Shown: positions 1 through 64,000, counted from the stretch's first letter. The stretch is 64,000 nt of DNA from Lepidodermella squamata (GCA_047495785.1 JBLDXI010000019.1:2790001-2854000); one strand, 5' to 3'. Made by a program: numbers and translations. Notes: generated by a model from the sequence alone, not told the origin.

Positions 1-571
1 TACCGATTCTCGAGTTGATCTGAGCCCGCTGAGGAGCAAGAACGAGTGCAAGATGCGGCTGGCTCAAGTTTCTAAGCAATCGACATTGATTCTCCGATGG
101 ATGGTGGATTTTCCGCTGGATACAACCTGATCCAACGGCAAAAATGGCTTGCCACGTGTCTTTGCGACAAATCCGTCAACTTTGTTAATTTTCTCGTAAT
201 TACGGAATAATAGAATTTAGGGGGTCGTGGGGGTTCGAGGTTAACTGCTTACCTGATTGAAATCTGTGCAAAGTCTGTCTCAAATCTCAAGGGGGGCCAG
301 AGGCCAGACCATGCCATGAAATACTTGGCCTTCGATCTTCGCCTTATAACTCGGTATTTACGTTCAATCTAAAAGTGATATCGTCAATTTCGTCAAAAAA
401 TCATTTGGAATGATCATCTCTGCGCTAGCCTTCCACCCTCTCCAAGCCTCATTGCGTAGCAAACTCACCTCCCGGGTCATTCGGTTTAAACTCAAACCAG
501 TTCCTACCAATTTACACCGGTGCCGGTATAAACCGGTTTTATTCAAGTTCAATAAAAACGGGTTATAATAG

Positions 572-968
572 TATATGTCACATTAAAAGTGTACAATCGT
601 GAAATGTCGACAATTTATAACAAAAGTCGCCATTTAAAGTGTACAATTTGGCAGATCCGTACAACGCCATGTTGACCACAAGGGGTAATCCGCATCGAGG
701 AATCCGAATCCGAATTTGTTTTTTCCATCCGGAATAGTGATCAGAAAAAAATCGATAATCAATCGATATCGATTACGAAAATCGATTATTTTCCAATGAT
801 AGGATAACGATATAAAACTTCTGATATCAGATTCGGATTCCTCGATGCGGATTACCCCTTGTGGTCAACATGGCGTTGTACGGATCTGCCAAATTGTACA
901 CTTTAAATGGCGATTTTTGTTATAAATTGTCGACATTTCACGATTGTACACTTTTAATGTGACATATA
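572..968. mobile_element. Foldback/MITE-like non-autonomous DNA transposon with 139-bp terminal inverted repeats
   Basis: 572-710 (tatatgtcacattaaaagtgtacaatcg...gaatccgaatc) is the reverse complement of 830-968, with one mismatch seen; ~120-bp ATCGAT-rich spacer; TA/TATA at both ends; no coding capacity. Confidence 0.85.
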
Positions 969-1239
969 TATTGGATTCGAAGGAGTACTATAACGCGTTA
1001 TGTTCGACGCGAATCCACTATGTATGTTATCGTTCGGTGGGACAAAACGAGCCGGACCGGGTAGGATAGCTAGACAACAGTGGTGAATTTCTAAAATTAA
1101 TAAATCCATCCTAATATTTTCACTAACGTTTTGCAAAAATCATTACTATTTATTCATTTTTCGATGCCGCGATTTAATTCACGCATCATTTTTGCGGTTG
1201 CTTTCACGGAAAATTGCTTATATGGGACGCCCCGCCTCA

Positions 1240-1839
1240 TTGGAACCCGTGGCTTCAAAGCTGAAGAAGAAGATGAAGAAGCGGACCAAGAGCGTACGCT
1301 GTTCCAGGCAGTTGATTGTGTCTTGTTGCTGGTCTTGCTGCTGTACTACAACGCTGTCCGCGCCTAACAATCGGTTTTGTGGAAGAAGTTCAATTCCGAA
1401 CTGCGAATAGGATCAAAAGAGCGCTCTACAAGAGGGTGAAGTTGGGCGAGCATTCCATCGACGCTTTGGTGAAGAACGCAGTGTCGAAAGCCGGGATTAA
1501 GAAAATTCTCTCCGGCCACTGCGTGCGGAAATGTACCTGGTGGACTAGTTGATGCCCAATGAAGTAATACCAGAAAGGGCGATGCGTAAATGAATGCTCT
1601 TTTCAATACCGAATCTTGAAGCTGGAAGCTTGCCCATCCTCTCTTATAGTTCGGAGATGGAGCAGCCTTTGGATGATCCCAATGCGAGCAATCAACAATA
1701 CAAGCTAGTAGCTGAGTCGAACGGAAATAGGGACGACTTCATCACCCTCTTTCAGTTCCGCCCTCCTACGGACCTTTGCCACGATGCCATACGTTTTGAC
1801 AATTTTGAAAATTTCAATAAAGTAATGATACAGCAATAA
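1240..1839 (+). pseudogene. Degenerate tyrosine-recombinase (Crypton/DUF3504-like) fragment
   Basis: Peptide YKRVKLGEHSIDALVKNAVSKAGIKKILSGHCVR resembles the Crypton YR motif WY..P.G.N.L...MK....AG.....TNHSLR; broken over several frames. Confidence 0.45.
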
Positions 1840-2559
1840 GGATTTGCATCGCTTAGAGCAAAAATGCCGGGCTTTTCCTTATATATTAAAACAAAACTAG
1901 TTAAGAAATAAGAAAAATGCGTGTTCTTTTGGCTAGTACAGTCAGGGAGCGAGTGGTCGAGTTAGGCAATTTGACAAATAAAATTTAAAAAATCCACCTT
2001 AAACGTCTGTTATTTGTATTTTGGCAGTATTTGGATAATTTTGGATAATTTTTGTACCACCGGACGATAACGGCACCGGTGTAAGTCGCAACAGACAAAT
2101 CCGGTTAGATAGTAAGACATCACCAGGAATATGTGGTCCTAGCTGAAAGTATTGGCACAAAGTTCAGCTACAGGAGTTGCGGAGTTGCGGAGTTGCAGGA
2201 AAGACCAGGAGTTGCGTTAGTTATGATAATCAGCTTTGATTCTTAGCGTGAAGGATCATTTGCCGTGTACATGAGGAATTTAGTCTTCATTAGGCGGTAG
2301 CTAGCAGTTATCCGGCTGATGAGGTTGAAAAACTAATGGGCGGATCCGAAATGTATGCCATCAGGACGATAAACATTTTACACCTAGTTTGAATGGCAGA
2401 ATCATTTAATTCGTAGCATAATACATATTATGGTCTATTACAAAAATCCCTCGAATTTTCCCCGCTGTCGCCCCTACTTTAAATCTACACTATTTATATC
2501 ATCTACACTATTTATATCATCTACACTAGCGACCTTCTCCGGACCCCCAGTGCCTCTGG

Positions 2560-3515
2560 CTGTGAATTGGATGCCTATGCTGGCGGTGGTCGGTTCTGGC
2601 GCCTCGTTCCCCGAAGCTGAGATGTGTGCCCAGGCGGAAGTCGATCGCGTCGCCGCTTGGGCCTGTCTGTCGCGGCAGCAATTCAACGCCGGCAAGGTTG
2701 TCGCATTCTCCCGTCGTCCCCCCGGTGTGCGGCTCGTGCTTGGAGGTACTGTCATCCCGCAAGTCCGTGTACTTCGAATTTTGGGCATTCTGTTCGATGA
2801 GAAGTTGACCTGGAAGCCTCATATCGGCCAGGGCTGTCTTTCCGATGGCGCCGCACTGCCTGGCGCTCGTTCGTTCCATCGCCACCTTCGGCTTTGTTTC
2901 CTTTGCGTCTGCTGCGAAGACACAGCTCCGCCGCCTGGATGTGCTTCAAAATTGCTGTCTGCGAGCTTACTCCGTGTCCGCCTCGATGATCGTGTTCGTG
3001 CTATTGCGCTGGAGCAGCGCTGTCGCCTGCCCAGTCTGTCCTCGCACTTACAAGCCATCCAGTGCCGCTATGCCGACAACGTCGTACGCTGCCGCTTCGC
3101 GAAGACATCGAGCATGTTCGGCTTTCCGCATCGCCGCCTGTGAAGTCGCCTGTCTTCCTTCTCAACGCTCGCCTACCGCCCGGCCCGCTACCTGTCCCCC
3201 AATGTTAGTCTCTCTCCTCTGTCCTCTTCTCCTTCCTGCTTATTTCCTTGTTTTTTTTCTTCTCCCGTCCTCCGTCCTCTAACTTCCGTCTCTGGTGTCC
3301 TACCACTAATCACATCCTTCTGGCTTATACTTATACTGTGTCTGATGATTCCGCTCCTTGTGATAATTTCAGCGTGTTATGAAGCGTCCGGTGTTATGAA
3401 AGGCGCACTGTCCCGAACAAGCGCCTTGTCGTGTTGTGCCTGCGCCTTTTTTCTTCCCTTCCAAACTGTATAATTTTCGAAAGGACAAAATAAAAAGCTC
3501 TTCGTTTCGTTTTCA
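2560..3515 (+). mobile_element. 5'-truncated non-LTR retrotransposon (C-terminal RT/thumb region, frameshifted)
   Basis: RVAAWACLSRQQFNAGK...VLRILGILFDEKLTWKPHI, then in another frame ALVRSIATFG...AKTQLRRLDVLQNCCLR; pyrimidine-rich 3' region, AATAAA at ~3489 and a (TTCGT)-like tail. Confidence 0.85.
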
Positions 3516-3705
3516 CACAAGTATTAAAATTAATTTGATTTAAAATTAAAATATAATTTCAAATTCATATTCAAAATAGTGTATAATTATTTTCTTGTAG
3601 ACGCATTCATGGACTCTTTGGACTACTTTGGACTTAACGTGAATCAATATATTCAATAAATTCTTCCTCGACGTTACACTCCTCAAATGTCAAAAATGCC
3701 CGCGA

Positions 3706-6082
3706 TTATATTAGGCTGAGAAGTAGCATGCTCATTGAAGCTAGCCAAGTTATGACCGATAGCGAAAGCATTTGATAGATCGGGTTTGAAGCCAAGATAA
3801 GATGCAACATGAAACCTGCAACGTAGAGTGTCATTAAAATAGCCGCTGTTATTCCCAGAAGCGGTAGCATTTTGTCGCCACGATACTGCCGGGCATGCCT
3901 CAATTGAAGAGCGACAAAGCAAGCGACTATTAGAAGCAGGAAATTTGCGCCGATAAGAGGAATCAGCCAGAGGGCCTCGACGTCGGACGAAAGGATCGAT
4001 ACAAACTCAGATGTTAAAATGTCGTTAATCGGGTCGTACTGTTTATCATTATCCAACTCATAGAAACGATACTTCGCCGGGAAAGTAGTAAACCATGCGA
4101 TAAGATAAATGGCGGAAACAATAATAAACCCAATAGCAGCCTTGTTCAAGTAGGATTTCAATGATTTTTTGTCAATCGGCTTCACCGGGGTTTCCACTGC
4201 CACGGATCGGCTAATTGATGAGAGAGTTAAATGTCTCCGACCTTCACACCCGATAGAAGTCGTATGTGGAGTAGCTTGTGGAGATACCCGCGACAATCTC
4301 ATAATTTTCTGCTTGCGATAACAAAACAGATGGCAAAAGATGCTTACCTGTTGCGAAAATAGCATAAACGAGGTCTATAAACTGAGTCAGAGAATTTCTT
4401 ACTTGGGTCAAAGATAAAGCGAAAGTTCCAAATGTTCGTTGCAGGTAATATATCCGAGCAATCCGCCCAAAGGAATTAGGAAAAGCTAAAGTGATGGACG
4501 CCAAATTGAACATCAGTCCTCCCATGATAGGATAAGGATTGAAATAGAATCCTGGGACGCCTTTCTTTCGGAAAAAAACGTAGACTCTCTTAACGAAGCT
4601 GGCAGCGAAAGACAGAAGGTTAACCGTGGCCATTGCCCAGAAGAAGGATTCTGGAATGGATAACGTGACATTAACTTCGATTCTTCGATCTTGGGGCGGC
4701 TTCCCGTCTGAAGTGTCCCACCTTGGGCTATTATAGTCCTTTCGAATAGAATAGCTTGAGTAACTCAAAGGAGGTGCCGAAGAGTTATATCGGCGAAAAG
4801 TACTGAGTATTATCTGGCCATCGGATTGTGTCCACTGAACCGCAACGAAAAGATCATCGTCCATTTCTAAGCGACTCGAAAACTTGAAATTCCTAATCCT
4901 CAGCCCTGTGAATTCTACATCAGCTATTGATCTGTTTGCTAGTTCCATCAAATCTTTCCCCGAAGAGTTGAGGAGGCTCTCATTTGCCCTTGTCGATTTC
5001 TCCGTTAAATTGAGAGCGATTATTGAGCTGAGGACAGCGTCGTGACAAAAGTACCGCCTATCATAATCTGGGGGACGCCTGTTAGCTGCTCCTCCCCTTT
5101 GAAGCCATTTTGAGTCAAATCGACGCTCAAACTCGTTGGCATTAAATCCAAGTGTCGAATCGGCATATGGGTCCTCATAGTTTCTAGCAGCCTACCCAAC
5201 CCAAAATATATTTTGATACTGTTCAATAACCATTGACTTTGTACAACCGGGGCCAATGGTTTCACCCAATCCTGACAGCTCAATGAAAGCCGTAAAAGGT
5301 GCTACAAAGACATATCGACTACCTTTTATACCCCTTGCATAAGAAGCACAAAGAAATGACAGGAAAGGGGCTGGTAGGGTGATGGAAATATCAATTATTC
5401 GAACATCGGCCTCCAATAGGCTATCCATAACAGAATCATCGATTTCGGAGACAATGTTGAAGTATGCGATTTCGAAGCCATTTCCCAGACCTGTACTTTG
5501 CATAACTGAAGCGCTTAGATAATCAGCTTCGCTTATTGAGCTTGTTAAGATGCCGATGCGATTCCAGCCTCCAATCTCTCGGATGAAGCGCAGGTGAAGA
5601 ACTGCAACGGTATCAGTGCCAGACCGAGTTCTGTATGTATTTGGATTGTGCCTCCGTTGGTTGATCAGAGTCGGGCTATTGCAAGACAAAGCAACGTGAA
5701 CTAAGCCCAGGTGTTTAATTATGGGGGCAATCGCTTTGCACCCGCCTGAAAATTGGGTACCGATGAAGATGGGGGAGAAGAGCTGTTTGTTATCCTCTGA
5801 TTCTCGAAGGAACTTAACGACCTCCCTTAGTACTAAATTACTCGCAGCGCTTTCGTCTCGAAATACCGGCACAACGTTGTAGTTGGGTAAAATGCCACGC
5901 ATGCGATTGACCTCTTCCGTAACAATTTCAGCAGCAATTAAGCACGATTCAGCGGTTCGTGGAGCGTCACCAGTGAGGGGTAGTGTTACTAAGAGGGATA
6001 GATTGTATTGCTTTCGAGCTAATGTTATGGCCCAACAGCTTGCTGCTGCGCATAAAATAGTCCACATGAAATGATGGTCCAT
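3706..6082 (-). pseudogene. GABA-B-receptor-like class C GPCR (signal peptide, Venus-flytrap/ANF-receptor domain, 7TM) with an in-frame TAG; probable pseudogene or null allele
   Basis: AAEIVTEEVNRMRGILPNYNV, CNSPTL...PNTYRT, CHDAVLSSIIALN, DGKPPQD motifs; ORFs 5192-6244 and 4244-4951 share a frame and are separated only by TAG at 5192-5194; one ~55-nt GT-AG intron near 4350-4403; seven hydrophobic segments. Confidence 0.85.
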
Positions 6083-6679
6083 TTGGCAGCTTGAAAACGA
6101 TGTCAGATTTATGATGTATGCGATTGTTAAATAGAAAGAGTCAAAATGTGTGAATCTCCATGCAGCTGTATGATAGGTCAAAGCTTTTTGAGACTTCCAG
6201 GTGATGTCCTCTGTGAACATTACCTCATCGCGCACATGGTACATAAGCTACTTTCAAACGGACCAGCTATCAATTTAGGCAAGTATTGTCGACCTCATTT
6301 CCGAGTGCTCCAGCGACACCTCAGCTTTTGCTACCTTACGAAACTTAAGCCATGCCACAGATGCATCCGGTAGAATTGACGGGAATATTCAAAGCATAGA
6401 CATCATTCAGGCATCCAGTTTCCTTCTTGAGGTGTTTGCGATCAATATGTCAGTGATCCTGGAGCCCCGACATCCGATGTTCAGTCCGATATAAATTACA
6501 CCTACGACTAAAATCTACCCTGATTGTTCCCAGCCCATTCACTAATAATCGCCCATTCCTAATAGTATCACAGGGATCAAATCGACTGTAAAACTTCAAA
6601 AAGGAACCCTGAAAGTCGCAGACTGATTGGATTGGTGAAGAGGAAATTCGGCCTTCTGATGTACTAGTCCGATTTCGCC

Positions 6680-8360
6680 AGTCGGAACGTCAACGAACTA
6701 AGATCGGTTCTTCAACAGGAAATCAATCGGGTTTGTTGCTGGTTGAAATCCAACTCCTTGCAGGTTAACGGTAAAAAGTCGCAATTTTTGATATTGAAAT
6801 GCGCGATGCCTACGGCTCCGGATTTCTGTATTAAAATCGGCGACGCAATTGTTAAGCCGTCAAGTGCAATGGTAACACTTGGCTTTACGATCGACAATAA
6901 ACTGTCTTTCAAGAAGCACATAAATGGTGCCAAAAGCAAAGCAAGAAGAGGTTTGTTTGCTCTCAAGCTGGCCTCGAAGTTCCTAAGTCGTAGGACTGCT
7001 ATCTTAATGGCCAATGGTTTGATATTTAGTCACTTGAATTACGGTGACCTGACCTTGGGCCAAGCTGCCCCGACCACACTGGCCAGGCTTCAATCGACGC
7101 AAGACCGAGCAGTTCGAGTTATTTGTGGCGCTCATCCGCTCGCTGATGCTCAACCACTGCGACATCGCCTTGGCTGAGTTGACGTGGAACAAAAACACGC
7201 CATCCACCTGGCCACCTTCATATGGAAGTGCCTTAACAAGCAAGCACCGGCTGCAATGCAAGCGCTTTTTTGTCTGAACCCGCCTCCCCGATACGAGGTT
7301 CGAAATTCCGAACCCATGTTCAAGCCGAAATGCGACTCAAAACGAGAAATGCTTAGTCTGAGTTACAGCATGAGACGTAGGTAGGACGCCGCAGCTTGAA
7401 CCCCGCCATGCAAACGGGGGTGTCATGCTGGTCTCATGCATGAATATTCAAGAATATTCTTATACTGTAAAAATTAAAATTTCAGGGTTTAAAAAGAAAA
7501 GAAAATTGAATAATCCCTGAAATTTTTATAAATTGAAGCGGGGTCAATTTCAAAAAGGAGAAGAAATGTTCCGGTTCCATAGTTACCAAGCTGGATCCAG
7601 GTTCCAGCCTCGGAGAAGATTTGATTACTTTCAAAAAGCTGGATGATGTGGCAAATCGTATGGGCGGCGAGTTGAACAAAATCAAAGAAAAATCGATCAT
7701 TCTCCCGACTTTGAGCCGCCTCAAATACATCTTGGCACGAAGAACCGTGAGATTTTATCGCGAAAAATTTGGAGCATCCTCCTTATCACTGCGTTCAAGT
7801 CTAAAGCAATTCAAAAAAGACTAATTATTTTCCGTTTTATTTTTGACGATTTTCGTCCGATTTGCTCAGCTTTACCCTTGTGATAGTGAAAATATTTACC
7901 GAAGCAATAACAATCATGATTTTCTAAAATTGATCTATGGTTTCATCTTTTTAATCGTGGCATTTTTTTTCATCTTTTCACTTGCAAAGTAGCACTTACG
8001 GCGTATGAAAGACTCTTTTTTTCTCGAAATTTCATCACAACATCTGGCGCCAAAAGATAATGAGATGATTCATCTCATTCTCAAAACGCGACCTTCGACT
8101 TCATTATCTCTCATTTCACTTTTTTCTCGTAAAAAGCCCAGCTGCGGCGTCCTAGCTACGTCTCATGAGTTACAGAGGTCCCGAACTGTGGAATCAACTG
8201 CCTATTGAGGCACGGCAGGCCGAGTCAGCTGACATATGCCGTTCAATTGCTCACGCTTTTTTCTACAACAAAAATGCCTCTAGTTTAGCACTAGTTAAGA
8301 AAATTAAGTTAACTAGTTTAGAAAATTGCGAAAGGGAAGAAACAAAAAGGATGTGTTAAA
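6680..8360 (+). mobile_element. 5'-truncated CR1/L2-group LINE (ORF2 3' end), interrupted by a DNA transposon
   Basis: CWLKSNSLQVNGKKSQ...LGFTIDNKLSFKKHI...LIFSHLNYGD...LQSTQDRAVRVI; internal TGA at 7175; removing 7369-8175 rejoins LSLSY|RGPELWNQLP. Confidence 0.9.
7369..8167. mobile_element. Non-autonomous DNA transposon, ~28-bp TIRs and 8-bp TSD (P-element or hAT superfamily)
   Basis: Left catgagacgtaggtaggacgccgcagct and right agctgcggcgtcctagctacgtctcatg (1 mismatch); TSD AGTTACAG at 7361-7368 and 8168-8175. Confidence 0.92.
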
Positions 8361-8678
8361 GTGTATTTTAAGGTTGATTCTTTTTTATTTAAGCAAAACG
8401 TATTCAGACACCAAGGGTATGAGTTGAGACATACTATCCAGATTTCGAGCAAGGAATCCTTAACTTGTTTCACGGACAAAATCGCGATTTCAGCCCTTGA
8501 ATATATCGCTTCCGCCTACGCTCCCTCGACAACATTAAGGAAAGAACCGGCTCATGGTAAACCGAATAGAAGTCAATCGTAACTCTAAGCAACTCAATTT
8601 TCCCAAATTGTTTTTCAAAATGGCAAAGCAAAATTTATCAATCGACATACAAAATATGCAGGCGGGATTGTCGTGTCT

Positions 8679-9332
8679 TCACAGCGGCGGTAGATAAACA
8701 ACATTGTACCCACTTTCCTTATAAATGCTGTAATCCGCATGGTAACGGGCTCTATTGTGAGCGTTGACAATTCCAGGCCCAACACCAAGAGCTATATGGG
8801 CCATGCCATTTACTACCAAAACATTCGGAAGATCAACATAGGTTTTCACAGCGTCGTAGTCGCACTTCTGGCCCTTGCAATATTCATCCATTACCACTGA
8901 TGTGCCGTTTGTCAATTTACGGGTGACGTTGTACTTGCAAGTTCCAGGTGTGCAAGCATCGCAAACTCGCCAGCCCAAGGCGGGTAGGGCCTCAGCTAAA
9001 CCTCCCTTAGTGCTTCTCAGGTTTGGACTGTGTTTGCTTGCACAGGTCAAACAGTACTTTTTCTTCCCAACAGCGTAATTCCAGTAGGCATTGATCGGGT
9101 CGAGCGGGCCAAGACGTGGCAGGTAACCACCAGCAGCTAGGGATCGAGCGACATATTCGGCACATTTGAAGGTATCCGGAGCTTTGGCACCTTCCTCAAC
9201 TCGGACTGTACAGTTTAGGTCTATGCAATCCCAGTAAGCGTCAGCCCAGGCTAAAGTTGCCGCTGGATCTACAGCGGAACATGATCCTGTGAAGGAAATA
9301 GCTAGTAATAACGATACAAATATGTATTTCAT
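8679..9332 (-). CDS. Secreted Cys-rich NlpC/P60-fold (Amidase_6-like) putative amidase, copy 1; intronless, 217 aa
   Basis: Signal peptide MKYIFVSLLLAISFTGSCSA; LAWADAYW, FKCAEYVARSLAAGG (Cys), MAHIALGVG (His), VNAHN (His); TATAAAA ~40 bp upstream. Confidence 0.8.
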   Translation of the reverse strand: MKYIFVSLLLAISFTGSCSAVDPAATLAWADAYWDCIDLNCTVRVEEGAKAPDTFKCAEYVARSLAAGGYLPRLGPLDPINAYWNYAVGKKKYCLTCASKHSPNLRSTKGGLAEALPALGWRVCDACTPGTCKYNVTRKLTNGTSVVMDEYCKGQKCDYDAVKTYVDLPNVLVVNGMAHIALGVGPGIVNAHNRARYHADYSIYKESGYNVVYLPPL

Positions 9333-10040
9333 GTTTTCAAATGATGAAAATAGTGTAAAGCACAAGCAATTTTATAGCTATTAGCAGCTGTGATTATAAT
9401 TTATCTCTTGGCGTGGAACCTGGCGAGCGTGTTTGTTCTGCTTAAGTGATGAAAGCACCTTAAGGGAAAGAGTTCACGACTTGCGTCAGTCCTATCCAAG
9501 ATAACTGCCGGCAATTAGGACACTCTATTAACAGCTGCTTTCTCACAGCATAGCTAGTTTTTAATCTGAGTGACATAAAAAAGCGCCTTTCTTAGCTTAT
9601 AATGCCCTAGAAAACATTATCTATAATTCCGAGTGGCCTAGTTTCCTGGCGCAAAACAATAGGCATCATGACTAAAATTGGCAGAGTTAATCTTCTTGGA
9701 TAAAACATACCCTGACTTGAGATGAATCGTCTCGATAAAGCAGAACATGGAACGAAGTTGAGACAAGACTAAACAAAGTCTCATTGGCGGAATTGCGGAA
9801 ATGTATCTACCTAAGGGGGTATTATCTTTCTTTCTGCTCTGCAGATGGCAACGCAGACTCAAAAGAAGAGCCATCTTATTCAAGCAAAACACAATGTAGT
9901 TATCATATCCACGCCAGGTACCACCATAGTATTCAGTTTTATTTTTATCATCTCGGAGCAAACCTCATCCGTTGTGAATTATTGAAAACTATAACTGTTA
10001 TTACAGTTAGAGCTTCGCCATAATTATATAGGCTTACAAC

Positions 10041-10697
10041 TTACAAAGGCGGCAGGTACACCGCACTGTAGCCAACTGACTTATAAACGCTGTAATCCGC
10101 ATGATTACGGGCACTGTTGTGAGCGCTCAGAATTCCAGGCCCAACGCCAAGAGCCGCGTGACCCATGCTGATAACCATCAACACATTCGGAAGATCAACA
10201 CAGCTTTTCACAGCAGTGTAGTCGCACGTTTGACCAGTGCAATACTCATCCATGACAACTGAGGTGCCATTGGTTAAGGTTCTAGTGACGTTATACTGGC
10301 AAGTTCCAGGTACGCAAGCAGGTTGACACAATCTCCATCCTAAGGCGGGCAGGGCCTCAGCTAAACCTCCCTTGACACTTTGCAAGTTGGGGCTGTGTTT
10401 GCTTGCGCAGGTCAAACAGTACTTCTTGCTGCCAATAGCGTAATTCCAATACGAGTTTATGGGGTCAAGAGGGCCGAGACCTGGCAAATAGCCACCAGCC
10501 GCGAGGGAGCGAGCTACAAATTCAGCGCATTTGAAGGTATCAGGGGCTGGGGTTAATTCCGGAACTCGCACTGTACAGTTCAAGTCTATGCAATCCCAGT
10601 AAGCGTCAGCCCAAGCCAAAGTTGACGAAGGATTGACGGCGGAAGAGCAGGACCCAGCCAGTGACAACGTAACCAACGTTACCAAATAGAAAGTCAT
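10041..10697 (-). CDS. Secreted Cys-rich NlpC/P60-fold (Amidase_6-like) putative amidase, copy 2; intronless, 218 aa
   Basis: Tandem paralog of 8679-9332; FKCAEFVARSLAAGG, MGHAALGVG, LSAHN; all Cys of copy 1 conserved. Confidence 0.8.
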   Translation of the reverse strand: MTFYLVTLVTLSLAGSCSSAVNPSSTLAWADAYWDCIDLNCTVRVPELTPAPDTFKCAEFVARSLAAGGYLPGLGPLDPINSYWNYAIGSKKYCLTCASKHSPNLQSVKGGLAEALPALGWRLCQPACVPGTCQYNVTRTLTNGTSVVMDEYCTGQTCDYTAVKSCVDLPNVLMVISMGHAALGVGPGILSAHNSARNHADYSVYKSVGYSAVYLPPL

Positions 10698-11168
10698 GGC
10701 GAAATTTAAAAAAATGGGTATCAAACAGTTGAAAGAAATGAAATGATGCAGTGTTAGTTCGATCTAACATGGCGGGGTTTTATGACAACATGTTTGTTCA
10801 GCAGATTTCATCCATGCACTCGGATCCAGGCAGCTCAGGAAATGATTACCAACATTCGCGTCATTCCTATTTAATGTCGGCATAGTTTCTTTAAGCAGCT
10901 GCTGTTTTTAAGCATTCAGGGTTCGCTTTTTGCCCTCCATCCAGGCATATAGAAAAGTTTAATCAGAACTAGAATCAGACTTCCTATATTTCTACATCGG
11001 CGTCATCCTATTCACTGTCGGCATAGTTCTTAGCACTTTCTTGCATTCATAGTTTACTTTTCGCTCTTGATCTAGTTATATCAAAAGAAAAAATGAATCA
11101 GAACTGGAATAATAATTCTAGAGCTCTGAAATGCATCAAATACATTTCCGTCATAATGATTTGTTGCT

Positions 11169-12905
11169 TTAACGGCAGCTGATTCTGACTTGGAAAGGTG
11201 GTGGCTTCAGGATTGCACCATCAGGGCTATCGTTGCATTCAACGTCTTTAGTGATCAGCTCAAATGAAAACCGGTGTAGAATGGCGGTGAGAAAAATGAA
11301 ATATTCAACCCGAGCTAAATTTTCACCCAAGCAGACGCGAGGTCCCAGCCCAAATGGCTTAAACGCTTGCCATCACTGTCGAGAAACCTTTCGGGCGGGA
11401 ACACTTCGGGATTTCCCCAGTATGATTTGCTATTGTGAACAGCAGCTTGGTTATAAAAATCATGGTATTAGGGGGAATGTCGTAACCTAAAGATAACATT
11501 ATTATGCTGTATAAATCGAGGCATTTAATATATTTACCAAGAACTGTGGCGTGATCTTCGAGGTTCGTCTGAAACAAGGCAGTTGGAACAAAGGCGGAAC
11601 GTCGGAATACTTCATACATATCGGCGATCGGCATATAAGTAGACCAACTTATTTTGTATATCTGCCCAAGTTCAGGTGTGTCATCGATGAAGCACCCGAT
11701 GCCCGATGCCATTGCCTCACTATTCGTCAAAAACGAGCCCGGCCGACTTCGAAGTGCCCTTCAAAATCCCAAATTCCGCATCGACTACGGCAAAGCCCGT
11801 TCTCAGTCACCGCGGGCTAGTGTTCTTCAACACCCTGCCAATCCACTTCCATTGCTCACAACATCGGCCAGTTGATATCAGCACCTACAACGGCTGTCTT
11901 CCAACCTGCGAATGTGGAATCAAGGCCTGCGCCACCGCCAACGACTGCAGGCAGCTTGTTTACAGACATTTACTTTGTTGTTGATTATTTTTATACAAAC
12001 GCATCTCAATTGTTGTTGACTTGTAACGAAACGGAACAGACAAATCTAACGGCTCTCTGCACACTTTTTTTAATATTTGCACCTAATTTTCCAAGTCGAA
12101 CTCTCAACAATGGGATCAATGCTCTTTAAATAAATAAATAAATATAAATAAAATAAGTGGGCAGTATATCGGATTTAATAGCTTGCCGATCTAATCGTGG
12201 CATTTCCTCTGAATTTCCGGATATTTTGATAGGTAAAAGGTCCTGCTCAGCCTCTTCACTTCCTCTCAGAAAAATCTCGAATGTTCTCAGGATCGTAGTC
12301 TACCGTGTGCTCTTCTACAGCTTCTTTCAAGGCATGTTCAACAATTTGAATGAACTCGTCACTAGCCTTCATTTGAATTGAAGTTGCGAAATTCTCCAAG
12401 TAAGGTATCGTTAGGAAAGCTCCTTACTCTGCCGAGGATTGGCAAGTGGCTATTTTTATCAGTTCGGCTAAACTTTTGAAGGTCCAATTTTCTAGATCAA
12501 AGCGTTTACCAAGAACCAAGGACCAAATTACATTTGATACTGCATTTATCACCATTGGGATCAATTGTTTCTTTAGCCTTTGAGTAAAAATCTAGCCTCT
12601 TCGTGAATTTTACCCACGATTGCCTCTTTACCCATTCCTGAAGGACGTAATGTCAGATTTCATATATTCATCTATATTACCCACCGAAATCTCTCATCGC
12701 TTTGAGGCCGAATCTTCGATTGACGTGGTTTGCGAAAACAACACCTTTCGGCAATTTCTTGCATTCAAGAACCATATGTTCGAAGCGGTACTGAAAGGGT
12801 TAATAAGAACCTCAGTGATAGCTTCGGCATCGTTCAATGCCATTATTCTCAAGGGTCCAAAGTAGAATGTGAAAACAGGCCCATATTTCTCTGAAAACTT
12901 ATACA
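11169..12905 (-). pseudogene. Cytochrome P450 (CYP2 clan) pseudogene, close paralog of 20349-21924
   Basis: Collinear nucleotide similarity to the intact gene, including FGLGPRVCLG and KYGPVFTFYFGP; deletions (I-helix region missing), frameshifts, no 5' end, LINE insertion. Confidence 0.9.
11672..12158 (+). mobile_element. Short 3' fragment of a CR1/L2-like LINE inserted in the CYP pseudogene
   Basis: Interrupts the CYP sequence at tatctgcccaagt|gggcagt; encodes PDAIASLF...LQNPKFRIDYGK / SHRGLVFFNTLP; ends in (AAAT)n at 12128-12156; possible AAGT TSD. Confidence 0.75.
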
Positions 12906-13383
12906 CCATAATAGATCTATCGACTAGTGAAACCCGCTCCAAAAAATTCCTCATGGGTACAAAGTTGAAACTGCGAGGCAAAAAATATATCATCCGTACT
13001 TAAATTAAGAATTCGTGAAAATTGGGCGCACAGCCGTATTTTCGAGTTTAAATAAGCTGGTAAACCTATTTTTAAAAGATAACTACAGTTTTACCAGCTT
13101 TCTCGTGGTGCGCAGCGGAGATTTTTCGGATCGATTCAAATGAGAAATGCTGCGCACCACGACTGAAAATTCTCTCACCTCAAAGTTTTGGCGGTCGTCT
13201 GAGCAACGTTTAACTGAAATTTCGATTAATTTATCCGAGAATATAATCACAGGCAACAATAAGGTGCTACTGTTGCCTGTTGCATTACTGCGGTGATGCC
13301 GTTAAATATTGACATTTTACAGTCCGTTGGTTTCCCTAAAGGTGCATCATTTTTGCTGCTTTTGCTAAAAACAAAATTTGCCG

Positions 13384-16300
13384 ATGCTTCTATTAACAAA
13401 GCTGTTTTGCTTGCTGATATCAAGCAATTTTTTCGAGATATCGAATGGCGGTGGAGGGAGCTACTATAAAGAATTCCCTGGCTTCAGAGTTCAACCTACG
13501 CCGCAGAGCGGGTTGGCAGACATGTCAACTTTAACTGTCGCAAGTTATCCTTCGGCAAGGCTACCCGTTGAATGCATGAGTAGATGCAACCTATTGCCCA
13601 CATGCCAGTCAGGGGAATTGGATCTGATTCAAAAGATTTGCAACTTGTACGCGATTTCGCCCAATGGCTCATCTCGAGTGGCATTTGTTACGAGTCAAGC
13701 CCACAAGTCTTTTGTTGTCACTGCCGAAAGCCTGATAGCTAAAACAGCTCAGGGCAAGTCTGGTATTGTCGAGGCGATTTACAAGGCTGTTTCAACACCG
13801 CCTTGCTCGTTGACTGATCCTTTGTTGAATTGCACGAATGGCGAGCTTGACATTGATAACAGCTATATTAGCGACCAGGGCTACCAATCAATTTCCAACA
13901 ACATCGATACCACAGTTTCCCCAAATCTTCCATTCGAAATGGTCCATTACGGAAGGTTGGCTGCTCTGCACAACTGGTTTTACAACATGGGCAGTAACCC
14001 ACCTGCTGGTGCGTGGGTAACCATGGATTTGCAGCGAGTTGTCTGGCTTGCTCGATTCTCCTACTTTTGTCCCACTGTTTCTCCGAACATTTGCATGCAA
14101 GATATGATGCTAGAAGTCGGGCTTGACAACTTTCGGCTAACGTCTGTCAAATCCCTCAATGGATTAGTGAAGATTTTGCAACCTTTATCAGATAATGCCG
14201 TATTGAAATTCGATCTCTACAAGCCAGTCATCGCTAAGCATTTCAAGTTTTCAATGGTAACGCTTTCCAACGGCTGGAGAACGGCTAGTTTTCAGGTTAA
14301 CGGCGTACCAGCCCAATGCTACGAGCCTTTGGGTTTGCAAACGTTTGAAATCGATGATTCGCAAATCCTGGCTAGGCTCAACTACACGCTTCCTCGGTAT
14401 GTTCGGCTAAATTGGGGCCAGGCTGGTTCAGCAATTTTGGACGATTTTGTGATCATCGATCTACTGAAGCAAACAATAGTCACGGCAGTTCAGATGCAGG
14501 GCTGCCGTTCATCGAATTCTTGGGTCAAATACTACCTGATTCAAAGCCGGTCGAGTGAAAATGACTACTGGCGCAAAATACTCAAGCCTGATAGATCCGA
14601 AGTTTGGGATGGGAATGTGGATGCCACCTCAATAGCAGCTGCTTCTTTCCCGGAACCTGTAATTGGGCGATATTTCAAAATTACCCCAACCATGTTTTCA
14701 GGCGTTCAATGTTTCAAACTGGAGCTTCTAGGGTGCAAAAGTAATTTTGCAGCTATTATATATTGTGTACTCACATCTTTGAATTAGGAAGCCCACGAAT
14801 CGGCCAGAATTTGGCTAACGATGCGAACGTTCTAGCCACCACGGCCTTAGTTACAACGGAGTACAACGGTCATAGCAACGCGCTGAAAACAATCACGCAA
14901 AGACGGCGAATTCGATCGCAGCACATTCAAAACTGCAGCCGATTCACGGCTGCTTTTGCAACTGGCTTTCCGTTCGCCGTTATCGATCTAGGCTCGAGTC
15001 AATCATTCAACCAGATCGAACTCACCATGCCTGAATATCCGCCTTACGCAACGCTGAATCCTGACGGGCTTTGGCTGTTTGATTTAATCCACGGGACAGA
15101 TGACATTTCTGGCAACGGGAATCATGCAGTTATTTCAGACTCGATTGCGTTTTGTCCTGGGGTTGATGGCAGGGCGGTCGGTGCCATGGAGTGGACTGCC
15201 AATGTCACGAGAGCTGTTTTAATTCCAACGAGTCAGACGTTCATAGATCGCGTGAATGGCTTTACTTACGCTCTTTGGCTATACTATCCATCGCCAATCT
15301 ACTCGGACGTTTATCTAATGACATCGTACTTCGACAGGTAATGTTAGGGAACAGGGTCATTTTTGGGATGTTATATTATTGTCAAATTGTTCTATGCTGA
15401 AAAATTCCAAAACCCTCTACAGGTTTGAAGTTTGGGATGTAGTGAAATCATTATCAAATTATTGAATTCAGTACTAAACATCATTGAATTTCGTAACAAA
15501 TTATCCCAAACAGTTCCAAATCCAGAATTTGACGACCCAGTCTTCAACCCTATCCTAACGTCTATCAAAACAAACAATACGACGAACAAAAAAACGTCTA
15601 TCAAATGCGAGTTTCCTCGTATTTTTTACATGATTTCTGAGTAGGGTTTTTTGGGATTTAATTTGAAATTTAATTTGAAATATCGTTAAGTGCTAGAAAT
15701 ATCGTAAAATTAACTAATTAATTAAAAATGTGCCTCTGCGGTGGGGGTTGAACCATCGAACATTGTTGCACCAGCCCAACGCATCACCCACTACGCCACC
15801 AGCGCTCACATTATGTTGTTTTGATTGGTTTATAAATAACTTTCACTTTGGACTTGATTGTTTTTGCGACGCCAAGTCCATATTTCATTTACGAGGTTTC
15901 TTGACATTACAAAAACGCCCGACATTTTTACGCTAATTACAAATTAAGTCCTAAAGAACCCCAAAAAAGCAGTAAAAATCACCGGGTCGATACATGCATT
16001 TCTCGCACTAAGACAGAAATACTCCAATAATAGCAATAAAACCTCCAAATGACTGAATGATTTATCGTTGGCGACGAAAAAAATAGCCCCAAATCCCGTC
16101 AAAATTTATGTGAGCCAAAAAAACTCGTAAACATTGTGCACTTTTTTGATCGGGCCCAACCTAACCCTAACCCTAACCCTAACCAGTTAAAAAACGAATA
16201 TAATGGTTAGGTATGAAATTTAATTAAATTTGGTACCGGCGTACGATTTTCCCTTGAAGTTTAAAGTCAAAATTCTAAAAAAAATCATGTCATCTATTTC

Positions 16301-19300
16301 TCGACCTTCTGAGTGGGCGAATACTTTTTCTTGACTATTGCGGTAAAATTGTGTGTTGGTTTTGTAGTTTTATCGGCAACTGGCCGTTTGGCATGTCACT
16401 AAAAGTTGGACTTGGTGGTTACGTAGTTGTTGAAAACTCGATGGGCGCGACGGCCTCAACGAACAAATCCTATCCGAGCAGCACAACATACGGCCCCTCG
16501 ACCGCAATCCCCGCGCAAAGGCCCGCGATGGACAGATGGACTTTTCTCGCTTTGTCGATCGACTGCAAAAGCAACACAGCGAGAATTTATATCGACAAGG
16601 TGGAGCGAGGAATTTTTCCAGTTCCTTGCCAAGTTGCGACTTCTGGCAGAATTTCTAGTTCATACTTCCAAATTCGAGGCCAATGGAGGGGCAAATTTGC
16701 GTGTGTTCAGTTGTACTACCGCTCACTAGACAGCTCAGAAATCGACCAAGCGAGCCGATGTCCCTGGAAAAGTAACTAAATATCAAAAGTTTTATTCTAA
16801 TTCTGATATAATAACCTACCCAGCATCCCCTCCTCTGGCAATTTTTTCCTTGGCTTGCACTCTCACGGAAACAACTGGTAAAGGTTGGATCCTGACATCT
16901 AGTGGAAACCCTGTCTGCTCATCGATTATGACCTTCAGTGAAACGTAAGCGATAGATTACAAACTGTTAATATGAGTCGAGGAATAATTTTCTTTCAGGG
17001 CATGGAACTTACCCACAGCGAATGATTACCTCAGCCTTGCACAAACCATGATGGATCTTCAATATTCATTCACGGTCTTGATTCACGTGAGACCAGACGG
17101 ATTCGGCTACATCTTCAGCTGGGTTACCAGTGTGGCATCATCCACACCTGAAGTTGGCATTTTCATCCACGCTAATGGATCTCTTGCTTGGCGGAACAAG
17201 TGTAGGGATGGCTCATCCGCAATGGATTTCATTTCCTCGAAAGTTGAACTGAAAAGGAATAGATGGGCGTTCGTTGGAGTGAGCGTTGATTATTTCAATT
17301 CCTTCATCGGGCTAGTCTACGAGGGCGAGGTGATTGAGCGGTTTCCGTTCACTTGCGTAGACGGTCTGGCGACAAATGCAAGTGTTTTCCGCATCGGAGG
17401 TGCGGGCTCAGTTGTCGGGGACCTTGCTTGTCTCCAGATTTACGCGAATGTCACCATGAATCGGCGTCAATTATACTCACTAAAACGCTGCCCGCTAACA
17501 TCAAGCCCCGCAATGATAGCAACGGCGATGGCACCGTTGGACAACAATTTCCAAGTTAAATCAATCAAGCCCAATTTGTATAACTTTTATTCGTGGGCGA
17601 ATAATTTCGTTGCAACTCCAGTAAATACCGCTAATGTGCTAAACTTTACACTGACATCCACACTTGGGCTGCCGTGGTGGCGATCGGGTTCTTCGGCATA
17701 TCGTTTCGCAAGCGATATCGGTAATTACGTATCATGTGCAGCATCCTGCCCATCAAGAATATTACCGGCAAGCAGTTCAACTTCATTCTCCGCGGGAGTT
17801 TTTGTCTACAGCTCTGCGGCAACTCCTATAGCAGGCACGCCTATATTGCAGATCGCTGTTAACAGCAGCATTTCGCGATATACAATTCGCTTATTTCCAA
17901 ATTACGTTGAATATGCCATGACCCCGGCCTCCAGCGGCTCTGTTACAGTGAAGCTCGAAAATGCAACGGTCTCGGGTGCGTGGAGTCACTACAGCATGGC
18001 TGTAGATGGAATTAACAGACGCCTGGTGGCATATTTTGATGGCAGCACGGTTGGCTCCACGACTTACCTCGAGCCAACTATGCCCGATGCACTCACAGTT
18101 TTCTTAGGATATGTGAGATATAAATTGTTTTGTCATCTTCTACCCACATTCCGAATTATTTCTTAGGACCCATCTGTCCCGAAATACTTCAATGGCTCCC
18201 TTGCTTGCTATTACGTCTATCAGGGCAATGTCACGCAGTACTTGGCTATGGAACTTTGGTCTCAATGCCCAACAGCAACAATGCTGCAGGGTCATGTTTG
18301 CGAGAGCGATCTGACCGCGAGCGCAAATGTGACATTCAGCTCGGTTTACACATCCCCAAGCCCTGGTAATGTCCCATACAACAAATGGGTCACTATGGGA
18401 CAATGGATTGGCAATTCCCTCGCATGCTGCTGGCGTCCTCTGACATCATTGAAAACCGAGTACATTCAGGCAGATTTTGGCGAGGTAGTAACTATCACTC
18501 AAGTAGCTACCCAGGGCGATGAGCTGAAAAATTGCTTCGTCAGAACTTTCCATCTCGAATACAGCAACATTGGTGTTTATTTCACTCAATTCAATGACAG
18601 GGCCAGAGCTGGCGTAGTTAAATCGTTCACGGCGAATACTGATTCAGGAACGTTAATCTGGAACTTCATACGGCCATTCATCACAGCTCGATACCTTCGA
18701 CTGTACCCTGACACGTGGTCGAATGAAGTTTGCCTGCGATGGCTTGTTCGTGGATGCCCAAGTAAGACTTGCATTTTTGACAGCTATAAATTCAAATATA
18801 TCCCAAGGTCTGATGTGCAATGTCGAGCTGTATGACGGCGATGCTTTAGTCAGCGCTTCTAGCGCAACAACTCCTGCCGATTTCACACGAAACCATCTCA
18901 ACGGAGTTGATTGGGTACCTCTTCTAGCAGACAAGCAGCCTTACTTCCAGATTGAATTCAAAGAGGCGAAACTGATCAATACCGTTTCAGTTCAATCGAG
19001 TATGAGTAGTGCGGCTTCAATCACGAAGTACCATTTGCTGTCAAGATTAGCAAATTCTGCCAGCAAATGGGTCGGCTATGTCTGGCGAAACGGTTCGACC
19101 CTTAGGATATTCGAAGGTCCTACTGGGTCCGATTCCCAGCCGATCGCAAACTATTTGAACCCGGCTCTTGTCGCGGTGGCAGTTCGGCTGTATGTCGATG
19201 AATTCAATGACATACAGCCTGTTGGGAGATTCAGCTTCAAAGGCTGTAGTTATGTGGACGACATCGGTTTCGCTGCTACAGGCCTATCTGTTCGAATAGC

Positions 19301-19916
19301 AGATACTCCGCCTGGTTCAACAACTGACTTATTGGCTCTGCCTAGATTTTCACCTGATGTTGAAGCTGCTCCATTTCGATCTCGAATCTTGCTGTATTCA
19401 GGTTCTGTGAAATCCGGTAGGTACGTCGTTGTTTCAGGGTCCTCCGTGGACCTCCTCCTGTGCCACGTCAGTGTCAGCTATGATCCTTCAACCAACTATG
19501 CTGCTTGGAAAACAGTCAACTCGTCACATTTCGATCAAACGGTCAACACTGGGTTAACAGATGGTTCGATTATCGAACCGATTGGTTCTCAACCCTCCAC
19601 GTCAGGATCTTATTTCCAAGTTGATATGGGTGAAACAATGCCTAGCATCTCGAAAATCGTACTAGTTCTCTCAGGGAATAGTGGTTGGATAAACTATGCG
19701 GGTCCTGTTGGGTTCAGACTTGTTGCCCGTGTTGGCGATTCTGATACTTTCTCTCAGAATCCGATTTGTGACTTTCACGATGGCTATCGAGCACCGAACT
19801 TGATCTCATGTCAAAATCTCGAGCTTTTCTGCACGCCGCCAATGTCGGGTCGATACATAAGCGTTGAGAAAATAGGCGAAGTGGCGGTTAAATTCTCAGA
19901 GATTCGAGTTTTTTGA
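13384..19916 (+). CDS. Large secreted mosaic lectin-like protein (~1749 aa): signal peptide, PAN/apple, F5/8 type C (discoidin) domains, 3 LamG/ConA-like domains, fucolectin-type (FTP) domain(s)
   Basis: Seven phase-consistent exons: 13384-14740, 14788-15337, 16368-16771, 16824-16944, 16999-18112, 18167-18761, 18808-19916; motifs VECMSRCNLLPTCQS, YIQADFGEVVTITQVATQG, PFITARYLRLYP, CTPPMSGRYISV. Confidence 0.85.
15731..15805 (-). repeat. tRNA-derived (SINE-head-like) sequence in intron 2
   Basis: Minus strand GCGCTGGTGGCGTAGTGG...GGTTCAACCCCCACC has Pol III A-box- and B-box-like motifs; acceptor and anticodon stems pair poorly, so not called a tRNA. Confidence 0.6.
16158..16184. repeat. Short interstitial (CCCTAA)n tract
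   Basis: aacctaaccctaaccctaaccctaacc, about 4 units. Confidence 0.75.
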
Positions 19917-20348
19917 TTATTTAAAAAGGCTGTATTGGATAATTAGGCTTAAATTATTTCCTTTGTAACAACTGCGTTCCCTACACTAGCTGAGTTAGCT
20001 CTGTTAACTGTATTGACTGCTTTACTCTGAGATACATAACGAAGATTATTCACTGTGATTTTTCTATATTCACTAATTTTCTTGTTTCGTGGCTAAACCT
20101 TTATGCCTGGTTGTTAACCCTGTGACCCCGGTAAACTACGGCCCGTATGTCCATATTAATGCAAAGCTCGCAGCTTAATTTTCTATATATTGGACATATT
20201 ATTTACGACCACAAGTCCAATATTACCCAGAGGCATAGTTGCATCTACCGAATGCGAGGGTCCTTCGTAATCCATAACCCCCGTGTTGCAAAGATTCAAA
20301 ATTGGAAAATAAAACAAATAATACATTATCATTTTTATCAGTTTTGCA

Positions 20349-21924
20349 TTAACGGCAGCTGATTTTGACTTTGAAAGGAGGCGGCTTCAAGATTGCGCCA
20401 TCAGGGCCATCGCTGCATTCAACGTCTTTGGTGACCAGCTCAAATGAAAACCGGTGTAGAATGGCAGTGAAAAAAATGAAATATTCAACTCGAGCCAAAT
20501 TTTCACCCAGGCAGACGCGCGGTCCCAGTCCGAAAGGAAAAAAGTGGCTCGAATGGCTTAACAGCTTGCCATCACTGTCGAGAAACCTTTCAGGTGAGAA
20601 TACTTCGGGATTTCCCCAGTAGGATTTGTCGTTGTGAACGGCAGCTTGGTTATATAAAATCATGGTATTAGGGGGGATGTCGTAACCTAAAGAAAACACA
20701 TTATACCGGATTAATCAAAGTAGTAAAGGTATGTACCAAAAACAGTGGCGTGCTCTTCGAGGTTCGTGCGAAACAAGGCAGTTGGGACAAAGGCGGAGTG
20801 TCTAAATACTTCATTCATAACGGCATCCAAGTAGACTAGCTTCTGCCTATCTGCCAATGTGGGTAGTCTATCAGATTCGATAACTTTATCGATCTCATCA
20901 TGGCATTTCCTCTGAATTTCCGGATATTTCGATAGGTAGAAAAGGGTCCAGTTCAGGGCTGTTGCAGTAGTATCTGTCCCAGCGACGAAGAAATCTGCAA
21001 CAATACAAGTGTATTCTTGATAGGTGAAAGGTTCGCCCTGCTTCTCAGCTTGGATAAACAAATCAGGGAAATCTCGAATGTTCTCAGGATCGTAGTCTAG
21101 CCGGTGCTCTTCAACAGCTTTTCGCAGGTTCTCTTCGGCAAGTTTAATGAACTCGTTGCCGGCCTTCATTTGGCTTGAGGTTGCGAAATTCTCCAAATAA
21201 GGTATCATTAGAAAAGCTCCTTGCTCTGCCAAGGATTGGCCTGTAGCTATTGCTATCAGTTCAGCTATCTTTTTAAAGGTCCAATTATCTCGATCGAAAC
21301 GTTTGCCAAGAACCAATGACCAAATTACATTTGATACTGCGTTTATCACCATTGCAGCAGGATCGGTTGTTTCATTAGCTTTTGAGACTGCTTCGAAATC
21401 TGTCAGCAAAAACCTCGTCTCTTCGTGGATTTTGACCACAATCGCCTCTTTCCCCATTCCTAGAGAATTACATGTCGGATTAAGCAATGTTTTAGACAAA
21501 ATGACTCACCGAAGTCTCTCATCGCCTTGAGGCCGAATCGTCGATTTTTGCGCCATTTATCATGGTTCGCGAAAACAACACCTTGCGGCAATGATTTGCA
21601 TCCAGGAATCAAAGGTTCGAATCGGTGCTGAAAGGTTTTGCCTTGGTTGATCAGAACTTCGTTGATCACTTCAGCATCGCTCAGTGCCACCATTCTCAAG
21701 GGTCCGAAGTAGAAAGTGAAAATGGGCCCATATTTCTCCGACAATTTCGCCATGGTTTGCCACAGTTTCGAGCTTTTACCATGCATGCCAAGTTGGTACA
21801 AACTTCCGATGTAGGGAAAGGCGAAGGGACCTGGTGGCAACTTGAATCGGCGGTCTAACAGATAGCGTTTCCATCCAATGAAAATAAGAGCTGTGAGGCC
21901 AGCTCCGAAAATCACACCAAGCAT
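20349..21924 (-). CDS. Cytochrome P450, CYP2 clan (intact, 3 exons)
   Basis: Exons 21924-21510, 21459-20737, 20686-20349; N-terminal TM and PPGP, WRKNRR, FVAGTDTT, EVFR, PERF, FGLGPRVCLG heme motif. Confidence 0.95.
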
Positions 21925-22899
21925 TTGAGATTAAACGGTTACAACGCTTCTATAGTTGTATATGAAAGCTTTGCTGTATAAAACCAGATTCAGCGGTGCT
22001 GTAGCTGTGGTGTGGAGGGAAACGTTACGAATACGCATGGTGTAGATAAGAGTTGGCTTTGTTCAAACTTGGCCTAGAAGACGAGTACATACATAGTATA
22101 TGCACACTAGTGACTATTAAGAAAGCCTACGTATGGTGAATTGTTTACAAAGCATAACGCGGCGAAACTGTCCTCGATTTAGACATATAAAACTATATGC
22201 GAACCGCCTTGATTAACCACCACTGTTTTATTGAAGAGTAATTTTAAAGAATTTTCCACTCTACTCAACTCACTCGGTAAATTTCAATTTTGACGTGATA
22301 TCAGTATAGACTGACTGTAGACTGACTAATCACGAGAAAAGTGGTCTCCTGATACATCCTGATACACAATGAAAGATCGCATCAGAAAAAACCAAATGCC
22401 GTCTGTTAGATCTGTTCAAAAGGAACACGTAAATACTTTCCCATAAGGAACTGGTGAAAGATGAGAATGACACTTTTCGCATACGGGAATGAACCGTGAA
22501 AACTGATTCGTAGAGAATTAAATTGATATTCAGAGCGAGCTTGGACTATTTTTACATGATTTTCTGCGATTTTCGCAAACCCCCCATACAATAAGGATAT
22601 TTACATTGATTTTTAAGAGCTATTAACCTCTTCCAACTACGCCATGTGCGCACGTCACACGCGCTTTACGCAAAGGTTCAGGAACCTTTAACCAGTCGGC
22701 GGTTCTACTTTGTTTTTTCTCGACGGAATCCTTAAAAATGTCAACAAAGTCGGAAAAAAAATCATCCAAGCTCGCTCCATTTATCAAAAGGTAGCTCTGG
22801 ATGTGAAGAATCCTCCTTCCTCAGAAAGTCGTTCAATTCAACTTTCTTTAAAGTAGTTTTCATGGTTTATTTTCGAATGTGAAAACTTTCATCCCAATT

Positions 22900-23050
22900 A
22901 TTGACGCGTTTCGTATAGCGACAAACAAAATCACTGTTTCCGCACCTCTGCATCACTTTAAAGGTTCGATACTTGATAGCGACTTGACTGGAATTGAAAT
23001 TTTCAATGCCACCATTCTCAAGGGTTCAAAATAGAAAGTGAAAATAGGCT
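22900..23050 (-). pseudogene. Small relic of a CYP exon 1
   Basis: caccattctcaagggttcaaaatagaaagtgaaaataggc closely matches 21688-21729 of the intact CYP. Confidence 0.6.
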
Positions 23051-23148
23051 GGCAGAGAGTAGAAATAGACTTGACTTTACCCCTTCAAGTCAAGTCCTTC
23101 TTACTGATCCTAAGCAAACAATTCTCGGCTTTTATGAAAGCAACGCAT

Positions 23149-23821
23149 TTAGCCAAGAAATTCGGGATGGCTGGTAGCAGTTCAGTCGAATTTGCAGTCA
23201 TTGACGAATGTTTCGAAAGGTATTCAAACAAACGATTGTTTTCTAAAAACTCTACTGAAGTTTGCCATAGTATCGCTGAGCTACTAGCTCAAACAGCAGA
23301 TGGCTTCTTTCAACCTGATCCGGAAACCAGGGTAGGAAAAAATTCTAAAGCTACTTTTATTTGCGTTTTCATGATTATTACGCTCCGCAGGATTTTGAGC
23401 TGAAAAAGTCTAAAGATCGATTGATGCTGGTTCTCGGCCGGCTTGAGCAGCGCCTGAAAGAAAATGGCGGTAAATTCCTATTTGGAAACTCTGTAAGTCA
23501 TATGATTTCTCGACTCCAATGAAGTATCTCGCGTTTTTTCAGTTCACTTATGCAGACTTGGCACTTTTCGCGTACATCGATATTTTGCGATTGGAAGATT
23601 TCGAAGAATTCAGGACTATAGCTGAAAGCAAATTCCCAGCCCTCATTGGAATGGATCGAAGATTTAGAGAGGTAAATGGCATCAAGGAATATATAGCATC
23701 GAGGCCCGAAGACTATATCATGACGTTCAGAAAGAAACTTCGCACTCTAGCTGCAGCCATTTCATGCCTGAAAAGTTGTTTGGTCTGCCGATGCAGCAGA
23801 AACAAAGTGACGGCTACCTAG
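23149..23821 (+). pseudogene. Glutathione S-transferase copy 1, 5'-truncated
   Basis: LAKKFGMAG...IDECFE, LKENGGKFLFGN, FTYADLALF; exons 1-2 and start of exon 3 not found; tail ...CLKSCLVCRCSRNK. Confidence 0.8.
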
Positions 23822-25003
23822 TTCTGAGCTTATTTTGCAGAATTAAAAGCCTTATTTGTCTATATGAGATTCCTGATATTTTTCGAAGTGCTCTTTCATG
23901 CATATTTATGTATGACAAAATTACTTTTCATACATGTTTTTTTCATAAAATCACGTCTTTAACGGACGTTGATTTAGAACTGGAGTTAGGGGCTAGGGTT
24001 AGGTGCCAGGGTTCATTTAACCCTTTCAAGGCGGAATTATTTATCTGCGCTAGAAAACATATTTGACGGCAGTTCTAGGGATTTTCGAAGGCCCTGATCA
24101 CGATTTTGAAATCCGTTTGTCTTTATCTATCACCATTAAGGCTGTACAAAAACTGGCTGAAACCATCCTATCCGCCCAGCTGATTTCAGTCGATTTTTCG
24201 AGCACCTTAATTTATGTTTCAAGCGCCTTCAGCTTTGCAATTTTAGGTTCTAACTTACTCCCATGAATGTCCCGAGATTCTACCTCTTTCATATAACTGA
24301 AAAAGCTTCAGAGGCTCAGATCTGAATTCAGCTTTTCCAGTTTTTCCTCGCGACAGTTTTTGCAGCACAAAACTCACGCACTCCGCCTGTATAAGTCTGA
24401 GCGGATAGGACGAATTCGGCCGGTTTGATTGAATTGTAATAGCGTCGTCATTTTTCATTTCCAATTCGGAACATTTACACAGATTACACAGATGTCAAAA
24501 GTTTCAATTAACCGAAAACTAGTCATCTGGCATTTCTCTAATGTTTTCAGCTCGAATTTAATGAAAAAAATATGTATGAAAGATTGCAGCATTCTATTTT
24601 TGTCAATATATTTTTTGCTAATAAAATTTACATTTTGAGGTTAAAAGATTTCTGTGTCCAGGAAAATTTGCCCTGTCTATTGTTTTTTGGATACTAAGGG
24701 ACACACGATAGCCGTCGTAAACACATGCTTGTAAGCAAATACAAATGCTCACAGGCATTTATAATATTGCGCGTATAATATTGCAGTATGCACGTTATTT
24801 TTATCGACCATTATTAATAATAGGCCACAACCACACCCGAGTGCTATATAGCTGCATGCGTAAACGCGGTGCTTCATTTTTGCGCTCATACACATATTAT
24901 ATATATGCATGCAATATAAGACTCGTTTTTGGCAAGAACTAAGGCTGCTTTACAATCTGCCTCTTTTGCTTAGATGAGTTAGCAATTTATAAAATTTATC
25001 ACT

Positions 25004-26168
25004 ATGTCTTACGATCCAGACGACAAATTCACGTTTTACTACCTTCAAGGGTGAGCCAATTCTCGATGCCGATATTTGCAGTATAAAATATGGGACATTT
25101 TTAGGTACGCGCGTGGTGAAGTGAGCCGGTATATTCTGTATTACAACAAGGTCTCGTTCGATGACAGTAGAGTTCTGTTCCGGAACTGGCCTGGCTTTAA
25201 ACGGAGTAAGTTCACCTAGTTCCTCAAAATTTATTTTTAAATTCTAATCTTCTTTAAGAAACCCCTTTGGGACAGCTGCCGTGGTTGAGGATTCTTCACA
25301 GTGATGGTTCGCGATCCGAGGTTATTCAGAGTGGGGCTATTGTCCGATATCTGGCCAACCGATACGGAATGGCTGGCCGAAATGCCCTTGAAGCTGCTTT
25401 AATTGACGAATGCTATGAAAGGTACAAGCCTAGATAGGTATTTTGTCCATAATTTCACTAAAATTGTTTTGTTACAGCGTCAGCGAATTGCAAGTACAGT
25501 CTGCTCAAGCACTATTCGTGTTTGACGAAAAGAAACGGGTAAAACGAATTGTGAATCTGACTAATGTCAAGCTATAAGTATATTCTTCTTTTCAGGAGAA
25601 AGAATTGAAAAAGTGCCTGGATCGAGTTCCTATCGTTCTGGGTCATGTCGACAAACGCTTGAAGGAAAATGGCGGGAACTTCATCGTTGGCAACAGCGTA
25701 AGTTTCAAAAGGTCCAAAAGGTCCAAAAAGTCACAGATAAGCAGAAAAGTGGGCTTAGATTAAGGACCGATGGGCTCTGAAACCGATCAACACTGATCAG
25801 CAAAGGGGATTAATAGGAGATTTCATAAAAACCTAGACTCGGGATAATCGGAAGAAATACTGTTATCATTCATCTGCTTTTTCTTTCAGTTTTCTTATGC
25901 TGACTTGTCCGTTTGTGTTCTACTGGACGTACTGCGTCTCGGCGATCACGAAGACATGCGAGTTGCGGTCGAAAGCAACTACCCTGGCCTCATCGCTATG
26001 GACCGACGTTTCCGAGAGACAGAAGGCATCAAGGCCTATTTGAGCTGGCGGCCGGCTGACTACATATTCACCTTTCTGAAAAAAGTTCGCTCTGTTGGAG
26101 CTTTCTTCCTCAACGTCAAACGCTGCTGTTGCTGCTGCTGTAACAGGAAAAAAGTCGACGACGTTTAA
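25004..26168 (+). CDS. Glutathione S-transferase (sigma/pi-like) copy 2, 6 exons, poly-Cys tail
   Basis: MSYDPDDKFTFYYLQG|YARGE...TPLGQLPW...IQSGAIVRYLA...FSYADL; GT-AG introns in phase; ends KRCCCCCCNRKKVDDV. Confidence 0.92.
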
Positions 26169-26543
26169 CAAACTTTGCTGTATGAAAATATCGTGCCCAC
26201 CTTTTTTGGAAATAAACTGGATTTTTGACATCATCGATCAAGCAAAAAGCGTATCGATCTTTTCGCATGTTGGCAACGCTCATTTTTGCCCCACATAATG
26301 AATGGATAGTTTTTATTGGACGCATTACTACTATATTATATATGTTTGCGTAAAATGCCGCTACTAAGTATACTCATCGCGACACCTGGAGAGTTGTAAA
26401 GAGCTTAGAGTATTCATGCATGCCGGCCATTGAGAAATAATGTCCGCAAAACTGGGTTAAGAGGTTTTGGACACGCGACTTCGCACACAATTCTCTTTTA
26501 CTTTTACAAAAGGTGTTATAAAGTGTTGTAGCTTTTAAGTGAG

Positions 26544-27559
26544 ATGGCATATGACGAGTCGGATAAATTTACTCTATACTACTTGCAAGGGTGATATTTC
26601 GGTTCAATCTATCGCTGCACATTTTGTTCAACTCCTGATTCGCAGATATGGCCGCGGTGAAGTCATTCGATACATCTTCTACTACAACAAAATTCCCTTC
26701 GATGACCATCGCATTCTGTTCCGAAACTGGATGAAGTTTAAGAAGAGTAAGACTTAATCTTGCAGCGAATGACTCAAAGCTGAATTGTTCAATGAATAGC
26801 CACGCCACTTGGCCAAGTCCCTTGGTTGAAAGTTGAACATAGCGACGGAACTGTTACAGATTTTGTTCAAAGTGGAGCGATTGTTCGCTACCTGGCTAAA
26901 CGCTACGGCATGGCTGGTAAAAATCCCGTTGAAGAAGCTCTGATTGACGAATGCTTTGAAAGGTAAGATGAGAAACCCTGGGATTCGCGTCATTTTTTAC
27001 TATTTTAAAATCGAAGCAATCAGGAACTACTGAACCAATCTGCGGAGGCGTTTTTTCACCCTAATAATCAGATAAAGGTTCGACTCGTGATTATGTTACA
27101 TAGTATGTAAATGCATAAGTTTGCTTTTGTATAGGAGGAGCAAATGAAGAAGTCTTTTGATCGCGCTCCTGTAGTTTTCGGACTCATGGAACAGCGACTC
27201 GTAGAGAATGGAGGAAAGTTTTTGGTCGGAAATACCGTGAGCTTTCTATAATCCTAAAATGTATCCGATAAAGGACTCTCTTTTCTCTCAAGTTCACTTA
27301 TGCTGATCTTGCTGTATGCGCTCTGCTTGATATTCTGCGCCTCGACGATTTCCGAGAAATGCGCAAGATTTTAGAGAGCGGCTACCCAGGTTTGATAGCT
27401 ATGGACAAGCGTTTCCGCGAAACTGACGGCATCAAAGCTTATCTGAGCTGGCGCCCGGCCGACTACATCATCACATTCCGCAAGAAATTGGTCGCTCTCA
27501 GTAAAGTCGTTCACTGCTTGAAGACATGCTGTTGCTGCGGAAATCGCAAGCGACGCTAA
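26544..27559 (+). CDS. Glutathione S-transferase copy 3, 6 exons, poly-Cys tail
   Basis: MAYDESDKFTLYYLQG|YGRGE...PLGQVPW...VQSGAIVRYLA; ends CLKTCCCCGNRKRR. Confidence 0.92.
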
Positions 27560-28226
27560 CGAGGCAGGATTGTTCTAACCTTAATGCTTAACTTCAAGGC
27601 CATTAACCATTTGTTGTGTTTTTTAATGAAAATTGTTTTGAACTATGCCTTTTATTTTAAAATAAACTTAGCTGATTTCATCTATAGCTGGAGCAAACCT
27701 GTTTTTCGCGAGGTTAAGCGATAATTACCGTAAATTGGGGAAAAAAAACCCCCTGGTTTTTCGCTTTTGTATACGTTTCAGAGGGTCATGATTCAGATTT
27801 TATAGGAAGCTGAATTAGCACCAATTTTTCCACCGGGTACACATAGCAACTTCTAGTCCTACTTTTATTGTAGGGGTTCACATAGCCTTGAACTTTTTTG
27901 TTCAGACTTGAAAATCATCAGCATCCATTTTGTTATAGTAGAAAATGCGATGCATAAATGAGCTTTACTTATCTAAAAGCAAAAGCTCTCCCTTCAGCTA
28001 TCTTGATATATTACTGCCGTGGCTTGATAATATCGGTGTGGTTTGAGCCGTACGTGTCGTACTAAAAAAAACTTCATAATCGAGAGTAAAGAGAGATATA
28101 AGCTCAGAAATAAAAACACCCTGGGGCAATTATTCCATTAAGCTTTTTAGCCTAAATTGCAAGTACAAATTGCAAGTATTTTCCCGGCTTCCCAGGCACA
28201 ACGTTTAATTTTCCACTGCTCCTGAA

Positions 28227-29870
28227 ATGACTTACGACGAATCCGACAAATTTACCTTATACTACTTTCAAGGGTTTGTTTTCCAATCATATTCGTTCTA
28301 TGATTTTTATTTCGATAATTATGACGCAGATATGGCCGCGGTGAGCACATCCGTTACATGTTCTACTACAACAAGGTCAAGTTCGAAGACTATCGCATTC
28401 CGTTCAGGCAGTGGATATTCACTTTTAAAAGAAGTATAATTTAATTGCCCGTTCATTTTCACTAATTCAGGTTAACCAAAATAAAAGGTACCCCTATGTT
28501 TCAAGTTCCATGGTTGAAAATTGAGCATAGCGACGGAACTCGGACCGATTTGATACATAATGGTGCAATCATGCGCTATCTAGCTAAACGATACGGCATG
28601 GCTGGCAGGAACAAAGTCGAAGAGGCAACCATTGACGAATGCTTCGAGAGGTAGTAACTGCATGCAATAATTGCTTTAGCATCCTTCTTTTTTTCATTTA
28701 CAGCTTGAAGGACTTTCTCGACCAGTATTTAGATGCGTTTTTCCAAGCTGACGAACAAAAAAAGGTTGAGAATTTAATGGTCTTTCGATCAAACTTTGAC
28801 AAAATTATACTTTTTTCGAAATTTATTATCTATAGGCAATTGATTTGCGAAAGTGCTCCGATCGAATTCCGATAGTCTTCGGCTTCTTGGATGGGCGTTT
28901 ACAAGAGAATGGTGGGAAATATTTGGTTGGAAACAATGTAAGTCCTTTGTAACGTTATATAACACAGCTATTTACTATATAAACTTTTCGAAAATTCAGG
29001 TAAATAATTGCGGTTAAATCGTCATTTATGCATTAATGAAAGATGTTTCAAATAGCCCAAAATCAGGTAAAATGTAAAATCCATAAAAAAAATTCTGATG
29101 TCACCTGATACAAATTGCAGTGTTGTATGAAATATCGTACCGAATCGGGACAAACCTTGAATCCTCAAAACATGGAGTTGTCCAACATTGCCCTGCATTA
29201 AGGGTTTGGATCGAAAGAAAATTGCAAACGTTCTTTTGTCTTTAAAGATTAGAATGGGTGATCGTGGCGGGCTCGTTTTCCTAGCACACGTAGCTCTCAC
29301 GTATGCGGCTGACGGCAGGTAAATTTAGCTATTATCGGGTCGCTCATTGCTGCGTAACAAATATTGAAAATGTACACTTTTCGATCACAACCCTGCTTAT
29401 GAAGGAAAATTTAACTTTGCAATTTTTCCATGTTTTTCTAAAAGGTCAAAATTATGAGGCATGATAATTGTATTCTTGGTTTGTCTGAGTTCCGGGTTTA
29501 CCTTTTTGTTCAAATTTCGTATTCCCTGAGGTTCAAACCTCAAACATACTCAAAACTTGTTATTTTTTTCCAGTTCACGTACGCCGATCAGATGCTTTTC
29601 CTCTTTTTCGACATCCTTCGAATCGGCGATACAGAAGACATGAGGCTTCAAATCGAAGGCGACTACCCTAGTCTCGTAGCCTTGGACAAGCGATTCCGAG
29701 AAACCGAAAGCGTAGCCGAGTATTTACGCCGTCGACCGGCCGATTACTTATTCACCTTCCGCAAGCGCCTAGTCCGCTACGGTCCATGGTTCGAATATGC
29801 GTTTCGCTTAATCCGATTTTACCGCAAATTCGCCGCGGCACTGAAGCGAATAATATTTTTCTGGAGATAA
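28227..29870 (+). CDS. Glutathione S-transferase copy 4, 6 exons, basic/aromatic tail
   Basis: MTYDESDKFTLYYFQG|YGRGE...PMFQVPW...IHNGAIMRYLA; last exon from 29574, ending AAALKRIIFFWR. Confidence 0.9.
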
Positions 29871-30766
29871 ATCTTGCAAAAAATTATGAAATAATAATGT
29901 CAAATAAAAAATTGAATGCTTTGCAAATCTTGTTTCGCTCAATCGATCGGGCGATAGAAGGGTTCCTGAAATTTGAGATAGATTTAATCTTGAATTCTTT
30001 CGGTTTTTAGCTGGAGAAGCTTCGTTTGGTCCGGAATAAGAATTTGACGATAATAGAAAACCTGGACGTTGAAAGCTGAGACGAAGTTCTGGATATTCAC
30101 CATAACTATGTTTCTGCCAGTCCGAGAGCACTGGTCTTTATCGTTGCGCAACCCTTTGGAATTTTAGAATTTTTTAGGAAAAACAATTCATTTTGAAACT
30201 GAGTCCACTTGGGGAATCTTCCATCCTTTATCTACGATCTAACTGAAGAAATAAAAAATTTACCGGAGATAAGCCCGATGGTAACTGGTTCCGTAATTTT
30301 CGGTTTTTACCTGGTTGGATTAAGCAAGGAATTGAGGATTTCCATTAGCTTTCATCAGTTTTCTTGAGATTTCCTGGAAATTTAGAAAGTTGGCAAAATC
30401 TCACTTATCAATTGTTTGCGGTCATTTAGTTGTTTAGTCTCGGCATTCCTTTCTTGTAGTAAAAATTCCGTAGCAGGCATGAAGCATAATATATGAGCAT
30501 CACTTATCACTTATCTATCGCAATGGCTCTTCTTTCAGCTACTATGTACATATTATTATAGCGCCGTGGGTCGATAATATGCGCGTTTTTTTCATGCGGC
30601 ATAGTAAAAAAAGCTTCATTGACGAGTGTATAGAGCGTAAGCTCAATAGTAAAAATACTCCAGGCAATTTTTTCACAAAGCTTTTATTTAGCCTCGATTC
30701 CGAGTACATATTAGTTGTACATTTACCGGCATTTTTTGCCACATCATTTTATTTTCTACATTTAAA

Positions 30767-32873
30767 ATGAGTTACGATGAATGCGACAAATTTACCCTGT
30801 ACTACTTCCAAGGGTTTGTTTTCCCATAATCTTGGTTCTATGATTTTATCATTTTTCGATTAATTATAACGCAGATATGGCCGTGGTGAGCACATTCGTT
30901 ACATGTTCTACTACAACAAGGTCAAGTTCGAAGACTTTCGCATTCCGTTTAGGCAGTGGATAATGAACTTTAAAAGAAGTAAAATTTATTTGCCGCTCAT
31001 TTATTCTAATTCAGATGACCAATTTAAAAAAAGGAGCCCCAATGTTTCAAGTTCCATGGTTGAAAATTGAGCACGGCGATGGAACTCGGACCGATTTGAT
31101 ACAAAATGGTGCAATCATGCGATATCTGGCTAAACGGTACGGCATGGCAGGGAGAAACAAATTTGAGGAGGCAATCATTGACGAATGCTTCGAGAGGTAG
31201 GAATTTCAATCAAGTTGCGTCTTTTCGATATATTTCGATAAATACACAGCTTGAAGGACTTTCTCGACCAGTCTGCAGATGCGTTTTTCCAAGCTGATGA
31301 ACGAAAAAAGGTTGAGCCTTGAATGGCTTTTCGCAATCACTGATAACATGTTATTTCATACAAAATCTAGGCAGCTGATTTGCAAAGGTGCTGCGACCGA
31401 ATTCCGATAGTCTACGGCTTCTTGGAAGCGCGCCTGCAAGAGAATGGCGGGAAATATTTGGTTGGAAACAATGTGAGTCGCCAGTTCAAGTTCTTTTTCA
31501 GCCATTTTATTCTAAATTTTAAATTCAAGTTTTAAAAAAATTTATATAAAATGTTGGACCTTTTTTCTAAAGCAATAGTCTGGGAAATCCAAGATCCGGG
31601 AATCAAATTTGCTTAATTTTGGCAATTTTGCAATTTAAGGGTCGATAAAGCTGAAAAAGACCAAGATGCTATCTCGTGTATGCAGATGAGTGCCCAAAAT
31701 TATTATCTGCTTATTTTCTGAATTTGGTAAATTTCGACAAAAATAATGTAAAATTCGTAAACTCGACAATTAATTTTAAATTTTTTCTTGTCACCTATTT
31801 TGAATAAAAATGTATCTAATTATTTGCCAATTTAGCAATTTAGAAGGCATTATAAATGTGTCCTAACAGCTATTTACTAATAATTGCTCAAAAATAAAAA
31901 ATATTTTTTAACCTAAAAACATGGCGTCGGCCAAAATCAAAAACTACCCAGCATAAAAGAAATTAGCTTCGCAACGTTTTCAATATTTTCCCCCGAATTG
32001 TCCAAAATATATGGATTGCTTTGTTCGCGTTCTAGGTTTCCTAATCCTCCGAATTCTCCAAGTCTCTAAAAATCTTGAACTCTAACCGACCTACAGGGTG
32101 GCCAACAAATTCTGCAGAAGGCGAATTCGATGCACATCATTTTAATGAGGAGTATCAAGAAATTGAGGAGTCCCATTGGCAAAAGAATACTTGAAATTCT
32201 TAAACTTTTTAAAACTGTTCATTAAATTGATGCGCATCGAATTCGCCTTCTGCGGAATGTTTGGCCAGCCTGTAGGTCGGATGTAGGTCGGATAGCTAAA
32301 TTTACCGGAAAAAACTCCGAAAACCCCGATGGTACCTGGTTCGGTAATTTTCGGTATTTTATCAGGTTGGACCAAATTTCTCGGGACTTTTTTCATTCCA
32401 TCAACAAGTGAAATAATTGATTATTATTCTCGTGCTTTTTTGAATTTTTCCAAAATCGAATTGAAATTCCTGCGTTTTTAAACGAGTTGCTGGACTAATT
32501 TAGTCTAATCAAACTAGTGCCGAGTATATTCTTGACTCCTATGTTGACATTTTTTAGTGTAATCTTATTTTTTCAGTTCACGTACGCCGATCTGATGCTG
32601 TTCCTTATCTTCGACATCATTCGAATTGGAGATTTAGAAGAAATGCGGCGTCAAATCGAAGGCAACTATCCCGGTCTCGTAGCCTTGGACAAGCGATTCC
32701 GCGAAACCGAAGGCGTAGCCGAGTATTTACGACGCCGACCGGCCGATTACCTATTCATATTCCGCAAGCGCCTGGTCTGCTACGGTCCATGGTTTCAATA
32801 CGCCTTTCGCTTAATCCGATTTTACCGCAAATTCGTCTCCACGCTGAAGCGAATTATATTTTTCTGGAGATAA
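30767..32873 (+). CDS. Glutathione S-transferase copy 5, 6 exons, basic/aromatic tail
   Basis: Near-duplicate of copy 4; PMFQVPW...IQNGAI; ends VSTLKRIIFFWR. Confidence 0.9.
32094..32272. mobile_element. Tc1/mariner-type MITE in GST5 intron 5
   Basis: TA-CAGGGTGGCCAA...TTGGCCAGCCTG-TA; ~55-bp imperfect TIRs (gcagaaggcgaattcgatgc / gcatcgaattcgccttctgc). Confidence 0.85.
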
Positions 32874-33702
32874 CTCTTGCAAAAGCTTCGCAAATTAAGA
32901 GGTAGAAATAATGTGAAATAAATAAATTGAATACTTTGCGAACGTTTTTTCATTCAATCGATCGGAAGAGAAAGGTGTTCCTAAAATCTAAGCCGTGCAA
33001 GATTGTTTGAATCTTGAAATCTTTCAGTTTTTGGCTGGGAAGCATGCTTCGTTATGTCTGGAAAAAGAATTTGGCGAGAAAAACCTAGATGTAGAAAGCC
33101 AGCGAAGCTTTTGAGATACAAAAGCTGCCTCCATGGACCACAAAGCTGGTTCTTCCCGGTCGCTGGTCTTTGCCGTAGTTTTAGAAACTGTTTTTTTAAT
33201 TAAGCTCACGTGGCGAATCTTCCATCCTTTATCAATGATTTCACCGGGAAATTACAAATTTACCGGAGGAAACTCTGAAAACCCAACTATTTCGGTAATT
33301 TTCGGTTTTTACCTAGTCGGATAAAAAAATTTCGGATTTTTACGCAGTTCGATTCGCCAAAGACATACTATTCTAACGGCATTTTAGATTTTTCTAAGAT
33401 TTTTCTTGCCATTTTTCTCATTTTCTTATAATCCCTTTTCCGTTCCTTTGTTTGCTTTACTTTTGGGACAAGCTTTATTTCAGGTTAAATGTTGGCTACT
33501 GAAAAATAGGATCACGAATGAAGCACGGACATTATTCCTACGTCGTAAACTACAATTTCTTTAAGGCCATGTCAGGGTCAAAAAAAAACTGAATGGAAAA
33601 ATTATCGCGTGCATCAACTTTTTACAAAAGGCTACAAATTGAATTTTTTCAGAATCAAAATATTGAAATTTTCAGCGTCATTCTTTTTTCACTACCTCGG
33701 AA

Positions 33703-35078
33703 ATGAATTACGACAACTCAGACAAATTCATTTTGTACTACTTCCAAGGGTTTGATTCTAATTAAAATCTTAATCTGGGTCATGTTCGATTAATTATCGC
33801 AGGTATGGCCGCGGTGAAATCATCCGTTACATTTTCTACTACAACAAGGTCAAGTTCGAAGACTTTCGCATTCCCTTCAGGCAATGGATGGAATACAAAA
33901 AAAGTGAAGCTGCCAGTAGTGTTTCGCCAATTTCAAATAATTTATTGTTATTTAATTAAAGAGGCCCCCTTGGGTCAAGTTCCGTGGTTGAAAATCGAGC
34001 ATAGCGATGGAACTAAGACCGATCTGGTTCAAAGTGGTGCCATTATTCGCTACCTATGCAAACGATTCGGCATGGCTGGTAGGAACAAAGTCGAAGAGGC
34101 AATGATTGACGAATGCTACGAGAGGTTCGAACTTCACGAGTTGCGTCTTGCTGATTTTTTTTTCGATAATTTTTACAGCTTGAAGGAGTTTCTCGACAAT
34201 GCTGCAAATGCGTTCTTCCAAGCTGACGAACGAAAAAAGGTTGAGAATTTGGTGGCTTTTCAATGACTGATAAAATTTCATTATATTTCCACAATTTCTG
34301 TCCAGAAAATTGAATTGGAGAAAGTCTACGCTCGAATCCCGATAGTCTACGGCTTCTTAGAAGGGCGCCTAAAGGAAAATGGCGGGCAATTTTTGGTTGG
34401 ATCCAATGTGAGTACCTAGCTGAAGTTCTTTTTTCAGCTATTAATTGAATTTTTAATGAACAAGGTTTAAAAGGTTTTATAGAAATAATAATGTTGGACC
34501 TTTTTCTAAAGCAATAGTCTGGGGAGATTTATATCCAAAAACAGGATTTTTTCAATAAATCATCGCACAATTAGGGTGTCAATCGGATGACCTTAATATC
34601 GCAAAATTACTAATATTTGTTTAAAAATGAGGCCTTTAAGGGTCAATAAAAATTGAAAGGTCACGATGCTATTTCATATGCAAATGAGTTTCCTAAGTAT
34701 CTGCAAATTTTCCGAATTTGATAAATTTCGTAAATCGCAAATTTCAAAAAGTGTCTCTACATTTCTGCCAATTTTTTCCAGTTCACGTACGCCGATCTGA
34801 TGGTGTGCCTTCTCTTCGACATTGTACGAATCGGAGACACCGAAGACATGAGAATTCAAGTCGAAGCCAAATACCCTAGTCTCGTAGCCTTGGACAAGCG
34901 ATTTCGCGAAACCGAAGGTATGGCCGAGTATTTACGCTGGCGACCGGCCGATTTTCTGTTCACCTTCCGCAAACGCCTCATCCGCTACGGTCCACTGATC
35001 CGTTACGCCATGCGCTTTACCCGATTTATCGGCAAAATTTTCCGAGCTTTGAAGCGAATCATTTTCTTCTGGAAATAA
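33703..35078 (+). CDS. Glutathione S-transferase copy 6, 6 exons, basic/aromatic tail
   Basis: MNYDNSDKFILYYFQG|YGRGE...APLGQVPW...VQSGAIIRYLC; ends IFRALKRIIFFWK. Confidence 0.92.
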
Positions 35079-35170
35079 CAATTCCACGGTTGAATTAAAC
35101 GTTTATTTCAAAAAAGCGCAAACACGTGATAAGAATGGGGCGAGAAATAAATTCGAATAAAAAATGCTAA

Positions 35171-37390
35171 TCAACGGCTGTGAATTTTGACCTTGAAATG
35201 AGGTGGTTTGTGAATAACAGCATCATCGCTATCTTCCCATTCAATTTCTTTCGTGATCAGCTCGAATGAAAACCGATGCAGTATCGCTGCGAGGAAGATG
35301 AAGTATTCGACGCGGGCCAGGGCTTCGCCGAGGCAGATTCGAGGACCAAGGCCGAAAGGCATGAAATGGCTCGAGTGGCTGAGTAGTTTGCCGTTTTCGT
35401 CGAGGAAACGCTCGGGTGAGAACTCTTCAGGGTTGCCCCAGTAGGCCTTGTCATGGTGCAGACCGGCCAGATTGTACATAACCAGAGTATTCGGCGGAAC
35501 ATCATAACCTGAAATAGAAAAGTAAGTTTTTTTTAGAAATTTCAAATTTCAAACAAAATTCTAAAAATTTAAATCAAATTTCCAAGGTGTCTAAAACATT
35601 TCATACAAATTTTTAAAATTTTCAAAAATAAATTCGAAATTTCAAACTTCAACTACAATTAGAAAAAAATTCGAAAATATTGAACAAATTTAAAATTTGA
35701 AAATTTGTAAAAATTTAAATTTTCAATTTTCATAAAGTTGGACATACCTGATAATGTAGCATGTTCATCGAGGTTGGTGTGAAACAAAGACAGCGGTACC
35801 AAATTAGCATGTCGCAGGACTTCATACATGACCGCATCTAGGTAGGTCAAATGAGCCCGATCTGCCAGCGTAGGCATGCGATCCGATTCAATGACCGCAT
35901 CCAGCGCTTCGTGACACTTTTGCTGAATTTTCGGGTATTTCGATAGGTAGAACAAGGTCCAAGCCAAGCCATGTGCCGTAGTGTCGGTGCCGGCCAGAAA
36001 CATGTCACCCATGACCGTGGCGAAATCGTACAAATTGATCGGATCGCCCTCTTTTTCCGCTTGAATGAACAAATCCGGGAAGTCGCGGATATTTTCCGAG
36101 TCAAAGTCAGGCCGGTGATCTTCAATCGCTTTGCCGAGTTGATTTTCCATCAATTTAATAAATTCGATGTCAGTTTTGACCTGAGATGGCGTTGCGACGT
36201 ATTGAAGCCATGGAATTAGAAGAAAGGCCTGCTGTTCCACGGTAGTTTGGCCGGTTAGGTTTTTCAGAACATCGATTATGTAGACAAAGGTTTTATCGTC
36301 ACGGTCGAATCGCCTGCCGAGCACAAGAGAGCTGATGACGTTGCCAACGGCGTTCGTCAAAACATTTGCAGGGTCGATTAATTCGCTATTTTTCGCCGTT
36401 ACTTCCAAATCAGCCAACAGGAACCGGCATTCTTCTTGAATTTTTTCAACCATCGCTTCACGACCCATGCCTGCAAAATTATGAATGTAAATTAAACCAA
36501 TTTTTCTCAAATTTTCCGTTTGGGATTATTTTTGAATATTCCATTTTTATTTTATACATTTTATTTTTAATATTTTCAAATTAAATCATTGAGTTTAATC
36601 AAATTCCATTCAATTTCAAAATCGACTTTGAAAAAATCAAAGCCATTGATCATCGATTATCGATTATCGACTATTGATTTATCAGAGTCACGTTCCAATT
36701 TTTGATATTTCTTAGATGATTTTCATCAAAATCGAACTTAATTACTGATTGATTATCGATTATCGATCGATAGCCAATCGATCAAAATCAGTGCATTAGG
36801 ATTTTTTATATGCCGGATGTTTTTCCGAGTGAATTATATTTGTTTTTATTTTACACTAAGATTCACTAATTTGATCGCCTCTTTTGGAATCTTTTTTAGT
36901 CAATTGTTATTAATATTAAAAATTTCCAATTTCAATATCATTTTGAGAATTAATTTTAGGATTTTTAGCACTTACCGAAGTCCCGCATCGCCTTAAGACC
37001 AAATCGCCGATTTTTGCGCCACCTGTCATGGTTAGCAAATGCGATGCCCTCGTGAAGTTTGCTACAGCCAGGAATGCGCAGATCAAACCGCCAGCTGAAG
37101 GTTTTCGCCTGCTCGACGAGCGCCTCATGAATCACCTTAGGGCTGTTGAGCGTAATCATGCGTATCGGGCCAAAGTAGAACGTGTAAATTGGGCCGTACT
37201 TCTCGACCAATTTCGCCAGTGATCGCCACAACTTAGGCTTCCGGCGATCTCGTCCTAGTAGGTACAAACCGCCGATGTAGGGTAAAGGCAGCGGGCCGGG
37301 TGGGAGGCGGAATTTTCGGTCGAAAATAAAACCTTTCCAGCCGAATAATACAGTGGCAATAGCGATAATTCCAGCAATAACTGCAAGCAT
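35171..37390 (-). CDS. Cytochrome P450, CYP2 clan (intact, 3 exons)
   Basis: Exons 37390-36976, 36470-35748, 35508-35171; PPGP, WRKNRR, FLAGTDTT, EVLR, PERF, FGLGPRICLG; same intron positions as 20349-21924. Confidence 0.95.
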
Positions 37391-38552
37391 TTTAATTAAA
37401 AATTTGAGATTTTTAAGAATAGGTTATTACCCGTCTCCCCGTGCGGGTTTTTATAGCGTCGCGCTTGTCGTTTGGCCTGGTTGACGAGGACGCACTCGTT
37501 GTGCGATAAAGCGACCTATGTGCCGTAGACAACTTGTGACCTACTTTTCGTAGACATTATGGCATGAGGTAGCGCACACGGATTAACGGCGCCGTTTTTT
37601 CCATTCAAAAGGTGTATGCAGTTGGGGTTTTTGCAGTACTAATGAAATGTCTATTTTAATTGATACCAATTTTTTGTCCAATAACAAACAATTAGGTTGA
37701 TTGATGAAAATGTCTCCCGTAAGACCATCAGAAAATTTGGGAGATTTTCGAGTTACTTATATCGTAGTTGGACTGAAGTCTGAAAAGTGCTGTCTCCAGC
37801 TATATACTAAATATTTCGCAATTTTAAGTGAATTTTACGAATTTAAGCTCGAATTCAATATGAAAAATCTTCTCAATCATGAGACATGGATAAAATGGAT
37901 AAAAAAACATAACACCAAAATTCGGTGGTTTTACCGAAATTGTCCCTTGTATTTTGTTTGGAAAAATTTATGAATATAATATCACAAAAAATTAAAAAAT
38001 ACCTGACTTTTAAATCAATTTTTATAACGGGAAGATGAGCCTTTTTGAGACTTTGCTGTTGTCACTCTTTTACAGCCGGGCTTATGCTTCAAAACTAAAA
38101 TTATTGGCAGACCGTCATAACAGCAAATACCCAAAATAGCAAACGCGACAAAACTTTTTTAATTTGCGACATAACAGCAGAAACACGACGCATCTTTTAC
38201 ATAGTAATTTGTCGCTGTTTTGTCGCATTCGCGGTTGCGCAAAGTTGCTGTTTTGTCGTCGAACCGAATTATTAGGAAAAAGAATATCGGATTTAGAATC
38301 GGTTTTTTATTCAAATTGTTCGTAGGTAAATAATCGCAATATTACACATAGTTTTTTTGATAATAATATATAACGCCTCGAGATGTTGGAAGCAGAGAAG
38401 AATATGCAAAACAATAATAATACTTGGGCACAATTTTCAGGCGATATGAAAAATACTAGAATTAAGTGCTGTATAAATATACTCGAATCTATTTACAAAC
38501 TGAGTTTATTGAAGGGCTGGCGATTTTTTTCCAATTAATTCGAATAAATTAT

Positions 38553-41500
38553 TTAAATGCATTGAGGTAGCTGGGACCATTTTCCAGACGGCTCGCACAC
38601 AATGAGCGCCGGACCTCGCAGGGTCATTCCGGTCGCGCATCGGTACGCAACCGTGTCCCCTGGCGTTGACAGACGGTCGCGGAACGAGGCGGCCGACGAG
38701 GCGTCCGCAACTGGCGGCACGGTGCCGCAACTCGCCTCAGCCTTAACGTAGGCCTTGACCAGGTACAGCCGTTTTGTTGTTACGTAATAACTAGGCGCGA
38801 GGACTTTGTTAACGAGGAGTGTGTTGAAAAGCGCGACGCTGTTCATGCGTAACGAGAAGCACTCGACCAAATCGGCGGGCGAGAAAATCGACCCGGCTGC
38901 GGATACCGAGTTGTCGTCGGCGTATGGGATGGCGCCGGTTGTCTCCGTGTCCGAGTAGAACAGGCCCATGAAGTCGCCCTGGCTGATGGAGACCTGCTGG
39001 TCGACAGGCACTTCGTACTCGACGAGGCCGGCGGTGTAGGCGCGCAGGGCGTTGTAGCCGACTAGTTGGTACCGAGTGTCATCAAGCTATTAAAAGTACA
39101 AATTCGTCAACATTTGAAAGATCTGGATTTTACGGGATTGTACAGGAGTTTTTTTAATTTCAAAATTAATAGATTTCGAACCATATCATATTTTATTCTC
39201 TATCTAAATTTCTATCTAAATTTGTAAAATTTTACAAATTGATGCAAATTTCTAAAAATTAAACTTAAATTCCTAAAAATTATTTTTCAAGTTCAACAAT
39301 AAAATCTGATCTGCAGAAAAATTAGAAAAATTGAAAATATGTAGAAATGAATTCTAACGGGGCCGCGAATTTTCGAAAATTTGATTTTTTTTTGTCAAGA
39401 ACTCAAAAAATCGATGAAAATGAGAAATTCGGCTTTCTTGGCTAGGAGCGTCATCTCAATAAAATAAAAAATCAGTCATTTATTCCTCTTACCTTTCTGA
39501 AAACTCCAAGATATACTGTCGCGTTGCCTTGCGCCAGTGCGAGGAACGTCCAATGAGTCACCTTGCCGCCGCATGGGAACTGCGCACCTGGGCAGATGTT
39601 CATCCATCCACCTGGCGCCCTGATCGTGCCCATATTTTTGCCGATGGACCCCTGCAAATCTGGAACACCCAACGTGCAAGACGGCAGTTCTTGGCATAGC
39701 GGCAGTTGCGTCCAAGAGCCATCTGACTGGCAGACAACTGTCGCGTTGCCGGCCATGACGAAGCCCAGACGGCATTTGAACACGACCTTGTCACCAGCGC
39801 CGGGTTTGTTCGAAAACGGCTGCGAAGAATCGACTACGGCGGGGTAGCCGTTTTGAATGACGGGAATGTCTGAGCAGAAGCCGGCGCCCAACGATTTGCC
39901 GAGTTCCCGAGCTTTCGACTGCTCGTTCAAGCGTGACGCATCAACTAGGTCAGAAAATGGGACAAAATATTATAAAATTATCGATCAACTTTGAACAATT
40001 TATGAGCAAACACATTTTTGAAGTTTGAAATTTTATTAAAAAATTTTGAAATTTTGAATTTTTTTTAAACTATTTTTCAAACATTTTGAAAATTTCAAAA
40101 CAAATTTCAACAAATTCAATTACGTTTCAATTTCGCAATATTTTTCAAATTTCAAAATTTCAAAATTTAATGTTTATTTTCAAAATTTTAAAATGAATCC
40201 TATTAAAGAATTTATCAGAAAATAGGTCACTGACCTGCGACAAATGCCTTTAATAGGTGAAGTCGCTTCGTAGGCGTCGCAACGGGCGAATTTAGCGAAA
40301 CCGTCCGCGCCCTCATCACCTCAGCCGCCGTCATTTGGTACGCGTAACAGTCATGAAGGTCATTCTGCGAGATACCAGCGACCAAATGCTGGCCATCAGC
40401 AAATGGAATCACGCCGTAACGATCATCGGAATCATAGAAAACGCCAACGAAATCGCCAGATTGAATATTCATCGTCTTGGTTGACTGGATTTGGACTATG
40501 CCGATTTTAGTCGCATTCCAAGTTTCGTAGCCAACCAGCGTGACCTGGTTCGACCCGCCCCGGCGCCAAACTGAGAGATACACCATCCTCTCATCATTCC
40601 GGGTTGAAAATAACTCCCATGTCGTAATGCGACCGTTGCAGGAAAACGTCACGGTTGGGCAGAAATTCAACCAGTTGCCCGGTTTCGGTAGCGAATTCGG
40701 GGTGATGAGCGGGAGATTCCGCGGACCGGCCGAACAAACGGGGGGTGACGTGCAGACTGGAAATTGCGACCACGTTCCGCTTGGCTGGCACGACACGGTC
40801 AGTGAACCCGATTGCAGGTACAACCCAGCCATGCATTGATACGTCACCGAATCGCCGGCTGAGGACCGGCCTAGGAACGACTGCCCGGACTGCGTGGCGT
40901 TTGTAACCACTGGAGCGGAACCGCAGCTCCTCGACCCTAAAATCCTTGCGCGTAAGTTGAATAACCGCTTAACTGGGACAGCGCGATTTGTCCGAATTCG
41001 ATGGTCGCCGTTCATTGATTCAACAATCGAGTCTCGATAGATTGGGACACTGATACAGTCCCATAATTCTTCGACTCGGAAGTCCATCAGCGCCTGTTCC
41101 GAGGCGTAGTTAATCACAGCCTCGCTTTCGGCTGTGTCGTAGTAAATTCCGAAATAATCGCCGTCTCTTATGGTAATTCGGTCTTTTTCGGCGATATTTT
41201 GCGAGATCAGGCCGTATTTTGATACGGTGATGGAGTTGTTGCCTAGCATTTGGAAGGTTGAGTAGCCGGTCTTTCGCCACACTGAGACGTAGACGGTGGA
41301 GTTGCCGCCCTGGGCTACGCTGAACAGTTCCCAGGCGGCGATTGAGCCGAAGCATCGCGAGTTTATGCCTGGGATTAGACAAAGGTTGAGCCAAGTTCCA
41401 GGCTGAGAGGCGCCTTTTGAATTTTGCGAAATTTTAGGTGCGCCCACGGTACACGGCTGTTGACTCGAAATAACTGAAAACACATTTCGTTGAAAAATAA

Positions 41501-43574
41501 ATTTTCAAAAAAATTTCAAAATTTCAAAAGAAATTCAAATTTTTATAAACATTTTATAATTTAAAATGTAAAATTTCTGATCCAATAAAAGACTAACGTT
41601 TGCAGGTGGGAAGGGCAGACCAAGCCGCTGTGGCCTCGCAGCTAACCACCGGACTGCCACTGAGTTCATAGCCCGGCAAGCAAGTGTATTGCACCACGTC
41701 ACCGATACGGCTGTCCCTGCCCGAAAATGAGACAGATGCCGTAGCATTGCCGATTGTCGGCACCTCGCCACACGTATCGTCCTTTTTGCCCGATAGCACC
41801 GCCCTTAGGGCATAAGCTCGTCTAACAGGCTGGCCAAGGCTGGTATCAACAGCCCCGAGATTAGTCAGCTGTTCTTCGACTGTTGCGGCTAGGATAGGGA
41901 TGGAAATGCAATCGGCGATGTCGCCGTATGAGAAGCCGTTTAATCGAGCCTGATCTGCGTATGGTACGATTCCGCCGTCCTCGAGAAGAGCGCCGTTGGA
42001 GTAGAATAAGCCATAGGAATCTCCAGCTTCAACCCAGAATCGGTCATAGCCGGAGGGTGAAACTCGAACTAGGCCAGTTTTGTTAACCAAAACCTGAAAT
42101 TCAAAAAGGATTAGGATTCATTTCCTACGATAATATCGAGATTACTATGTACCTTAGCAGAGCTTCCTATAAAGATTCCTATTTACAATCCAATATTCCT
42201 ATCCCTAAACCTTCGCCTATTGCTATTCCTATTGCTATTGCTATTCCTATTCACTCCTATTGATCTTATAGTTTCGATAATTTCTAGCCACCCTGTTATT
42301 CCTATTCAATACTTATTTCCGATCTCATGTGAAGGATTCTTAATTTATTGATCTGGTCTTGAATTTTTCTGAATATTATACCTGTGTCATGCCGATGAGC
42401 TCGAATTTAGCCGATGGTTGGCGGCTCATTCGCCAAACAGCTAGGAAAATGGGCAAAGCACTTGGGCGGAGACTGAGGAATTCCCAGTATAGGATTTGGC
42501 CAGAACACGGGAATTGAACTTGAGGGCAAATAGCCATCCAACGGCCAGGGTCGCGAAGGTCGCCAGTATTAGCCGGAAGAGAAGCCGGGCCGATGCTACA
42601 AGAACTTCCGCCTATTAGCATTATTGGGGCGAAGAGGAAAGAAGCAAAAATTAAAATAAATTCAAAAAATAAGTTGAAAAGAAAAGTAGAAAAAATTGAA
42701 AAAAAATAAAATAAAATATTTTGAATTTCGGAAAAATTCAAGAAAAACATCAACACTTTCTACTAGGTTTACATGTAATTTTTCGAACTTACTCTCTTCT
42801 GTATAGCCGATTAGAGCAGGTACAGCCGATTCAGCAATAATAGGCGCGATTGTAACTCGGCCTGCCGTAGTCATCAGAGTTCGAATATCATCATCATACA
42901 ACTCGGCAGTCACGACATCGCTCAGCTCAGTAGCTTTGAAGGCGCCAGGAAGCTGTTCGGTGAATATAGGAATTGCAGCATAGTCGCCCTCACGACTGTA
43001 GTGAACACCAATCATGTCACCAGCCTTGACAGTAATTCTGGAAAATAAATCGGTAGCTTTCAGCATAAATTAAAAAGGAAAAAGGGGAAAGGAAAAATAG
43101 GACAAGGAATAGGAATAGGAATAGGAAATGAATAGGAATAGGAATAGGAATAGGAATTTGGGAATATCAGAGGCAAAATAAGAATCCTTACCTTTCAGCC
43201 TGTTCAAGTTGGTACAGCTGCTTCCCTGGTTTCATGCGCGAAACAGCCGTTGATCCAACTAGGAAATACGAATCAGCCGAATCAGCAACTTGCCGCCACA
43301 CATCCAGGTACAGTTGAGCCGATAGATCGACATCGGCGATGAAAAATTCCCATTTCACTAGGGCGCCATCGCAGGGGAACGTGAGCGACTTGTAAATTGT
43401 CATCCAACGTGAAGCGACGTTCAACACGTTGTTATCGGTCGTTTTTCCAGCCTGACATACCCGAGCGTCGATTCGGCTCAGAAATAGGGATAACGCCAAG
43501 ATAACGGCTGAGAAGACCGATGACCGAAGCTGGCGATCGTAAACGCCGTTGCTTCGATTGACTAGCAGCAACAT
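38553..43574 (-). CDS. Secreted protein with five copies of a ~140-aa F-x-C-x-G-x(3,4)-W domain and four Sushi/CCP domains, 7 exons
   Basis: Approximate exons 43574-43192, 43038-42793, 42612-42382, 42093-41598, 41473-40235, 39945-39493, 39087-38553; Sushi motifs such as GDVVQYTCLPGYELSGSPVVSCEATAAWSALPTC. Confidence 0.85.
43105..43157. repeat. (GGAATA)n hexamer microsatellite, intron 1 of the Sushi gene
   Basis: ggaataggaataggaatagg..., about 8 units. Confidence 0.85.
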
Positions 43575-44284
43575 GCGCGGGAAACAAGTAGGAAATTTGA
43601 TAATTTAATCTAGCTTTGAAATTAATGAGTCTAGTTTCAGGAAGTAAAACAAACGAAAAAGGTGCCGCTTAGCGATTTATTTGATCTGGACTAAAATTCT
43701 CGCGGAAACCAGGTAGCGTTAATTAAATATCACAGCGTTGCGCGCATCGCGTGCGCGTTACGCCTGGCCGATTTGTGCGCGGGCGCAATAAAAATTGCCA
43801 AGGTAATAAAACGCGCGCGCATAAAGGCGCGCAAATATTTGGCGCGCGCAGGTGTGAGCCGGCCCGTGCGCGCACATTTTATTATCACTAACCGCCGTGT
43901 CAACATCGGCGCTGTCGTCGTCTTCGTCTCTTTCTTGCTCGTCGTTTCGTTGTTACATTAACAATTCCGCTGAATTTATTTGCCGACGCCTTTTGTTTTT
44001 AAGGCATCGGCGCGAGGCGGAGAGGTGTGAGCGAGTCAAATTTTTTCGGCGCACATTTAATTGAAAAAATTACTTTCAAATTTTAGCTCGGAAATTTCAT
44101 CAACCATCAAAATAAATATTTTGTTTACGCGTAAAAATAATAATGCTTGTTACGATATATTTAGCCAGACTAAAAATGTCCGAAAAATTGGGACATGAAA
44201 TTTACAAAATTATTTTTATTTGAACAACAAAACGATTTGAAAATATAAGCATTTAGGACATAATTTGTTGATCAGATATTTCAG

Positions 44285-45226
44285 TCAATCATCTTCCTCT
44301 TCCTTTTTTTCCCCAGGCGGTGGTCCGTAAGGATCGTAGCCCGGTCCGGGGTAGCGAGGCATGTTTTGAATATCGACAATATTGGTGTACCAATTTTTGT
44401 GCCAGTTCCAGTAGTTGTGATACGCCTGAAGGCCTGCAACATGGTTCCGCAAAAAATCATACTGCTGTGCGCTAAATTGAGCCATTTGACCTAGAAAAGG
44501 ATACAAATTAATTAAACACTCTTAATCAGTTCAAATAGTAAAATAGTGATAGTCAAAGCCAAACTATTAAAACCTTTGTCTGTTTTTATCCGATTTTTGA
44601 GTAAAGTCGATGGCGAATAATTCAAGTACAAACATGAATGTATATTTTAAAATGTTTTTTATGGGAGCAATTGGTTTGCGCGCTATAATTGGTGAGCAAT
44701 TGAGTGCGAGGTAATTAAGGCTGCGCGCAAGGTGAATTTGGTTATAGGTAAGTTGGACTAGAAATGTTGATAAAGGTGCCACTATTTGTACTCATTGGAA
44801 AGAGCTATAATTGGGCTATATCACGGCTCGAAAACCGACAACTTTTTCCACAGTTCACCTTTGACCTTTGTCAGTCAAAATAATTCGCACCCAAAGAAAT
44901 TCGCGAACATTGAGGATTTGAAATTTACCTAATTGGTTGTGAGCTGCGTGGACATAAGAGCGGTAATAAGCTTCCCGTTGGCCCCACGTGTTGAGAGCCT
45001 CGAAGTATTTTCGATACTGATCGTCGCGTTCTGCTACGGTGTTATCAGGAGGGGGCGGTGGCACGAAATCGACCTGAAACTGATCAGCCAGTGCTCCAGC
45101 CGCTCTTGGGGTGAGAGTAGCTACTGGCGCCGCTAGAATTTAAAAACAGTTTTTTTAATATGTCTCTTGTTCTATTTCGAAAATTTATATCCTACGAGGA
45201 GGCACTGGCGGAGGTGGCGCAGCCAT
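44285..45226 (-). CDS. Small Pro/Tyr-rich protein of unknown function, 3 exons
   Basis: Exons 45226-45196, ~45133-44929, ~44491-44285 splice in frame: MAAPPPPVPP...DQYRKYFEALNTW...HNYWNWHKNWY...GPPPGEKKEEEDD. Confidence 0.7.
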
Positions 45227-45561
45227 CTATTGGAATATTCTCGAAAAGTCACAATTTAATATAATAAATGCTTGGCTTTATTTGGCAACGTGTCTTGGAG
45301 TTTTCCAGCCCTCGCGATTGCCATATCTTAGTGCATAAATAATTCAGGTAAATCAATGCAACGAGTCTCGTTTTTTCTGCCTTTTGATTTTGACATCAAT
45401 AGAAACCAAGAAAAAAACACAACCTTGTCAATGGAATCACAAATAGTTTATTCTTTCAAATAAATCTGTTTTGATTTGTTGATAATGTCCGTTAACGGTG
45501 AATCATGCAATAATTGGGCGAGTAGTCATCTAAAATTAACGGCATGGGCTCGATGAGGTTT

Positions 45562-48166
45562 TTAGGATATAAGACCAGATTGACGCATTGCTTCTTGTCC
45601 AGTGAAGTGAGCGTTAACCTCGGCTTGTGTCATGGCGAAAGGACAGGCTAGGACCTCGTCGATGTGACCACGGAAATCGCCCAAGCGCCCATCTGAAATG
45701 GGAAAATTATTCAATATTTGAAGGCGAAAGTAAAGTACAGAGAGAGGAAAGGAAAGGAAAGGAAAGGAAAGGAAAGGAAAGGAAAGGAAAGGAAAGGAAA
45801 GGAAAGGAAAGGAAAGGAAAGGAAAGGAAAGGAAAGGAAAGGAAAGGAAAGGAAAGGAAAGGAAAAGGAAAGGAAAGGAAAGGAAAGGAAAGGAAAGGAA
45901 AGGTTAGGAAATTAGGGGAACATATTTGGAAGTAAGAAAAGCAATCGACAGCGAAGTAAAGGAATTGATAACGGGCTTTCAAAGGGAAATCAGTGAAAGG
46001 ATGAAACATGGGGAGAACCTAATGAAAAATAAACTCGTTGACCATACCTGTACCAACCACAAATCTGTTCAGGGTTGAGCGAACGAAACCAGCTGCAGGC
46101 ACTTTACTCATCAACATCTGAAAAGTATCACAAATGCTATATACCGTATATAAGTAGGCCATCATTTCAGACTCACGTTGTTAACGTAAAGCGTGACATA
46201 GGCGCTGTCGTAAACTGCGCAAACTTGATTGAACCCGAAAACAGCGTGGAAGTTGACGGAGCTGTTGAGACTGGCTACGTTTTCAGGGTGTTCAAACGCC
46301 ATTTTCACATCGATTTGATCATTAGGCGCCACGGCCATGCTGATCGAAAAATCGAGGTTGTTGCCTTGAAGACGGTTCGAGAAAAGCCCAGCAACGCTCT
46401 CGCATGCGAAAGGATCGCGGCTTGAATGGTCAGAATTAGGATCAGCAGCACACCTAAACAAGATTTTCAGATATTTCAAAACTTAATGGCAAGAAAACCT
46501 ACTGGAAGAAGAGACAAAATGAAGCTGAATCTTGGAAATCGACTTGCGACAGGTGCGGGATCTCCAAACGACCGCCGTGTGTGCTCAATGAACCGGGACC
46601 ACGAGCCGCAAAGTGGCGCGCCAACTCGGCGTCATCGTGCAAAAACGTCACTTGATTCGCGTTCGATTTATCGTCGAAATCTTCATCAAACGGCAGGTAC
46701 AACACGCATTGACGATTTTCAGTGCTCGTAATGGCGGGTTTAGCATGCTTTTGGCTTGGAATTGCCGCCTCTTTACGGCAACGGCATGATCGGACATCGA
46801 AACGAAGACCCTCCTCGCAGTTTGCGCTGAACATATGGCGGTAAGGCTGGGATAGGATGTTGGTAGTTTCGAGGCGTTTCGATACCGAGACTACGATGAA
46901 GATGTCTGGGTGGTGGGGTGAGACCTGGAGGATGTTGCCGAACTGGTCTTCGCAGTGGGTTGTGTTGTGAGGAGCGTCTTCGAAGGCGTAGTGCTCCAGA
47001 GCTACAGGCTTAACTCGGCCATAGATCGGGTCGAATTTTTCAGGCTAAAGAAAAATTCAGGGATTAGAATCTTCCAAGACTTGAGAAATGTCCCAAATAA
47101 TGGTATGAAACTGGTGAAATTTGTAAAAAATTCAGTAAAAACCGGAAAATAACGAAAAATCGGGCTTTTCGAATATTTTTGGGGTTTAGGTCACGATGGG
47201 TTTTCTTCGGTATATTAAAGATTTGAATTGTAGATTAGTATGAAAAATCTTGAAGATTCCATAAATACCCGGAAAATACCGAAAAATACTGAATTGCCGG
47301 GTTTTTTCGGGTTTTAAGTTCTATTTGGTTTTCTTTGATGAATTATATTTTATTGAAGAAATTGCACTCACCGGGGGATTAGGAAGAGTGCATTTATCGA
47401 TGCAGGGTGTCTGAGTGTCTGATGGAACGCAGTCGCAGCGATCAGCGTCGAATTTGTAGTAGCGCGGGCAGCAGTGGCCGAACGACATAGCCTCGTGGCA
47501 TCGGTAGAATTTTGCGCAGTTTCGAGCCACGGCGTAGCACCCGTGGGCCGCGACAGTTCCGTTGCGGCACTGGTCCATGCAGAGTGCCCCTGCGGACTCG
47601 GGCAGGCACTGAACTGCGTCGGGTGACCAGAAGTGGCGCGGTGGGCAGTGATGCTTAACGCCGACTGCGTGGGTCGCGTTCGCAAAGTAACATCTACACA
47701 ATTAAAATTCAACAAAAAAATGAAATTTTAATTGAAAATAAAAGATTGAATAAATTAAAACTAAGCAATTAAAGAAATTGCAAATCGATTTTTTTAATTC
47801 ACGACCCATCGAAAATCAATCAATTTGAAATCAAAAGAAAATTGCTCACTGAAACTGATTTTTCAAAAGTTTTTTAAATAATTTTCAAATTTTCAAATTT
47901 TCGAAGAATAATTGAATTACTTGTCAATATTATTGCGGTGTTTCTAGATATTTTATTATATAATACCTGTAATAAGTGTGACAATCTTCCGGATTCGCGT
48001 ACACGTCCTTTGCATTTCGATGGCGAATACGGCTGAGGCATAAAGCCGCCCCAGCTCTCACCTCAGCCTCGTCTACTTCACCTGTATACGGCGAGTAAGG
48101 AGGCGGTGCGGCGAATACGACAGCTAAAAGACCTGAGGCTAAACTGAGGCCTAGTAATGACACCAT
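45562..48166 (-). CDS. Secreted chitin-binding (ChtBD2/CBM14) plus C-terminal LamG protein, Pif-like architecture without vWA
   Basis: Signal peptide MVSLLGLSLASGLLAVVFA; YANPEDCHTYYRC, CAKFYRCH...CCPRYYKFD...CDC, CEEGLRFDVRSCRC; LYLPFDEDFDDKS...RLEIPHLS...VCAVYD...FRGHIDEV. Confidence 0.85.
45746..45902. repeat. (GGAAA)n pentamer microsatellite, ~31 units, in last intron
   Basis: Near-perfect tandem array. Confidence 0.97.
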
Positions 48167-48840
48167 TTTTAAAGTTTCTCAAAAGTTATTTTTGTTAATT
48201 TGGAAAAAATAAGTTACGGGGTGAGGTGAAAAAATGAATGAAACGGCACGAGCTGAAAAAAATACGCCAAATGTCAAGGTTCACGATGAAACTCGTGCCA
48301 TTACGCAATCGAGAAATCGATTATTTTACGTAAACCGATTAAATTTCAAAAAAATTTTGATCGAAAAAGTCGCTTCCATACATTGAGATGAGCGTGAGAA
48401 GTTTCAGGTGAAAGTTCCACTGTTGGTGACAAATTTGAATAATTCAATTGTTCGTGAAAACTGAATTCATCGTTGAAATAAACTGGGTATTTTAACAAAT
48501 TAGGTCACATGGCTAATTTTGCTCATGACCCCATTTTTATCAGTCTAATTCGAACAGATGAATTCCATCAATTCTAAAAATTTTATTTTAGAGTTTTTCA
48601 TCAATAAAAAATTCATCTTCGCATCTAGAGAAAAAGCATGAAACTGACATAAAAATGAAACGAATTTTTCGCGAATTAGGAACATTTTATTGCGATTTTT
48701 GTTTTGAAAATTAGGTGTGATTTTATAAGAAATGGATGACCGGAATTCTTCTTGACTGATTACTCCATGCATTCAAAAAATGTGATATTTCTGCGAAGTT
48801 TTCCAGCCATATAGATTTTCAAAGTTGATATCGCCGATTT

Positions 48841-49822
48841 CTATTTCGTGTTGAAGAATGGTTTCGCAATGGTGCGAATGTACTCGCCAGGGCTGAACAA
48901 CACCGGCGGCCCGTCTTTCGGCTGAATCGGGTTGTAGTTGGCGAAGCCGAATCGCGGCAGGGCCTGTTTGAAGTCGGGCGACTGATGCATCTTCCACGCC
49001 ATGTCCTGCGTGTGCGTGTAACGCGCCCTCATCAGCCAGTAATAATCCTCGGCGTGCGCGGCTCGCGCGTACTCGTACTTCAACTTATCGTCGTACTCGT
49101 TGCCGTCGTAGAAACCAGACTAGAAACAGACAATAATAAAATATTTAAACATTTTCAAGGCTTAAGGCAAGAATCTGATGCGACCAAATTCCTACGAATA
49201 AATAAATTAAAAATCGAAAAAATTCGATTAATTTAAAATTTAAAATTCGTGAGACATATCCATAATTAATATTTGATAATCAAACGAATTCCGAAAAAAT
49301 TTTAGATTTTTTTGTGAAGATTTACATTTGAGAACATTTTCGATTTGGATGCGTGCCAAGAGGACAATCGACAATCTAAAATTGGGGTTCCCGGAATAAA
49401 CGTGAGGGTCCAGAACTAATTATTCCGAAACTGGTTTTTCGAAGTTCCCTTTTTAAAAATTTGTCAAACCCGATATGGATCCGTAATTAAAGTCATAGTT
49501 GAGTTTTCGTTATTCTGTCAATTTTTTTCGATTTCGACGAATCAAAATTTCAAGAGCTTCAATTATTAAATTTTACCGGAAAATATCTCGCCATAATTTG
49601 CTCTGGCGTTGGCGTTGGTATATTAGGATGCACCATGGGCATAGGCGTGCCGAAGGTTGGCGGTAGTCTAGGCATGAATTCCCACGCTTTAGGCGCGCCG
49701 TGGGCGTAGAACATGGGCGCTTTCATTTGCTCAAATTCGTTTATCGACGCCTCAGTCATCGCATCGTCATCTTCTTCAGGGCCATCGGGACCAATAACAC
49801 CCGGCTTCGGAATTACAGCCAT
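48841..49822 (-). CDS. Pro/Tyr/Met-rich protein of unknown function, 2 exons
   Basis: ...EQIMARYFP|SGFYDGNEYDDKLKYEYARAAHAEDYYW... spliced in frame at GT-AG; GC-rich exons in AT-rich surroundings. Confidence 0.7.
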
Positions 49823-50326
49823 TACAAAAATATTTCAAAAAATCCTGATAATCCGCGAAAATTCAACAAATTCAGCAAGAAAATAGGTGAATATTAGTAA
49901 AAGTTGAAAAAATGTCAGTCTTCGAGTACTGATGAATGAAAATAGGAAAAATAAGCTCACTGAATTGATGACAGAGTTGGGAAAGAATAGGATATGTACC
50001 TATTGCTTATGGAAACATCGATGAAAAGAAAAATATGAATGCACTGGTTGAATCGACGTCATTCCCCTATTCACGTTAAAACAGACCATTGATACTTTCG
50101 CGATGAACCGAGTAAAAGCTAGAATGCGGCATAGCAAGAAAAAAATGAGAAACACACCCGATAGGCTGAACTTTCTCCTGCCAAAAATTAATTCAAATTG
50201 GAATTTTTCGGCAAATCCTCTTTCCATCGCCAATAGAAGCTATCATATATATTATCCAATTTAACAATAATTTCCGAAAAATTTAATTTTTTTCTGAATT
50301 TCCTGAATTTTTCAATATTTTTTTAG

Positions 50327-51352
50327 ATGGGCAACAGCAAAGGGAAAAATTTACCGCCAACCGTTCGATTTGTGAATACGCAAGGTCAGCAGTATTATTC
50401 GCCGAATAATAACGGCCAAGTTCGCAATCCAAATACGCCCGATGATTACGATGATGACGACGGCGATGAAATGCGGCGGTACCAGGAGACGATGGCGCGA
50501 AAGCGGACGGTCGACTACCCGCCGTACGCGCTGATGGGTGCGCACTACAACCAGCAGTTGGTTGCGCAACAGGAATACGCCATGGGATATCCGCAACGAG
50601 GCGCGCTAAGTTCGATTCCAAATGGCGACTATGCTCAACAGGTTTGATTACATTAACTAATTAAAATATTTGCATAAAAAAATTAAATAGCAAATAATTA
50701 TGCGACTTATTTGAAAGTTTGCATTAAGCGAATACTTCGAATTTTTATTCATAAATTATGGGTACAATATTGTTAATTTTAAAATGTTGAAAATGTCAGA
50801 ATTCTCAAATCAAACAAAGTTGAAAAAAAATTAAAGTAAAATTTTGAAATTTGAAATTAAAATGGGAAATGAAATATTTCCTAATTTAGAGGATTTATCT
50901 GTGACATTTATTTTTCAAATTAGGTGCAAAATTACTACGCGAATTTGTACAAAGCAATGGGGCAGCAACCACCGATGAACTATCCGGCGGCTGGATATCC
51001 GGGTTACGGCTACGGTGCGATGCCTTACGGTGCGAATCCTTACGCAATGATGGGAGGCATGGGTGGTATGGGTGGCATGCTACCGGGCGGTATGATGATG
51101 AACGGCGGAAAGCCTATCGGCGACGGCTCAATGGTAAACTATTCGAACACGAGAACTTTAACTATCAGTAATTGACATTAATTCATCAATTCGTTTTCTC
51201 AATAGGTCATGTACGAAACAGCAGATCCTTACGATGACCCGCTTCAGAAGCCACACTGGCACCGGCGAAACCGGCCTGAAAGCGGCTACGCTGTTAACAT
51301 CGTCAAAATGAACCCAGCCGGAACTATGCAAGAGAGGCCGAATCAGTTTTAA
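50327..51352 (+). CDS. Low-complexity Gln/Tyr/Gly/Met-rich protein, 3 coding exons
   Basis: Approximate exons 50327-50641, 50924-51133, 51206-51352; MGNSKGK N-terminus; GYPGYGYGAMPYG...GGMGGMGGM. Confidence 0.75.
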
Positions 51353-51615
51353 CATCATATTATTTTTATTCCCTTTTATGAGTTCTTAATTTGAATATAT
51401 AGAATATATAGAGTTTTCATGATGAATATCTGAACTCTCGAAAAATGTATAAAAATTTTGTTTTTATTCGTAACTGTCGCATTTTAACGTAACATCCAAT
51501 AGAAGAGGGTATGGGACAAAACTTAAGAATCACTCAAAGCTCGTAACTAAAGGTTATTGAAAAGATAAACCATCTATCCTGTTGAGTTAAATTCTTGCCA
51601 AACAAAGTTTTCCTA

Positions 51616-54600
51616 CTACGGTAACTTGGCGCGCCACGGCCGAGCATTGAACATGTTGCTGTAGAGCTGCTTTCCTTGTGGGACAGGCCCGAGGGGTAGA
51701 GGTTTCTGTTGGCCGAACATCAACACCGGCTGTTTCGCCGGGATCCCCATCTCCATAAGGGGAGCTTTCGCCTTAGGCATCGGCATAGTTGTAAGCTTCG
51801 GCATAGTTATAGGCATTGGCATCGGCATTTGCATGACGGGGGGCTTGTACAAAGCATTTCTCTGCGAAACCTTGCTGAACGTGTTATCGTAGTACGGGTT
51901 GTTCTTGTCCCACTTGTCAAGCGTCAACCCAACAGGGGTAGAAGCCCTTCTCAACTCTTCATCGTGTTCCGGTTCAGGATCGATCTTTTCTTGAGCAGCT
52001 TTCTTTCGACACAAGAAATAGCAAGCTACGCCGACTATGATAGCTAAAGCAACAGCTCCGCCAACAGACCCGCCGATGATGATTGCAAGGTCTGGTGATG
52101 AGTTTGAAGCGACCGTGCTGTTACCTGTCGCAGTAGCTGAGAGGTCTTCACTGGGGCACGGGCTGACAGTTGGCAGGCACGATGAAAAGAACATCTCTCC
52201 GCCTATCTCAGCCAACATCATTGACATGAAATCAGGATCGGCCATAGCTGCTTGAAAGTCACTTTGCCCAATTGAAGCTGGCTCGGTTGCAGCTCGTTTC
52301 CGACGCTTCGCATTCACCGTACCGCCTGCATCGCAAAACTTCTTAGTTGCCGTTGTGCTGATTACGTAGGTGATCCTGAAACAGCATCCCTTCTCAGTTT
52401 TCGACGTGTTGGCGTAGTTCGAATCTATGATATCATCAGTGCTGCTGTAGTTGAGGTTCACCGCTTGCTTCTTTGTGTATCCAGGACAGCATATCGAGTA
52501 GTTGGCGGCACAAGCTGAATTCAGTTTCTTGGCGACATTACTTTTGATGATTCGGCGGATCTTCATGTAGTCATCAATCTTAGGCACAGGCTTGTAGAGC
52601 AGATCGACACCCTTCGACTGTTCATCACTTGATGCCGAACAGCGATTCGGGTTGTCGCATTGTTGGTACTCTTTGGACCCGTCAGATTTCAGTCGCCATT
52701 GAACTCCGATGCTGCAAGTCGATGAGCAGGCGGACCACGATGAGTTTGAGAGACTGCTCGAAGGTGCGAACCAAGCGTTTAGATATCGATCGCCTTCTGT
52801 TAGTTTATCAGCGGTAACCGATGCCAAATCGGCGATGGAGACTAGAACGAATGCGGGGGATGTTGTTGTTGTTGAATTCGAAGTTTTAGCTTTTGTTGTA
52901 GTAGGTTGATTTGTCGCTTGGTTACCCGCCGTGGTTTGAGTGCTTTGCAGCTGCGTTGTTGCTGATTGATTCGTGTCAACGCTTGTCGAAACTCCCACAG
53001 ATACAACACTCGACTGCGGGGCTGCCGAAGCCGTGGATGCTAACCCAGAAATAGAAGAACTCGGCGTTGCGGCTGCTGAAGTAGCTGTAGTGATTGAAGC
53101 TGACGTAGCTTGGCTCGAAGTTGATTCGGAAGCACGTATCGTCCCTGAATTTGTTGAACTTGTAACTGATGTCGGTGCCGCAGTCGATGTAGATTCTGAC
53201 ATGGATACAACTGAGGTCGATGTCGTTGAAGGAGAGTGAGTGCTTGTAGAAGTTGACTGCTCGGTTAGAGTTGAGCTTTCGGTTATAGTCGGTGTCATCG
53301 TAGTCGAAACATCAGACGAGGTGCTATCTGTTAGCGTGGTAGTTATCGTCGATGTTGAATCTTCAGCTGTAGAAAAAGTTGTATCACTCCCAGTAGTACC
53401 AGTAGACGAATCTACCGAAAAGTGGTTCTTTCTTCATCACGTTACTTATCATTAAGCGATATTTTACCGGTAATTGTGGATTCTGGGGTAGTTTCCGAGG
53501 TTGTTTCTTCTAGAAAATTCATCACTACAGCGAACTAGGTTTCAGTTTAATATTTCTTACCAGTAGTTGTTTCTTCACTTGTAGTCGTAGTTTCAGGCTC
53601 GGCTGAGCTCGTATCTAAACATATTCCAAAATAACGTTGGAAACAGCTCAATGAAACAACGATTACCGATGGTCTGTGTTTCAGTAGTTGTCTCAGTGGT
53701 AGATGTTGACGGTAATTCCGTAGTTGAAGTAGAGTCTGAAAGAATCGCCTTAGATAGTGAACAAAAATTCAAAAAAATATTCAAACCACTCGTCGTATCT
53801 TCCAAGGTTGTAGTAGTCTCTCCAGCTGTTGTTGTTTCAGTAGTATCAACAGAGCTTGTGTCTACACAAAAGGAAACCTTTCAAACCTTAAATAGTACAT
53901 TTAACCGACTTTACCACTTGTAGTCGTTTCTTCAGTTGTAGTCGTTTCAGTAGACTCAGAAAGAGTCGTAGATTCAGTAGGAGACAGCTGCCAAAAGTCG
54001 AATCTTGTAAGTCGGATATTTCCTAAATAAGGAAAATACAGGCGTGAAGGGATTTTACTCAGCTCAAAATGCACCCAAGCCGCCGTTATCAGCAAGCCAT
54101 CTAGCCTTAGCTGATCCGGAAGCGATTGCCGCCCCAGCTCCAGGGAGATAATACTCGTCGAAACATATCAAGGCTGGGTCTGCCGGGTTGAACGGTAAAG
54201 GAGCAATGGCCACCTGGAATGAATTAGGAACGAGTTACTGATTGATACACTCACAATGCACCACAAGGTGCACCGTGCAGCTAAACTCCCAAATAACCTA
54301 CTATCGATAATTAATTCGTCAACAGATTTGACATAGAATGTACTTGACATTTTTTTGTCTTTTTTGATCTTGGCACCACCTACACCCCCTCACTTTTCTT
54401 CCTCGCATTGTCGCGAATTGTCGCGAAATCAATAGTGAAAGGTATAACGCACTGTCAAAGAGTCATAGCTCAGCTGAATGAATAATCGAAAGGAGGCGTC
54501 GCCTGCAGGGGTTGAGAAAAGGTCTGGTGAATCGCATCGTGGGTTTGATATTACGTCCATTGATAGCATTCGAACTTCCCCAGTGGCCCCACTAGTCACC

Positions 54601-55329
54601 GAAGCCATGACCCGGCCGTTGTAGCTTAACTCAATCCAAACAGCCAGACCTGTTAGTCCATTAGGGGTTAGCTCTGTTGGACCTGAATCAAAGTAACTCT
54701 TCATGAACACGTATGAGAGTTGAATAAATCTCTTGTTTACCGAATGTATTTCCGTATTCGGTCGAGGATAAACTGAACCCAACGAGACCGGTGGATGATG
54801 CGTCGTAGATATACGTTGAACTGAGGTCCATTTCAACTCTGAAATTGCTATCCGTGCTATCCAAAAACTGAATAACATTGACTACATTTAGGTACTTCAA
54901 AAAGTATTGTGCTTCCATCGATTCAAGCTCAGAAAAAGGAATATTTCAATGAAAAAAGCTAAAACATTCTCATGTTACGTGAGATTTCGGAAAAGAAAAA
55001 CCGTTGGAAAATTAGGAAAATTTACTGTGTAGTAATGAAGTCGTCCATTTTCGTATCCAACATTCGAACTAGTTATTTCGATGACCGAATCATTGTGAGA
55101 TGACACTTCGTATGTGCTGAAAGTCGAGGAATTCGAACTGGCTGCTGTGAACGATGCACCAACTCTATAGGTAACTGGACCCGAGTAAAGTGCGGGCAGT
55201 GGGAGCGATGACGAACTGACGACTTGCCCCAGGGCTAAGGAAAAGGCATTTATCTATGATTTTCTGAATGATAACGTCGAGCTTACCCAATTGTGGCAAG
55301 ATTGCCAGAGCTAGAAGGAGTTTAAGCAT
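51616..55329 (-). CDS. Type I membrane mucin-like protein A (signal peptide, N-terminal beta domain, Ser/Thr stalk, TSP1-like and Cys-rich module, furin site, TM, NPxY tail)
   Basis: MLKLLLALAILPQL start; many ~50-nt introns; terminal exon with WSACSSTCSIGVQWR, RRKR, IIIGGSVGGAVALAIIVGVACYFLC, RRAST, NPYY. Confidence 0.8.
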
Positions 55330-56891
55330 TTTGATTTGTAAAACATGTTCAACGCATTATGTGGCATCTCTACCAGCAAAATAAGGTAGGTGGCTTGTTT
55401 CCCCCGTGCTGCTGAATTATTCAGAGGGCTGCGATCTAGAGTTTTCAGATGCATATGAAAGTATCGCTAATGGCTAACAGCCGTTGTTTGTTTCCTGAGG
55501 TTGCGAAAATAGAACCAAGGCTCGTGTCCAAAATCGAAAATTGCGTAGGGCCTATTGCTCGGACTATGATAGAACTTCATCTTAGGAAAACATGTCCAAA
55601 ATATTGATTTGAAGTCGTATTCGCATATCCAGGATCCAGGAGGTTCGGGCCCTCGTATCTCAGTCTTAATGAATGTTCTTAGATATTAAATTTCGTTGCC
55701 CAGCCCTCACAGCCTGTACTCTTAGGAAGGCATTTACGCTATAAGGCCAACTCAGCACTCATAACACCTTTCGAGTGAATAAGCCCAGACATCACTGACG
55801 TGTGAAGGCGGGGTTGCTAATGTGCGATTTGTCGCGATGAACTTACGCCTTAGCGAGGGACCAAGAACTCGTTCAAGAACAAGCGGCAGTTGTACGCACT
55901 GACAATTCGAGCTTGTCGTTGGACTTATTGAAGACCGAATTTTACTTATTATTTGAAACATTCCAATGCGGCAGAATGTTGTCTTCTGACGAATTCCGTT
56001 CATAAACGGATTAATAATTGTGACTTTGTGGTGGGCTTTGTGCGTAAGCTGTGCGTAGTCAAGACGGGCAGGCCGATTGAAAATTGAACGTGGATTCCCT
56101 GTCGGGGAAACATCAAAACTTGACCAGGCACTACTCTATGATATTTTATTGAGAATGAATCGAACAATGATCATTGGAATTCAAGGCCTTATATAAGCGA
56201 TACAAAGTCGAACACGCGATCACTTCCTAATTAGCTATCACATGAGACGCCCAATATTGTTCTTCGTCATTGCGTAGATGCCAGCCGCCAACTGGCACAT
56301 AGCGCCCCAGCCTGCCGAAAAATGAAATACGACATGTAATGAAACTGAAAACGACTGATAGCATCACCGCAATAAGCTTTATTTTCAGGTATTAAAACCG
56401 TCACAAATGCGTTGAAATTTTTTGTCGTTGAAATTAACAAAGAATAAATGAGTAATAAGATCAATAAAAGTTACAAATATAGCATTCGTTTCAAAAATAT
56501 AGATCGAGTACATGTGCTCATGCAATATTTTTTGATACAGCACTCGTAAATCGTCTATATCTGAACTCGCCGTACTCGATTTGCTCATCTCCACTCGTCT
56601 TCGACTCGTTCCGAATCGTAAATCTCGGCCGGCTCCGTTCAGATATAGACTCTTTACTCGTGCTATATCAGACTAATATAAGTTACATGCACTTGGTAGT
56701 AGCAAGAGTAGAAAGAGGAATAGGTTCTAAGTGGAATATAATAAATTAATGGATCTAACAGTCCACTATAATGTTACATGTTACAGAAACTTTAAATCTC
56801 AAGGTTACAATAATTGTATAATAGAAAGCAGAATATGAGAAAATGTCGAATTAACAAGTTGTAGTTATAACAGCATAAGTATGACTTCGAA

Positions 56892-59800
56892 CTACTTGAA
56901 CTTCCTTCCCTGCGTTTTCGCATTGAACATGTTGCTTGCTGGCTGCATTTGCGGGACAGCTCCGATTGGCGGGAGCAGCTTTTGCTGACCGACTGGAAAT
57001 TTTTGCTGTGGAGCCAGGAATGCTGGCTGCTTAGACGCCTGCATAGTCATTTGCATTCCCTGAGCTTGCATCAAGGCTTTGCTTTTCGACGCCTGCGCAA
57101 ACGTTTGGTCGTAGTAGGGATTTTTCTTTTCCCAATTACCGAGAGTAGCCCCAACAGGCGTCGAAGGCCTGCGAAACTGGGATTCGGCTGAATTCGGTTT
57201 TTCGGCATGAACAGGGGTCTTCTTCTTGCAACAGCAATAAAGGACTACGCCAAAAATAACAGTAGCAACAATCCCACCAATAACTCCGCCAATAATGTAG
57301 CCAAGATTCGGGTTACCAGTAGCTTCGGAGGTACTATTGCCAGTAGATGCTGCTCCTTTGTAGGCTGAAGAAGCTGCATCCTCGCTGCTGCAAGGATTCA
57401 CAGTTGGCAGGCAAGTGGAAAACTCCAGAGGGCTGCCTATCTCAGCCAGCATCATGGAGGCCATATCAGGCTGACTTATAGCGGATTGGAAATCGTTTTG
57501 ACCGATCGATGATGGCTCGGTTGCCGCTCTTTTCCGACGCTTCGCATTCAACGATCCACCTGCATCGCAGAACTTCTTTGTAGCTGTCTGACTGATGACG
57601 AAGGTGATTCTGAAACAACAGCCCTTCTCAGTTTTTGAGGTATTCGCGTAGTTGGAATCGATGATATCATCAGTGTTGCTGTAGTTCAGGTTCACATTTT
57701 GCTTCTTCGTGTAGCCAGGACAGCAAATCGAGTAGTTGGCAGCACAAACAGAGTTCAGTTTCCTGGCGACATTGCTCTTGATGATTCGTCGTATCTTCAG
57801 GTACTCGTCAACCTTAGGCACAGGTTTGTAGAGCAGATCGACACCCTTCACTTGCTCATCAGTTGAGCCCGAACAGCGGGTAGGGTTATCGCATTGTTGG
57901 TACTCTTTTGACCCGTCAGCTTTCAGTCGCCATTGAACTCCGATGCTGCATGTCGATGAGCAGCCTGACCACAGTGTGCTTGATAAGCCAGACTGCGGTG
58001 GTACCCAGGCTGTGAGATAGCGATCTCCCTCGCTTAGTTTGTCAGCAGAAATCGATGTCAAATTGCTGATAGACACCAGGGCAGCTTGAGTTGCTGCTGT
58101 TGCCGCCACAGAATTGACTTTTGAAGTAGTTTTGTCCGCATTTGTGCTAGTTGCTTGGTTACTGGCAGTAACGTCAGACTTTGCCGGAGCTGTGGATAGT
58201 GTTGTACTCGCTCCAGCTGGTGCATTCGAAGTTTTGATGTCACTGGAAGTCGACGCAGATGCGATCGATGAAGAGGTCGATGCCGCCAGAGCAGCAGAAG
58301 AGCTTTTCACTGCTGTCGTGGTTGCGGTGACACTTGTTGATGGAGACGAGGGAGCAACCGTTGACGTTACTGTCCGCAAAGTCGATGTGGTCGGAGAAGT
58401 CTGACTTGAAGGCTGAGTAGAGGACGCTGTTGCTGTTGTAGTTGTTGTTCTTGTAGTTGTTGAAGTTGGTAGCGGAGTCTGGCTAGAAGTGGGCGGCTCA
58501 CTAGCAGTTGACATCACAGAATTTGTCGAACTCGATCGAGTTGATGAAGTAGAAAGAGTCGTTGTCGGTATTGGCGTAGTTGTTAAAGGCTTAGTAGACG
58601 TCTGGCTGGAAGTGGTAGTAGGCATCGCAGTATTGGTCGAACTCGAACGGGTTGATGAGGTCGAAAAAGAAGTTGTTGAGATTGCTGTGGTTGTGCTATA
58701 GCTAGTAGTTGTCGACTCATCAATACTCCAGAAGAGCATATTTCGAGCTGTCACAGTTCCTAATCGGATGAATAAAACTTTCGAAAAACAGTACAGAGTT
58801 CACAACCGTTACTGACCTGCTAGCCCCCAGGATGCGTAGATTCGAAACTTGGCTAATCCACCGCTGGAAATATCGGCGATCCCGGGGACAGAAAAGCTGT
58901 AAAGACACACCGAGGCCGCTCCGAGACAGTTCGCGTTTATAGGCGACATTACCACCTAAACATATGAGCATAATTCGACTACTGAGTCTGAAGTGAATTG
59001 AATTTCTCACTGTTATCAAATCGTTGAACTGCTGCACAATCAGCCTGAACTGGGAAATGCCAGAAAGCGGAAATAGCTGACTACAGACTGATGAGTCGTA
59101 AACGGCGTCGTTAGGTAGCGTAGCGTTCACTGCTGTTGATACGTAAAAACGTCCGAATGGTTTGATTTCTTGGAACAACGCCACGCCAGTCATGAACTTG
59201 TAATTCATTGGACGTTCGCCGCCTTCAGAAAGAGAGAACGTATAATGCCAAGGCCCGAAACCAATGAAGACGGGAAGTACGAGGGGGAATGAGGGGTATC
59301 GTACCCTTCAGTTCGGCAGGCCAAAGTTCAACCCCCTAAAAACCACAAGGGGGGCCCTTTGGTCATAAAATTAGGGCCGAAAATACCGCCTACTTCTCGC
59401 ACCGACTTGGCTGCTTTGACAAGGATTTTGACTCGGGCTACACTGTATGCCAATGGGTAATAGTGTAAACAAGAGGAATACTCACCCCAAGCTGAACCGG
59501 TCGATGACAAAACAAAACCGAACCAAGTTGGATAGGCATAATATGTCTTGTACGATGTTGCGATATCAGCCTCAATGCGCCAGTTTCGTTTGTTGATCTC
59601 CTGCAAGTAGCAATTTTCACTATTCGTTTCAGTAATACTTTTAATTCGGAAACTAACTGGCAGCGACAACCAGCCTTGCGTATCATCATCAGAACTTGTG
59701 AGCTGGTAACCAGACAGCGTTAGCGCAGCATTATACTGCGTATCCACAATAGCTGTTGCGCTTGTAGAGCTTGTCACATCAAAGGAGAACCTGGGCACAT

Positions 59801-61172
59801 ACGAAGCCGTACCGCCGCTCGGCAGTGCCAGAGAAACAGTGTCAGGGGTAGGAGTCGAGCTCCTTGAAGCTGGATAATTCCAAAGTGGTTATATCTAGTT
59901 AATCAGAAACATGTTTCATTACTGTTAGCCGCCGTGCAAGCGAAAGCTGTTGTTGACGTAGATGCTGGCGTTGTCGGGTTATAGTTAGCCGAAAGCTTCC
60001 AAGCGTCATGTCGCAATAGGCTAAGGGTAGCTATATAAGGAAATTCAGATTTCGCATGAAAATTAGAGATAGCAAGTCTAACCTAGATTTCCGCTGTTCC
60101 CTACCCATCGCAGCCTCAACTGACTGCTGTTAGCGATAAAATCCCGAAGACCCGGCGTGTATACTTCAGCGAAGCAAGTCTTAACGGTGGTCGAGCCATT
60201 AGCTGGCAATGGAGCCAGAGCGACCTGTTCGAAACGTTCAGGCGTAGTTTTTTTCAGGAAATCAACCAACCGTAAGTAGGTCATTGCTTAGTTGGGTGAA
60301 AATTCGGAAAGATGACGTGCCGGCGTTCGCATTGAAAATTGCAGTTGAGCCACAAGCTGGACTTGAAGTTGCGATAGTTGCTGACAAGGGAACTTTACCA
60401 ATGCCTGAGGACGATAGCGAGGCATACATGCGTCCACCTGAACCGAGCTCCAACCACCAGCTGAATCCTGTCAGTCCAGGGTACATTATTTCCATTTTCG
60501 TCGTAGCGTTTCCTATGGATTAATAATATCAATGCATAAATTATAACAGCAACTTTCTAACTTTTCAGTTTTTCATGATTCCTACCTGTCATGTTAAAAA
60601 CTGTCGACGAAAGTGAGTAGCCAAATACAGAAATTGCTGACGAGTTGGCGGTATATGTGACAGATACATCTATTTCTGATCGGAAATCGTTAAGATCCTG
60701 GGGCCAGTACTAAAAAGGGAAAATATGAAGCTGTCAGTTAATAACAATCAGCCATGCAAACGTTATCGTGGACGAGCCTTCCGATGTTCAATGATCCGCT
60801 CATAAGTTCAATCCCATTCGAGGATTTGAACGAGGAAACTGTAACAGTGACAAAATCTTTCACGGCAGCAGTCGATGCCAAAAAGGAAATTTCCGGTCTG
60901 TATGTGACCGGTCCATTGCTGAGATATGGCAACTTTAGAGAAGCGGTATCAGGATCGACTGGTTGAACTAATTAGAACTTTCAACATTAGATTAAGCTAT
61001 TTTCATGGGAAATACCAGTTGTTGTTGATGGCTGTGATAGCGTGGTCGTATCCGAAACCTGCGAGATACCTGCAAGAGAAATCTTGAAGATCATGTAGAT
61101 CAAAGAAGTATTTCTTTTAAAACCTGTTCTCAGCAAGCTGAGGAGTATAAAACTTCGAAGCATTTCACCCAT
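56892..61172 (-). CDS. Type I membrane mucin-like protein B (paralog of A, with two N-terminal domains)
   Basis: MLRSFILLSLL signal; GPVTYRP and SFRIFTQLSNDLLT match A; second divergent copy ...FRLIVQQFNDLIT; membrane-proximal region nearly identical to A. Confidence 0.78.
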
Positions 61173-63128
61173 TAATTTCTCAAAAAATGCTCACAAGCTC
61201 GAGAGGCGAACAATGCTCGTCAATAATTAATTCAGCTTAATGGATTGTTTTGCTCTTGTGGTGGGAATGACTTTTATTGTTATGACGGGTTTTGAAGCTC
61301 AAACTATTTTCATCGGAATTGAACTGTCGTTAGACATAAAGATGTCAGGAATGGCAGTTGGAGGAAGACTAAAAGGTGTTTAGTTATTCAATAACAACGT
61401 GCGAGCTAATCTAGGCAGCGGAACCCAAGCTACATAGTTGCCGATCGATATTGACTTTGATCTTTTATGGACAATAATGCACTTGAAGCTTTCAAGGGAG
61501 TCTGCGATCTGCCGCCGAAGTCCGAGACAAAGTCACCTCCGTGCGTTATCGTTTTCGTCTCGGTTGAGCAGTGTGAAGATGCTTTGGAGAACGGTATAAA
61601 GTACCGGAGTTAATAGCCGTTAAGGTATAAGAGCTGAGGGTCAAGATTCTACCCTTGACGTGTCATCGCTGATCCTATCACTATCAAACGCCGCTGTTGT
61701 TTCTAGAAAAATGTTAATGTGTGCTTGAAAACAGGATCTGCAGAGGACCTCCTGCTCAGTGGTGCTCGTGGGGGTTCAGCTATTTTGGTTCGGGAGGACG
61801 CTCTCGTGGTCGCCGAGCCTCTATGATGTCTCTATGATCAGCAGCAAGCTCAGCTGGCTTCGCTTTAATCTCATTCCGTCAGCCCATAGCCCATAGCCCG
61901 GTTCGTCGCTTGTTACTGCCCTTCCTCGTCTTCCCAGGACCTTCCTTTCTTAGAGTCCGAGTTCACCCTCTGCCGCTGGTATGTCGCGTATTTTGTGGCG
62001 ATCATAATGTGTCACCTTTGTGGGGCCGTGATTAATGGAATTCCAACGGTTGTTTTCCTTATAGTATTTCCGAAGCCTCATCAGCTGCGGTTGTCTCAAA
62101 CCTGAGCGCTACGTGGAAGCCCTGCAGGCCAAGCTCCGTCACCGCGAGGTGTATGCCCGCCTGCGTCGCCTCGATAAACGTCACCAGCCCTAGTCTATAG
62201 CCTAAATCAAGCTTGACGATGGGCACACAAGTCCACTTTTACCCTCTGATTTCGCAATCATTGTTGGCGTCGCGCACGGAGCTAAGTGGGGTCCGGAATT
62301 GAGCCTTTATGATCACTTGCAAATGAGAAACTATTTCAGTTGATTACTATCTTACCAGTTATGCCGCCCATCACTGTCGGCATTTCCAACTCAACGGCAG
62401 AGCTGCTCAATCGGGTTTGCTTCTCGACTGCAAGCCGTTCTTACTGAGCGACGCCAAGCTTAAACTGCGGTGCAAACATGGGTCAACGGGTCGATTGTTG
62501 ACCATCGCTTCGGCCTCATCACTTGGACTCGCAATCTGCGAGATCGGCGCCGCTAGTGATTCAGGTAACGTAGCTTTTTGATCGAATTACCGTATTTGTT
62601 CCAATAATAGCCCATTCACTAATAGTTGCTCATGTCAAGGCATCAGGGTCAAACAAATCGTCCATCTCTAACAATCGCCCGGGCTATTGCACATGCTTGC
62701 TAGGTGTCGCGCGCCCCTATGCAGTCGCGTGCTTTTGTGCGGTATACCCTATGCGGTATAAAATTTAACAAACTTTTGAGAAACTTGCAGTTGGTAAAAG
62801 ACGAAATGGGGCCGAATTTTGTTTTGAAGGGGTCTGTTGGGTGGCTCTGACCAAATAAAACCGAGGTGAGAGCGTCTAACGATTCGCCCATCTCTAATAA
62901 TCGCTTATCTCTATTAGTAGCCCACTTTTTAGGACTTTTTTAGTTAGGGGTTGAAAATTTAGTAGCCCGGGCCGCTATTGGAACACCGGAACAAATACGG
63001 TAATGATTTTTGCATGACTTGAAACTGTTTTGATGGTCAAATTCGATTATTGGCTGGAGCTCGTTTGCAGACTCCTGATGCTGCCTTCTACACAACAGAC
63101 AGCGTGCCCCAGGCCCAGTCACTGGGTT

Positions 63129-63160
63129 TCAACTCAACTCAACTCAACTTTATTTTGACC
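63129..63160 (-). repeat. Probable LINE/SINE 3' tail: AATAAA followed by (GTTGA)n
   Basis: Plus strand tcaactcaactcaactcaactttatttt reads AAATAAAGTTGAGTTGAGTTGAGTTGA on the minus strand. Confidence 0.5.
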
Positions 63161-64000
63161 TTGTTTATCCAACAAAAATAACGAGAGTAGCCTTGGTTTA
63201 CGCTAACGATATGGCAGGTAACTTCCTTAGAATATTCTGTTTTTACACACGAATTTGTTTTGCTGTTTCAAAAAGAAACGCGTTGTGTGGGTTGGAAGTT
63301 CGACTAACGTAATTTCAGCAAAATACTGCAATTCGTTCGATCCGACTGACATGGTGTCGGGCGGCATAAGCACGTCGTATTGGTGCTTGACGCCAACCTA
63401 TGGTCCTCGATATATGTGTTCATCTACCGAGCTTTGGCAATCTATCCTAACTGTACGAGTGTAGGAAATTATCGTGTTTCGACCAGGAAAAACATTCACT
63501 TAGAAGCTATCTTATCTTAGGTGTTCGAAGAGTCAAAAAACGGGAAACTCAATGATTTATGCAAACCCCGTTGCATAATGAATACATGTACGATACTCAT
63601 TGGAGTATAAATAGCTGTAACGATAATCTGAATAAATTCTGAGAACCTTGGTTCAAGATGGTTTCCAAGTTCAAAGCTGGATACTGAACAAATGTTTTAT
63701 AGGGTCAACATGGAAGGTAGGGCCAGACAAGAGTCATGGACGGTTTTTTAGCGATCTCCGTCAAGGTAAATGTGCGATTCCCAGCGTCGATACGAACAAA
63801 TACGAACAAAGCTTCAAAAAATTCTGGATTCAAAGTTGGAAATTTGGCTAAAGGCAAAGGTCTGGATTTCTGAAGCCTGCCAACTCAACTGTTTTCGGCT
63901 TGTGTTAAATTCAACCAATGGAAAATAATACAACCATGCGGCAGAAGTCGCCCATGCATGCCATATGCGTTGCACCGAACTTATGCTCGAGCAGCGATCA

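Follow-up and report, generated by a model that had tools for sequence, protein, structure and literature searches.

Six GST copies lie in tandem, head to tail, on the + strand of Lepidodermella squamata (positions 23146-35078 of the window, the 64,000-nucleotide stretch of DNA that was analysed). Judged by their sequences they are sigma-type cytosolic-fold GSTs, and the last exon of each continues past the customary end of such enzymes into a basic tail of one of two unlike types. The tails belong to the terminal exon of real transcripts and are constrained as coding sequence. The reading preferred here, to which we give somewhat less than an even chance, is that the tails would constitute a membrane-association module, present in two versions, on a clade of sigma GSTs that lost its stop codon.

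Structure of the array

Copies 2-6 are complete six-exon genes encoding 246-257 aa, and copy 1 is 5'-truncated. Copy 1 (23146..23821), modelled from tblastn of exon peptides, retains the second half of exon 3 (23146-23219), exon 4 (23271-23331), exon 5 (23391-23492), and exon 6 (23543-23821), with splice sites and phases undamaged; the same tblastn searches find no exon 1 or 2 in the 1.2 kb up to the upstream P450 gene. Because exons 1 and 2 are missing from copy 1, the array comprises five intact genes and one 5'-truncated gene, so that the six-gene array of a preliminary description stands in the number of copies but not in their completeness.

All gene models lie on the + strand. Copy 2 (25004..26168, 250 aa), the frame of which was checked and all five introns of which are seen as joints, has exons at 25004-25050, 25105-25205, 25259-25421, 25478-25538, 25596-25697, and 25890-26168. 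Copy 3 (26544..27559, 246 aa) is a gene model partly supported by joints, with exons at 26544-26590, 26646-26746, 26800-26962, 27017-27077, 27135-27236, and 27293-27559. The model of copy 4 (28227..29870, 257 aa; exons 28227-28273, 28330-28433, 28488-28650, 28704-28764, 28836-28937, and 29574-29870) is accompanied by joints, and that of copy 5 (30767..32873, 257 aa; exons 30767-30813, 30875-30978, 31034-31196, 31250-31310, 31371-31472, and 32577-32873) by a spliced contig. Copy 6 (33703..35078, 256 aa) is modelled from homology and splice rules, with exons at 33703-33749, 33803-33903, 33962-34124, 34179-34239, 34306-34407, and 34782-35078. The last exons of all six copies open with a phase-0 AG acceptor, at F-[TS]-Y-A-D.

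Enzyme core and class

The earlier assignment to cytosolic-fold, sigma/pi-like GSTs agrees with both the Pfam GST_C_3 profile and the closest PDB relatives. PF14497 (GST_C_3) matches the last exons of copies 1, 4, and 5 above cut-off and those of copies 2, 3, and 6 under cut-off in the correct register, and a genome-wide PF14497 search recovers six of six array copies together with more than 100 paralogous matches of the same type. Exon 1, which is acidic and shows no signal peptide-like N-terminus, carries a Tyr-Phe pair at the HPGDS Tyr8-Phe9 spacing relative to a GRGE motif. Exon 2 aligns with HPGDS residues 13-39, its top PDB matches being HPGDS and GST S2, and exon 3 aligns with PDB sigma/nu GSTs over G-Q-V/L-P and Q-S-G-A-I, its top matches being C. 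elegans, Ascaris, and Necator GSTs, followed by sigma GSTs; squid sigma 1gsq is among the weak PDB matches of exon 6. Tested exon by exon, the N-terminal thioredoxin-like features (catalytic Tyr, cis-Pro, Gln-Ser) are present in copies 2-6, and the enzyme core looks catalytically competent; copy 1, in which those exons are missing, is without them. The array has in common with known sigma-class GSTs (HPGDS, squid, insect, and the nematode sigma-like 'nu' enzymes) the GST_C_3 domain, the Tyr-Phe spacing, and the Q-x-P and Q-S motifs. The sigma-class feature that is absent is a chain end soon after RP, and this is what makes the array copies variants of sigma-class GSTs.

Two types of C-terminal tail

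That GSTs of this kind normally stop soon after the RP motif is confirmed within the genome, where the stop lies 4-6 codons past the Pfam profile end in 40 of 40 other GST_C_3-type genes (RPxTPF-stop), and by PDB sigma chains, which end about 3 residues after RP. Whereas known sigma enzymes and these paralogs end 3-6 residues after RP, the array genes run for 36-46 codons past the GST_C_3 profile end, adding 29-39 basic residues. All six copies are therefore extended as described previously, although by 29-39 aa and not by the 35-40 aa then given.

Copies 1-3 carry the tail designated type A, and the basic, Cys-containing strings quoted for them in the preliminary description are all found in their last exons. 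The copy 1 tail (23720..23818; 33 aa, 4 Cys, net charge +8) contains CLKSCLVCRC; the copy 2 tail (26067..26165; 33 aa), in which KRCCCCCCNRKK is located, has six consecutive Cys between KR and NRKK; and the copy 3 tail (27470..27556; 29 aa, 5 Cys), in which KTCCCCGNRKRR is located, has the C-terminus NRKRR. In each of the three, 4-6 Cys fall inside 6-10 residues, with K/R before and NRK(K/R) after, and the last Cys lies 6-10 residues short of the C-terminus. The six-Cys run of copy 2 is encoded by mixed TGC and TGT codons, partly common to copies 2 and 3, and for this reason derivation of the poly-Cys stretch from a pure TGC microsatellite is rejected.

Copies 4-6 carry type B tails, each of 39 aa; the basic, aromatic string reported for these copies occurs in copy 4, with near variants in copies 5 and 6. 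The copy 4 tail (29751..29867) is amphipathic, with net charge +10 and 13 aromatic residues; that of copy 5 occupies 32754..32870; and that of copy 6 (34959..35075) has net charge +12 and a hydrophobic moment (muH) of 0.90. Its last nine residues are those of copies 4 and 5 save for a final R/K, and the tails of copies 4 and 6 are without Cys. Types A and B have only their first 7-8 residues in common, (F/I)TFRK(K/R)L, and three-frame translation showed no frameshift relation between them.

Transcription of the tails

Transcription was assessed for copies 2-5 from assembled, spliced RNA-like contigs, which rare isoforms could escape. GT..AG joints occur in spliced contigs at 5/5 introns of copy 2, and exon-restricted spliced contigs of copies 4/5 have such joints at every predicted intron; copy 3 has joints for introns 2 and 3 and a loose end that marks the overhang of intron 1, and its tail is covered by RNA-like depth. 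A 723-nt spliced RNA-like contig bears the copy 5 letters at 23 of 24 variant sites. The spliced contig placed on copy 4 was rejected as a copy 4 transcript, its letters being copy-5-like, so the direct RNA evidence for copy 4 is its 3' contig only (29830-29984), which joins tail sequence to 3'UTR across the stop.

RNA-like contigs extend across the tails, stops, and short 3'UTRs (at bin resolution for the copy 2 tail), and no splice joint lies within a last exon among the joints listed for the spliced contigs, six further joints standing outside that list. The contigs bear out the exon models, and with them the last-exon stops for which the preliminary description had proposed an RNA check. 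An AATAAA or ATTAAA occurs 16-102 nt past the stop in each copy.

Selection on the tails

The dN/dS of type B tails is 0.18-0.38, compared with 0.20-0.28 for the core, and the three-gene pN/pS is 0.38 (P=0.0025); the tails contain zero indels, whereas gaps take up 26-48 of every 120 nt in the non-coding flanks. The aromatic (type B) tail is under purifying selection. In type A tails the frame, length, and 3-4 Cys positions persist though synonymous sites are saturated (dS >2), with the conserved motif CLK-x-C-x2-C / CCCC, and the distal parts diverge fast (dN 0.5-0.66). From this selection we infer that the tails are translated; untranslated tails are unlikely because coding-type constraint would not then exist. 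The occurrence on sister clades of two unlike tails having a common cationic and hydrophobic theme points to one shared selected property.

Search for relatives of the tails

That the tails are specific to the lineage, as had been suggested, and to the locus is supported by the outcome of every search made for GSTs with similar tails, no relative of them being found among the 1.84 billion representative proteins searched, in Pfam or PDB, in metagenome contigs, or elsewhere in the genome. The profile of the six last exons gave two matches at E<=1e-3 in the protein library, of which one, a repeat protein, is spurious and the other is a 66-aa canonical sigma fragment that ends in RPTTPF and has no tail; no further library match was significant because the last exon is strongly diverged. 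Word-index searches with the exon 6 frame (142 aa) and the frame of exons 3+4 (166 aa), in a length window that admits full-length GSTs, were blank. The five loci from the metagenome contig scan are all high-GC bacterial GSTs with another, short C-terminus, and a feature search of the ESM Atlas returned generic bacterial GST_C clusters only. The tails alone have no match in Pfam or PDB, including any known metal-binding or nucleic-acid-binding family. Within the genome, the type B tail alone matches copies 4-6 only, and the type A tail alone matches copies 2 and 1 only, in addition to one chance match.

Properties bearing on membrane association

The proposal of two different membrane anchors fits the chemistry of the tails. 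Amphipathicity is strong in type B tails (muH 0.72-0.90, a value reached by only 0.4-7% of shuffles), whereas in type A it does not exceed what shuffling gives. Net charge is +10 to +12 in type B and +6 to +12 over all tails. The Wimley-White interfacial sum is −3.9 to −8.5 kcal/mol for type B and +4.4 to +5.3 for type A, and because the latter is positive, type A would need lipidation. AF2 predictions of the last exon only give one long helix for either tail type, at low confidence (tail pLDDT of 40-66). Palmitoylated cysteines typically lie amid basic or hydrophobic residues (PMC3010063), and the type A Cys clusters fit S-acylation because residues of both kinds flank them; the genome has at least 10 DHHC loci.

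Other modes of membrane attachment were considered and rejected. A transmembrane anchor is excluded by a maximum 19-residue Kyte-Doolittle mean of 0.61-1.27 in the six tails, charges breaking every hydrophobic stretch; CaaX or Rab (CC, CXC) prenylation by the lack of Cys in the last 1-4 residues of copies 1-3; and a PTS1 is absent from the tail sequences.

On this basis we propose helicity, membrane binding, and acylation of the tails, along with a target membrane and substrates, in the following scheme. The ancestor of the clade would have lost the canonical stop after RPxxx[F/Y], and in its descendants translation would run on for 29-39 residues, forming a C-terminal helix of strongly cationic character. 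In copies 4-6 this may form an aromatic, Arg/Lys-rich amphipathic helix able to rest in the membrane interface unaided; copies 2-3 and what is left of copy 1 would have a basic helix of weak amphipathicity that ends in the cluster of 4-6 Cys, S-acylation of which by DHHC enzymes would be needed for membrane hold. Conjugation of glutathione, or reduction of peroxides, might then be concentrated at the surface of a membrane, with lipid-derived electrophiles or P450 products as possible targets.

Comparison with known systems

GDAP1 and GDAP1L1 are GST-fold proteins of the mitochondrial outer membrane, the amphipathic HD1 of which also regulates GST activity (PMC5107993, PMC2659752). They resemble the array, on its side as proposed, in combining a cytosolic-type GST fold with C-terminal membrane-associating segments, hydrophobic or amphipathic, having basic flanks (PMC5107993, PMC2659752), and because GDAP1 has C-terminal membrane domains, the concept of a membrane-bound cytosolic-fold GST has precedent. 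GDAP1 has a transmembrane tail anchor, an interdomain insertion, and theta/zeta/omega-like domains, whereas the array has a sigma-class core, no transmembrane segment, and no sequence similarity to GDAP1. Cysteine-string protein and SNAP25, like copies 1-3, carry a Cys run amid hydrophobic and basic residues in an otherwise soluble protein, although the likeness is compositional only, and in copies 1-3 the cluster is near the C-terminus of an enzyme.

The C-terminal helix of alpha-class GSTs comprises roughly 13-15 residues. This helix 9, like the array tails, is an extra amphipathic C-terminal helix past the pi/sigma-type end, with a basic and aromatic terminus (PMC3584069). It is not polycationic, however, and packs on the H-site, whereas the array tail is 2-3 times longer, has a charge of +6 to +12, and in one version is a Cys string.

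Alternative explanations

The strongly basic helices that suggest membrane binding could just as well have nucleic acids or acidic proteins as their ligands, or pack against the enzyme itself. In the last case the tail would be an intramolecular lid or autoinhibitory element over the H-site or dimer groove, which could coexist with membrane binding. Alpha-class GSTs have an extra mobile C-terminal helix that touches the H-site ligand (PMC3584069), the amphipathic C-terminal HD1 of GDAP1 autoinhibits its own GST activity (PMC5107993), type B tails are amphipathic, aromatic-rich, and predicted to be helical, and the near-invariance of the last nine residues in copies 4-6 suggests a specific contact over generic membrane affinity. 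Nevertheless, tails of 29-39 residues with a charge of +6 to +12 greatly exceed a lid, which has about 13 residues, no known lid has a counterpart of the Cys-string version, and one pocket would have to accept two chemically different tails; a lid, although judged unlikely, is a live alternative. That the tails bind something other than lipid, as metal, redox, or sacrificial thiol sites of a metallothionein-like kind or as ligands of polyanions and nuclear or nucleolar signals, seems decidedly improbable. The four to six clustered Cys of copies 1-3, the very high positive charge, and the basic stretches RKKL, NRKRR, and RKRL would suit such roles, but an uninterrupted run of Cys that lacks His and the CxxC or CxC spacing is atypical of metal sites, type B tails occupy the same position without Cys (copies 4 and 6), and the tails match no known metal- or nucleic-acid-binding family.

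It is highly unlikely that the extension is a functionless by-product of stop-codon loss that persists because it is harmless. The failure to find a homolog of the tails in the databases searched, the quick divergence of the type A distal parts, and the decay already begun at the 5' end of copy 1 are in keeping with such an origin; against it stand the type B pN/pS, which is significantly under neutral, the restriction of indels to the flanks, an open frame of similar length in 6/6 copies over dS 0.4 to >2, and the conservation of the Cys positions and terminal motif. Finally, the tails might be absent from the main products through an alternative 3' splice, early polyadenylation, or an annotation artefact, for which there is room insofar as the RNA evidence is at contig level, six joints lie beyond those listed, and the copy 2 tail is seen at bin resolution. 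This is scarcely credible given that the last exons are free of joints among those listed, that one contig crosses tail, stop, and 3'UTR, and that the poly(A) signals come after the tail stops and not after the canonical end.

Significance and P450 neighbors

Cytosolic GSTs are textbook soluble phase II enzymes, and membrane-bound glutathione transferase activity is usually credited to the unrelated MAPEG family. If the array enzymes are anchored, they illustrate a simple route, stop-codon loss followed by selection on the read-through peptide, by which an abundant soluble enzyme may be brought to a membrane, and they provide a natural paired experiment with two anchor chemistries on sister genes. 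If the tails are instead lids or regulators, they add to the mechanisms known to tune the H-site of GSTs. The tails are short, portable peptides, directly testable as targeting tags. The further claim, that these would be the first constitutively membrane-tethered sigma-class GSTs, a single gene cluster having evolved two interchangeable anchors (an S-acylated Cys string and an in-plane cationic aromatic helix) with a possible coupling of phases I and II, is regarded as doubtful.

The only P450 link is the presence of CYP2-type P450 genes on either side of the array; a coupling of phase I to phase II detoxification at a shared membrane surface, which this position might allow, belongs to the doubtful claim above. 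The upstream gene (20349..21924, − strand) has 3 exon ORFs matching Pfam PF00067 (E 6.9e-22 to 2.2e-48), a hydrophobic N-terminal anchor, and a PPGP motif. The downstream gene (35171..37390, − strand), identified by Pfam, is CYP2-clan-like, with CYP2B4, 2A6, and 2C9 as top PDB matches (E about 1e-31 to 1e-32), and its end lies 93 nt past the copy 6 stop.

Array organization and gene models

Six sigma-class GST copies lie head-to-tail on the forward strand of the window at 23146–35078, on contig C19 of a 121 Mb assembly, and repeat families return across the array every 1.4–2.9 kb. In tblastn searches with exon peptides, six matches were obtained for each of exons 3b, 5, and 6, and five for each of exon 1, exon 2, and the full-length exon 3; exon 4 was recovered in only some copies, because it is short and too diverged between the two clades. 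Gene models were assembled from the splice joints of RNA-like contigs combined with GT/AG and phase rules. Complete six-exon models were obtained for five copies (2–6), encoding proteins of 250 aa (copy 2), 246 aa (copy 3), 257 aa (copies 4 and 5), and 256 aa (copy 6); exons 1–5 measure 47, 101 or 104, 163, 61, and 102 nt, and the last exon 267–297 nt. The six genes of the preliminary description are thus all present as copies, but only five can be modeled completely. By core identity, copies 2–3 are grouped apart from copies 4–6, the same division as that of the tail types considered below.

All that copy 1 retains is exons 4–6 and the second half of exon 3, with splice sites and phases intact, and no exon 1 or 2 is found in the 1.2 kb separating it from the upstream P450 gene; it is a 5′-truncated copy lacking the catalytic N-terminal part. 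Within 23035–23219 its frame remains open for 37 codons further upstream of the recognizable half of exon 3, and these codons only faintly resemble the missing first half, with the Q-S motif replaced by Q-F-S. If copy 1 is expressed, an N-terminally truncated, non-catalytic product could start at an in-frame ATG near 23134.

Class was assigned from exon pieces, each searched separately; joined exons served for checks of frame, length, and identity. Exon 2 has sigma-class HPGDS as its best match, so that the Tyr-Phe encoded by exon 1 coincides with catalytic Tyr8-Phe9. For exon 3 the best matches are nematode sigma-like GSTs, followed by sigma GSTs, over a region spanning the glutathione-binding motifs G-Q-V/L-P and Q-S-G-A-I; this exon carries a five-residue insertion common to other GST paralogs in the same genome. 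Last exons match the Pfam C-terminal domain GST_C_3, the match stopping near residue 60. On these matches and motifs copies 2–6 look like competent sigma-class enzymes, and by the features tested the array copies belong to the sigma class in all but the canonical C-terminal end.

C-terminal extensions

More than 100 GST_C_3 matches occur in the genome, with clusters on C7/C32, C9, and C54, other contigs of the assembly. The 3′ ends of 40 matches outside the array were compared with those of the array copies, and all 40 genes stop 4–6 codons past the profile end in the pattern R|PxTPF-stop, as against 36–46 codons in all six array copies. Relative to this in-genome norm the extension is 33 residues in copies 1 and 2, 29 in copy 3, and 39 in each of copies 4–6. 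Sigma chains in the PDB end ∼3 residues past RP, so that both comparisons bear out the earlier statement that such GSTs normally end soon after this motif. Tailed GSTs are well supported as an observation.

The extensions are of two types. Type A tails (copies 1–3) have a net charge of +6 to +9 and 4–6 clustered Cys; type B tails (copies 4–6) are charged +10 to +12 and contain 10–13 aromatic residues, with Cys almost absent. Only the first 7–8 extension residues, (F/I)TFRK(K/R)L, are common to both, which suggests a single ancestral stop loss followed by divergence of the tail types. A frameshift relation between the two was looked for, and none was found.

Searches of the same genome with the tails placed type B nowhere outside the array and type A in the array only, apart from one chance match; when the entire last exon was searched, no match beyond the array was better than E = 5e-4. 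The wider search for similarly tailed GSTs proposed in the preliminary description returned no relative outside the array: a profile built from the six last exons gave nothing relevant among 1.84 billion representative proteins, where a query covering half a domain is of limited use for reaching distant GSTs and a relative with the tail at ≥40% identity would be expected to score. Two word-index searches, a metagenome scan, the ESM Atlas, Pfam, and the PDB yielded no tail relatives, and neither the searched libraries nor the literature searches revealed a described GST class with a tail of this kind.

Transcription

Contigs from public run X1 contain exons only: depth is zero in the bins between genes and within intron 5 of copy 4 (636 nt). 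The contigs join exons directly across every predicted intron in copy 2, across all five in the copy 4/5 type, and across introns 2 and 3 in copy 3; the joints have GT..AG ends in each case, and DNA run X2 contains none of them. X1 therefore contains processed transcripts of the same or a very close organism, its copy 3 pieces showing zero differences from the window.

In copies 2 and 3, X1 depth runs on across the tail and the stop, and a contig at 29830–29984 starts inside the copy 4 tail, crosses the stop, and enters the 3′UTR, so that the last-exon stops originally predicted are covered by RNA-like contigs in these three copies. None of the X1 joints listed, all but six of the total, falls in a last exon. 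A 723-nt spliced contig placed on copy 4 agrees with copy 5 at 23 of the 24 sites that vary and is therefore a copy-5-like mRNA; it extends into the first tail codons. This evidence concerns copies 2–5 and is at the level of contigs, from which single molecules are not provable. AATAAA or ATTAAA occurs 16–102 nt past the tail stop in all copies.

Selection on the tails

Pairwise dN/dS among type B copies is 0.18–0.38 in the tail versus 0.20–0.28 for the remainder of the exon (dS 0.4–0.7), and on a three-gene tree the tail has pN/pS = 0.38, a significant synonymous excess (P = 0.0025). The aligned tails contain no gapped positions, compared with 26–48 per 120 nt of 3′ flank or intron. In type A tails synonymous sites are saturated (dS >2); all three copies keep the open frame, with ends at most four codons apart, and retain basic flanks and 3–4 aligned Cys positions. 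Their Cys codons are a mixture of TGC and TGT, which rules out a pure repeat as their source. These substitution patterns fit translated, constrained sequence.

Possible roles of the tails

No tail contains a transmembrane stretch (highest 19-residue Kyte-Doolittle mean ≤1.27), a Cys within four residues of the C-terminus, or an SKL-like C-terminal tripeptide, observations that speak against tail anchoring, prenylation, and a PTS1, respectively. Type B tails have hydrophobic moments of 0.72–0.90, equaled by 0.4–7% of shuffles, and Wimley-White interfacial sums of −3.9 to −8.5 kcal/mol with all charges included, properties that fit a predicted in-plane cationic amphipathic helix. Type A tails, with interfacial sums of +4.4 to +5.3 kcal/mol and an amphipathicity no higher than that of shuffles, should by themselves bind membranes poorly. 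Basic and hydrophobic residues surround their Cys clusters, as is usual for S-palmitoylated cysteines (PMC3010063), and DHHC acyltransferases are encoded in the genome. In AF2 predictions made on the last exon only, tails of either type form a single long helix, with low confidence.

Because of the tail chemistry, the Cys context, the DHHC genes, and the predicted helices, membrane association by two different anchors is the favored reading, at slightly less than an even chance, and function is unproven. The main rival is that the tail might act as a lid or autoinhibitory element, for which helix 9 of alpha-class GSTs (PMC3584069) and HD1 of GDAP1 (PMC5107993) are precedents; such a role may coexist with membrane binding. 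For membrane association itself the nearest functional precedent is again GDAP1, which combines a GST fold with a basic/hydrophobic C-terminal membrane segment (PMC2659752); GDAP1, however, has a true transmembrane anchor and no sequence relation to the array GSTs.

Genomic surroundings

Two complete, paralogous CYP2-clan-like P450 genes, both with hydrophobic N-terminal anchors, bracket the array on the reverse strand (20349–21924 and 35171–37390), and together with it form a detoxification gene cluster; these neighbors give no direct indication of where the GSTs sit in the cell. An N-terminal fragment of a third P450 lies further upstream (12694–12993, reverse strand).

Intron 5 measures 56–192 nt in copies 2–3 versus 374–1104 nt in copies 4–6, growth that is probably explained by repeat elements. 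Apparent very high-copy elements occur at 27660–27843 and 30236–30400, with word depths in the DNA run of ∼1,900 and ∼18,700 versus ∼80 elsewhere, and short repeat copies at 30268–30308, 32319–32359, and 33270–33310; loose ends are numerous at 30274–30320. Copy 5 carries some of these elements in its enlarged intron 5; the others are intergenic.

The expansion of sigma-type GSTs in the genome is very large, with clusters on C7 (∼1.73–1.86 Mb), C32 (∼0.49–0.60 Mb), C9 (∼3.95–3.98 Mb), and C54 (∼1.43–1.49 Mb). Scores are identical in pairs between C7 and C32, a picture resembling duplicated blocks or haplotypes left uncollapsed, and no such twin exists for the tailed array on C19.

Elsewhere in the window, a tandem repeat at 45627–46009 is simple-sequence DNA rather than a gene; one of its frames reads KERKG, and its opposite strand FPFLS. 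A series of long open frames with F5/8 type C (discoidin) and Laminin_G_3 domains at 13378–19916 on the forward strand probably makes up a single large gene of secreted or adhesion type. On the reverse strand, paralogous open frames at 38553–43574 contain a repeated module with a Sushi (SCR) domain at the end and form a tandem family.
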